From Chiloscyllium plagiosum (lineage: Eukaryota): a stretch of 64,000 nt of DNA. Location: the NCBI RefSeq assembly GCF_004010195.1, contig NC_057751.1, forward strand, positions 9,431,611 through 9,495,610, in the 5' to 3' direction. Positions within the stretch are counted from its first letter, which is position 1, and the number at the start of each line of letters is the position of its first letter. The translations under genes were made by a program, and so were the position numbers. The notes beneath the pieces were generated by a model, which saw only the letters and a program-made list of their open reading frames with translations, ran no database searches and had not been told where the DNA came from. Shown here in pieces: positions 1 to 64,000 of the stretch.

Positions 1-210
1 TTGATGGGCCGAAGGCCCATTCAGTTTCCAAACTGAAGGGATTCTATGACTAGTTCCGACTTCACTGTTCCTGACCACTCAATCACATTGCTAGGGAGCG
101 GAAGCTATGAAGTGCAAGTATTACACAGCTCAGATGCAATGAGTCATGTCACAAATCAGGAAGAATATTTCTCAGGACAGCTACACTTTGGTCCCACAAG
201 TTATACACAC

Positions 211-328
211 CCATGAATAGGCTGAATAGAAATAAAGTCCTCCTCATCGCTGTGAGATACAAAGCGTACACATGTGAATTTCTCAAAATCTTTGAAACCT
301 CGACTGATGGAGCTCCAAGTTTCCTCAT
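211..328 (-). CDS. Astacin-family (M12A) metalloendopeptidase, coding exon 5 (start of catalytic domain); gene continues beyond left edge
   Basis: AG at 330-329 and GT at 210-209. Translates (D)EETWSSISRGFKDFEKFTCVRFVSHSDEEDFISIQPIHG, matching the astacin 'F...TC(V/I)RF......D(F/Y)I.I' pattern. Phase fits the upstream exon. Confidence 0.9.
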
Positions 329-936
329 CTGAATAGAGAAAAAATATCTTAAATAAGGAAAATATCAATAGAAATACACTGGACACCACTTAAGACCTGA
401 TAAGAGATAAAGGAGAAAAGACACATTAATAATTTTAGGTAGTATGTGTCTCTGCTTGGCAAAAGCTGACTCACTTATTCTGACTTTTCAGTCTTACGTT
501 TTTCAGAACACTGTCACATGTTGAGTTTGCTAGACTTGCAAGACCTTCAGAACCAAAGACATAAGAGCAATGATACATTGAAGGCCCAGAAAGCCCATGG
601 CAAATTGCTCTGTAGAGTCCAGGGATCTGCAGACTAGGTTGGTTAGCCATGGTAAATGCGGGTTATAAATATAGAATTGGGGGGCTGAGTGCAGGTGAGA
701 TGCTCTTCAGAGTGTCAATGCAGACTCAATGGGCAGAATTGCTTCTTTCCACACTGAGGGGATTCTACAATCTACGATTCTCAGTCTGTTCCACCACTCA
801 ATACAATCATGAGTGAGGCTAAACCCCAACCTTTCTTTCGAATCTGCTCCCCAGACACTTTTACTTCCCCAGAGACAAATGATTATCTCAGCATTAAATA
901 TAATCAAACAATGGAGTAGATCATTTCACTGATTTA

Positions 937-1079
937 CAGCGGAGCCTCGATTATCCGAAGGACACTGGCGGGGAGTATTTCATTCGGATAATCGAATGCC
1001 GAATAACACAGTTTAGTCAAGCATCGGGACTTGCAATCTTGTTCGGATCATCGAATGTTGGATAATCGAGGTTCCTCTG
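937..1079. mobile_element. Tc1/mariner-pogo (Tigger-like) MITE
   Basis: TA on both sides (935-936, 1080-1081). 22-bp TIRs CAGCGGAGCCTCGATTATCCGA / CAGAGGAACCTCGATTATCCAA. Internal GGATAATCGA-type repeats. Confidence 0.85.
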
Positions 1080-1436
1080 TACAGCCATATGCCTGAGGAG
1101 GTTTCTCCTCACCTTAGTCTAAATGGTCAGTCCCTCATCCTGAGATTGTGCCCCATGCTCTTGTTTCATGAGCCAAGAGATACAATCTTTCAGGATCTAT
1201 TCCAGCAAGGTCCTCAGAATCTCATATTTTTCAATATAATCAACTCTCCTTCTTCTGACCCCCAGAGAATGTAAACTCAATTTAATCCTTCATCATCACA
1301 GGACAACCCCTCATTCTAGGAAACATACTGCCTCCTATGTAAGTATTCCTTCAAGATGGAGACCAGACACTATCTTGCAGATATGGTGCCACAAAGGACT
1401 GTGCAAATGCAGCACGCATTTTTATTCCTATTTTTA

Positions 1437-1663
1437 GCTGAAAATGTGATGCTGGAACAGCGCAGCAGGTCAGGCAGCATCCAGGGAACAGGAGAATTGA
1501 CGTTTCGGGCATAAGCCCTTCTTCAGGAATGAGGAAAGTGCTGAAGAAGGGCTTATGCCCGAAACATCGATTCTCCTGTTCCCTGGATGCTGCCTGACCT
1601 GCTGTTCCAGCAACACATTTTCAGCTCTGATCTCCAGCATCTGCAGACCTCACTTTCTCCTCC
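1437..1663. mobile_element. Penelope-like (PLE) fold-back insertion, family A, with hammerhead motifs
   Basis: Inverted arms; exact 14-bp TSD TATTCCTATTTTTA (1423-1436, 1664-1677); CTGAAGA-AGGGC-TTAT-GCCC-GAAAC on both strands. Confidence 0.8.
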
Positions 1664-3288
1664 TATTCCTATTTTTACCTTTATACATTTTATTTTCTCC
1701 CCAATCCACTTGCAAGAAAGGTGAATGTGTTATTTATCTTCCTTATTCATTGTTGCATCAGCATGCCAAATTTATTTGCCTCGTATTTGTATACTGAAAT
1801 CCAATACCAACAATAATAGTAAACTTGATGTCTTTTAAAAATATTTTGCGGCTCTATACTGAGAACTAAAGTGAATGACCTCACTTTCCTTTACTATATT
1901 CATTTGCCAACTTGTTGCCCACTTACTCAAGCTGAGTATATGTCTTTGCTGCCTCTTTATGTCCACCAAGCTCCATATGTTCAGCAAACCATCCTATAAG
2001 TTACAAGTTCAAACACTCAAATTCATTTGGCAAAACATAACTTGCCTTCAGAAAAAACATGAACTGAATATGATGGTTCTCCAAGTGCAATGCTCAGATC
2101 TCTTCCGAAGGTTCTCGCGCTTTCCTATCAGATTAACTGGCCTGTGGTTCTCTGTTTTCTCTCTGTCTGCTGGATTTAATAGATCATTAGTGCATAAACC
2201 AAAATTTCCTGTCCATGCAACATGTGCATATTCAATGAAGAGCTTATCACTGGGAGAAAGATGTACGTACTGTGATGAGTAAACATCAGGTTGGACGCTA
2301 TCGAAGATCTTTAGACATGACTGTTTCATTGACAAATTAAAAGCTTATTCATAGTCAATTAATCTCTGTCAATTTTCACATTCCAGACCATTATCCCATG
2401 AGTCAAAGAAAGTGCAAGGGTGTGGAGACAAGACAAGGGTGTGTTTACAACAATCTGTCATCCAACAAAATTCAATGTTGAAGCTTCCTGCAAAAGTCCC
2501 AGTTGATCTGTTTGAACATTGTCAGCAGGGCAATCTCAGCTACCATGTCTTCTTGATGTTTAGTGAGCCATTTCAACCTAGAACATGGAGTATGGTGTTA
2601 CAAGAGTTACTGCTACAAAGAGAATTAAATCGGGTGAATTTCTTTTTTCGATTGGTCTGTGGAGTGTGGATGCTGCACAAGAACAGAACTCAGACTCAAC
2701 TGTGATCCTTCCAAAAACTGACCATTATTTCAACAACTCACAGGCTCAGCAAAATAGAAATCCACAAAATTCAAGATTTGAAAGGAGGTATTCAGAGCAA
2801 ATGACTGAAGGTGCAGCATGTGACAGCAGAGACAGAAAGATCTCTTCTGTCAATAATCTGAAAAATGAATGGCTACGGAGCACACATACATGTTGACAGA
2901 AATGAAAGAGGTCAGAACCATGTGGCAAGTGGGAGAAAAATTGAGAAGAGTTACTTACGAAGCACTAGAAAATGTACAAAGGTGAGAGTAACTGGGACTC
3001 TCATATACCACCAGCATCAGCATTCTGTTCAGATGGGTACTGATGAACTGAGAGAGGAGGAATTCTTGGTTTCTGGCCTCAGTCAATCTTGGTAAGTCCA
3101 TTGAGGTGTGCAACCAGGGGATCTGGAAGACCAGCTGCTGGATCTCCCCATAAGAATGATTCATACCGCCAACATGTGCAATCAGCCACAACCCAAGCTG
3201 AACTGTTCTGAGCAATACCACAGCTTTTCCAATTTGTTTTTTTTGTGAAGACCATGATTTCTAAGCCATGTTTTCATGCAGTACTTAC

Positions 3289-3382
3289 CATACTGTTGCG
3301 ATATTTCATATGGAATTCTCACCATCCCATCTACGGATTTCTGCCATGTCCTGGTGTCAGACACCACAGCATTCCTCCAGAG
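3289..3382 (-). CDS. Astacin-family metalloendopeptidase, coding exon 4 (activation site and mature N-terminus)
   Basis: ttcaatcag|...G|gtaagt. LWRNAVVSDTRTWQKSVDGMVRIPYEISQQY contains the R-NA maturation site and the W....G.V.IPY motif typical of astacins and hatching enzymes. Confidence 0.9.
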
Positions 3383-3758
3383 CTGATTGAAGGGGGAAAG
3401 AAGACAGTTAAGTTCCATTCACATAGCCTCCCACAGATGGGATACACATGCAACATAAGGACCAGAGATTTAAATTTTAAAACTAATATGCCTCTCGATC
3501 AAAATATTGCAAAATCCAAAGAATCATTGTGATTGCATTTGTCTGGTCAACAGTAAAATGGAATGAAACAATCAAACTTAAAGATGTGAAAAACAAACAT
3601 CATGTTGCATCAAACAGTAAGACATTTTCTATTGGCAGAATGACAAAATATGATCAGCATCAACAGAGTACATAATGCACCCTCTCTTAGCTCGAGGGGA
3701 CCACGGATCATCCCACATTCACCACTAAAAAGATAAAATAAAAATGAAAGGAACTTAC

Positions 3759-3820
3759 AGGTTTGACGATGTCACCTTCAATGAGGAAGTTCCTCCATGG
3801 TTTTTCATATCGAAATATTC
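3759..3820 (-). CDS. Astacin-family metalloendopeptidase, coding exon 3 (propeptide)
   Basis: ttatag|...CCT|gtaagt. (R)IFRYEKPWRNFLIEGDIVKP contains the astacin propeptide EGDI motif. 62 bp, phase 1->0. Confidence 0.88.
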
Positions 3821-4191
3821 CTATAAGCAGGAGAACAAATGTTCATTGCTTGATCCATTAGTCCAAGGTGGTGTATCAAACAGCAGGTATGCAGAGAATA
3901 ACTTCACTACCAACAAAGCAATTTACAAAACAGCAATGCACTGAAACATTTGGATCAAGGATTCAGTTTGATTTGTTGCAAAAGACTATATTTGGGGAGT
4001 GGACAAATTTCTGAACAGCAGTTCCATTGTTGGAGAAGTTTTGTAGTGGCGGTTGGAAAGAACAATTGATCTCTGGATTTCATGTGGTTAAAGAAGTCAA
4101 TTATTCGATGGAGGGAAGACCGCAGTCCTACAGCAGTTGCCAGGCCATTGCGAAAGGATAGTTTAATCCGAATGAAACAGAGTGAACTTAC

Positions 4192-4299
4192 GCTGGTTAA
4201 TCCTGACAATTGCATCCTCTGCTCTAAGGATCCTCTTGGTTTGAATGGTATCCAGAAGAAAGCTGTTATTTTGCTTCTTAACCTCGCTCTGTCTGACTG
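4192..4299 (-). CDS. Astacin-family metalloendopeptidase, coding exon 2 (propeptide)
   Basis: Donor C|gtaagt at 4191. Acceptor actgcag| at 4300 (CAGCAG tandem acceptor) with a CTAAT branch-like motif near 4340. (A)VRQSEVKKQNNSFLLDTIQTKRILRAEDAIVRINQ is in phase with both neighbours. Acceptor choice is less certain than the donor. Confidence 0.7.
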
Positions 4300-4385
4300 C
4301 TGCAGTATTTACAGAGACAGTTGTTACAACAGAGAGATTAGAATATTTTGCTCAGAGGAGAAAGTGAAAAGAAAACTGCCACTAC

Positions 4386-4446
4386 CTTTCAGTACAACAG
4401 CCAAGGTGAGAAACAGGAATTGCCACTCTCTGCTCCTTAAACTCAT
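4386..4446 (-). CDS. Astacin-family metalloendopeptidase, probable first coding exon (signal peptide)
   Basis: ATG at 4446 gives MSLRSREWQFLFLTLAVVLK (basic N-region, then hydrophobic core). Donor AAAG|gtagtg gives an 86-nt intron in the correct phase. An upstream acceptor tttctag| at 4492 implies non-coding exons further 5'. Confidence 0.6.
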
Positions 4447-6239
4447 GACTCAGCAGAAATATCAAAAACTGGTGTTCAGCATCAACAGCTCCTAGAAACA
4501 TCAGGAGGCAGTGAAAAATAAACAAGCAAAGGAACCAAAGCATGTTTGTATTCTGCAACACTTCTGAACAGTTGGATCAATCTGACAAATGCAAGTAGAT
4601 ATTTTATCGAAAATTTTTCCACTTGTGAACTGTGGACTGATGCAGCATCTATGTTAGAACTTGCTCAGACGTCAATTTGTTCAAGATGGCTGGGACTCCA
4701 GCATCTTGCTGAGTTGCACGGAAAAAGAAAATCTGTTTCGATTTCTTTTTTCTGCACAGACTTACAGACAAATCAATTACACGTACCACTTTTATTCGTC
4801 TTTGGCTCAGCATCTGCATACCCCTTCTCTGAGACTTTCCTCCCTCACTTCATGGTAAATAGAACCCAATGTGGTCAGAGCAGAATAATTAATAAACCAT
4901 GTGCACACAGCTAGCTTGCAGCACTGAGTTACAGAAAGTAAGAGGAAAGCTATTATTTGGGAAGAGGCGGAGGCAGAGAAAACCAAAGAGCAAGAACCCT
5001 AATCTGAAATATGTGCTGAATGCACAATGTTTTGGTAAGTGATTGTGTTGTATCTCTGTGTTGACCCAAACTGTTGAAAGCATTTTAAAAATGAGAAGGC
5101 ACTTTATTTTGACATTGAAAAGAGCAAACAACAGCAGAACTGCTTGCTGGCAGCAGAGCCTGGTTACCAATATATTTTGGAACTGCACAGATAGCAGCTT
5201 CTAAATTCTCAAACATTAAACAATGAAACTCAAGTTGAGCCCAAAGGACTGGAGGTGAAATCTGTCCATTGACTTCAAAAATCTCAACTGGAATGTGTCA
5301 CTCCAGTTCTCAAAGATCTCCACTGATCCCCAGCATGGCTCAATTTTAATACTGTTGTTCTTGTTGTCAAATTCTTCATGGCCGCTTCCTTGTCTCTGTA
5401 ACCACATTCAGTCCTACCATCCGACAAAATCTCTGCATGCCTCCAATGTTTGCATCTCACTCCAGCCCCCTATATATCATTTGCTCATTTGTGTTCAGCT
5501 GCCGAGACACTACACTCTGGAAATCGCCCTTCCTGAACCTCTGGCTCCTCCTTTAAAGATGATTCTTGAGACTGTAGAGATCAGTCTTTTTGCCTTTTGC
5601 TCTAATGCCTCTTATGAAGCACTTACGTGACTTCTTTGTAGAACATTTTTAATGAAGCTAAACTTTTTCAAGTCACTTGCCACTGCAAACATGAGGCAAT
5701 CATTGACACAAATTAGCATCCTCACCTCCCCTGTACAGGATAATGGTGTGGTTGGCTTTGTAAAATAACACAACACTCAAGTTGTGATCTGAGTCTATCC
5801 CTGTAGTTCAACACTTCTTTTGCTGACTCATGCCCGCAAGACCTGGTCTTCAATACCTCCTTTGCATCCCACTGCTTAGAACTGGACACACGATGTAATA
5901 TCAGTTGAGCATTCTTCAATTCTCCCAAGTCTTGCTCCAGTTGTATGATGGACCTTTAGCATCCACCTTGCTTTGATGATTGACCTGTGGTGATTTGACA
6001 TTTTAAAGTGCTGCATTCACTGACATCTCCAGATGTCAGAGTTCACTCTGTTATTTTTATGTCTTTCTTTTTAATGTGCATGTCTGTTATGCTCACTGTG
6101 CTATTGGTGCATCATTTTACATGCCTGTCCTTTAAAATGAATGGTTTCTATCAAATTTCTGTCATTAACCTGCAGTCATGTGAAAACTTTCTCTAAATCA
6201 TAAAGTCATTTGCCTTTGTTCCAATGATGAAGCATGTGC

Positions 6240-8350
6240 AAACAAGTATGATTTTCATCTCGGAAACTCCATGTCACTGACCGTGGGTTCTGCGGGTTAC
6301 TGTGTGCCCAGTGAGTGTGTCTTTGAGCTGCATCTCCAACCACAGATTGGCAACTGTATCCCAGAGGTGAAACTGATCCTTGGCATTGAGATCACATTGA
6401 GAAAAACCGTGGCCCTTCATATAGGAGTTTCCTCCAAGTTGGTTTCTTGTGATCAATGGTCTTCCATGCATTGATACATATGTGGCATTTGTTAAGTGAA
6501 GCCTTTAAGGAATCTTTGAAACACTTCTTTTATCTTCCCCTTGTTCAAATGCCTTCCTTGATCCGGGCAAAGAACATTTGCCACGGTAGTCAGAACTCAG
6601 GCATCCTAAACACTTTGCCGGCCCAGCGGAGTTGGGTTTGGATGATCATGGTTGCTGTTGTTAGATGCTTCAAGGATACTGATGTTAGTACACCTGAGCT
6701 CCTAGCTGTTACAGAGAATGCATCTCAAACAATGTTGATGGTACTTTTTAAGGGTCTGGAGGTGGCATATATATGTAGTCCAAGTTTTGGAGGCATAAAG
6801 ATCAGTCAGAAAGATGACTGCCTTATACTAAGGATCTTAGCATCAACATAGATGTCATGTTGGTCAAAGACTCTAATCTTTAAGCATCTGAAGGAGGTGC
6901 TCATAAATTGAATGCAATGTTGAATCTCTGCATCGATGTGTAATCTCTGCATCAATGTCAGCCTTAGCTGAGAGGTAGTTTCCAAACTAGGGATGCTTGG
7001 GTCAATTTCTCCTTTGATCTTAATAGATAGAGGACCAAAGCTTAACCTTGGATGGGCTGGAAAAGGAATTGACTCTTTTTGAGGTTGAGACTGAAACCAA
7101 ATCTTCAGACTGCTTCTGCTAAGGCATTAACTGAGACTTGAAGATTCTCTTCCAAGAGAGAAGAGATGACATTGCCAGCCACAAACTGAAGTTTGACAAA
7201 TCAGTTCAATGTCAGTTCTTCTTGGATTTCAACCGGTTAGGCTTGAAGTTTTCAGTCCATCCTCTAGCCCATGTCCACACAAATCAGAAAGTTGATGTTG
7301 ACAAAATGAAGAATGGTGACAATGAAGATGAAGAAAAGGGTTGGGGGGTGGGGGGGGGGGGGGGTGATGATCTCTGCTTGATCTCTATCTCAATCTCAAA
7401 GAGCTGTGTCATATTACCACCAGTGAGGACTATTATGGAAGAAATAGAGGATGTTGATGAATTTCATTGGACAGCCCACATTTCACAGGATCTTCCATCG
7501 CATTTACCAATTGACTGAGTCAACATCATTAGTCAGGTCGGTGAAGGTCATGAAAAGAGTGGTTGGTGTTGTTCCTAGCATTTCTCTTGGAGTTGCCGAG
7601 CAGTGATAATCATCTCCATAATACCATGATTTGGTTGGAAACCACACTGGTTTTCGGGAAGGATTTCCTTTAAGACTGAGATAAGGCACCAAGCAAGGAT
7701 TTGACTGATGACCTTCACACAATGTAGAGTAGGAAGATTCCTTGATTGTTCCGACAGTCCACTTTGTCTGACTTCTTGAAGACAATGGTGATGCTAGCAT
7801 TCCTGAAATTGGCAGGGATTTCTTCCTTGTCCCACGTTGTCAGCAACAGCTAATGCAGGTGACGGATAGGTTCAGCCCCTCCAAGTTTGAAACTTTCTGT
7901 TCGATTCCCGGCTGCTCCTGCCGCTCTTCCATTCCTCATGTGTCCAAGAGATGCTTCTACTTCTACCATATTAGGTGGGAGTCCAAAATGATTTTGGATG
8001 AGGAGTTGAGATACTTCCTTAAACACACCCTTCTTGATAATTGTTTAGGAATTCTTTGAAGTCCATTGGAGGCAATGTTCTCTGTGTCTCTCAAAAGGGT
8101 GTCATCCTAACTCTGCACCAATTTGAGAGCAAGGTTGTTGGATGTGTATCTGGCTTTGGAGGCAATGAAGAAACCCTGGGTGTCGAGCTTGCAGCTCCTT
8201 AGCTTTCTTAGTGGACCCTGACTTCTTGATTTTCCTTGTGTTTCTTTGTAACTCGGTTGTTTGATGAGTTCTTCTCTTTGCCTTGCTTGTGATAACATTT
8301 TGCCACACACAGAGAGCTTTGCTCTTCTTATCAATCATGAACATCACAAA
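6240..8350 (-). mobile_element. Decayed RTE-clade LINE fragment
   Basis: Minus-strand remnants such as 'FMTFTDLTNDVDSVN' (cf. AFIDLTKAFDTV) and 'LGNYLSAKADIDAEI'; many stops; boundaries approximate. Confidence 0.55.
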
Positions 8351-9099
8351 CCACTTGGAACTGCAGTTTGTGTCATTTTGATACTCTGGCACTGATTTTG
8401 CACATAGCAAATACTTAGAAGTGAGACAAATCAAGTTTGTTTTTGGCAACACAGCTTAATAAAGGATTATTAGCCACAATATCTGAAAAACTGCAGTTTT
8501 GTTTGAAATGGTAGACATTTCATATTGTTTAAAGTCAACAGCATAATAACAACAGCTTTTGCCAAGTCACGTTATTCTATTTCATCCTCTCAAATTCTAG
8601 TATCAGCTCAACACACAGCTTTCTAGTTGTATAGCTCGTGAATAAACACACACGACATCAATGCATTCCCTAAATATTCCATCAAGACAAGAAATACAAC
8701 TCACTGTGAAAATGCAAACAGCTTTTTCACACTCTAAGTTTGCTCGCTGAGCTGATAGATGTGTTGTCAGGCATTTCTTCACCATGCTTGGTAACATCAT
8801 CAGTGAGCCTCAGATAAACATTTCTCACATTTGGATATCCCTCCTTAAATGTTTCTTTGTAGATCACTCACATACTAAACCTATCAGATAAATAGCGTAT
8901 CTGCACTCTTCAGAAACCTAAAGAGAAACATCACGACAAGTAAACCTCATGACTGATGACCCTGAGTATTTGTTCAAATCCCAACAATGCAGCTAGGGTA
9001 TCCAAATTCAGTAATTCAAATAAAATTCACAATAAATAACTTGTATATGATCACATAAACCATGAATGGACCAGACTATTGTAAAAAGCAAATATTCAT

Positions 9100-9460
9100 T
9101 GATAATAGCAAGTTTTGAGAAGATTTGTAGCTCAGATTGAGGTTCTGGATGTAAGTTTGCTCGCTGAACTGGAAGTTTTGTTTTCGGACATTTCACCACC
9201 ATACTAGGAAACATCATCAGTGAGCCTCCGGTGAAGCAATGGTGGTATGTCATTTACAAAATACCTTGCAAGATCTGAGACAAACACTACATTGGACAAA
9301 CAGGCAGAAAACTAGCCACCAGGATACATGAACATCATCTCGCCACAAAATGACATGACCCACTCTCACTAGTATCTTTACAAACAAATGAGGAAGGACA
9401 CTGCTTCAACGAGGACAACACATCCATCCTAGGACAACCCAAACAGAGACATGTATGAGA
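9100..9460 (+). mobile_element. Penelope-like element fragment: GIY-YIG endonuclease remnant preceded by an inverted terminal repeat (second terminal copy at about 8720-8812)
   Basis: From 9249, VIYKIPCKI*DKHYIGQTGRKLATRIHEH is a GIY-YIG motif. Degenerate hammerhead motifs lie on the minus strand at 9187-9220 and 8770-8803. Confidence 0.85.
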
Positions 9461-9719
9461 AACTTGTTGCCATTGTTTCTATATGTGACTATAAGTGCAT
9501 GCAATTGTGGATAACTCTAATTGGCCTCCGACATGTCCAAGTAAGCAACTGAGTTAACAGTTCACACAAGCTCAAATGTTAATTCTATTTCTTCTTCCCC
9601 AGACCTTGCTAGATGTACTGAGTCTCTACAGCATTTTCTGTTTCTATTTCTGATTTCTAGTGTCTGCATTTATAGCTTTTGTGACAAAACATGTAGCTGT
9701 AGTCAAGAAGGTAGTTAAC

Positions 9720-10048
9720 ATATAAGATAACCAGAGGGTTAGATAGAATGGACAGTGAGAGCCTTTTTCCTCGGATGGTGATGGCGAGCATGAAGGGGCA
9801 TAACTTTAAATTGAGGGGTGATAGATGTAGGATAGGTAGTTTCTTTACTCAGAGAGTAGTAGAGGCGTGGAATGCACAGCCTGCAACAGTCATAGACTCG
9901 GCAACTTTAAGGGATTTAAATGGTTATTGGATAGGCATATGAACGAAAATGGAATAGTGTCGGTTAGATGGGCTTCAGATTGGTTCCACAGGTCGGCGCA
10001 ACATTGAGAGCCGAAGGGCCTGTACTGCACTGTAATGTTCTATGTTCA
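9720..10048 (+). mobile_element. CR1 LINE 3' fragment
   Basis: ORF2 C-terminus 'GHNFKLRG...FFTQRVVEAWN' and a TGTTCTATGTTC-type tail. Confidence 0.85.
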
Positions 10049-10320
10049 TCATCTTCGAAACTACAATTTGGATTGGCAATAAATTTTCGTCTTGTCAGCA
10101 ATGTCAGACCATAAGACGCAAAGGTAGGCCAAACAACACATTGTGTTTGCTCCGCCATTCAATGAGATCATGGATAACTTGAAAGTGCCTTGACTCCACT
10201 TTCCTTTTTCCCTATAACTCTTGATTCCCTTACTGATTAAAAGTCTATCTCCTCCTTGAATGTACTTAATGACCCAGTCTCAACGATGCTCTGCAGTAAA
10301 CAACTCGACAGATTTACTGC

Positions 10321-10762
10321 CATAGAGCCATAGAGATGTACAGCATGGAAACAGACCCTTCGGTCCAACCTGTCCATGCCGACCAGATATCCCAACCCAA
10401 TCTAGTCCCACCTGCCAGCACCCGGCCCATATCCCTCCAAACCCTTCCTATTCATATACACATCCAAATGTCTCTTAAATGTTGCAATTGTACCAGCCTC
10501 CACCACATCCTCTGGCAGCTCATTCCATACATGTACCACCCTCTGTGTGAAAAAGTTGCCCCTTAGGTCTCTTTTATATCTTTCCCCTCTCACCCTAAAC
10601 CTATGCCCTCTAGTTCTAGACTCCCTGATCCGAGGGAAAATACTTTGTCTATTTATCCTAGCCATGCCCCTCATAATTTTGTAAACCTCTATAAGGTCAC
10701 CCCTCAGCCTCCGACGCTCCAGGGAAAACAGCCCCAGCCTGTTCAGCCTCTCCCTATACCTC
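10321..10762 (-). mobile_element. Young CR1 LINE 3' fragment nested in an older CR1 (about 10105-10935)
   Basis: Uninterrupted YRERLNRLGLFSLERRRLRGDLIEVYKIMRG...FFTQRVVHVWNELP and a CTCTATG-type tail. Confidence 0.92.
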
Positions 10763-10937
10763 AATACCTTTCAAAAAATAAATTCCTCCTTATCTCCAGT
10801 TGAAATATGCAAACCCTTACTCCAACAAGTACAGGCCCAAACTACGCAATCTCTCCAAACCGAGAATCAACGTGGTAAAACTTATTTCAACTGCCTTTAA
10901 GCCTTTCCTTAGATAAGAGGCCCAAAACTGTTTACCT

Positions 10938-11237
10938 GGGCGGCACGGTGGCACAGTGGTTAGCACTGCTGCCTCACAGCGCCAGAGACCTGGGTTCAAT
11001 TCCCACCTCAGGCAACTGTCTGTGTGGAGTTTGCACATTCTCCCCGTGTCTGCGTGGGTTTCCTCCGGGTGCTCCGGTTTCCTCCCACAGTCCAAAAATG
11101 TGCAGGTCAGGTGAATTGGCCATAGTGTTAGGTGAAGGGGCAAATGTAGGGGAATGGGTCTGGTGGGTTACTCTTCAGATGGTCGGTGTGGACTTGTTGG
11201 GCCGAAGGGCTTGTTTCCACATTAAGTAATCTAATCA
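10938..11237 (+). mobile_element. HE1-type V-SINE (tRNA-derived)
   Basis: GGGCGGCACGGTGGCACAGTGG A-box and GGTTCAATTCC B-box; V-domain TGTGTGGAGTTTGCACATTCTCCCCGTG...CCGGTTTCCTCCCACA; CR1-like tail. Confidence 0.92.
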
Positions 11238-12706
11238 TATCGAGCAACAGTCTGGCTGATGCCGAGTATAGTTTTAGCCAAATCACCCCCTTTATACTCC
11301 TTTTACTTTGAAATAAAGCCCAACTTTCCGTTTGCCTTCCTTGTTTCCTATTGAAGTTCAACACTAGTTTTTTTCCAGTTAAGTCATATTCGACTTCTCT
11401 ATTTTTCCTACCAAAGTACAAAATCTTACATTTCCCTATCCAAAAATCACATCCCATGAATGAGAATTTAAAAAGAACAGAATCACAACTTTGGAACGTT
11501 GAAAACTACAGTCAGACATAGTCAGGTCTGCCATGTTACACCAATTAAATAGCTTTTCTACTTGAGATGAACTGAAAACTGACCAGATCAGGTGTGGCTA
11601 CTTCTGGTGAAGGGCCATTGGACTCGAAATGTTAACTCTGTTTTCTCTCCAAAGATGCTGGGAAACCTGTTCAGTTTCTCCAGCACTTTTTAGTTTGTTT
11701 TATATCTCCAATACCACTGTTTTTTGTTTTATTTATGCGGCTACTTAATGGCTGTGCTGTGAGATAAGCAAGATCAAAACTGAGAGCCCGAAGCCCCATT
11801 GCAACTTATAAAATTGGACAAAAAATCTGGCAATCACAAGAGCTCCTGAACTGTTACTTACCAATGTCCATCACAACAGGACCTGCCATTCCAAACGACC
11901 TGTCTTCCCAACAATGCCCCAAGCCCTCATCATCGACAATAAGTTGCTCTCCATGCCATAGACTGTTTTTTTCTCAAAACTAAAGTTGGTGTTCCTTCTT
12001 CCACGAAGCTCAATTCTGTAACATTCTTCCTTTCTGCATCATTGGTTCTCAAATATCAACTCAAGTGATTCATTACTATGACTTTCAGTTTCTTTCTCAA
12101 CGACAATTAGGAATGAGAAATACATGCTGGCCTTTCCTCAAACATTCTCATTCCATAACCAAATTAAAAATGCATGTCTTGCAATACCCAGAAAGTCGTC
12201 ATGTCCAAAACACAGAACACCTGTAACAGGATTATAAAATCAGAGAGATGAGGTCATTCAGCTCACATTTGAAACACAAGGCAAATCATCTCACCTCCAA
12301 CTGTTTCCCCACATCACTGGAGCTGTTTTTCTCCTTGAAATATTCTTCAGCCATCCTTCTACAAATGTGTACTTATTTTCGAAAGCTATTCTTGAATCTG
12401 TTTCCATTATCCTATTAGACATAATGAAGCTCCCTTCCATCTCCCACCAGTGACAACAATATTAAGAGGCCAGTCTTTGTACTTGTGCACACACCAACAC
12501 TAAACAAACACTTCACGGCTTCTGGGCATTGTTTCCATTCCTTGCCTTACTCCAGCCCAACAGAAATTGTGGAGCAATTACTCACCATTCTTCTTGTCTT
12601 TGAGTAAATAATAAACATTTTTCAGGGAAACTTTATCTGCGTGCTGTCCCTGCCTCTTGTTTGTCCATATTTCTCTCCATTTTGCCAACTTTTAACATTT
12701 TTCCAA

Positions 12707-13036
12707 GGGGTGGCACAGTGGCTCACTGGTTAGCACTGCTGCCTCACAGTGCCAGGGACCTGGGTACGATTCCAGCCTTGGGCAATTGTCTGTTTGGAGT
12801 TTGTACCTTCTCCCCGTGTCTGCATGGGTTTCCTCTGGGTGCTCCGGTTTCCTCCCACAATCCAAAGATATGCAGGTTAGGTGAATTGCCCATAATGTTC
12901 AGGGATGTGTTAGCTTAGGGCAAATGTAGACTAAAAGGGTAGGGGAATGGTTTTGGTGGGATACTCTTCGGAGGGTCAGTGTGAACTTGTTGGGCTGAAG
13001 GGCCTGTTTCCATTCAGTAGGGATTCTCTGATTCTG
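12707..13036 (+). mobile_element. HE1-type V-SINE
   Basis: Same architecture as 10938-11237, more diverged. Partial copies also at about 600-780 (+), 47738-47907 (-) and 49310-49563 (-). Confidence 0.9.
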
Positions 13037-15124
13037 TTTGACATAGAGAATCTAGAGAGCCCATTTTTTTCTGCTTTTCTGACCATGTTTCAGTCCACTT
13101 CAGCCTCATATTTCTCTTGAGAGGAATCAATTTGATTCGAGAGCCGAAGTCAACCCCGTCTGACTGTTAACTTGTGCTGCAAGCTGCAAACACTGATGTT
13201 TCATACCAAACAATCAGTTGACACTATTCAAAAAAAGTGGGTAAAAGAGCTGAAGTGGCAGCTAGAGAATGGAAAGAATCAAACAAGAGACATTCATAAT
13301 GGTTCATAATAGCGATGGCTGTGTTTGAATCATGGTTGGCAGTTCAGTTTTAACACGGAACTTTGCAAACGATTCCTCACTCATTTGAGAGATGAAAAGT
13401 GAGGTAGTTCACATACTGATGACAGTGCCAACTGCAACAGCCACCCATCAGCAGTCACAAAGAGTTGAGGCAATCTGGAGGCCTGAGGTTGATGTTGTTT
13501 GATCAAACTCCTGCACCATTGGAAATCACATGTTAGAGGAAACTGTATCACACATTTTTGCTTCAAACCTTGCTCTGTTCAAATGCGTTGCCCTGCTGTT
13601 TCCTAGAGACAGATCCTTCAGCTATCTCATTGGAGGACTCTTCCACGGTAAAAGAACACAACTCACCATTTCGAAACCAAACTTTAGTGTTAAAGTATTT
13701 CCTCACACTTACCTCACAATAAAAATGAAATCTTTTGTCTCAGTCTTGAGTTTTTTTATGAATCTTGAAATCATGGATATAGGTGGTATTAACAAATGCC
13801 AACTGCATGTATTTGTACATAAACATGAAGTTTAACACCTTCATTGAAAAGACCAAAACTGCACAAGTCCTACTGTGAGGCAATATTCTCAATATGCAAA
13901 ATGAAACCGTAAAAATGTATTTCTGAATCAAGTAATGTACACAGACATTTGTTTCAAAACAACATTATTTGAAGAAATTTATTTTAAATGTTAATTCCCT
14001 ATTCCAATGATGCAACAGTTTGTGTCAAAAGGGTAACAATGTAGGGGTACAGGAGGAATGGGACTAACTAAAACTGAATAAAACCAGCAGCAATTTCTCA
14101 GGAGACAGACACCTGAATATATTTGCAGTGCAGCAGTTTCTTCTGTCCTTACAGCAATGATTCTGCTGAACATCACACATTCTTACCACAATATATCACA
14201 TAACATTAATATGAAAGCTCCATTTTACAATATTTGTGATAAGACAGGAAACAGCACACAGCAAGTGTTGAAGAGGGGCTGTTGGCAAATCACTGAATTC
14301 AGAGAAATTGTTGACCAGTGCTGTTCACAAGTTAGCTCTGAGTAAATACAATTAAGGCAATTAACATAAAGGTTCAAAGATAATCTAGTATGTCTGGTGG
14401 AATCCGAGCCTACAAGCAGTTCAAATTGGCCACAGCCACCAACCTGCAGTGACCCAACTGCTTTCCTCATGGTTTGAACACTCAGCAGATAGCAACTGCA
14501 TCACTTTTTTCAAATGGGCAGAGTGGTGATGTCACATGGTATAAATGCGATTTTAATCCAGAGACTGGGTAAAGAAAATGTGGCAAGCTCAGATGAGAAG
14601 TTGTGGCCAGAAGAGGTCTTTGGAGGTACTATTGTTGTCTTCTCCCTAACATCCACTTTCAGCACTCAAGATATTTTCTATCTAATCAACTGGTTCAGAG
14701 ACATCAGAATTTACACACCTCTGGAGAAGCGGGGACTTGAACCCAGGGATACCACTGCACCACGAGAACCTTGTTTCTTCATGTATACTGGCCATTAAAC
14801 CACACCAAACCATCCCCATTCGACCCAACTTGCAATCTCATTGTAGGGCACCATCAGTTTGGATCCCAAGTGGCAACCTCCTGCCTACCGCCATTTAACT
14901 CTCCTGCCCAATTCCAATGAAACAGTCATGGCCTGTGCAGTTGAGCTTCAGGAATTAAAATCTCAAAGGACTGTGGAGGTCTGACTGGTAAACCATTCGC
15001 TTCATGTTAATTGCATACGAAGCTCCAGCCTTCCATATCCCCACACCCCACAATATACACATGGGAGTTAAAGTCAAATCCTTTTGCTTTGCTTTCATAT
15101 CAGTGCATAAACTAAACAGGCCCT

Positions 15125-15130
15125 TTTATT
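15125..15130 (-). terminator. Candidate polyadenylation signal for TMED4 (another at 13978-13983)
   Basis: AATAAA on the minus strand about 790 bp downstream of the stop codon; usage not demonstrable from sequence. Confidence 0.35.
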
Positions 15131-15917
15131 AATACAAGAAAGCTCACTTCAAGTAAGAGAAGATACCTTATGGATTCCCTTCCATATCCCGCATCACTCA
15201 ACATACATACAAAACAACCAGTTCCCAAAGAAAGCAGAGCACATCATGAGTGATTCCAAACCTTCACCATACCATTCTCCTCAGAAAGAAAGACCAGGAA
15301 TCATCGATAGAGGAGGATTAGAGTTCTACAATTCCACAAACAAATCTGGGTTCAAGGGTTACCTTTCACAAAATGGCTGCAAAAAAATTCTTCCCTTCAA
15401 TATAAATTCATCAATACATTTATGTATTGATGTCATGTTTGCTTCAGCAGTTTTGTTGGTTTGTAAGAAATGATAAGAAGTTAGCCAGACTCCCAGCAAA
15501 TAAAATTTATGAGCTGGATGGGATAACATTGTTTGGGTTCTCACAAATAGACAAATAGACAAAGTCAGGAAAGAACCCTTTGAAATCAAGTTATTCGCAA
15601 GTATTTGCTGAGACTTTTCACAAATCTGAAACACATGATAAGTAGGGAACAGCTCCCACCTTCAATCAACAATGACCAGTTAATTTATAAAGCAACACAT
15701 TTTTTTTCAAATATATCAGAGATTCCTGCATGAACTGTTCCATGATAGCCTCACTCAAGTTACCATAATTAGAAGATACAGAATCAAACATCACCCCTTC
15801 GATTTCTAGAACAGCTTCAAGTACAACAAATGTAAAGTTACATTAAATAGCGAGTCACTGAGGATGGAAGGTTGAGTTTGTTGCCACGTCCTTGCAATGA
15901 CAGCAGGTGACAGGTGT

Positions 15918-16067
15918 CTACACCAGTTTCTTCGCCTCAAAGAAGCTTTTCAGGTGTTTCATTTGCCAGATTCCAGTTAGGATCAGGATAATTGTCTGCG
16001 CAATCGACCACCACAGGACTCGTTGGTTTGTGCTTTCACTTGTCTGCCGAAATCGCTCTTCTCTGTA
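15918..16067 (-). CDS. TMED4: TMED4 (p24 alpha family cargo receptor), last coding exon 5
   Basis: atacag|TAC...; [49 protein letters not shown] contains the TM helix plus FF and KKxx sorting motifs. Confidence 0.97.
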
Positions 16068-16689
16068 CTGTATGAAGCAGTGAAAAAAAGAAAAGAATTA
16101 AAATCTGCCACAAACTAAGGGGTGGAAACATTCTATCACACAGGAATAAAAAGGCAAGCTCAGTTGACAAGGTTACTGATTCAAGATCTCAGATTCAATT
16201 GCTTGACTGGGCTGAGGTGGCTGATGTTTTTGGGGTAGCAGGTGACAAAGAAGTGGCAGTGAGGACAAAGAAACTCGGTTGGGCCAAACTGCCTGTTTCC
16301 TTGTTCTAAATTTAATACATGCATTTCTATTTCTTGTGGAGTGCATCACGATAAGTCCTGCATTCCTGGGCCAGGAAAGCAGGAGGAAAATGTCTAAGGG
16401 TTTCTGTTCTTGAATGCCATCAGCCAAGACCATTGTAAAGTGCACATCTGATCAGGACAAAGATAAGCTTCAAACTCTGCACAGGTGAGCTTCTAAATAC
16501 TCCCTACTTGGCTTGGTCATGTGAGTGAGATACTGGAAGAGGCCACTGCTTATCTGACTGAACAGAGTGTCTGCATCAACTGGGAAGTAAAATAAAACAC
16601 AATGGACAGTTATTATAAATTTAAAAACTCTGCATGAATGACAGACCTGAAAAATAACTGGTAGCTGCAATAATGAAAACCTCACCTAG

Positions 16690-17272
16690 ACGAAAATGGA
16701 GTATTTTCTGGTTTGGCCACTTCTGGAACACTGTGTTCAATTCTTACATCAGGTGTCCCTGATATAAGAAATATGTTCGGAAACTTGAAAGGGTTCAGAA
16801 AAGATGTAGATCGATGCTGCTAGGGGTGGATGGTTTGACCTATAGGGAAAGGCTGAATAGGTTGGGCTGTTTTCCCTGGAGCATCGGAGGCTGAGGGCTG
16901 ACCTTACAGAGATTTATAAAATCATGAGGGGTATAGATAGGTGAATACTCAAGACCTTTTTCCCAGGGTAGGAGACTCCAAAACTAGAGGGCATAGGTTT
17001 AAGGTTAGGGGGAGAAAAGATTTAAAAGGGACCTAAAGGGCAACTATTCACGCAGGGGTGGTGGGTGTATGGAATGATTTACCAGATGAGGTGATGGAGG
17101 CTGGTATGATTACAATATTTAGAAGGCATCTGCATAGTTATTTGAACAGGAAGCGTTTAGAGGGAAATGGGCCAGATGCTGGCAAATGGGATGAGATTAA
17201 TTTAGGATATTTGGGGAATGAACAAATTGAACCAAAGGGTCTGTTTCCATGCTGCACATCTCCATGACTCTT
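16690..17272 (+). mobile_element. CR1 LINE 3' fragment
   Basis: Degenerate ORF2 C-terminus (...VVGVWNDLPDEVMEAG...) and CR1 tail. Confidence 0.85.
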
Positions 17273-17759
17273 CATGCAGAAACTACACATGAAAAGAGAC
17301 AGCACTTTCTAAAGATGGTGGAATGATTAGAAAAAGGCCCTGCAAGGCCCTGCAACTGGTTTGAATGCAGTCTGACATCGAGTCAGAGAGACCCATAAAC
17401 CATATGCCATTTAAAAAATTCAAAGCACCATGCCCTAAATAGAAACTGCACTGAACATGCTCAATAAGATTGGTTCATAGGTCACATTCAATCACTATTG
17501 CAATGCTGTTTCCATTCATTTCTACACGTAGTCTGTTTCTGAACAAAATTCAATTTTGCAGTTGTTGAAGATCACTGACTTGGTTAAACATTGCTGGGGA
17601 GCTTGAGATCCATGTCAATCACTCTGCTGCATTCTGATCAAAGAGTAGCATTTGTTGATCTGGTTTCCCACCAGTTCATTTCAGAAAAGTATCCCCACAT
17701 TTTCAGGAAAGGGCTGTTACATTCCTGGGGCACAGCTTGCTCTTCACTCACTCACTCAC

Positions 17760-17906
17760 CCTCTGGTAGTTTTGTTCTTTCTGAATTTGCTCAACTTGGT
17801 CCAACAGCTGCCGGACTCGGAGCTGCAATTCAGTCAGCTTATCCTTTGCAGCAATTTCTGGGTAGTTGTTGGCATGTTCCCCCACTTGGATGTCAAGGTG
17901 AACTCG
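17760..17906 (-). CDS. TMED4: TMED4 exon 4 (coiled-coil region)
   Basis: ttttag|CGA...AGG|gtgagt. [49 protein letters not shown]; the NNYPE and LLDQ residues favour TMED4 over TMED9. Confidence 0.97.
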
Positions 17907-18062
17907 CTAAAACAGACGAAAGACAGAGTAAGAAAACAATTCACTTATACATACAAGTAATATTACACTTTACTTCTGTAATATAATCATTCCACCTCAC
18001 CTGCCTTTCCTGAAGAGACATATTCAATGATGAGGCATCAAGGCATATGTACTGGAAGATTT

Positions 18063-18550
18063 GAGTCAGAGAGTCATACAGCATGGAAACAGACCCTTCA
18101 GTCCAACCAGTCCATGCCAACCATAATCCCAAATTAAACTAGTTCCATCTGACTACGCTTGGCCCATTTCAGTCCAAACATCTTTTATTCATGTACAGAT
18201 CTCAGTGTCTTTTAAATATTGTAACTGTGCATGTATCCACAACTTCCTCTGAAAGTTCACTCCACACAAACCATTCTGCATAAAAAAGTTGCTCCTCATA
18301 TATTTTAAAACATTTTTCTCCTCTCATCTTAAAAGTACGCCCCCGAGTCTTGAAATCCCTCAGCCTCGGGAAAAGACACCTGCCATTCACCTTATTGATA
18401 CCCCTCATGATATTACAAACATGTAAAAGGTCATCTCTCAACCTCCTGCACTCCAGTGATAGAAGTCGCAGCCTACCTAGCCTCTCCTTGTACCTGAATC
18501 CCTCTCTTCCGGTAATGTCCTCGTAAATCTCTTCTGAGCCCTCTCCAGTT
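18063..18550 (-). mobile_element. CR1 LINE 3' fragment
   Basis: ORF2 C-terminal remnants (ORF 18202..18441) and CR1 tail. Confidence 0.85.
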
Positions 18551-18551
18551 C

Positions 18552-21370
18552 AGAACACAAAACATCGAACAGTACGGCACAGTATAGGCTCTTCAGCCCT
18601 CGATGTTGTGCCAACCTTTTATCCTACTCTAAGATCAGACTAACCTACATATCCTTCATTGTACTGTCATCCATGTGCCTATCCAAGAGTCGCTTAAATG
18701 CCCGATGTCTCTGAACCCACTACTACCGCTGGCAGTGCATTCCACACACTCACCACTCTCTGTGTAAAGAAGCGACCTGTGACATCTCCCCTAAACCATC
18801 CTCTGATTACCTTCAAATTACGCCCCGACGTGATAGACATTTCCGCCATGGGAAAAAGTCTCTGGCTATCTTTCTACGCCTCTCAACATCTCTGTACACC
18901 TCGATCAAGTCACCTCTCATCCTTCTTTGCTCCAATGAGAAAAGCCTTACCTCCCTCAGCCATTCTTCATATCACAAATCCAGGGCAGCATCCTGGTAAA
19001 TCTCCTCTGCACACTCTCTGAAGCTTCCACATCCTTCTGATACTGAGGTAACCAGAACTGAACATAATATTCCAGTGCTCTATAGAGCTGCAGCACAACC
19101 TCACAGCTCTTAAATTCAATACCCTGCTAATGAAAGCCAACACACCATGTGCGTTCTCAATAACTCTCTCAACTTGGGTGTCAACTTTGAGAGATCTATG
19201 GACATGGACCCCAAGATTCCTCTCTTCCTCCACACTGCCAAGAATCCTGCCTTTAACCCTGTATTCTGCATCCAAATTGACCTTCCAAAATGAATGACTC
19301 CACATTTTTCCAGGTTGAACTCCATCCGCCACTCATCAGGCTAGTCCTGTATCCGATCAATATCCCATTGCAATCTAAAACAGCCCTCCGCACTATCCAC
19401 AACTCCACCAACCTTTGTGTCATTGGCAAACTTACTAACCCACACTTTCACTTCCTCATCCAAGTCATTCATAAAAATCACAACGAACAGAGATCCCAGA
19501 ACAGATCCCTGCAGAACACCACTGGTCACCAAGCTCCAGGCTGAATAATTTCCATTTCACACCCCTGTTTTCTATGGTCCAGCCAATTCTGTATCCAGAC
19601 AGCCAGAGTTCCCTGTATGCCATGCCTCCTTACTTTCTGAATGAGCCTACCATGGGGAACCTTATGAAACACCTTGCTAAAATTCATGTATACCACATCC
19701 ATTGCTCTACCTTCATCAACATGTTTTGTTACACCCTCAAAAAATTCATTAAGGCTTATGAGGCATGACCTGCCCCTCACAAAGCCACGCTGACTATCTC
19801 TAATCAAACTATGGTGTTCCAAGTAGTCACAAATCCTGTCTGTCAGAATCCTCTCCAATACTTTGCCCACCACTGATGTAAGACTGACTGGTCTGTAATT
19901 CCCAGGATTATCCATACTCCCTTTCTTGAACAAGCAAATAACATTTGCCACCCTCCAACCATCTGCCACTACTCCAGTGGTCAGTGAGGACACAAAGATC
20001 ACCACCAGAAGCACAGTAATCTCTTCCCTCACTTCCTATAGTAACCTCGGGAAGATCCCAACTGGCCCAGGTGATTTATCTATCCTTCGGTTTTTCAAAG
20101 TTTTCAGCACATCCTCCTTCCCAACATCAACTTGTTCGAGCATATTAGCCTGTTTCACACTATCCTCAGAAAAGTCAAGGTCCCTCTCAGTAGTGAACAC
20201 TGAAACAAAGTTTTCATTAAAGACCTTCTCTACTTCTCCCGACGCCAGGCACAAGTTCCCTCCACTATCCCTAATCAGCCCTATCCTCACACTGGCCATC
20301 CTCTTGTTCCTCACGTAAGTGTTGACTACCTTAAGTTTTCCTTAATCCTACCTGCTGAAGTTTTATCGTGCCCTCTTCTGACTCTTCGAAGTTCATTCTT
20401 CAGTTCCTTCCTGGTTACCTTGTAACCCTCTAAAGTCTTGTCTGAACGTTGCCTCCTCAACATTAAGTAAGCTTCCTTCTTTCTCTTGACGAGATGTTCC
20501 ACATCCCTTGTCACCCAAGGTTCTTTCAACCTCCCATCCCTTCCGTCCCTCAGTGGGACAAACCTATTCAGCACAATCAGCAAATGCTTCCGAAACAATC
20601 TCCATATTTCCCTGAGAATACCTGCTCCCAATTTATGCTCCACAGTTCCTGCCTAATAGCATTGTAATTCTCCATCCTCCAGATAAATACTTTTCCGTAC
20701 CGTCTGCACCTAACCCTCTCCATGACTATGTCAAGGTCAGGGTGTTGTGGTCACTCTCACCGAAGTGCTCTCTCACCGAGAGACCTGACACCTGCTCTGG
20801 TTCATTGCCAAGCACGAAATCCAATAATGCCTCTCCTCTTGTCAGCCTATACATGTTTAGTCAGGAACCCTTCCTGGACACACCTGACAAAAACTGCTCC
20901 ATCCAAACTGTTTAAATGAAAGAAGTTCCAATCAATATTAGGGAAGTTAAAGTCACCCATGACAACAATCCTGTTACTTCTGCACCTTTCCAAAATCTGG
21001 CTCCCCTCCTCTATGTCTCTGTTGCTATTGGTAGGTCTGTGGAAAACTCCCAATAAAGTTACTGCTCCTTTCCTGTTTCTGACTTCTACGAATACTGACT
21101 CAGTAGACAAATCCTCCTCAATGACCTTCCTTTCTGCAGCCGAGATACAGTCCCCGATTAGAAATGCCACTCCCCCACCTCTTTTACCTCCCTCCCTATT
21201 CCTTTTAAAATATCTAAACGCTGGAACAGCCAAGTCTCTGTAATGGCCACAACATCATAGCTCCAAGCAGTGATCCATGCCCTAAGTTCATCACCCGTAT
21301 TCCTGATACCTCTTGCATTAAAAACAGCCCAGTTCTGCCACTTCAACCCATCACACTGCCTGCACCTTTG
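18552..21370 (-). mobile_element. Long CR1 LINE covering nearly all of ORF2 (APE endonuclease and RT), disrupted
   Basis: EN motifs NARGI, VVAITETWL, GGGVA, MGDFNFPNIDW. RT motifs NYRPVSLTSVVGK, SGVLQGSVLG, KFANDTK. Multiple frameshifts and stops. Confidence 0.95.
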
Positions 21371-21534
21371 CCCTATAAGTACCTCACCTCTTCATAGACT
21401 CTCTGCACACTGTATCTGGCTGTTCACTGCCTACTCCATCATCTAATCAGATTTACTTAATAGACATCACCTTTAATTCCAGATTTATTGAACTACCTAG
21501 ACTGAAACTGCTGCTCAGCTTCTGCAGTTCAGAA

Positions 21535-21755
21535 GTTCTGAAGAGGGGTTAGTGGACCCAAATGTTAACTTTGCCTTCTCTCCACAGCTGCTGCCAACCT
21601 GCTGAGTTTTTATGGCACTTTGTCTCTGAAGAGGTCTGAAGAAGGTTTACTAGACCCAAAATGTTAACTCTGCTTTCTCTCCACAGTTGCTGCCAGACCT
21701 GCTGAGTGTTTTTCGGCAATTTGCTTTTATTTCTGATTTCCAGCCTCTGCTGTTC
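21535..21755 (+). mobile_element. Tandem pair of degenerate Penelope-type terminal repeats
   Basis: Two direct copies of CTGAAGA...GACCC(A)AAATGTTAACT.TGC..TCTCTCCACAG.TGCTGCCA..CCTGCTGAG; a related copy at about 11603-11735. Confidence 0.6.
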
Positions 21756-22647
21756 TTTCGCATTTTCCCCCCAAATATAAACCCCTGCTCTTCTTTGAAA
21801 CAGCATCACTGGATTTTTTTTAAAACTTTCAACCATCCTGGGGTCCTCAATACAACATTTCATTTGAAATGTATTATTCCTTCTGTACTGCACTTAATCA
21901 GCAGCTTTGTTTCTATGATCGAGCCTTGACGTGGGCATAATAACCGGAACCAAATCATTCACAGGAACATGTGCAATCAAATGAACCACAACCGACAAGA
22001 ACCTCCTGGTTAACATCAGTGGTTTGGTACTGATCCATTCCTCTCTGGTGTGTATGACTCAGTATCACACCACCTGTACACAGCCATGAAAACGTGGGTT
22101 GCAAAAGTATTGAAGGAACTGTGCCTCCTGTGGGGCAATGAGAACATTGCAAAACAAAGCCAAGTTTGATCCAAGGAAAATAACTAGCAATAATCAGCAA
22201 TTAGAAACATGCACTCACGCTGAAAACACTTTCTAAAAAGCCCAGAGCTTGCTACATTTAAGAGGGTGAAAATTGCTGAAAAGGGTTCTCATCAGACACA
22301 GTCAATAAGCTAAATTGTAACGTACACAGTATTACTGCCAGAAAAAATATTTCTTACAATGTATCGATATAAATGCTGAATATTATGTGCTCAAGGATTC
22401 CTTCAAACTTTACGTCTGGAGCGAGCTGGCGAATCTCTCAACAGGACTTTTGAATAAAACATATTACAAACAGCAGTGAAGCACAAGTTTATAAATTACT
22501 GCAGTCTCAGTTAATAATTGGCTGAGTCCTAAACTTGGGTCCAGCTAGAGTATGCAATACTTTGTCAAGTTTAAGACACCAATGTCAGTTTCAGAGCATA
22601 AACAAAACCTTTTCTTCAAGATGGTGCATCCAAAGCCCAATTCTTAC

Positions 22648-22773
22648 CAGCTTGCCCCCTGCAAACAATGACATCTTTGTGGAGTTGGAGTGCAGACAGA
22701 TTTGATGTTCACCAGGAGTGTGTGATGTGAAGGTAAATCGGCCCTCCGAGCCATACTGTCGGGAAAGGATAAC
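22648..22773 (-). CDS. TMED4: TMED4 exon 3 (GOLD domain)
   Basis: tttccag|GTT...CTG|gtaaga. [42 protein letters not shown]. Confidence 0.97.
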
Positions 22774-23112
22774 CTGGAAATTGGAAGAACCAGTCAGTTA
22801 ACAGTGGAGAAGTCAAAAAATGCTCAATTTCCCAATTCTGTTTCACAGAAAACACAAATAAGCAAGCAGTCCTTTGAGGGAAGGGAACTGATCTCCTTTT
22901 AATTTTAAATTAGATAATTTTTTATGGCTGAATGACATTAAGGCAGTGTTCTGGTTTCCTGAGCACTGACATTTTCTGGAGTGTGATTCTAAATGTAACA
23001 AGACACTATTTTATCACAGATCCGTGACTGAATCTACTCACAGGTACTTTCTGTTCCAGAGCACGAAAATAAAATCAGTAGGAAAGTCATAGGATGGGTT
23101 TCTTCTCTCTCA

Positions 23113-23426
23113 GAAGAAAGTGAGGACTGAAGATGCTGGAGATCAGAGCTGAAAATGTGTTGCTGGAAAAGCGCAGCAGGTCAGGCAGCATCCAAGGAGC
23201 AGGAGAATCGACGTTTTGGGCATGAGCCCTTCTTCAGGAATGAGGAAAGTGTGTCCCGTAGGCTAAGATAAAAGGTAGGGAGGAGGGACTTGGGAGAGGG
23301 GCGTTGGAAATGCGATCGCATTTCCAAAGCCCCTCTCCCAAGTCCCTCCTTCCTACCTTTTATCTTAGCCTGCAGGACATACTTTCCTCATTCCTGAAGA
23401 AGGGCTCATGCCCGAAACGTCGATTC
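23113..23426. mobile_element. Penelope-like fold-back insertion, family A
   Basis: Spacerless palindrome centred on GCGATCGC (23312-23319), arms about 111 bp (23205-23426); intact hammerhead core on + at 23394-23421. Confidence 0.85.
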
Positions 23427-23559
23427 GCCTTCTCCTTGGGTGCCTTTCTTCACTCTCAAGCAAGCTCATTCAAACTTACTGGAATTCTTTCACTGTCTTC
23501 ACAGCTGAGATCAGCCAGCTCAAGACAACCCACCAAATCTGCAGGACTAATTTTTCTTT

Positions 23560-24740
23560 TAAATTCTGTTTTGGCATGTGCACATCACTGCCCAACCCTA
23601 ATTAAAACTGAGAACGTCATGATAAGATGCCTTCTTTCTGGTGTAGATACATTCACAATATTGTTAGGAAGGGAATTTCAACATTTTCACTCAATGACAT
23701 TCAAGAAGGGTTATGTCGTGAGTCAGGCCAGCATGTGGCATGGAGGGGAACTTACAGATCATGGTTTTCCCATTCATCTCCTGCCCCATCCTTCCACATG
23801 ATAAAGGTTGCAGGAAATGCATTAATAAGTTGTTATCGTGAATCTTGTACAGGCTGCTACTACTGTGGCGATGGAGTGAATGCATCTTGAATATGGGGTA
23901 CCATTTAAGTCGATTGGTTGGATGGTATCAAGCTTCTTGATTGTTACAAGAAATGCAGTGATTCATGCTAAGTGGACTGCATTCTAGCACATTGCTGACA
24001 TGTGCCTTGCAGATGATGAACAGGCTCTGGGGAGTGAGCAATTAAGCTACTTGCTGCAGGATTCCTAATCTCTGACCAGCTCTTGTGTTGATATGGCTTG
24101 GGCCATTTCAGTTTCCGGTCAATAGTGATGATGTTGTTCACATGGGACTCAGTGATGCCAATGTCATTGAAAGTCAAGGAGAGTAATTAGATTCTCTCTT
24201 GTTGGAGATATTCATTGTCTGGCACTTGTGTGCTCCTTGGCCTTGATCAGCCTTGTTGTTGTCCAAGCTTTGCTGAACATGTCCATGGACTGTTTCAGTG
24301 CCTGAGGAGTGCAAATGGTGCTGAACATGGCACAATCATCAGCAAATAACTCCACTTGTGACCTTACATTGGTGGGAATGTTGCTCAACGTAAGGACACT
24401 AATCCGAGGAATTATTGGAGCATTATCCGAAATGATTGAGCCCTAACAAGGAGATACGTTTATGTTAGACATGATTTCACACATTGGAGAATTTTTCTGA
24501 TTTCCCACCAATCAAGTTATATGGTACTGAGACTCATTGATGCTATTCTGTCAAATAGTGTCCTGATTGCAAGGGCACTCACTTTTACTTTTCTTCTGCA
24601 CTTCATGACATTTGTCTCTGTTGGGACCAAGTTTTTGAAGAGGTCAGGTGCTGAGTAGTCCTGTCATTCTGGCCATCATTATTTCATCCACCAGAGGAAC
24701 TCTGCTCCAATTCTTGTGAATTCATCTTTGCTAAGCGTTT
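23560..24740 (-). mobile_element. Old L2/CR1-group LINE fragment
   Basis: Remnants 'ITIDRKLKW...YKAHV' and a 3' tail shared with the local tRNA-SINEs; heavily decayed. Confidence 0.5.
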
Positions 24741-25349
24741 CCACTGGGACATTTGCCCAATAGTGTTTAGAAATGCAGTTCCAAGTTGAGTTTTACACTC
24801 AAAGTTGAGATTGTCACACAAGCAGCATTGCTTGGGAGTCATACACTGGCATTGAACCAGATGATCACTTTCACGTGCTCATTGTTATGTTTAAGATCTG
24901 AAATGACATATTGTCTGCAAGATGAAACAATCATCTGTACCTACTGTAATATTTAAGAAAGAAAGCTGTGTATTATTTAAAATGTGTTTAGCATGGTTGA
25001 TTACAGGGACTTATCACCAACACCCTGTTAACTTCTGATGACAGTCTGTAATTTTACAATGAAGCCCCACACAGAAGTGAAAGGCGATTTTCAACTGAAG
25101 CTCCACATCTGGTAAATGACAACACCATGTTAACTACATCAAAGCAGGAGTTAATTGCTTATTTTACAAAACAGCCTGTAAATTTACATAATGTGCAAAT
25201 GTACATTGCTGAGGGTAATACTGGATAATGTCTGATCAAAGTAATTTGTGTTCTGTACTCCAGCATTCTTTCCTCCAACAAGGATAACTGTAATGTTTAT
25301 TATGTTCCAACCTCTTATGTACATATCCAAAATCCAAGTGGCATTATAC

Positions 25350-25450
25350 CTTGAAGTCGGGATCCCGTACTTCCACGTGCATCCCCAACCCTGGAGTTGA
25401 GGGCAGAAAAGATTCTGACTGCTTATCCCAGAGCTGAGTCCGGTAATTAC
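25350..25450 (-). CDS. TMED4: TMED4 exon 2 (GOLD domain)
   Basis: gattcag|GT...AAG|gtataa. [44 protein letters not shown] and MHVEV match TMED4. Confidence 0.97.
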
Positions 25451-26459
25451 CTGAATCAAACATTTGAAAAATAGTCACTTTGAAAGAACAGCACAGTATT
25501 TTGCTATCCCCTCTACTTCATTCACCCTATCAGTTTAATCTTATCTTATTTTCTCTCCAGTTTCTCTTTAAATGCATTTATGCTGTTCACTTCGGCTATT
25601 ACTTACAATTACTTGGACATTCTGGTCCAACAACCTTCTGGCTAAAGACGTTTCTCCTGAATTCTGTATTGGATTTCTCAATGACTACATTTTATTTATG
25701 TCATGAGTTGCCACCCCCATAAATTACTGTAAACGGCTCTAGATTCTGCAGATTCTTGTCCACGGACGGCGAGGCACGTGGGATGCACAACAGGAGCAAC
25801 AGGGAATGCTGCTGTTGGAGGTGACAATTTGGGAGAACTCTATTTTTGCGCATTGTTTGATAATCCATAAACTCAACTCAACCTGAAAAGCTCAGCCATT
25901 GGTATGTGTTACATTATGAATATGCATTCGAAATTAAAAGGATGTCATTAAATAGCGAAGTTCACAAATCAGGAGTTGACTTCTGCATTACATGAATACA
26001 AATTGCTGATGTGGATAATATTAATGAGGGGATTACCCAATTGGATGATTATAAAGTTATACAGCTGATAAACTCAGTTCATTTATATTGGCTAGCATTT
26101 GTATTCAAATCGAAACCTTACTCTGTGACTTGAAAGCACAACTCTTCCCTGGTGACATTTTACTGTCTCTGCATTTCTATGATCATCCATTTGCTTCAGT
26201 GGTTGCATGTCAGAAATTTGGAGGCACACTGGCTAAATACTAGACATCCTCTGCACAACTGGTGTCATCCTTAAAAGTCAAGCAATGAAGGGGGCCAATT
26301 CCTGCATATTGCCAGGCATCCTGTGCAGGTCACAAGCCCAAACTGCACAATGTGCATCACAAAGTCCAAGGGACTGCAACTGACTATGGGCCAGTAGAGG
26401 CCACAATGTCATGTCATTTCTATGACAATGTCACAATTCCCAGTGCTATCCAATTTGGG

Positions 26460-27510
26460 AAAGGTTTGCTGACCAGTACCAGTGTTAAGATTGGGGAGGA
26501 GGGTGAGCTCCGTTGACCAGTACCAGCCAGTCAGGGAAATGGTGACTGGTGCCAGCCAGTTTGGGTGGGAGGGGTTGTTTAACCAGGACCAGCTAGAAGG
26601 AGGGACCTGTTTAGTTCCAGTCAGTAGTCAAAGAAAGGGGTATGTTAACCAGTCTCAGGCAGTTTGAGGTCAAGGATGAATCCTGACCAGTTAGGAGGAA
26701 TGATGACCCAGTGCCAGCCAGTAGGGTGCAGGGCTATAAGGAGGCATTTATTGACCAGCATCAGCCGTTGAGTGGCAGTACTGACCAATGCCAGCCAACT
26801 GGGAGGGAAAGGAATGCTAATCAGTGCTAGGCAGTGGGGAAAGGGGTGACCAGTGCCAGCCAGTGAGTGATGCTGACCAATGCCAACCAGTGGAGTGGTG
26901 ACTGGTGTTAATCAATGATGAGGGGGAGTGGGGTGGGAATGATTAACAGTGCCAACCAGTGAGGGATGGATAACGATGAGCAGTGCCAGCCAGTGGGGAG
27001 GGTGGAATGATGTAAAATTGCCCGAAACGTCGATTTTGAAGCTCCTTGGATGCTGCCTGAACTGCTGTGCTCTTCCAGCACTACTAATCCAGGGTGGAAT
27101 GATGACCAGTGCCAGACTGTGTGGGGTTGGGGGGGGAAATGATGACAGTGCCAGCCAGTGAGTGAGGGGAATGGTGATCAGTGCCAGCTAGTTGAGTGTG
27201 GGTGGGAGTGGGGGAGTGATGACCATTGCCAGCCAGTGAGTGGGTGGAATCATAACCAGTGCTAGCCAGTTGGGTGGGGGGTATGATGACCATTGCCAGC
27301 CAGTGAGTGGGTGGAATGATAACCAGTGCTAGCCAGTTGGGTGGGGGGGAATGACGACCAGTGCCAGCCAGCGAGTGAGGGGAATGATGACCAGTGCCAG
27401 CTAGTTGGGTGGGGGAATCATGACCATTGCCAGCCAGTGAGTGGGTGGAATCATAACCAGTGCCAGCCAGTGAGTGGGTGGAATGATGACCAGTGCCAGC
27501 CAGTGGGGGG
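26460..27510. repeat. G-rich minisatellite in TMED4 intron 1, unit about 33 bp (GAATGATGACCAGTGCCAGCCAGTGAGTGGGTG)
   Basis: Repeated GACCAGTGCCAGCCAG cores; most homogeneous at 27090-27510 and decaying leftwards. Confidence 0.9.
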
Positions 27511-27960
27511 CGCTCCCGCCCCCAGGGGGTTGCCTTACTCTGGCGTAGAGGCTGCTTTCCAACCGACGCTGTCTCGATGCCAATGGCGCCGGCCTCAGGC
27601 CGTGCTACTCACCGATCACCATTGTCTCGTCGGGTATCTCTTCGATGAAGCATTTTTTCTCAGTCTCCCCGATGTGAAAGTAGATTCCGTGCGAGAGGCT
27701 GAGCTGAATGCTCAGCCAGACAGAGAACACAACTTGACCGCAACGCATTGCCCTCCCGCTGCCCGGATCCCCTACACTGCGCCTGCGTCCCGGAACCAGG
27801 ACACGAGCCATGCGTTTGCGTCATCCTGCCACGGGGCGGAGCACCATCCGCACGCTCCCTCAGCAGGCCCCGCTCAAGTTCTGCGCATGCTTCAAAAGGT
27901 GAACTCAGAGACAGATGCGCATGCGTTTAGGGTCTGTCTGTTTCTGACCTGAAAACTGTC
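27500..27960. promoter_or_regulatory. CpG-rich promoter/exon-1 region of TMED4
   Basis: The most CpG-dense non-repeat stretch in the window. Motifs: NRF1-like TGCGCATGC at 27882-27890 and TGCGCATGCG at 27916-27925, GC box GGGGCGGA at 27833-27840, CRE-half-like TGCGTCA at 27817-27823, ETS-like CCGGAA at 27790-27795. Confidence 0.8.
27613..27748 (-). CDS. TMED4: TMED4 exon 1 (signal peptide and GOLD start); an in-frame upstream ATG at 27811 is also possible
   Basis: [45 protein letters not shown](G)|gtgagt. The five exons sum to 660 bp (219 aa plus stop). Confidence 0.93.
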
Positions 27961-28821
27961 GGAATTGATCATTCGTCTGCATCTGGCCCAGGGTAAGAAA
28001 AGAATGAGGACAAGGAAAGCTTGATATTAACTAAACAGTCCCTTCGGACTGGAGTGCTGAAGCGTAAGCCTCAATTTCTCTGATTTCGTCTGCTGTGGCA
28101 CTGAAACTGCTCATTCCTAGGCAAGAGACGCTGTTGAGTCACAGTTTTTGAAAAATAGTTTCAGACATAGTATTGGTTGGGGGTGAAAGGAACTTCCCGA
28201 GAGTTGGTGACAGTATTTATTTCCTATTGGCATCAGAAAATTAAGAACCATGTTGCGAATGTACGGTCAGCCAGATGACAAAGGAACCGTTAAACCAGAT
28301 GACATTAAATGGTAACATTTTAGATTGAGGTTGAAAATAACTTAGTTCAGGCTGAAATATTTGTGCCTCAAGTGTGATATGCGTGATTACATATACAGTG
28401 TGGTAATAAATCTGTCAGAAGGGGCTTCAGCCTCAGATTATGAGGGGGCCCTGAACAGAATGCCTTTGTCCTTTCAAGGGCTAAACTATTCTCCATATGA
28501 CATCATTTCTTGCCCTACACACACCTTCAAATTAACTCTTTCCAGGCCCTGAGGCACTGATAGAAACATCCAGCACTTAAAGTTTTCATTTCTAATCTTC
28601 AGCACTTTTGAGTATTCAGAAGAACAGTCCAGCACTGCCCCTGAAAACAGGCTGCAAGGAGAATATATTATTTATATATTCATGCAAGAGATGCATAGCA
28701 ATCTTCTCTAACTGTAGAATATGGCAACATTGGGGCTTCATGAAAACATTTTCCTCAGTGTGCAAATCTCAAAGACAACATTTGTTTACTTGACACTGAC
28801 CTTCAACAGAAAGGTCCAAAA

Positions 28822-29515
28822 AGAGTCATAAAGATGTACAATACAGAAACAGACTCTTTGGTCCAATTGTCCATGGAAAAAGTGAGAACTGCAGATGCTG
28901 GAGATCAGAGCTGAAAAATGTGTTGCTGGAAAAGCGCAGCAGGTCAGACAGCATCCAAGGAGCAGGAGAATCGACGTTTTGAGCATAAGCCCTTCTTCAG
29001 CTATTGGGGGTGGAATGATGACCAGTGCCAGCCAGTGGGGGGGGGGGAATGATCACCAGTACCAGCCAGTGGGGGCAGAATGATGACCTGTGCGCACCTG
29101 AAGAAGGGCTTATGCCTGAAACGTTGATTCTCCTGCTCCTTGGATACTGCCTGACCTGCTGCGCTTTTCCAGCAACACATTTTTCAGCTCCAATTTGTCC
29201 ATGCTGACGAGATATCCTAACCTAACCTAGTCCCATTTGCCAGCACTTGGCCCATATCCCTGTAAACCCTTCCTATTCACATACCCATCCAGATGCCTTT
29301 TAAATGCTGCAATTGTACCAGCCTCCACCACTTCCTCTGGCAGCTCATTCCACACATGCACCACCCTCAATGTGAAAACGTTGCCTCTTAGGTCCCTTTT
29401 ATGTCTTTCCCCTCTCACCGTAAACCTATGCCCTCTAATTCTGGACTCCCTCAACCCAGGGAAAAGACCTTGTCTATTTACCCTATGCATGCCTTCATGA
29501 TTTTATAAACTTCTA
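28822..29515 (-). mobile_element. CR1 LINE 3' fragment interrupted by a family-A PLE insertion (about 28876-29189)
   Basis: CR1 ORF2 C-terminus (ORF 29227..29490). The tail is split by the PLE repeat with an imperfect duplication TCCAAT(T)TGTCCATG. Confidence 0.88.
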
Positions 29516-30611
29516 ACACAAGCTTGCTTTAAAAACTTGAACAGGTGATCAGATGTGTTAGATATTGTATTGAGTCAAGGAGGAAATATATGTGAGCCAA
29601 TGTTTTCGATTGGGTGGGGCCTTATAGTGAAATGACATCCAGAAGTTTTTTTTATTTCATTCATCAGATGTGGGCATCACTGGCTCGGCCAGCGTTTATT
29701 GCCCATCTGTTTTTACCCAGAGGGAAGTTTAGAGTAACACAAGGAAGGTGTTAAGAAACAGATCAGCTATTTTTTAATCAAAGAGGGAATGGGTTTGAAG
29801 ACCTGAATGGTCCAATTTTGTTTTGGTATTACATTGATCTCTGCCATACGATATGATGGCCATCTGTCCATTTTAGGATTCATTCATACAATATTGATTG
29901 AAGAGCAATATATCATTCAGATTTTAAAATTCCATCTGAATGGTTTCTTGAATGTTTTTAATTGTAAAGATATCCCAAAGCTCAATTTCAAACCATTTTT
30001 AAAAGCATAATGAAATGTCAGATGTTCCAGTAACAATCAGCAAAACAAAATATGATTTGAACCTGTTTCAAACTGTTGTCTTACATACTTGAAACTCCAA
30101 AATGTTGGAACCCATAACTGTAACACAAACACATTAATATCAACAGTAATAGCACTCTGATTTTTCTAGGAAACATTTCTTTGGAATTTTGTTGCCTGAA
30201 TAAATGAGAAATTTTATGCTGGGTAACATATTCAATCCTGTATATTATTTTCAAATTTTATAATGAAGGGCTGACAGTGAAATGACTTTTCAGAGGAAGC
30301 CATTTCGTTAACTTCATTGACAGAAAATGTTTACGAGAAAGTAAGTTCATGTACATCTGTCTGGCTCAACTGTGCTTCAATCTTCAGTGACAGACTGGCA
30401 GTAGAAGTTAATACCAGCAGGTCTGAGTGTTTGGTTTACATGATCTGAAATTTCATATCTGAATACCTCAGCTCAAATCTTTTGCCCAAACCCTTTCTGC
30501 TGCAAGATGTTTTCAGATGTTGCAATCTGAATATGATCTGTTTAATCACATCCACGTACATTTTTTTGAACTTTTGGAAATCAATAATTTCAGGCTTCTT
30601 GGAAGGAGAGG

Positions 30612-30730
30612 GAGGAAGGGGTCTATCCTGAAACGTCGATTCTCCTCCTCGGGTGCTGCCTGACCTGCTGTGCTTTTCCAGCACCACACTCAACTCTGAT
30701 CTCCAGCATCTGCTGTCCTCACTTCCTCCA
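30612..30730 (+). mobile_element. Single-arm family-A PLE terminal fragment
   Basis: GAAACGTCGATTCTCCT...GCTGCCTGACCTGCTGTGCTTTTCCAGCACCACACTC...TCTCCAGCATCTGC. Confidence 0.8.
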
Positions 30731-31492
30731 AGGAAAAATATACTGTCTAAATATCCAGTACAAATGAGATTTCAGAAAAGGGATAATACACTCTAAAGGA
30801 ATTTTCACACTGCATTTCCTTTCTTTTTCATCAAAATTGGCATGTCCTCCTTCATTTTCTTTTCTGCCACATCTGTGTCTTGAAGATCTTCCGTAATGTA
30901 GCAGACTTTCCAGTCATGTGTTTTGATGTCAAGGGAAGTACATGTTTTACGATCAGCTCTTCACCTGAACTGAACAGCATCATTTATTATCTCTCTGGAG
31001 AAGATTTGAAATATTTCAAAGAGAAAATATTCAGGTGCAGGAGTATGAAACAGTACAACAAGTTGTAAATGACAGACATCTCCTGAGATACTCAGTCACA
31101 ACGTTATGATGTCTATATAAACTAATGTGTGTATATCATACAGTCTGAATTGTTCTATTCTTTGAACCCTCCCTCAATTCTAATGTTTCAGTAAGTGTTT
31201 TCTTTAAATGTTTGTTGGCACCATTATTCTGGCCATTACTGGCAATGTGCAGCCTCAAGGAACAGTACTTTGGTCAGTTGATGTTTGAAAAGTGAACACA
31301 CACAGATCATGATTGATCACACAGCCACAGTGAGTTATCGCCTGTGAACAAAGTTGAAGATCAATGTTCTCATTGGGTCATAAACATTCCTGAGGGTCAC
31401 AGTGTAATTGTTGTCAGTGGATATATTGCAGGGAACGTTTCCCAAAAGCCAAAGGATTGATTCATTACCACTGTAAGGATCTTGCAATATGT

Positions 31493-31546
31493 TCATTTCT
31501 CTTCCTCCTCCATGCTTGTGTCAGTTTCATCATTTTTCCAAGAAGC
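31493..31546 (-). CDS. NT5C2: NT5C2-like, terminal exon encoding an acidic tail
   Basis: ttttattcaatctttag|GCT; ASWKNDETDTSMEEEEK*. In frame with donor CAG|gtcagt at 33120 and resembles the acidic C-terminus of cN-II. Confidence 0.75.
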   Translation of the reverse strand, partial: ASWKNDETDTSMEEEEK

Positions 31547-31869
31547 CTAAAGATTGAATAAAAGCGGAAGTTTTGACTGAAAAACTTGCAAGTTGGCATC
31601 AAGGAAGTAGTGAAAAATAAAAATGTTCCACGATTACCAGTGGTGCAGTGTAAAGCCAACATCTTTCTCAATGAAGGGTAAATATCACAATATTTTCCTT
31701 GTCAGGGAGCAGGGTGGGGAAGAAGAGGAGTGCAGTTGTCATCAAGTGTGTCCAACTTTGTAGTGCAGTGAAAGTTGTGTAGTGAAGGGTTAATGATACC
31801 TTTTTTCTAAAAATAGCGACTGAGCCTGGATTTTAATACACAGCAAAAATTTATTCCGGTCGAAAAGAA

Positions 31870-33047
31870 GGACTCTATGAAAAGGAAGAATTACCCATGG
31901 TTAGCAAAGGTGGTCAACGACAAGATCCAATCAAAACTAAGGCAGACACAGCAGTGAAAACTTGTGGTCAGCCAGAGGATTGCGATTTTTCTTTTTAGGG
32001 TCCAGCAAGAGATTCCTAAAAGGTTAATCAAGAGTGTGAAAATTGATTTTGCATGTAACTTGGCAAGAAATATAAAACAAACAACAAGAATGCTAAAGTT
32101 TATCAAAAAAGTCAAAGGATTTTGTCAAAGAGAAATCATGTTTGGTGAATTTGCTAGAGTTCTTTGAGGAAGATAGTCTCAGAGGTTTATATCTTTCAAG
32201 ATATAACAAGCAGGCTTGACAAAGGGGAACTGGTAAATATAATGTTTGGAATTCCAAAACCATTTGATCAAGCACCACATAAACTGTTATTGCACAATCT
32301 GGGAACTCCGCTCTGAGGGTAATTATTTGTATAGATTGAGGATTGGCTGACAGACAGAACACAGTCTGGATGAATGGGTCTTTTTCAGATTGCAACAAGT
32401 GGGGTACCACAAAGATCAGTCCTCAGACCTCAATTGTTTACAATCTGTGTTAATTACTTGAAGGAAGGGCAGAGTGTAATGTATCCAAATTGGCTGACCC
32501 TACATAAATAGGTAAGAAAGCATATTGTGATGTGGATTCAGGTAGTTGAAGAGGCAAAAATGCAGCAGATGAAGGTTAATGAAGAAAAATGAGAAGTTGA
32601 GAAGAATCAAAAGGCAGGCTATTACTTAAATGGAAAGAGACTCCATAAAAGTGCAACATATTGGGTGTTCCTGTGCATGAAATGCAAAAACATAATCAAT
32701 TCTGAGGGGATCGACAGGGGAGATGTTGAGAAGATGTTTCCATGTGTGGGATCATCTGAAACTCAGTGACATAGTCAGAGAATAGGCAGACACTCATTTT
32801 TGTCTGAAACAAGAAGGAATTTATTCTCTCAGAGGATAGTGAAGATCTGGAATTCTCTCCCCCAGAGAGTTGGGGAAGCTAGATCACAGAAAGTATTTAA
32901 AAAGGGGATAAATAGATTTTGGAATATCAGTGAGTTGAAGCCGATAAGAAGCTAGCATAAAAGAGGAGTTGAGGCCTCCGCAGAATGGCCAAAATCTTGT
33001 TGAATGGCAGGGCATATGGCTTATTCCTCCTCTTATTTCTTATGTTC
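31870..33047 (+). mobile_element. Decayed CR1 LINE in the last NT5C2-like intron
   Basis: RT-region remnants (GGGTACCACAAAGATCAGT, SGVPQGS-like) and a TTCTTATGTTCTTA tail. Confidence 0.75.
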
Positions 33048-33119
33048 TTAAAATGGCATAATGCTGGCTTTGGTGGGTGCGGAGATGGAAGTAGTAGGCA
33101 GGCCTGAACATTGACTGAC

Positions 33120-33227
33120 CTGGTGGTTCCCATTGGTTAGTTCAAATTTGTTCATTTGATTGTCTAGGACAGATTCCATGCAGCTCATGTCCTGTGGGGC
33201 ATGTTCAACTGTTGACTCATGAGGCAT
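33120..33227 (-). CDS. NT5C2: NT5C2-like exon (MPHESTVEH...)
   Basis: ttttctag|ATG; MPHESTVEHAPQDMSCMESVLDNQMNKFELTNGNHQ. If unspliced it reads to TAA at 33050-33048. Confidence 0.9.
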
Positions 33228-35069
33228 CTAGAAAAGGAAAAGATTCTTCATTCATCAATTAAATCATACCTTGAACCAAGTCAATTTGAGGAGCTGATAC
33301 CACTCCATAAGCACAGAAGACTAACTTAAGACAGAAGTTCTCTCACTTTGTAAAGTTAATTCTATAATCTTGAAAATCTCATGATTAATTCCAAACCACT
33401 GTTAGAGTTAGATGATTGGAAGCAGGCTAGTGGTTGAGACAGCACTTTTGGCCTCAGTGCCCTCGGGTAGGATAAGCTAACTCAGTTTTTGACTGTGTGG
33501 AAGAACAGGACTACTGCTTCAGTGTCACTCAGTGTGTAGTCTAATAAGAGATACTGCCTTCAGGAAAGTAGAAGCAAATTAGACAGACTGGCATATCATT
33601 CCTAAAATTGATACTCAAGTTAGAAATAAATTTTGCGTACAAAAAAACTCTCAGGTTCAGTATCGTACAACAATCTGCGAAGTCTGCAAGGATCGTCTGA
33701 AGAGGGAGAACATTGTGATATTTTTAAAAGTTAAGTCAAGATTTTTAATTCATTAAATAAGTAAATTCAAATCCTGAATGACACCTGACAACTGGACTAA
33801 GAAAAAGGAGCAGAAGGACAAATCGGTGGAGACTATGACAGAACAACTGATGAATGATTCTGTTGTCAAGTGAAGATCATGCACAGTAACTATTAACCAG
33901 CCCAGTAACCCAAGAACTGAAAAGCTCACAACACAACTAAAAGATGATGTACAACATTTAGAAAGATGTTGTACTTATCCGGAGTTCAGTGGTGGCAACA
34001 ATTACTGGTGGTCTTTAGCTTGCTATCAGTAAAAAGAATGAGATGAATTGGACCCAGTGAATGTAATTGTAAACCCTCAAGATTGGCGGGTTGTCGGCAG
34101 GGACGGGGATCCGATACAGATCACCACCTCCTGGATCTCCAGAGTGGCCTGCAATCTAATGTCCACACACCTGCCTCACTCCCCTCATCTAACCATGTCT
34201 CCCTCCGATACCCTAGCTGCAGCCTTCTCACCCAGGCTTTTCAAACAACAAAATGGTTGGCTGCTGACCAGAGAAAAGAAACTGAATCACTTCTACCTAA
34301 ATACACCCTTGACCAATGAGCCTGCAACCTCCCAGTGAATGTAAGCCCTTCATGTTTGCAACTCGACATTCTGGACAAACAAGCGCTCCACAGACAAAAG
34401 GTATTTTGTCCTTTTGAAAGACTACTAAGGAGTGTGTAGGATGCACAGCACAGAAAGAAGCTATTTGTCCCAACCAGTGTATGCCAGTATTTGAGCTCCA
34501 CTCGAGTGTTCGTCCATCTTTCTTACACAGACATAAAAACATAGGACATTTGGCCCTTCAAGCCTGCTCCACCAACTGATCGTCCAACTCAATAATTTAA
34601 TCCTGATTTCTCCCCGTAACCTGAGATCACATTTGCCTCAAGTTTTATATCTCGCTGCCTCTTGAATACATTCAATGTGGTGGCATCAAATACTTCTTTG
34701 GTATCATCTGCAAACTTTGAGATGTTACATTTTGTTTCCTCATCCAAATCATTAATCATAAAAATAAAATTATAACCCTTTATTTTCTTCTTCCTCTTAT
34801 ATTTGTGTCCACTCCTTGGAATGCGTCAAAACAATTTCCACTTGAATGACTCCATGTGGTAGCAAGTTCCACATTCCCATTACTTTTTGGAGAAAAAACT
34901 TCTTTCTGGATTTTCTTTCAGTTTTTAGATGATTATCTTTCAGAAGTGGAAACATTCTCTTTGTGTCAGTTACTTAATGGCCAATATCAGTCCAATAGTT
35001 GGTTCTATTCATCTCAACTCTCCAAGTATTGATTTTCTAATATATGTACTGAAATAGTCACAGACTTAC

Positions 35070-35246
35070 CAGAACAGGTGGTGCTCGGAATAGGTAGCTG
35101 AAAGGGTAATACAGAAGATTTATACACGAGGCAGCATACAGGTCAGCATAACGCATCAGCTGACTAGCAAATAGTGTTTGTCTGGAGCCACATCTTAATA
35201 AACTTCCCATCTTTCCATAGCACATATCCATCTCATGGGTAACTGC
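35070..35246 (-). CDS. NT5C2: NT5C2-like exon
   Basis: [59 protein letters not shown]; canonical AG/GT; 177 bp. Confidence 0.96.
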
Positions 35247-36246
35247 CTAGAAGCACGTGCAAAAAGTTAAGATTAAAGAAGTAAAAAAGTTGAAAAGTGT
35301 TTTTAAAAAGTGAAAGAAATACCTGAAGCTCTCACCAAATAGATTCACAACAAAAGATTTGTATATAGAAGGATGTTCAGCCCCTTGGATCTTATTCTCC
35401 AAGAATAATCAGTCTTGTCATCTTCTAATTATTACATCTCACTGGTCCTGACTGTGAATTCACAGCAAGGACTCACATTTTCCTGACAACTACCTCTCAC
35501 CATCAATGTAAAGAAACATTTCCAGGCACCTGGTCTGAGCTTGGCTTTAAAGTTCTGAGCATGCTTCTTCCTTTCTATTGTCCTGGTGTATTTGAAAATC
35601 TTCTGGGGTTTACATTCCTTATCTCATTACATGTCATACCTATCTCTGTGAGGTCTTCACTGAGATGCCTCATCTTGATTACAAAGGCTGGAGATTATCA
35701 AGTTGCTCCTGCCATCTCTTCCTTCTGTTTCATGGGATCAGCTGTGCACATCTCTCATTCTTGAAATAACATCAGTTTGACCAGAAATGTGTATGCATAG
35801 TTTCAATATGACTTTGAGAAATTTTGACACAACTTACTGTTAATGACTATCTGACATGAAGTAGCCCTGATAAGCACTCTGTTAGTTTACAATACTGGCT
35901 CTGTTGTAACTCAGAGTAGGAACTCCCAGCAATGGGTGGCTGGCAAAAATGAATCAAATCTGTATTGCAACTGCAATCCAACTCCAACACATCTGTATTT
36001 CAGGTTTAACTGAGGCATGTTTTGATATCTGCATGTCAGCTTAATTCGTCCAGGCAGATAGGTGCTTATTGCAGCATTTAATGACCTTCTGACAGATTAA
36101 TTCAGTCTTGTTCTTTGACTTTCACAAACCAAATGTGTCTAACACATATTTCTAAATGAGAATCATACATTTCACTGACTTCCTTGTTGTTGACTGAACA
36201 TGATGACCAGGTTTCGACTGTTTGATAGTGGGAATGCACTTCTTAC

Positions 36247-36307
36247 TTTTATTTGTCTCCGAATTAAGGTGATATCAGGACGTTCATTGCTGCTACTGTC
36301 CAGATTC
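36247..36307 (-). CDS. NT5C2: NT5C2-like exon
   Basis: (K)NLDSSSNERPDITLIRRQIK; canonical AG/GT; 61 bp. Confidence 0.95.
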
Positions 36308-36513
36308 CTGGCATAACAGAAACAAATATTATGTCAAGGTCATTTTAACATTGTCCTATCTTTACCCACACAACAGGCAACATTTTAGACAAGAATATGT
36401 TTACAACTTATTCAGCAAGAAGGCACTTCCAAAACATGCATCTTCATTCAAAATGACGCAGTTTCATCCTTCAGGTTTTAGTCACTTGTATTGATGACAA
36501 TCTTCACACTAAA

Positions 36514-36694
36514 AGGAGAAAGTGAGGACTGCAGATGCTGGAGAAGAGTCGAGAGTGTGGTGCTGGAAAAGCACAGCAGGTCAGGCAGCATCTGAGGAGC
36601 AGGAGAATCGATGTTTCGGGCATAAGCCATTTATCAGGAATCTTGATGAAGGGCTTATGTCTGAAATGTGCTTTTCCAGCACCACACTCTCAAC
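36514..36694. mobile_element. Family-A PLE fold-back insertion (degenerate)
   Basis: Inverted arms; flanks CTTCACACTAAAA / CTTCAAATTAAAA resemble a decayed TSD. Confidence 0.75.
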
Positions 36695-36918
36695 TTCAAA
36701 TTAAAAGGCTCAAGAGCATTTTGACACCTTTGGTCAAGGTTGCTCCAAGGCAGATCTTTCCTGGTCAGGGTTTTATAGGTTACTTTTCATCCATTAATGC
36801 AGTTTCTTTGCAAACTCCAGCTTCTCAGTCAGGATTGAGTTCACTTTCTGAAATATTTCAATCTTGTGCTCAGTGAAAAGAGTTCCTCACAAATTTAGCA
36901 CATTTTTTGCTCACTTAC

Positions 36919-36970
36919 TTGTAAATATTTGCCACAAACATATCAAGGTTCCTAAGTTCTTCGAAAAGTC
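36919..36970 (-). CDS. NT5C2: NT5C2-like exon
   Basis: (G)LFEELRNLDMFVANIY(K); canonical AG/GT; 52 bp. Confidence 0.93.
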
Positions 36971-37983
36971 CTGAGAAAAAGGACAAGAAAAGGTGACATG
37001 CTGCTTAATATCATGAACAGCTACACCAGTGAGAATCACACAAGAATAAATTACATTTCTACACTGTCCACACCATAGAAAATCATCCCAAAATGGTCAC
37101 ATAAACGAAGACAGTTAGATGACTGCCAAGTTAAAGCAATAAAGATGAGGGCTGCTGAGTAAATGCTTTGTCAAACGTGTGTTTTAAAGCCTTAAAGAGA
37201 GAGAAAATGGTGAAAATGTTGAAGGACTTAGGAATGCCATTTCAGAGTATAGGACCAAGGTGGCTGAAAGTAAAGCTGGCAATTGTCCGGAAAAGGGAAT
37301 TGGAGATGCAGAAAAGGATCAGACAGAATGGGTAGGGAAGTTGTCATCAAGATAAGCAAAGGACAAAAACGTGAAACAATCTAAAAACATGGATGGCAAC
37401 GTTAAGTTGCAGGTTTTAAGAGACTCAGATCTCAACAAAGATTACAAGGATATAAACTGTGGACAAGGAGTACTTTGGGTCAGAGATACAAAAGCATGGA
37501 CGACTACCAGCACAAGATATCAAGTTGAATGCTAATGCACATGTGGAGACCATGTGTTGCTTGGGAACAACATGTCAATGAAGAAAATGAGTCAGCCAAT
37601 GACAGATTATTGAAGGATTCCAGAACAAGCAATTCACACAAGATACTCCTGCTACAAACAGATAGGAAGAGGGAAGCAAGTATGAGCAGTCTCACCAAGC
37701 TGAAGAACAGAGGAACAGCAGCAAAGGGGTGCTTAACTGCATCAAATCAAACGTGAGTGCAGGATTGTGAATACGAATTTTGAGGAGCCGGGTCCTGTGG
37801 TGAATGGGTAAACTAATTCTGTACCTAATGCACTCAGGTTTGCCCTCTTGACTTGAGAGTGTAAAATATGGGTTCAGATTTGTACAATATCTGGACTCCA
37901 TACATTCATTTCTTATTGAATCTTGACTCATATAGACTGTCTACTCTGCACTTAAATGCAGATCTGAATGCTGTTAGCTACTA

Positions 37984-38250
<267 letters not shown>

Positions 38251-39909
38251 TCAGGCAAAAAGTTCCCATTTTCATTGAAAGTGTTTTGCTGAGTGAGATT
38301 CATGGTGCACAGACCACCATGACTTGGAGTGATGTTTTTCCCACAGTCTTCCACTTTTCACAGAATTAATAATACAGTCAAATTTTGAACATTTTTCTTG
38401 GTCAATTGCTATTAGATAGCAGGTATGCCACGCAATGTCAGTGCACTGTCAGTGTACAGCATACATGCTGACTTTGTCCCTAACAGTCAGCAGGACAAGT
38501 AACATGTACATAATTGAAAGGGGGATTCCCCAAAAAATTCAACCATACAATCAGATAGATTTTTTTCAGCAAAAAAATCAGAAGGTCCACCACATCCTTT
38601 TGTACTTGTTGTGGGGCTGTTTGCCACATTAGCAATGTGAAACAGTCACGCATACTGAAAACCCAGGTCATGGAAAATGGCTGTCAATTAGCTGATCTCT
38701 CACCACCTGGGCTCAACAGTGCATCATGGTCTGAGAAGCATCCTCCTCTTTTGTACACACAGGTGCAAAGTGTTCATTTAAAACCTCAGCCATGCCCGCA
38801 GCCTTAATCTGTAAATCCCCTTTTTGGTCTCTGATCAGCCTGACTCCTCCTGAAACCATTCTCCTTCTGTTTGTAGGTTGACAGAAGACCTTGAGATTTT
38901 TCAAAGCAAAGCTGATGTACGAGAAAGCTAAATCACATTGTAAGTTGTTAGGGTGTGGAATGCACTGCCTGAAAATATGATGGAGGCAAGTTAAGTTGAT
39001 TCATTCAAGAGGACAGTAGATGTTCTGTTTTTCACACTGGTGTGCAGGGATATGGGGAAAAGGCAGGACATCAGCACTAGATAATCAAGTTGGACGAGAT
39101 AAGAGAGCCAGTACAGCCATGATGAACTGATTAGCCTCCTTCTACACCATAATAATTGTGATTCGGACTCCATGTAATCCCCTGAAGAAACCAATGACAT
39201 CTAGCTAACAACACAGGCCGTACTGTCTTCAAGGCAGTGGAACACATTGTACTGAATTTTCCAGGACTTTTTTGGGGCAGGCGGGGAGACTGGATGGCTA
39301 CTGAAATGGCAACGAAAAGCATTGGGAGGAGAAAACAAAGTCTTCCAGGCCTCCTGTTGTGTTCCCTGTGGAAAGGCGGGAAGGTTGGCAGTAAAGTTGG
39401 TGTCTCAGAACACACAGTGAGGCCAATTGGGCCACATCTTACATCTTTAGGCATTTTGCCCAATTTGAAAGAATCACCGCCAAGTAGGAAGATCTTTGGT
39501 ACTTGGTAATGCAGATCTTTGGACCAAGCAGATCTTCTCTTATTCAGTGTTAGTGATTGAATGGTCATGCATTACATCAAGATCACATGAAATGGCATTC
39601 ATTCCAGCCAGTTCGAGAGATGGCAATGAAAAGTTTTCTAGCATTTCATTTGTTAAATTCCAGTCGTATGGCTCTGCAGACTTGTCAGCTTTGTTTAGAT
39701 TTTCTCAATGATGTACCTCTGTGAGGTTTGAGTGTGCAATCTATATCAATCAAAACAGGAATCATTGGACTGGATTCCTCAGCAGCTTGCTTTAAAAACT
39801 TGAATAGGTGATCAGATGTGTTAGATACTGTATTGAGTCAAGGAGGAAATGTATCTGAGCCAATGTTTTGGATTGGATGGGGCCTCACAGTGAAATGACA
39901 TGCAGAAGT

Positions 39910-40245
39910 TTTTTATATTTCATTCATCGATGTGGGCATCACTGGCTAGGCCCATCCTTAATTACCAAGAGGGAAGTTTAGAATCAACCACATTGCTATG
40001 GGTCTTGAGTCACATGTAGGCCAGACCAGATAAGTACAGCAGTTTCCTTTCTTGAAGAACATTACTGAACCAGGTGGGATTTTCTCCAACACTTTTCTCC
40101 AACAATTCCGATTCAGGGTCATTTTTATACACTTAATTCCAGATTTTTATTGAATTCGAATTCCACAATCTGCCATGGCAGGTTTCAAACCCAGGTCTCT
40201 GGATTAACAGTTCAGTGATAATACTACTAGGCCACTGCCTCCCCT
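39910..40245 (-). mobile_element. tRNA-derived SINE with L2-type tail (second full copy at 58745-59094)
   Basis: Minus strand begins GGGGAGGCAGTGGCCTAGTAG, has B-box-like GGGTTTGAAACC, and ends ...GATGAATGAAAT. Confidence 0.8.
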
Positions 40246-40463
40246 CAAGTCAGCAAATATGTAATCTAAAACTATCCTTCAGTTCACTGACCTGACCAGA
40301 GGCCAGCAGGACTTACTCAAATATTTGAGCTGCCCATTTTTAATAATTAATAAGTCGTCTGTAGAGTGTCGTCCTCAATGCCCTCACATTATACACATTC
40401 ATTGTGCTGATAGTGAACATATGCAATTGTGTAAGAATCAACCTGATGGCACAGAGGACTCAC

Positions 40464-40530
40464 CTCCAGAATAAACAATACCACTTTGCAAAGGGCCTGT
40501 GTAAGTGCCAATTCGAAGCTTCCCAGATTC
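40464..40530 (-). CDS. NT5C2: NT5C2-like exon
   Basis: [22 protein letters not shown](G); canonical AG/GT; 67 bp. Confidence 0.95.
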
Positions 40531-40934
40531 CTGCAATATAATGCAAATGAATAAATAAATATTCTGCCACCAATCGCTGAAATCACTGAGGAAATTTTGA
40601 CATTAAATAGTTTGAACAAAAAGGTATGTAATTTATTTTACTGACTTCCTAATTTCTAGCTTGAGAATAAAATATTCAAACCATTCACTTGAATTTTTGG
40701 CAGCACTGCTTAATGGTGAGCATGACCAGAATTTTAAGTTAGCAAAGGGACACATAGAAAAGCCATGGGAAAATGGAGTTTCACAATGACCGATATGTTG
40801 GGTGAGGGGCAGTTGCAGGTGAGAGGTAATATGATGACATCTCCCCAGACTTTGTCCCAGAAAAGTGTGCAGTTCTACTCCATACATCACTTATAGGTAT
40901 CAGCAGCATTAAAGCCTTTGTGTCAATAAAATGA

Positions 40935-41136
40935 GAAGTCACACAATGCCAGCTTATAGTCCAACAGGTTTATTTCAAATCGCAAGCTTTCTGAGCACTG
41001 CTCCTTCGTCAGGTGAAATGACAAATGAACTACGCTCTGAAAGCTTGCAATTGCAAATAAACCTGTTGGACTATAACCTGGTATCATGTGACTGGTGACT
41101 TTGTCCACCCAGTCCAACACTGACACCTCCACATCA
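40935..41136. mobile_element. Penelope-like fold-back insertion, family B
   Basis: Inverted TATAGTCCAACAGGTTTATTT / AAATAAACCTGTTGGACTATA; exact 14-bp TSD TGTCAATAAAATGA (40921-40934, 41137-41150); hammerhead motif on - at 40984-41012. Confidence 0.8.
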
Positions 41137-41349
41137 TGTCAATAAAATGATGACAATTTCCTTGGAGTTTCCTTGGGATGGTGGGATGAAGGATGTCTGG
41201 TCTGCTGCTTGTAATGCAGTGGGATGTAAGGTAAAGGTAGGTCTCAGACAATCAGCAAGAAGTATCTGCCTTGAGTGAGTGGGATGAAAAATTTGACCCT
41301 TCCGATTTACACTCTGTCTTTGTCATTGAAGCAGAGCTCCATTACTCAC

Positions 41350-41457
41350 AGTGTCAACCAGTCTGAGAACGGTTCCTTCTCCAAAGAATAGAGGTTTCCT
41401 TGCATCGACTAAAATCAGGTCAAAGTAGGAATGCCAGGAGACATGCAATGTACCAGA
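41350..41457 (-). CDS. NT5C2: NT5C2-like exon containing HAD motif III lysine (RKPLFF)
   Basis: [36 protein letters not shown]; canonical AG/GT; 108 bp. Confidence 0.96.
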
Positions 41458-42862
41458 CTGGTAACAGAAAAAGAAGAAAATATCAGATGTTAGAACTTGC
41501 TGACCAACATTAGGTTCTGGAAATATTTCAATCTGACAATTGTCATGCTTGTTTCCCCGCCTTTCCATGACTTTGCCCTCCCTAATCTGTGAACTCCTCA
41601 AATCCAGCAAGCCTTTTCAGTTTCTTTAATTCAGGCCTCTTGCACCACTTTGATTTTCATTGCTCCAACATTATACACCATGCATTCATTTATCTGAGGC
41701 CTACACTATGGAATCTCTCCCTAAACCTCTCTGCCTTTCTTTCCTTCTTGAACAGACTTAATTGCCCAAACATTCTGTCATCTGTCCTCATATTTCTTTT
41801 TCTGTTCTGGTCTGAAATTTTGTTTAATATCGCTTGTTGAGGGCTTGCAATGGTGTCACAACCTTAAAATATTATAAAAACATAAAATTGTTAATGGCTT
41901 CTAACTGGCTCAAAGAAATACTGTACAAACTCAGTGTTTTATGATTGGCACATTGTGGATGCAGATCACCACAAGCATTGAGAATGAGTTTAGTTTTGCT
42001 GCATTTCAAGAACAAAGAACTCAGATCCTGAAGATGACAAGGGTAACATCAATGTGCATTTGTCTACACTTGTGTAATTGAAACTCAGAAGGTACAATAT
42101 GTGGCAGAGAGGGAGAAATGTATATTTTTCAATGCTCCCCAAGGTGCGTTAAAGGAATGTAGGAATTATAAAGAAGTGCTGCAGTCAGTCCAGCGAGGGA
42201 GTTGCCACAGGGCAATATTCCTAATGAAGGTGGGCAATTCCTGACCATGGGAACAGGAAGTCAGAGTGATAAAGAGAGGAAGACTATACTTCCTTGCCTG
42301 TATCAGGCCCATTGTGTCCTTACACCAATATTTGAAAGTATTCGCTGGAAATTACAGGGGGTCAATGAAACAGAAAGGAGGAATTCAATTTCACATTTCC
42401 ATCTATTCCCAAAACCTTCAACTCCCTTGTTCATCAAGAATTTATCCAGGTCTGTCTGAAAAATACACAATGATCCTGCCTCCACTGCTCTCTATGGTGG
42501 TTCAAATACAGCTCCAAAAACTCTGAGAAAAAAAATGTTTTCCTCCTTCCCCTTGTACTCATCTTCCCTAGAATGGGAAATAATCTTTCAGCATCCACTC
42601 AGTCATTTACCTTCAAGATCTTAAATATTTCATGATTTGTACTGTGATGTGTCATTTCTCCCTCCATGATTTCAAGTCCCCATGTCATTTTATTTTAGTT
42701 GTAAATTGATAGTTGCCTTGTCTGATTATTTCAAATGAGTTGTACCTTTTTCAGATATACCCATTGTTCACCCCGATTACCCACTGCTGCGTTTTGTGTA
42801 CAGACCATTATATTGTCAGCTTCCATCTGTGATGTATGTGCTGCAATGGTTTGGAATTTTAC

Positions 42863-42904
42863 CTTTTGCCCAAGTGAGGAATCAAACAAATATTTCATTA
42901 TTGC
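42863..42904 (-). CDS. NT5C2: NT5C2-like exon
   Basis: AIMKYLFDSSLGQK; ttgcag|...|gtaaaa; 42 bp. Confidence 0.9.
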
Positions 42905-44098
42905 CTGCAAAAGAAAGGTAATGAGGATGAGCACAAGTAAATCACGTGTTTGAGGGTTAATTGTGCTGTTTACTTGCTGCCAATTGGACTAACACTATGA
43001 TCAACTATGAACATGTTTAAATGTTTAAAAATCTACCACAGTACGAGTGCCAGTGACCCCCAATAAGTGCTGTTCATATGCATCTTTCAACAAAAAGTGT
43101 TTCAAACATTTACCTGTGAAGTTGGCACAATTTCAAAACAGAATCTTCCCAGCTACTGCACAAGGTGCTCATTGGTGGGAACATGTAAGATTGGCAATGA
43201 GGATCTTCTCAGCGTCAAAACCAAGAAGTCCCATTTTCCAAGCAAGCGTTGAAGTGAGATGAGATTCTTGCTAGTGAAAGGCATGTTTTAAATTCACATA
43301 ATTTCATAACCTTATTTCAGTTTCCCATCCTCCCACCTGCCAGACAGAACCTAAATGGTGATAATAACCATCATGAAAATTGGAGCAGGAATTTGGCTAC
43401 ACCAACTCATCACGAGGGTTTAGAGGGATATGGGCCAACTGCTGGCAAATGAACGAGATCATTTTCAGGTATCTGGTCAGTGTGGACAAGTTGGACCGAA
43501 GGGTCTTTTTTCATGCTATACAATTCTATGACTTGATCCTCTAGACCTCCATCAGTCACAAATGGTAAGTGACCACATAGAATCCTACCCAGAAGGACCT
43601 ACAGGTCCATGTCTGCAAAACGGGATGCCAATTACCTTCTGTCCAACATGCCCAGACAAATAAAATTAATTGAGCAGCACAGCTGCCAAATGCCAACACA
43701 TGACAGGGTGAACAGATGGCTTTGAAGATGATGTAGGTGCCAGGAATCCTGGGAGGTCCAGACAGTTGTCAGGACTTCTGACTGTGGCAAATGGAAGAAC
43801 ACACTAAGCAGGGAACCTGAGGCTCGTGGTGTATAGTTAAATGAGTGAAGATAGCTCGAAAAATGTCGATAGGGTTCACAATGAGAAACCTTTCATAATA
43901 TTCATCAAAAATTACACATCACCAATTTCTGCGAAGATACAGTTCCACAAAAATCATATCTTTCTCAACTGCTCGGCAGAACTCCTATCAGCATAACTTG
44001 GATTCGATGATCCGTAATTAGATCTTGATGACTAATGCAAGAATGAAACATTTCCCCTGTTATGATAATATGCCCAATGAGCGAAGAAACATAGGTGC

Positions 44099-44275
44099 AA
44101 GTGAGGGTTGCAGATGCTGAAGACCAGAGTCAAACAGTGTGGCGCTGGAAAAGCACTGTAGGTCAGGTAGCATTGAGGAGCAGGAGAATCGATGCTTATG
44201 CCTGAAACGTCAACTCTCCTGCTCCTCAGATGCTGCCTGACCTACTGTGCTTTTCCAGTGCCACACTTTTTGACT
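44099..44275. mobile_element. Family-A PLE fold-back insertion
   Basis: Inverted arms; 15-bp TSD AAGAAACATAG(G/A)TGC at 44084-44098 and 44276-44290. Confidence 0.8.
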
Positions 44276-47244
44276 AAGAAACATAGATGCCAATCTGAGC
44301 TTGGAGGCTGGCAGGGAAAAGTTTGCTTCAGATTCTGCTGAATTTAAGGCAGGACCTGATTTAAATTTTCATCTCCTTACCCCAGCTGCAGTCAGCCAGA
44401 TCGAGGTAATGATGGGGATAGGCCTTGGGTACAAGTGTCCCCAAGAATGGAAAGGAGCGAGGAAAACTGTGGCTCAGCAGGGAATGGTTCAAATTATCTG
44501 ATCACAGCAGCAAAGCACATAAGCAGGAAAGCTGTATCCATTAGCTTAGCAAAAAGCTAACCTGCTGGATCCATCCCTATTGCACATTAGCTTCTGCTCC
44601 TCATAAGGCAATGAAACCTAACTGGCCAGAGTTAAATTTAAAATACAGATGAAATCTAAGGCATGGAACCTTGTTATGATGTGTAAATGGATCAGAACCT
44701 ATTTGTGCTCTTTGCCAAGGTAATTGAAGGCAGCCATAGTGATAATGGAAATCCTGTAACTGTGTTTGCTTAGGTTTGCAAAGGCAAGATCAGCCATGGA
44801 TTGGTTCATGATTGTGTAAATGATGTGTAAATGATGTGTAAATGACCAATCCACCTCCTGGAATCAGTTTGGTTGTGTTTCCCTCCTCAGTTCTTTATAA
44901 GTGAAGAAAGGCAACCAAGAAGTGAACTGGAGTCAGAGTTTAGATTTTTAAATATTTTAACATCCTACATGACCTCATTCCACAAAATTTATAGAAAATG
45001 CTTCTCATAATCTCATTCTCCAGGAATATCCATGTTTCAGAGTGATAGATATTAATGTCAGCATTGATTCTACAGATTTAAAACAAAAAATATTTTTAAT
45101 GAAGCATATGCGAAGCAAATCAGTTTGATAATTATTAACATATGAACGTAATTGAACATTTTGTCCCCATCCGTTGCTTAGTGAGTTGATCCAGTCTGCT
45201 CTGTATCAAATTTCTCCAGGTTTCAGGGAAATGAAGCTTAAGTGGAGCAAGTCTGAGCAGCTGACTGGACAGCTCCTACTTCTAATGTTCAGAATCTATT
45301 TGTGCTCTTTGCCAAGGTAATTGAAGGCAGCCATAGTGATAATGGAAATCCTGTAACTGTGTTTGCTTAGGTTTGCAAAGGCAAGATCAGCCACAGATTG
45401 GTTCATGATTGCTGTTCAGAGATTTTTGCCTGTGCGTCTGTACCAAGAAACTACTCGGGGCATGCTGGTGAGTTGTCTCTTTACATTGATCCAATTTGTT
45501 AAGAATTTAAAATTAAACAGTCTTTTGGGTGAGATGGCTCAGTACCAAAACCTGGAGCCTACATTTATATGGCAGCTTTCGCAATCCAAGGACATTTCAA
45601 AGTCAATTAAGTACTTTTGAAATGTGATCGCTGTTGCCAGGGAAAGAAATGTACTCACTAATTTGCATGTGACAATGTTTCATAAAGAAGAATGACATAA
45701 ATAAATAGTCTGTCTGGTATTATCTTCAAACAGTACCATGCAGCACAAGTTGTATACAGGACAAGATGGATCTCAGGTTTAAGTCCTCAAAATTTTCTTC
45801 TGTTTAGAGAGCACTTTTAACATCATAAAACGTCTTCAGGTGCTTTACAGAGGTGTCATTGAAGACTGTGACATTGGCTATAGACAGATGGGTTTTAAGA
45901 AGTGTCTTTAATGAGGAAACAGAGAAGTATGAGGAAGGAATTTCAGATTTTAGTGCCTTGCAGCTGAAGGCAAGGTTACTAGTGTGAAGTAATTAAATCA
46001 GGGATGCTCAAAATATTACAATTAATGGAGCACAGAAGTTTTCGGACTCAAGGAGAGTACAAACATAGAAAGGAAAAGCCATGGAGGGTTTCATAAATAA
46101 GGATGGGTATCTTAACATCAAGGCATTGCTTCACCAGGAGCACTGTAAATCAATGAACACAGGAGTGATGGTTAAATAGATTTGGTGTGAGTTAGGATAC
46201 AGACATCAGATGTTTGTAGTTGTGGGTTACTAGAATTCATATGAAAACCAGTGCTGCTGGATCAGTGCCACTAAGGACATCATGTTGCTGACAAATGAGA
46301 AGGGGCTATTGATAGGTTCTTGGGACACCATCTGAGGGTCACAGCTGGGTGACAGAGATGGTGTGTGAGATTTTTCCCAAATGTTTCAACTCACATACTG
46401 GTAACTGTGTGGAGGACTGAACGAAAAGACACTGAGATCTTGCAATAGCAGGTGACAGGGTCCATATCTCAAGGGCAAGCTTTAGCTGTGACTTCTTATT
46501 TCATAGCTGCTGTGTTGCTTGACCCTTTCATGTCAGGTCTGATAATGAAACTGTATCCCTCCAGTTCGTGATTCCTACATCCAAAATAATGAAAAAGGTA
46601 GGTGCAATGTCAAATCAATTGACTAATTAAATGGCTGCTTTTCATTTTCCTTCAGTGGGTGGTTATGTTCATTGTGGGAGAACAATTTTGACCATAATGG
46701 CAGAATTAAATTTTTGAGGTCCCAGACAGACATACATTGTGATGGTATGCTGCCAGACCTGTTGAGTTTTACCAGCAATTTCTACTTCTGTTTAAGATTT
46801 CCAGCATCTGAAATTCTTTATTTTATTTACTGGATTTTGCATTCGAGCAGACCATATTATGAGGTACCTCCAAGTTTATTGCAGAAACTATCAGCACGAC
46901 AAATCTAAATCCACAGGCATTGATACATGACAGAGCAGTTTTATCACTGTGCTGTCAGTATTGTTGCATATGCGTTTCCAACTTTAAATGGTTGGGAGTT
47001 TATGTTCTCCACCATCGATTGATGTTGGCTCACAATGACTGCACATGAATACATAATAAGAAAGAATGGGTGCAATCGACAACTAAATAGACAGTTACCA
47101 CGAATGCAAAAGAAGGGGTAGCTTTTCAGTATTTCAAAAAGAATCAAATTGACACAAGACAGGATGCCATTCGATCCACTTTTCCTCTATCAGTTCTTGG
47201 GAACAGCTATCTACTTTGTGACAAGCTAAACAGTGCTTGGAATA

Positions 47245-49233
47245 GTAATGGCTCTTTCACTCACTAAGAGTTTTCTGGGGGTGGAAAAAGTGACTTGGGG
47301 GCTTTATAAAGGGTGAACAAGGGAAAGCTGCTGGAATTGATAGTCAAGTTGCAGTTGGAGCTATCTTTGTCCATAAGAAAAGGAGAGATAATCACAGCAA
47401 GAGCTCAGCATTTAAATTTGCTGGAATTGCCATCAGAATCTTCAGAGATGGTTAAAATTCAGTTGAGAATGAATCAGATTGAGTTAGTGGCAAAGGATTA
47501 TGATTAAAAGCAGAGGAAATACAAAAAGAAAAGAGAGAGCGAACAAAGGGAAAAAAGAAAGAGAGAAGACAGGAAAAAAGAGAGTCTGAAATTCACAAAC
47601 TGACACTTAAACAGGAAAGTTGGCATAAGTTTTTGTATTTTAGCTTGAGGTTTTCTTTCTCCTAAATGACCTCCTACTGGTAGTTCATGTGCTACCCACA
47701 ACACCTCTCTATACCCCACTGGTAATACGACTTTTGATTAGATTAGATTACAGTGTGGAAACAGGCCCTTCGGCCCAACAAGTCCACACTGACCCGCCGA
47801 AGCGAAACCCACCCATACCCCTACATTTACCCCTTACCTAACACTACAGGCAATTTAGCATGGCCAATTCACCTGACCCTGCACATCTTTGTGACTGTGG
47901 GAGGAAACTCTCCCTCTCCCTCTCCCTCTCCCTCTCCCTCTCCCTCCCTCTCCCTCCCTCCATTTCTGGGATTGAATGGGTGTTATTGGAAATTAGTACC
48001 AAATTTTAGCAGTGTGGTTGCTCCACTCATTAAATTACTAAAGAAAGGCAAGAAGTTCCAGTGGACAGCAAACTGTCAGAAGGCATTTGACGACCTGAAA
48101 GCTGCATTAACCATCGCCCCAGTAATAGCCACACCTAATTACGCAAAAGCATTCAAGGTGGCTATTGGTGCGAGTGATGTGGGTGTCGGTGCTGTGCTGT
48201 TGCGAGAAGATGACAAAAAGATAGAAGGACTTATCAGATATTTCTCTGGGAAATTGAACATTCATCAGCAGAAATATTCGACAGTTGAGAAGGAGACATT
48301 GAGCTTGGCGTTGGCGTTTCAACATTCAACATTTATGTTACCAGTAATGTATCTGAGACAATCATATATACCCATTAAAGTTTGTAGAGAAATTCAAGAA
48401 CAAAAATTCCAGACTGTTTAGATGGAGCTTGTTGTGACCGCCATTTAATTTAAAAATTGTGCATGTGGCAGGACAAGAAAATGTGACTGCCAATGCATTA
48501 TCGAGACTTGGATGAGAGCCGGAGGCATTCGGTGGCGGAAGTAAAATGGACTGAAACAGAATGGATTAGTGCATGTTTGCATGGTTATAGTCAATGTAAC
48601 GTACATATGTTGTAATGTACTAACAATGTAAGATTAAGGGATTTTAGAATGAAGCCATCTTTGGATATCGATGGTTCTTTTTTTTTTAAGAGGGGAGGTG
48701 TAATGATGCTACTCCATTAACAAGGTTATTGTGTCCTTGGTTATTTTTCGAGCGGTATAAAGGCAGAAGTTCTGGTATGTCTGGAAGTAACTACTTGAAA
48801 AGGCTTTTAAATTTTTTTAAGAAACACTTGTAGAGTGAAATGGGAGTGGCCAGTTCTCCCAGTTCAGTGTTTTTTCTAGTTTTGGGTAGGTTTTGGATGG
48901 GGACCCAAGGAAACAGCTTCATGATGAATCTCTCTCCTGTAAGAACCTATGTTTGAATTTACTTTTTTGGTAAGGGGTATGTGAGGGGATGTTGCAGGAA
49001 ATTGGAATAGCTCTTTGTTAAGTTGCGTTTTCATGTCGGTTGCATTTTGAAATAGTTATGTTATCATAAATTCGGTTTTCTTTTGTTTACGTATATATAA
49101 GTTCTGTTTTGTTTAAAACTGAAATTCTTTTTTGTTTGACCAGCTGCATCACTCCTAGAATATCCAACTAAAAAAGTTAGGATCTGGGCTTCCTTCTTGA
49201 AATGTTTTATGGGGTCTGGCCTGGTCCATGACA
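47245..49233 (+). mobile_element. Ty3/Gypsy (probably Gmr1-like) LTR retrotransposon remnant: gag start, inverted integrase piece, RT-end/RNase H, PPT, 3' LTR
   Basis: FLGLNGCYWKLVPNFSSVVAPL...ASDVGVGAVLL...YSTVEKETL is Gypsy RT/RNase H. PPT AAGAGGGGAGG at 48688-48698. LTR TGTAATG...CATGACA at 48699-49233. Confidence 0.88.
47908..47960. repeat. (CTCTCC)n microsatellite
   Basis: Direct reading of the sequence. Confidence 0.9.
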
Positions 49234-49577
49234 CCTTAAAGTTTTTAACTAATACTCTTGAAACTTATCACTGAATCTGCTCTCACTCCCTTATTGAATG
49301 GCATTCATCGAGTCACAGAATCATAGAATCTCTACTGTGTGGAAACAGACCATTTGGTCCAACAAGTCCACACTAATCCTAAGTAGAGTAATCCACCCAG
49401 ACCTATTTCTCTACCTATTATTATACATTTACACCTGACTAATGCACCTAACTGACTCATCCCTGAACAGTATGGGCAATTTAATATGGCTAATTAACCT
49501 AACCTGCACATCTTTGGATTGTGGGAGAAAACTGGAGCACCCGGAAAAAAACCCACGCAGACAGATCCATCAGCTCA

Positions 49578-49907
<330 letters not shown>

Positions 49908-50713
49908 TCAGTGTGGCGATTTTGTTAGGCCAGAGAAGCTTCCACGGCCATGTGGTTGGAATGTTTCACTGTGAAAAGCAATGGAATGGAGCAGGGAACA
50001 ACAAATTCTTTTCATTAGTTGTTAAGTCTCAAGCAATGGGACACTGATGAAAAATAAATATGAGATTTCAGAGGAAGAAGGAGAAAACACTTTTACTTGG
50101 ACAGACCAGGATATATTACAATTGTGGAATATATTGTCAGAACGAGCGATCAATGCAGAAACTACATCAACAGTTATGATGTGATAGAAAGGAATAAAAG
50201 AGATGGAGCCAGAGTGCAAACACAAATTAGGACAGCTGTGCATGTGGAGTGGACATTAAACACAAAAAGCGATTAGATGGGTTGAATAGCTCTATTTGTT
50301 TTGAAATATATGTGGTTTGTATTGAAAGCTTTTCTCCAGCACTTAATTGTCTCAGCAACATAACTAAAGTATGATTTTTCAATTACCAGTCTTTCTGGCT
50401 GAGGGAGCATGCTCAGAATTTCGGTGCGGTATGATTGGTGTGTGCTTCTAACTTTTCAGGTCTCCTTCTTCCAGTTACTGTTAAAATCCATCCCATCAGT
50501 TATACTCTGAACATGTATGGGGGTTGATGGATCACTGAATGTCAAACTAATTGCCTGATAAGTTTCAATTGTTTGAATAAGAAGTACTTTTTTATATATG
50601 AGGACAATGGATTTCAAAATAAATGGGGCAAAATTATAGTCAGCATGACAACAGGGCACAACTCCCATGACTGTTTCATATTCTGCTGCCTAAACAGTGC
50701 ATCTCTCCCACCA

Positions 50714-50925
50714 GTTGAAACTTTATTGCTGGAACAGCACAGCAGGTCAGGCAGCATCCAGGGAACAGGAGACTCGACGTTTCGGGCACAGGCCCTTCTT
50801 CCTGAAGAAGGGCCTGTGCCCGAAACGTCGAGTCTCCTGTTCCCTGGATGCTGCCTGACCTGCTGTGCTGTTCCAGCAATAAAGTTTCAACTTTGATCTC
50901 CAGCATCTGCAGACCTCACTTTCTC
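50714..50925. mobile_element. Very young family-A PLE fold-back insertion
   Basis: Perfect 89-bp inverted arms (50713-50801 / 50804-50892); exact 14-bp TSD CATCTCTCCCACCA (50700-50713, 50926-50939). Confidence 0.9.
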
Positions 50926-52313
50926 CATCTCTCCCACCAAAATTGCAGAGTCCAACTTGGTGGCAACACCTGTGAAGTTTGAAACTCACTGACTGGAGCA
51001 GTTTCTGGATGCTTTGCGACATGGTTATTATATCAGGACACCTCTACATTTACTACTGTATGGACAAGATTTAGCTGATCACTTTGATGTTTGCGTAACA
51101 AGTGACGGTGTAAAATCACTCTGAATCAAGTGAACAATGAACGATGTGTTCATCTCAGATCAAAACACGTATTGGACTTCAAATAGAATGCAATAATTTC
51201 ATGAAGTACTTTCATGAAATGAATATAGAATGCATGGGGTAACTAATCCCATTTTCTACATTCACATCATTCATTGCAAATGATTGCATCCGTTACCAAA
51301 ACCCCTGAACAAGGTAAACTCTCCTTCATCTCCAGAGCTCTGCTGTACTAGGGACTGCCAGTACAGCATCAACTGGACTCACAAGACTGAGGGACCACCC
51401 ATAACAGTTAAGTTTGGGGTGGGGAATCAGGGATTGGGTGATGGAGGTCAGTCTCACAAGTGGATGTCACAGAAAGAGGAGTGCTGTGGTGGTCAGGAAC
51501 AAGGACAGGAGTGTGGCTTTCAGTGGGCAGGTCCAGATCAAGGGACTCCTTCATACACAACATGCAAGCTGCACAGTTTAGCAGGCGACATGGGAGCAAG
51601 TCTGCTTGACACTGGGTAAATTGCAGCCAAAGCAGGAAAAGACACTTAAATGGTCATTAATGAACAATTTAAGGGTCATAAATGGATCAGCTTTGGCTCC
51701 TGTTCTGATTTGTTGTGTTGCCCTCTGGCTTCATCAGTTCCACAAAGTAAAATATATTTTTCCCCATCTCCAATATTTTTACAAGCAATGACTATAAGCC
51801 AAATGATCATTTAATTTTCTATGTTCTTCAATGTCCCTCTGATTTTCTTCCTGGTTGCATGCAATTGTGTCTCGGAGATTTGGCTTTAACTTTTGGAAAA
51901 GCCAGAAGCGTTAGAAATCTACTCAGATCAGAGCATATTATCATTTAGATGTTCCCAAAAACCATGTTAGCTTGCTCATGCACCACTGTTGTGATGATGA
52001 GATGCATACAATTTCACCAGTAGCCTTAAAAAGAGAATTGGATATATCACAGCAGAAAAAGAGTTGCAAGGATATGGGGAAAGAGATTGTGAATTCAACC
52101 AACAGAGTGGCTTTTGGAAAGAGCCATGCAGATTTAATCGGCAGAATAGCCTCTTCAGTGCTGTATTATTCTTTGATTATATGATTCAGCATATTCTTAA
52201 AGGTTTCCAAAAAAATTATTTCGTTCTGGGCATTTATGTAAAGCCTTTAGCAATGGAAGACCTTCCAAGAAGTGAGGAAAATGGACACCAAAACACAAAC
52301 ATATTCTACTCAC

Positions 52314-52367
52314 ATCCTTCATCACATACTTTTCCAGGTTTCCGAGAGTTTTCTTCTTCAAAGTCCC
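52314..52367 (-). CDS. NT5C2: NT5C2-like exon
   Basis: GTLKKKTLGNLEKYVMKD; canonical AG/GT; 54 bp. Confidence 0.94.
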
Positions 52368-53693
52368 CTGCAACAACAGAGAAAAATCTGAAACAACTCC
52401 AAAACTCTTCAGCACAACCAGCCATTGTTCAAAGCTGCTTCAGCTCTTTTGTTTAGGGGCAGCATATATGCATATGACCCGACAAAAGGCAACCTGGATT
52501 TGTGGATTTGGATCATTGGCATCTCGCTGCTACATACTAACCAGATCAGGCTTGTCCCCTTACAAATTTTAATGCCTGAAAACTAAGTCCTGCCAATGGT
52601 TCATGCAGAACCACAACCATTGAAAGATTTTGGATTCCTTGCCTCCTTCTCTTCTGTAATCATCTAATTGGACAGATTAGTACAGAACCTGAATTCTTCT
52701 TCTTATGGGCTGTCCTTAAAACAAATGCCTAACTTGTAAACAAACACAGAAATGGTACAGTGGTGGGCGGGGGGAGGGGGGGGGGGGGGGTGGTGAGTAA
52801 GGAGTTGGGGTGGGTGGGGGTGAGAAAACCCCCCTCTATCAAGATTGTGCCTAAAACTGCAAGCACTTCTTGACGTTTGTGTTCCCCTCCATGTGCCAAA
52901 GCAGGCTTACATTTATTGGATGAAGCATCAATCACCTCCAGATCTACTTGTATTTTGTGTCTCAGCTGTAATGGTTTCACAGGTCTAAAGAACAGGAAAA
53001 TGAGCGCTGAATAAAGGAATGTTTCCAAATTGTGGCATGTTTCTACAATTAATCATCAATAGGGGGCACTATGTACTAGAATGATTCGACAAGGAAGAAG
53101 TGCTAACAGTGGTTCCTTCCTGTGGGGATTAAAGAGACAGACACAAACAAAGAGACAAAGGTAGATCAATAAAGAAACATACAAGAGAGTGATACAAACA
53201 CACAAAGCAACAGAGGAAGAGAGAGAGAGTGTGCAAGGGAAAGGGCACAATAGATAGTACAGAGAGCAGAGAACAACAACAGAGAGAATGGTAGTGACCC
53301 GAGCGAGGACCTTGAGGGAGGGAAATACCTCCAAAGCTCTATCAGGTACATTTATGGTATGAAATAGACATAGATAGTTCATGAATGGTGCAGAATCTGC
53401 ATTAGAAGTAAACACAAAGTTAGAGAGAAAAGCAGATGGATACAGAACCAATAACAGAGCAAATGAGAAAGAATGGGAGCAAGAGAAATAGTGTGAAAAT
53501 CTTAACATAAAGAGAATGAGAGAGAGAACAAGAAAGGGATTTCAGTCATCCTTAGCTCACAAAACTGGGAGTTGAGCTCAGGAATCTCAATTGTTGAAAG
53601 TATGACTAAGACTGTAAACATTCTTATTGTGTAACAACAACAGCATCAGTACAACTGCCCAAACAAACAGGAATATGAATTTGAAAACCCTAC

Positions 53694-53787
53694 AGAATCA
53701 TGAATGAAATCCACTGTGTCTCGCACATCCTGGAACATGTTCCGATATGATATGAAGAGGTCACCACGTTTAAAGCCAGTCTCACAG
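53694..53787 (-). CDS. NT5C2: NT5C2-like exon
   Basis: (S)[31 protein letters not shown]; canonical AG/GT; 94 bp. Confidence 0.95.
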
Positions 53788-56111
53788 CTAGATAGGAACA
53801 AAGCAAAGCATTAGAATCAATGTCATAGTTCTATGAGGTATATTATTTATCACTGGTTGTCCTTTCCAATATTTACAACAAAACCATATTGAACTCCTCA
53901 TTTCCTGACCATTAAACTAATTTCCACAACTGCAATTTATACAAGTTCTCACAACAAAGTAAATAGCTTCAGAGTCTGCATAGTTGAAGAATGAACAAAA
54001 GTGATTAAAAATGCAGGGAAGTTTTTTTTAGAATGGGTGAAGAGAAGTATCTAGAGATGGGGATCAACAGTGGGGGAGCCCAGTGGATCAAAGCTCCGCT
54101 AACAGTGTGTCAGATGTCGAGAACACACACATTAGAAATGAAGAAGGAGCAGGTCCAAGCAATGATATCAGACTTGTGAAAATTTCAGAGTCAGAAAGCA
54201 TGGAAGGTTTCGAGAGACTTGTCAATAAAGTGCAGGATTGATATCACTTTAAGGAATGAAAAGTCAGTAAAGGTAAAAGTCATTGGAATTAGTAGTTGTT
54301 TCTGCAGAGTGGAGTTTGAGACACTGGCCTCAAGGTGATTAACGTACAAATTAGATTGGAAGCTGGCAGTCTTTGGTAGTGTACTGCTACAAGATCAGCT
54401 TGGGGTAGAATTCCAAGGCCGAGCACTTGAAACTTAAGTTTGCAGAAGCACTCACAGAAGAAAATAGAATTGAGAGCCAGGATGTGAAATTGGATAATTT
54501 TAGTTTGTATTGAATTGTATCAGGAAAATTGAACGGCATAATAACAATTATGGATTTCAGGGTCACTGGAAAAGGAGAGCTGTGGATTAATATCTGTGAG
54601 TGATTTTTGATAATGTCAGTGAGGAACAAGGCACCGCATAGAAGCAGATGAATATTCAACCAGATCTGCAGTAAAGGAATGAGAGAGAGCTTGCAATTCT
54701 TCAAACAACAAGTGTCCACTGTTCGCCTCTTGAGATTTTCTGAAGGGGTGTGATTTGGGGGCTATGTTTTCATCCTCACCAACTCATTTTAGGTAATGTT
54801 GTCATAAAGTAATACTTTCTGTATTTATGTTGACAAATGGGGTATTTGGACTGATATAGAAGCTGAATTAGAATAATTAATCAATCTTCTCAATAATCAT
54901 CAACTCATTGTGAAATTTATAGTTATAAAACACAAGGACAGCAGTAATTTCCTGGACAGCAGAATGTTTAAATTGGTACAAGACCACAGACATCAGTTAA
55001 GAAATGTTTTTAAAGATGCTTGACGTATTTCTACATGAGAATCCATCAGCCTGAGCACACCATCCACAGACTGATAAGGTCAAATCGAAGGCATTTTCAC
55101 CGCATATGCACAAAACTGCCACAAATGAGGCAGTTCCATCTTCACTCACTGAATCTCAGATCTCAATTTTACTATTAAATTTAACAATTGACAATGTTTA
55201 GTACAGTCAAATTTGTAACAAGTTTTTTGAAGCTCCTGACCTTATGCAACCTTAAACTAGCTGTTCCACATTTATTTGCAAGAAATTCATTTCCCAAGTG
55301 ATTTGAAGTTTTTTGAATCTGAGTTCAGAGAGTATTCGTTTGCTGGCAGATTTGAAACTGTTCTGTCTCCTTACCACCACACCTTCTCACAGTCTCTTTC
55401 TCCCTCCTTCGATTTTTTGCAGGCTCCTTCTTTCCTTCTTCCACGCTCCCCAAAACTTATGCTTCCTCTCCCAATCCTCCTGCTACCACCTTCTCTGACA
55501 CCCTCACCCAGAATTCAGCTGACAGAAGTCCGAGGTGTGGCAAAAGGCCCTGTAACTCAGCGTACGGTGGCTCTCAGCAGTTCCCTCACTGGTTCCAGTG
55601 CCTAATTCCCGCACTCCCAAACTTTGGCCCACCTCACAATCCCTCTGACCTCAGACTCCAGCCCTCAGCTTCTGGAAAAAGGCAGTCTCCTAGCAACTCC
55701 TTCAGCACTAATTTTCCCAGCTGTTTGCTTGCCAATTTTAGATTGATTTTCTTCTGTGTTTGTAGCTGATAAGTTGACATTGCAGAAGAGTTGCTCTTCA
55801 ACTTTTTTCTCTTCTCTGACTGGTCACACTTGAGTAAATTCTCCTGGACATTTTGTGTGTTGATCCAATCCTATTGCAGGGATGGAAACAAGGAGGGAAA
55901 CAAAGGTATTTAAACATAGATCTAAGGGCAATTTTAATCCCTACTGTGACTATGGTTTCATGTTTGGGTCCTGCAAATCAAGTAAAATACACAACGTTGA
56001 AGAACATTACTGTAGGGAAAGTAATCATCTGGAATTCCATCAGGGATCAGTTTCAAGTCAAAAAATGAAAAATATGGACAACATTGCACATATGTTCAGC
56101 TGTACTGTTAC

Positions 56112-56169
56112 CTGGTGTATTTGGAACACTTGATGAAGAAATCCACTAAACAGGCATACAGATAGGTTT
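56112..56169 (-). CDS. NT5C2: NT5C2-like exon
   Basis: (E)TYLYACLVDFFIKCSKYT(S); canonical AG/GT; 58 bp. Confidence 0.95.
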
Positions 56170-56260
56170 CTGAAACAGAAGAAGTGCATTATGAGGCAAT
56201 GTAATAATTCCACAGAACTCAGCTAATAATATTTTTTTGGCCAGGATGCCCTCAGAACTT

Positions 56261-56380
56261 GAGGAGAAAGTGAGGACTGCAGATGCTGGAGATCAGAGCT
56301 GAAAATGTGTTGCTGGAAAAGCGCAGCAGGTCAGGCAGCATCCAGGGAACAGGAGAATCGACGTTTCGGGCATAAGCCCT
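56261..56380 (-). mobile_element. Single-arm family-A PLE insertion
   Basis: 13-bp TSD GCCCTCAG(A/C)ACTT at 56248-56260 and 56376-56388; truncated inside the hammerhead at a GCCCT microhomology. Confidence 0.82.
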
Positions 56381-56695
56381 CAGCACTTGTCTGCTCTTCT
56401 TCATCTCGTGCTATGGGACTTTTTAGATAACTCTGGAAGAACAGATAGGGCCTTACATTTATGATTTATTTAAAATACCACAATTCAAACATCACAGCAT
56501 CTCCTCTGTACTGCACTGGAGCGTATGGATTGGGGTTTGGATCCACACATTTCTAATGTGGAGAGAAGACTGGTATCATACAGCGACAGCAGATACTGCT
56601 GTTCGGTAATACTGCAAGCAAAAGACTCATTAGAATGTGGAATTTAATGCAACTGACCCCCTTTAATGGGGAAAGTTGAATGGCTGCCTCAGTTT

Positions 56696-58068
56696 TGTGA
56701 TGGACCAGGTCAGACCCCCTCAAAGCGTTTCAACCACTTAGTTTTAAACAAAACAGAATTTATTTAAAAGATTACCGAATGAAACACAAACTAAAGAGAA
56801 CCAAATATAGAACATAGAACGTAGAACATTACAGCGCAGTACAGGCCCTTCGGCCCTTGATGTTGTGCCGCCCTGTCATACTAATCTAGAGCCCATCCCA
56901 CCTACACTATTCCATGTATGTCCATTTGCCTGTCCAATGTCGACTTAAATGCACTTAAACTTGGCGAATCTACTACCGATGCAGGCAAAGCATTCCATAC
57001 CCTTACTACTCTCTGAGTCAAGAAACTACCTCTGACATCTGTCTTATACCTATCCCCCCTCACTTTAAAGTTGTGTCCCCTTGTGTTTACCGTCTCCATA
57101 CTTGGAAAAAGGCTCTCCCTGTCCACCCTATCTAACCCTCTGATTATCTTGTATGTCTCTATTAAGTCATCTCTCAACCTTCTTCTCTCCAACGAGAACA
57201 GCCTCAAGGCCCTCAGCCTTTCCTCGAAAGACATTCCTTCCATACCAGGCAACATCCTAGTAAATCTCCTCTGCACCTTTTCCAAAGCTTCCACATCCTT
57301 CTTATAATGCAGTGACCAGAACTGTACACAATATTCCAAGTGTGGCTGTACCAGAGCTTTGCACAGCTGCAGCATAACCTCCTTGTTCCGGAACTCAATC
57401 CCTCTATTAATAAAGGCCAAAACACTGTATGCCTTCTTAACAACCCTGTCAATCTGGGTGGCAAATTTCAGGGATCTGTGTACATGGACAACGAGATCTC
57501 TCTGCTCATCTGCACTCCCAAGAATCCTACCATAAGCCCAGTACTTTGCATTCCGATTACTCCGGCCAAAGTGTATCACCTCACACTTGTCCACATTAAA
57601 CTCCATTTGCCATCTCTCAGCCCTCTCACCTCTCAGAATAACTTAACCTCTCTGAAATAGGTTAATGATGGTGTTCCAAATTCATGCAACAATCCCCAAA
57701 AACACCCCTTGTCACAAAAGGTAAAATTAAACACAGGTCTTCCAGGAGAGATGTCAGAGAGAGGGAGGATCAGTGTGGACCTGCTTCTGTGTGTCCAGCA
57801 GCTTCACAACTGACTGCTTGCTAAAACCAAACCAAACCAGAGAAAAGCTGAGCTGGGAGAACTGGTCACTACCCTTTCATTGTACATCCCCTTTCAAAGT
57901 GTTTTTTTTTTAAACTTGAAAGCCTTTTGACTGAAGCAGTATCTATTAACTATAATCAAGTTGGCCCTAAAACCCATGTAAGCCAGACCTCTCGGCAACT
58001 CTGCACTTATGACCCCTCTGAAAAAAAAAAGGACATCATAATCTTGTTAAAGGAGTAGCATCATCACA
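56696..58068 (-). mobile_element. Solo LTR of the same family as 48699-49233, interrupted by a CR1
   Basis: Both ends match the reverse complement of the 48699-49233 LTR ends (TGTGATGATGCTACTCC... and ...GGTCTGACCTGGTCCATCACA). Confidence 0.85.
56806..57622 (-). mobile_element. Young CR1 LINE 3' portion (open 234-codon ORF2 C-terminus)
   Basis: MEFNVDKCEVIHFG...LEYCVQFWS...LEKVQRRFTRMLPG...; (GTTCTAT)-type tail at about 56806-56830. Confidence 0.95.
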
Positions 58069-58377
58069 ATGGAATACCTCACAGAACCAGTATAAAGATA
58101 TTAACTGTCCTCAAAGCTTCAGTACAACACTGATCTGTGGAGCTGAAACTCCAATACACACAGTAGAGAAAGTACACTTCAAAATGAACTGTAGCTGTCG
58201 ACCAACATATTGAAAATTATTTTTTCATCCATGGTGACAACTGTCTGCCCCTCAATGTGGCAGAGATACCTTCTGACAGGCTCAATCCAACAGGTTACAT
58301 CCTGTTAGCTGCTACTGCTAAAGAATGTTGTAATTTGAAGCATGTTAAAATCAGTTATACGAAATGTTTCAACCTAC

Positions 58378-58469
58378 CAGCAAGGTGAAAGAGGGTGTTG
58401 AGAATGTAAAAGCGTTCCGTGTCATCTCTTTGGATAAATTTGTTGGAGTACTGCTCAAGAATCTCTGCT
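58378..58469 (-). CDS. NT5C2: NT5C2-like, most 5' exon found in the window (possibly the nt5c2l1 paralogue; earlier exons including motif I apparently beyond 64000)
   Basis: [30 protein letters not shown]; canonical AG/GT; 92 bp. The 14 exons join in one open frame (1222 bp). Confidence 0.95.
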
Positions 58470-60719
58470 CTGGAGGTGAAGAATGATGAAAATAGGAGGG
58501 GTTACAGGAAATGTTTGGATTAAGATCTTTCAGCAATGCAATACAACACAACATGACCTACTCAATGCAACATATTCATAGAATTGGATTCAACACAACT
58601 GAGTCATATTCATCTGATTCTTCCTGCAATAAAAATGGAAGAAGGTGTAATAACATTTTCATGAGGAGATGTGGCAGAGCGGACAGAAACAGATCAGAAG
58701 GTGATTATGTCTATTGACAATGGTGTAAACCTGGAAATTTTTCTTATCATTCATTCACGAGATGAGGGAGTCACTGGCTAGGCAGCATTTATTACCCATC
58801 CCTAATTGCCCAAACACCAGTTCAGAGTCAACCACATTGTTGTGGGTCTGGAGTCAGATGTCAGCCAGACCAGGTGGGCAAACTTCCTTCCCGAAACGAC
58901 ATCAGTGAAAGAGATGGGTTTTTCTGACAATTGGCAATGGATTATAGCAATCATTAGATTCTTAATTCCAGATATTTACTTAATTCAAATTCCACCATAT
59001 GTCATGGCAGGATTCGAACTCAGGTCACGTGAACATTGTCGGGTTTTCTGCATTAACAGTCCAGCGATAATACCACTAAACCATCGACTCCCCTGACAGC
59101 TGATCAGCCATTCATTATACATCCTATCTGACATTCCTTTCCATCAACTTCAGTGAAAAGTATATATTACAATTAATTTGAAGCTCTTTTCAACCAACTG
59201 CTATGTGGCAAGTGAAGAAAGAATAGAACCCTGAATTCATTTTGTGATGACTTGACACAGAAATATACTGTGAAGATTAGACTGTAGCGTGGGTAAAATT
59301 CTCATCTCAGGCTTGCAGCAACATTCGACAAAGTGAGAGAATGACTGCAGTGACTAATCTCTTTCATACTTCTTGGAAAATTATATTTCAATCCGATTTT
59401 AGAATGAAATTCAACACGGTTTGTGAATTTCCTTTGAAGTGCCTTTCTCAGCATTCTGCTATGTGAACAACTGGTAGAACAACACTCTCTGTTTACCAGT
59501 TGTTTGTTATGTCAGTCACTGCACTTCAACAATAGCTGTTGCCTTATCATCAAGGATTTGGGATGTAGCGTAAACAGACATAAATAAACAAGTGTTATAG
59601 ACACTCTGACAATCATCAGATCATAAGAAATAGGAGCATAAGTAGATCATATTATCCTTTAAACCTGCATTCAATAAAATCATGGCTCATTTGATTGAGG
59701 CCTTACCTCCACTTCCTAATCTATGCCCTCAGAGTCCTTCAACCCCTAGCAGTCAATCCAAAACTGAGCAATGACCCTGGAGATTGATATCAAAGTTTCT
59801 CTTTCATTTCATTTTGCTTTTTCTCACATCTCCTTCAAACTTTGGACGTTATCCTCCTTCAGATGATGCTTAGCAAATGAACTGCTCCTCAGTTGCCAGG
59901 CCTATCAGTGTGGTACTGGAAGTGGCTTGTACTTGAAAGAAACATTTTGAAATATCCCCATTTGAAGTAGCCCTGATATGGGTGTTGTGATGTTTTCTTT
60001 TGTATCACTGATTGTGCGAGCTTGCCAATAACTCTTGACAAACAGGCTTTTGATGCTTCAGTTCAGTGGATGCTGACGACAGCAATGACAGTACATTAAC
60101 ACATTCATTCCAGACACCGTTGCATGAATTTTTAAAAAGAGCACTGCAAGCTATACAAGATAGTCCGTAATAATGAACACTATAGTCCTAACTGGGAAGT
60201 CACAGGCTGTGTTACACCCTGTTTTAACAACTTGCTGGCACACATCCTGCATGCCCACTTCATCTACATCCATATTATGCACCTGCGTCGATAAACTTCT
60301 CTCAACCTTACTACTCAGAACACTCAAAGTAGGACTAGATTCTTTCATTCCTCTTCATCATTAAATAAGATCATGATTGATATTCTATCTCATCTCCACT
60401 TTCCTGCCAGATCCCGTTATCCTTTTTTTCCCCTTTCATGTTCAAAACTTCATTCACCACAATCTTGAATGGACTCAATGACTGAGCTATCCACAGCAGC
60501 CTGAGGGGCAGAATGGAAATTAAATTGTTGTCAAGTTGAAAAAGACTCTGAAGTGGGCATGATAAAGGTTAATTCACAGATCTGAGATGACAGACAATTA
60601 TCAAATGATTTCCCACCTGTAATGAGTAAATAGTAGCTTATAAATTAAATGCAGGGGCAGTGCAATTGAAATCTGACTGTCACACAAAGGCCACTGACAT
60701 GTAACACAAACTTCTGTCA

Positions 60720-61862
60720 TTCACCTTTGACAAAGTGTTGTTCAGTAAGCTGCTAAATAAGATCAGAGCCCATGGTGTTAGGGGCAAGGTACCGGCATGG
60801 AGAGAGGACTGGCTGCTTGGCAGAAATCAGAGAGTGGGGATAAACAGGATTTTCTTAGCATGGCAGACAGCGACGAATGGAGTTCCACAGGGGTGACTGC
60901 TGGAACCAAAATTAGTCATGCAAATACTAATGATCTGGATGAAGGCATAAAGGGCATTATTGCTCAGTTTGCAGATGGCACAAAGATAGGCAGAGGGACA
61001 ATAAGTGTTGAGACAGGGAGGCTGCAGATGGACTTGGACAGGTTAGGCTGGTGAGCAGAAACGGTGGCAGATGGAATACAATGTGGGAAAGGATGAAGTT
61101 ATGCACTTTGATAGGAACAATAGAGGCATAGACTATTTTCTAAATCAGGAAAAGCTTCAGAAATCCGAAGTCCAAAGGGAATTGGGAATCCTCATTCAGG
61201 ATTCTCTGAAGGTTAACCTGCAGGTTCAGTTGACAATTTGGAAGGCAGATGCAATGCTAGCATTCACTTTGAGAGGGCTAGAATACGAGAAGCAGAGATG
61301 TACTGCTGAGATTGTATAAAGCTCTTGACAGACCACATTGTGAAAGGTTGTGGATCTCAAATGTAAGGAAGGATGTGCTGTCCTTAGAGAGGTCGAGAGG
61401 AGGTTCACAAAAACTGGGATGAAAAGCTTATCTTCTGAGGAGTCGTTCCGGACTCTGTATTCAAAGGAGTTTAAATGGATGAAGGGACATCTCTTTGAAA
61501 CTTACAGAATACTGAAAGGCTTCAATAGAGTGGATGTGGGGAACATATTTTCACAAGTAGGAAAAACGAAGATCCAAGCACACAGCATCAGAGTGAAGGG
61601 ATGGCATTTTAGAACTAAGATGAGGAGGAACTTGTTCCGCCAAAGGGTGGTGAATCTGTGTAACTCATTTCTGAAGGCTGTGGAGGCCAGGTCATTGAGT
61701 GTGTTTGAGATAGAGATAGACAGGTTCTTGATGAGTAAGGGGAACAGAGATTACAGGGAGAAGGAAGGAAAATGGGATTGAAAAACATGTGAGCCATGGT
61801 CAAAGGCAGAGCAAATTCATTGGGCTGAATGGCCTAATTCTACTCCTATATCTGATGGTTTT
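60720..61862 (+). mobile_element. Decayed CR1 LINE 3' half
   Basis: NDLDEGI...FADGTKIG, MEYNVGKDEVMHF and FRQRVVNL remnants with frameshifts. Confidence 0.88.
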
Positions 61863-64000
61863 CTAAAGTCTCTTCAGTGTTTAATGGTGGAGACATGCTT
61901 TACTTCCTTTATCAGAAACCTGTATCAGTGATATTTCTATCTCCTTACAGCATCTCATGCACTCTCACAAAACCTCCTCTCCTGCATATTTACTTTCTAC
62001 TCATTTTTAACGGATCTTTGCAGTATTTCCAGATGAAGGCTATTTGCATTACCTGACCAATTTTACAAACATCCCAAAGTGATGAGGCTCTGGCTGAAAA
62101 TGACCAAATGCAGCAGGGCTTTGCTTTGCATCACATTTTGTTCCATTCTTTCCAGTTAACCTTTGTGAATTCTTTTGATCTCTATTTATTTTGAAAACTT
62201 TCAATGGCACAAGAAAGGCTTATGACCGCTGGGTGCAACAGAAGTGGACAAGGCTTATCTATGTTGCAATACAGTTCACTTAAACCACAGCTATGCAAGG
62301 AATCTGAGGCCTAGAGCTTAAGAACCAGCTATTTATACCGAAGGATTAAAGTCTAAATGTCATCAGAAACTTCTGTTTGGTAAAGAGAACTTGGGATTTG
62401 CAAATGAACCAACTGATTTGAAAAAGAATACATTGGGCAGGGGGTAGGTAACTTGTGGGGAGCATATTCCACCTATCAGAAACCAAATAAGATCACAGTT
62501 AAAATTGCCCAGTAATTTCCTGAGTGCTGATTAATCACAAATTCAACTAGCTCAAATGCAAGTAAAATGTTCAAAGATGGTGAAATTCTTATTTTGCACT
62601 TTTGTAATTCAGTGTCCTAAACAGGAAGCCACAATTTATCATCTGACTATTCCTGAGGAAAACTGGATTGGGACAAGGAAATCCAAGAGTTCAGTTTTTA
62701 AACCTCCTCATATTCAATCTCCTCCTGCTCAGAATTCGCTGACAGAAATCTTATCCCACTCTCTCCAGTTTTTGGAAACTGTCCCTTCAACCTCAACAAA
62801 AACCTTGCAACTAAAGGATAAGAGCAGAAGTGCAGGGAATGTTCAGGAAACAATTGAGCACAATGTGAAACACAAAAGAGTTTCTTTGGTTGAGAAAAAA
62901 AAGAGCGCTATCAGGAGGTTGTGAAAGGTAACATGATCGGAACAGTTGCAACAACACGCATGAAATGGGAGGATGGAGGCAGGGTGTTTGGCCATGTAGT
63001 TAAGTTGAAAATCAGTGGGATTCAGCCCAGAAACACAGAAAAAGAAGTTGAGAAAGGGAAGAAAAATGTTAAAGACAGACTTGTGAAGGTGAAGGAAGAA
63101 ATGAATTTATAAGTGAAATTGATCACTAATTGCAGTTCTGGGGCAAGCAGGACATGACACTGACACAATTATCAATATATTGAAAGAAAGATTTTTGGAA
63201 GAGCCCTGAGTAGAACTGGAGCAAAGAATGTTTCATATGCACCAAAGGCATTGCAAGGACACATGTCGTTAAACACAGCAACAACTTTTCATTTTAGGAA
63301 GTATTGCATGTTAAATAAAAGAACAATGTCAACCACCCAGAGGATGGTGGCATTGGATCAGCCTCCAAGGAAAAGCAGAGACCTCTTAGCTTGTCCTCAC
63401 AGGTAGAGGGATTGGTAGAAGCATTCCACAGTAAAGGGGAAACAGTGCTCCCTCAATTTTAACCTCTTATTTCATTAAAACATATATTTTTTTAAATTTC
63501 AAACTTTGATCTGCACTCTGAACCATATATCAAGCATATTATTTCAATGTGAAATTTATGCAAATCCAATTAATTGCTAAGTAAACTATGAAGCAAATCC
63601 ATCATATCTTTGGCTGCCTGCATATGCAGTAAATCATGTCCCACTTCAGACTCGATTTCTGCATTGTCTCAGAAGCTCCCTTCCATAAACAAATAATGTG
63701 ATGAATGTTCAGAATACAGGGATTGATTGAACTGAAATATTTATTCCTTTTGACCTTCTACTATTTAGACAACAGAAAAGGCAGCCATGTCCAAAAAGCA
63801 GTTACGTGTTTAAAGTTGAAAATCTAACATTGCAACATTTGATTCTCGGTAATATACATTCTTTCAAGTTTCGCAACACAGAACATCTCCCATCAACATT
63901 TCTGTGAAAGCACTCCATGGTTGGACAGACAGCTTCATGTTTCTGGTGACAGCACTCAACTATCTGCACAGCTCAGTTGACGTAGAACAATAATGAGCTC

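What the first reader, a model, noticed from the sequence alone, without database searches (positions are those of the whole stretch)
50700..50939. Perfect fold-back Penelope-type insertion with an intact minimal hammerhead core
Seen: 89-bp perfect inverted arms with a 2-nt spacer and an exact 14-bp TSD. On + it reads TTC-CTGAAGA-A-GGGC-CTGT-GCCC-GAA-ACGT-C^GAG, i.e. CUGANGA core, one extra A, 4-bp stem II, GAAA, self-complementary ACGT in place of stem III, GUC cleavage triplet (cut after 50829) and a short stem I. Known: Penelope-like elements carry minimal type-I hammerheads with palindromic stem III that are thought to act as dimers, and an extra nucleotide after A9 occurs in a natural viroid hammerhead. 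Inference: a very recent, non-autonomous, ribozyme-bearing retro-insertion. Caveat: the long hairpin could sequester the core in a full transcript.
Basis: partly seen in the sequence, partly recalled or inferred. Interest (0 to 1): 0.7.

Follow-up and report, generated by a model that had tools for sequence, protein, structure and literature searches.

The report
Young fold-back Penelope retrotransposon stub
This is a real 226-base stub of a very common Penelope-type jumping gene, absent from a related species, that landed backwards in an intron; its small hammerhead ribozyme motif is of a known kind and is probably locked in a hairpin, so the feature is ordinary.

Summary
Observation confirmed: 89-nt perfect arms, 14-nt flanking repeat and a complete minimal hammerhead core. 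It is one of 9 insertions of one family in 64 kb, with the published Penelope-like (PLE) layout: inverted 5'-truncated copy, direct copy, 33-nt tail, TSD. A contig of related organism B (2.6% diverged) carries the empty site with one TSD copy. Two other organism-A studies show the outer junctions, reaching only 12-28 letters in. So the insertion is real and post-dates the split, but 'very recent' is not shown. It lies in an intron of an NT5C2-type gene on the minus strand, where C3-U4 read A-G, so host pre-mRNA has no intact core. On plus, the hairpin beats the ribozyme fold by about 52 kcal/mol. Junctions differ in every copy, so it is a dead-on-arrival truncated copy, most likely two cDNAs joined at insertion, not a self-propagating mini-element. 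No link to an RT/GIY-YIG ORF was found for this family. The scan noted the same pattern on other pieces of this genome.

The parts
50700..50713 (.). Left copy of the target-site duplication (12 nt unambiguous, 50701-50712; 14 nt with one shared base at each end)
   Evidence: single copy in the organism-B empty site
50713..50801 (-). Inverted, 5'-truncated, tail-less copy of the PLE end (left arm); lacks C3-U4, reads AGGAAGA on the minus strand
50799..50925 (+). Direct, 5'-truncated PLE end copy (right arm plus tail); begins 3 nt before C3 and shares TTC with the left arm (3-nt junction microhomology)
   Evidence: family context CTCA-TTCCTGAAG also in loose ends
50799..50832 (+). Minimal type-I hammerhead: stem I 50799-50801/50830-50832, core 50802-50808, extra A 50809, stem II 50810-50821, GAA, palindromic ACGU 50825-50828, C17 50829 (predicted cut 50829/50830, activity not tested)
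   Evidence: features as in PMC4209133
50893..50925 (+). 33-nt tail (34 if C50926 belongs to the element), present on the direct copy only
   Evidence: family 3' ends pile up at 50925-50928; 30-40 bp tail in PMC8557442
50926..50939 (.). Right copy of the target-site duplication
49872..52313 (-). Host intron (GT..AG) of a cytosolic 5'-nucleotidase (NT5C2-type) gene that contains the insertion
   Evidence: spliced loose end at 49871 in run X5 maps to 52314-52338; donor and acceptor seen
49788..49871 (-). Next host exon downstream in transcript direction
   Evidence: Pfam PF05761; PDB cytosolic purine 5'-nucleotidase, E 4e-10; raised depth in X5 and X8

Best explanation
A dead-on-arrival, 5'-truncated insertion of an endonuclease-positive Penelope-like retrotransposon, made in the organism-A lineage. 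Shown: 226 nt were added at a site that is empty in organism B, duplicating 12-14 target bases, and the insert is an inverted tail-less copy plus a direct tail-bearing copy of the element's hammerhead-bearing end. Inferred mechanism: the PLE protein nicked both target strands 12-14 nt apart. Each 3'-OH primed a cDNA on uncleaved element RNA, one from the outer start site (tail end, about 50925) and one from the inner start site 33 nt upstream (50892). Both stopped near the 5' edge of the hammerhead and were joined through TTC/GAA microhomology. The hammerhead is inherited cargo and most likely inert at this locus: the host gene is read from the other strand, where the core is broken, and a plus-strand read-through RNA would zip into the 89-bp hairpin.
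For: Empty site: X15 record 1 lies on 49620-50699 (record 5563-6640) and 50926-51620 (record 4866-5562), contiguous in the record, with 47 other letters in 1775. Outer junctions appear in A runs X8 and X5. 5 of 6 fold-back copies in the window start the inverted arm at the tail boundary (boundaries set by eye; aligned). 5 of 8 copies tested have a flanking repeat of 14 nt or more with at most 1 mismatch, against 1 of 300 random pairs reaching 12. The layout equals that in PMC8557442 and PMC3846280. PMC11167929 shows in vitro two RT start sites bounding the tail, cleavage and extension of both target strands, and use of uncleaved RNA; its start lies 111-118 nt from the ORF start at stem II, and the tail end here lies 116-117 nt from stem II. 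In copies at 1.4 kb and 44 kb the tail-less arm reaches further 5' than the tailed arm, and the 29-kb copy has a 97-nt filler; one snapped-back cDNA cannot give these. Hairpin -191.9 against -139.4 kcal/mol with the core held open; P(G10.1-C11.1) 5e-19.
Against: No RT or GIY-YIG ORF was tied to this family: none among 290 window ORFs scanned, and no protein hit for the longest upstream extension. For this copy alone the TTC/GAA junction fits snap-back self-priming equally well, and PMC3846280 reads such junction palindromes as self-priming. The A-run junction pieces reach only about 12, 28 and 24 letters into the element, under the tool's 31-letter bar, and the output was cut, so an empty allele in A is not excluded. 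One of 6 fold-backs (23 kb) starts its inverted arm about 43 nt inside the tail boundary, and 3 of 8 copies show no clear long TSD. The folding numbers are equilibrium predictions only.
Confidence: 0.82

Rival explanations
1. Same PLE origin, but the fold-back arose by snap-back self-priming: the tail-bearing cDNA folded on its own 3' end (TTC/GAA), copied itself back and was resolved at the tail boundary.
For: 3-nt microhomology at the apex, and the tailed arm is the longer one in this copy; the 23-kb copy has a symmetric palindromic centre; self-priming is proposed in PMC3846280.
Against: It cannot give the 1.4-kb and 44-kb copies (tail-less arm longer) or, simply, the 29-kb filler. It needs a separate reason to stop at the tail boundary, which the second RT start site of PMC11167929 supplies.
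Confidence: 0.25
2. A short RNA of about 120-130 nt, starting at the hammerhead's 5' edge, is its own non-autonomous, SINE- or retrozyme-like template mobilised in trans by PLE protein; the hairpin is still built anew at each insertion.
For: 10 of 15 copy 5' ends lie between -4 and +10 of C3 and none at the predicted cut (+28) (three of the 15 read because their anchors were off). Records 99% or more alike to this copy: 3459 of 19786 (X8) and 498 of 3242 (X5) in A against 163 of 12342 in B. Retrozymes derive from pLTRs (bioRxiv 10.64898/2026.07.22.740005).
Against: The 23-kb copy extends 78 nt further upstream on both arms. Loose ends before 50799 continue into shared upstream sequence in DNA and RNA runs. 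No tandem array was seen. A structural RT stop explains the clustering equally well. No shared RNA start was listed (table 6).
Confidence: 0.2
3. An old insertion whose arms were homogenised by gene conversion, or an assembly fold-back artefact.
For: Both arms share all differences from the other window copies (9 of 120 to the nearest); the apex was not seen in an independent record.
Against: The site is empty in organism B; exact TSD; inverted left junction and tail junction in other A studies; A-enriched near-identical family records; 0 of 6 CpGs decayed against 7 of 21 in seven other arms.
Confidence: 0.04
4. A DNA transposon derivative (MITE or fold-back) with terminal inverted repeats.
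For: Long perfect inverted repeat with a TSD.
Against: The arms are not terminal (33-nt tail outside); the 56-kb copy has the tail and a TSD but no inverted arm; 3' ends are fixed while 5' ends and centres vary; the repeat unit is a PLE-type hammerhead.
Confidence: 0.02
5. The copy works as an active ribozyme that cuts a transcript at this locus.
For: Core, stem II and GUC are intact; stem I has 3 pairs against 2 plus a mismatch in the other copies.
Against: The host gene is on the minus strand, where the core reads AGGAAGA; the hairpin is favoured by about 52 kcal/mol; there is no same-strand partner nearby; min-HHRs show no monomer activity and low dimer activity (PMC4209133) or need the PLE protein (PMC11167929).
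Confidence: 0.04

Closest known systems
Complex insertions of endonuclease-positive Penelope-like elements (PMC8557442; PMC3846280; passages read)
   Same: Inverted 5'-truncated copy adjoining a direct copy, a 30-40 bp tail on one end only, a short TSD, and an empty site with one TSD copy (also shown for an Adineta insertion).
   Different: No ORF at all (226 nt); TSD 12-14 nt against 8-10 nt in the Adineta examples read; very high density, 9 insertions in 64 kb.
Minimal hammerheads (min-HHR) of metazoan PLE pLTRs (PMC4209133; parts 1-2 of 4 read)
   Same: Type-I layout, extra nucleotide between 9 and 10.1, G10.1-C11.1 pair, palindromic 15.2-16.2 with no loop 3, short stem I, mostly single truncated copies.
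   Different: Stem II is 4 bp (7-8 bp in the Schistosoma motifs described); stem I is only 3 bp here because the native upstream base was lost at the junction; no shark example was seen in the parts read.
Poseidon_Ac of Anolis (PMC11167929; parts 1-2 of 4 read)
   Same: Two start points bounding a tail; about 116 nt from stem II to the 3' end; copies include sequence upstream of the ribozyme cut, as expected from uncleaved template.
   Different: No sequence comparison was possible (the GenBank supplement is unreadable here); the clade of this family is undetermined; this copy lacks the loop-II ATG that most window copies carry.
Non-LTR retrozymes (bioRxiv 10.64898/2026.07.22.740005; abstract and Results part 1 read)
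   Same: Small, ORF-less, hammerhead-bearing, pLTR-related, reported in one chondrichthyan.
   Different: Retrozymes are head-to-tail tandem units; this copy is head-to-head with a variable centre and a tail.

Membership tests
EN+ Penelope-like element insertion | Inverted 5'-truncated copy adjacent to a direct copy | tested here: met
   6 of 9 family insertions in the window are fold-backs
EN+ Penelope-like element insertion | 30-40 bp tail on one end only | tested here: met
   33-34 nt, 50893-50925; 3' ends pile at 50925-50928
EN+ Penelope-like element insertion | Target-site duplication made on insertion | tested here: met
   one copy in the organism-B empty site, two in A
EN+ Penelope-like element insertion | Fixed 3' end, variable 5' truncation | tested here: met
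EN+ Penelope-like element insertion | Family master encodes telomerase-like RT plus GIY-YIG endonuclease | tested here: inconclusive
   No ORF in this copy; no link for this family; no genome held. A different hammerhead family at 9.2 kb adjoins a GIY-YIG fragment (E 7.6e-4, below the Pfam cut-off).
PLE minimal hammerhead | CUGANGA, GAAA, NUH triplet | tested here: met
PLE minimal hammerhead | Extra nucleotide after 9; G10.1-C11.1; palindromic 15.2-16.2 | tested here: met
   against PMC4209133
PLE minimal hammerhead | Compensatory changes in the stems | tested here: inconclusive
   Stem II: 0 of 4 pairs with a two-sided change in 13 rows, 5 of them picked by a pattern that fixes stem II. Stem I swaps C-G/U-A and U-A/G-C between this family and the 5 metagenome hits, in effect one event. 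Other window families vary stem II and the palindrome, each with one mismatch.
PLE minimal hammerhead | Site-specific self-cleavage as a dimer or with protein help | not testable with these tools
   No shared RNA end was listed in run X21, whose reads came only from other copies
Rfam hammerhead families | Score above a hammerhead model's gathering threshold | tested here: not met
Non-LTR retrozyme | Head-to-tail tandem units | tested here: not met
   head-to-head or single copies only in this window
MITE / fold-back DNA transposon | Terminal inverted repeats at both ends of a fixed unit | tested here: not met
   tail outside the arm, variable centres, single-arm copies

The most novel reading that the evidence does not exclude
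This copy comes from a PLE subfamily that amplified in organism A after the split and may still be active. Its G at position 1.3 would give the master a continuous 4-bp stem I with the family's upstream A (inferred; the master's upstream sequence was not seen). Its template would be a discrete RNA of about 120 nt starting at the hammerhead's 5' edge and copied twice per insertion from the two start sites. Young copies with empty sites in the sister species would then give a base-exact in vivo record of PLE twin priming with a 12-14 nt stagger, and would seed many perfect intronic dsRNA hairpins.
Probability: 0.2. Interest if true: 0.5.

Novelty: new member of a known kind. Interest (0 to 1): 0.22.

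Why it matters
Modestly. The class, the layout and the ribozyme type are all published. What this locus adds is a clean footprint: an orthologous empty site fixes the insert at 226 nt and the duplication at 12-14 nt, and the geometry matches the two reverse-transcription start sites found in vitro for the anole element. How PLEs make inverted-plus-tail insertions is still called open in PMC8557442, so a set of such young copies could test twin priming against snap-back. This one copy cannot decide it, and its ribozyme is probably inert in place.

Tried and rejected
No whole genome is held, so there is no genome-wide copy census. Rfam: no hammerhead hit; the miRNA-type hits reflect the hairpin only. 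Core pattern in viral contigs: 0 hits. In metagenome contigs: 5 hits, which share only the 28-nt core and show no PLE-like long ORF. Protein search with the 44-residue frame of the 23-kb copy: 3 candidates, none significant; this is weak evidence. Pfam on 290 ORFs of 62 aa or more: no PLE RT or GIY-YIG; shorter frames were not scanned, apart from the read-through. Run search: no RNA holder listed on record. RNA run X21 (about 2% read) had no reads on the flanks, so it says nothing on expression, strand, editing or cleavage of this copy. No A-to-G excess could be judged inside the element because family copies swamp it. Summed contig depth over the element (10^5-10^6) was not used as a copy number. 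Double-hammerhead dimer energies were never the lowest fold and some rows looked inconsistent, so they were not used. In one search the boundary for the 41-kb element was set wrongly (its 14-nt repeat is shown); three anchors were off. Supplement search of PMC4209133 found none of the terms in 2 files, and file 1 could not be searched; supplements 1-2 of PMC11167929 gave figure labels only. These unseen files may already list chondrichthyan PLE hammerheads. Four literature searches listed no paper describing this family; Repbase and Dfam could not be searched, so absence from print is not established.

Full report
Observation. The described features are all present. The arms 50713-50801 and 50804-50892 are 89 nt and fully complementary around a CT spacer, and a 14-nt direct repeat lies at 50700-50713 and 50926-50939. 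The plus strand carries CTGAAGA (50802-50808), one extra A, a 4-bp stem II, GAAACGTC (50822-50829) and a 3-pair stem I. The motif is far above chance: 6 matches against 0 in 100 shuffles, and 9 relaxed sites against a mean of 0.2. No Rfam hammerhead model scores it. Two refinements follow. The outer base at each end of the 14-nt repeat can belong to the element, so the unambiguous duplication is 12 nt. The arms are not terminal, because 33 nt (50893-50925) lie between the right arm and the right repeat.

Family. The unit has 9 insertions in the window, near 1.4, 23, 27, 29, 30.6, 36.5, 44, 50.7 and 56 kb. Six are fold-backs, each with a different centre. Arm-to-arm mismatches are 3/86, 9/128, 6/93, 6/55 and 8/65 for the others and 0/89 here. 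The 3' ends are fixed and the 5' ends vary. In 5 of 6 fold-backs the inverted arm starts at the tail boundary; the 23-kb copy starts about 43 nt inside it (boundaries set by eye). Five of 8 copies tested have a flanking repeat of 14 nt or more with at most one mismatch, and three do not; random flank pairs reached 12 once in 300. Older copies decay mainly at CpG sites in and beside the core: 7 of 21 sites in seven arms, against 0 of 6 here. That difference is only suggestive (about P 0.09, my arithmetic). Three cores in the window are still exact. The window resembles a shark genome; that label is recalled and also appears in earlier scan notes, and no call tested it.

Reality and age. Of 24 listed runs I laid four. 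In organism B (X15) one 6713-nt contig covers 49620-50699 and 50926-51620 as adjacent stretches of the record, so it lacks 226 nt and holds one copy of the repeat. It differs from the window at 47 of 1775 positions, 2.6%. In organism A, X8 runs from the left flank to 50724, and X5 has pieces 49929-50740 and 50902-51620. These reach about 12, 28 and 24 letters into the element, below the tool's 31-letter bar. The apex was not among the rows shown, and no empty-site joint was shown for A in a truncated list. The insertion is therefore real and later than the A/B split. Perfect arms add little to the date: an insertion at the split would still be mismatch-free with probability 0.065, and the 95% bound is 1.5% substitutions per site. 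Records 99% or more alike make up 3459 of 19786 (X8), 498 of 3242 (X5) and 116 of 980 (X21) in A, against 163 of 12342 in B. This suggests an A-enriched subfamily rather than gene conversion, with the caveat that short records on conserved parts inflate such counts.

Host context. Pfam finds 5'-nucleotidase (PF05761) exons on the minus strand at 49.8, 41.4, 38.1 and 35.1 kb. The exon 49788-49871 matches cytosolic purine 5'-nucleotidase chains (E 4e-10). A spliced loose end in X5 maps to 52314-52338, which gives a GT..AG intron 49872-52313. The hammerhead is thus antisense to the host gene. Because the spacer is C3-U4, the minus strand reads AGGAAGA at the core, which breaks the C3-G8 pair that PMC11167929 shows is needed. 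On the plus strand the full hairpin folds at -191.9 kcal/mol against -139.4 with the core held open, and the stem-II closing pair has probability 5e-19. The fragment 50795-50850 also buries the core, while a start at 50799 leaves it open. The RNA run X21 had no reads on the flanks and gave no information on this copy.

Mechanism. PMC11167929 (parts 1-2 of 4 read) shows that a Poseidon protein cuts and extends both target strands, starts reverse transcription at two internal sites that bound the tail, uses uncleaved RNA and assists its hammerhead. Its start lies 111-118 nt from the ORF start at stem II; here the tail end lies 116-117 nt and the arm end 83 nt from stem II. I infer two cDNAs, primed at nicks 12-14 nt apart from the two start sites and joined by TTC/GAA microhomology. 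The family supports two cDNAs: at 1.4 kb and 44 kb the tail-less arm extends further 5' than the tailed arm, and at 29 kb a 97-nt filler of the local 33-nt repeat separates the arms. For this copy alone, snap-back self-priming fits as well, and PMC3846280 favours self-priming for junction palindromes (passages). The phrase 'twin priming' had no occurrence in the four papers that mention pLTRs, so the model is my inference. One thing is unexplained: 10 of 15 copy 5' ends fall between -4 and +10 of C3 and none at the predicted cut at +28, with the nearest at +26. An RT stop at the structure or an RNA start there would both do.

Comparison. The layout is the one drawn for canonical PLE insertions, an adjacent inverted 5'-truncated copy and a 30-40 bp tail at one end (PMC8557442, passages; PMC8969392, passages). 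An empty-site proof of a PLE TSD is already published (PMC3846280). The ribozyme meets the listed min-HHR traits, and such motifs number in thousands in coelacanth and Xenopus, with no monomer activity and low dimer activity for the Schistosoma motif tested (PMC4209133, parts 1-2 of 4; reviewed in PMC6765202, passages). Luense et al. was seen only as a reference there. Covariation is inconclusive. Stem II shows no two-sided change in 13 rows, five of which were picked by a pattern that fixes it. Stem I swaps pairs between this family and five metagenome hits, and four window rows have lost part or all of their native 5' context. Other window families change stem II and the palindrome while keeping the layout. 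The defining ORF could not be tied to this family. A different hammerhead family at 9.2 kb sits inverted beside a GIY-YIG fragment (E 7.6e-4, below cut-off). Retrozymes (bioRxiv 10.64898/2026.07.22.740005, abstract and Results part 1) are tandem, which this is not.

Verdict. A real, lineage-restricted, truncated fold-back PLE insertion with an intact but probably silent minimal hammerhead: a new member of a known kind. Earlier scan notes report the same pattern on other pieces of this genome; I treated them as leads only. Four literature searches listed no description of this family, but repeat databases and some supplements were not available. Interest 0.22; the empty site is the one piece of added value.

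Noticed in passing
window 40919-41150 (-): A second PLE-type fold-back family: 93-nt arms at 76%, an exact 14-nt flanking repeat, and a hammerhead with a 5-bp stem II and an AGCU palindrome instead of ACGU.
   Followed up: partly
window 9100-9460: A third hammerhead family (CUGAUGA, 6-bp stem II, minus strand) directly adjoining a broken GIY-YIG endonuclease fragment on plus; a second copy of its end lies at 8735-8811.
   Followed up: partly
window 28875-29190: A fold-back copy whose 97-nt centre is made of the 33-nt repeat found at 26.5-27.5 kb, which suggests templated fill-in from nearby DNA.
   Followed up: partly
window 27019-27083: A family fragment embedded in the 33-nt tandem array, near an emp24/GOLD exon.
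   Followed up: no
window 35061-52338 (-): Exons of an NT5C2-type cytosolic 5'-nucleotidase gene; spliced and expressed in run X5.
   Followed up: partly
window 22594-22797 and 27608-27820 (-); 204-389 (-): emp24/GOLD exon hits and a weak astacin hit, indicating neighbouring genes on the same strand.
   Followed up: no
window 21560-21760 and 46747-46810: Decayed copies of a further related PLE-end family.
   Followed up: no
window 19529-21391 (-), 56902-57642 (-), 47747-48421 (+): LINE RT and endonuclease fragments (CR1-like by recall) and an LTR-type RNase H fragment.
   Followed up: no
L001:701-728, L002:105-132, L003:1764-1791, L004:3798-3825, L005:72-99: The same hammerhead core in metagenome contigs with unrelated flanks, a different stem I and a shared downstream GGGAGC motif; probably host-animal DNA.
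   Followed up: partly
window family copies (e.g. 1541, 29000, 29097, 36640, 50799): 5' ends cluster at the hammerhead's 5' edge, upstream of the predicted cut.
   Followed up: partly
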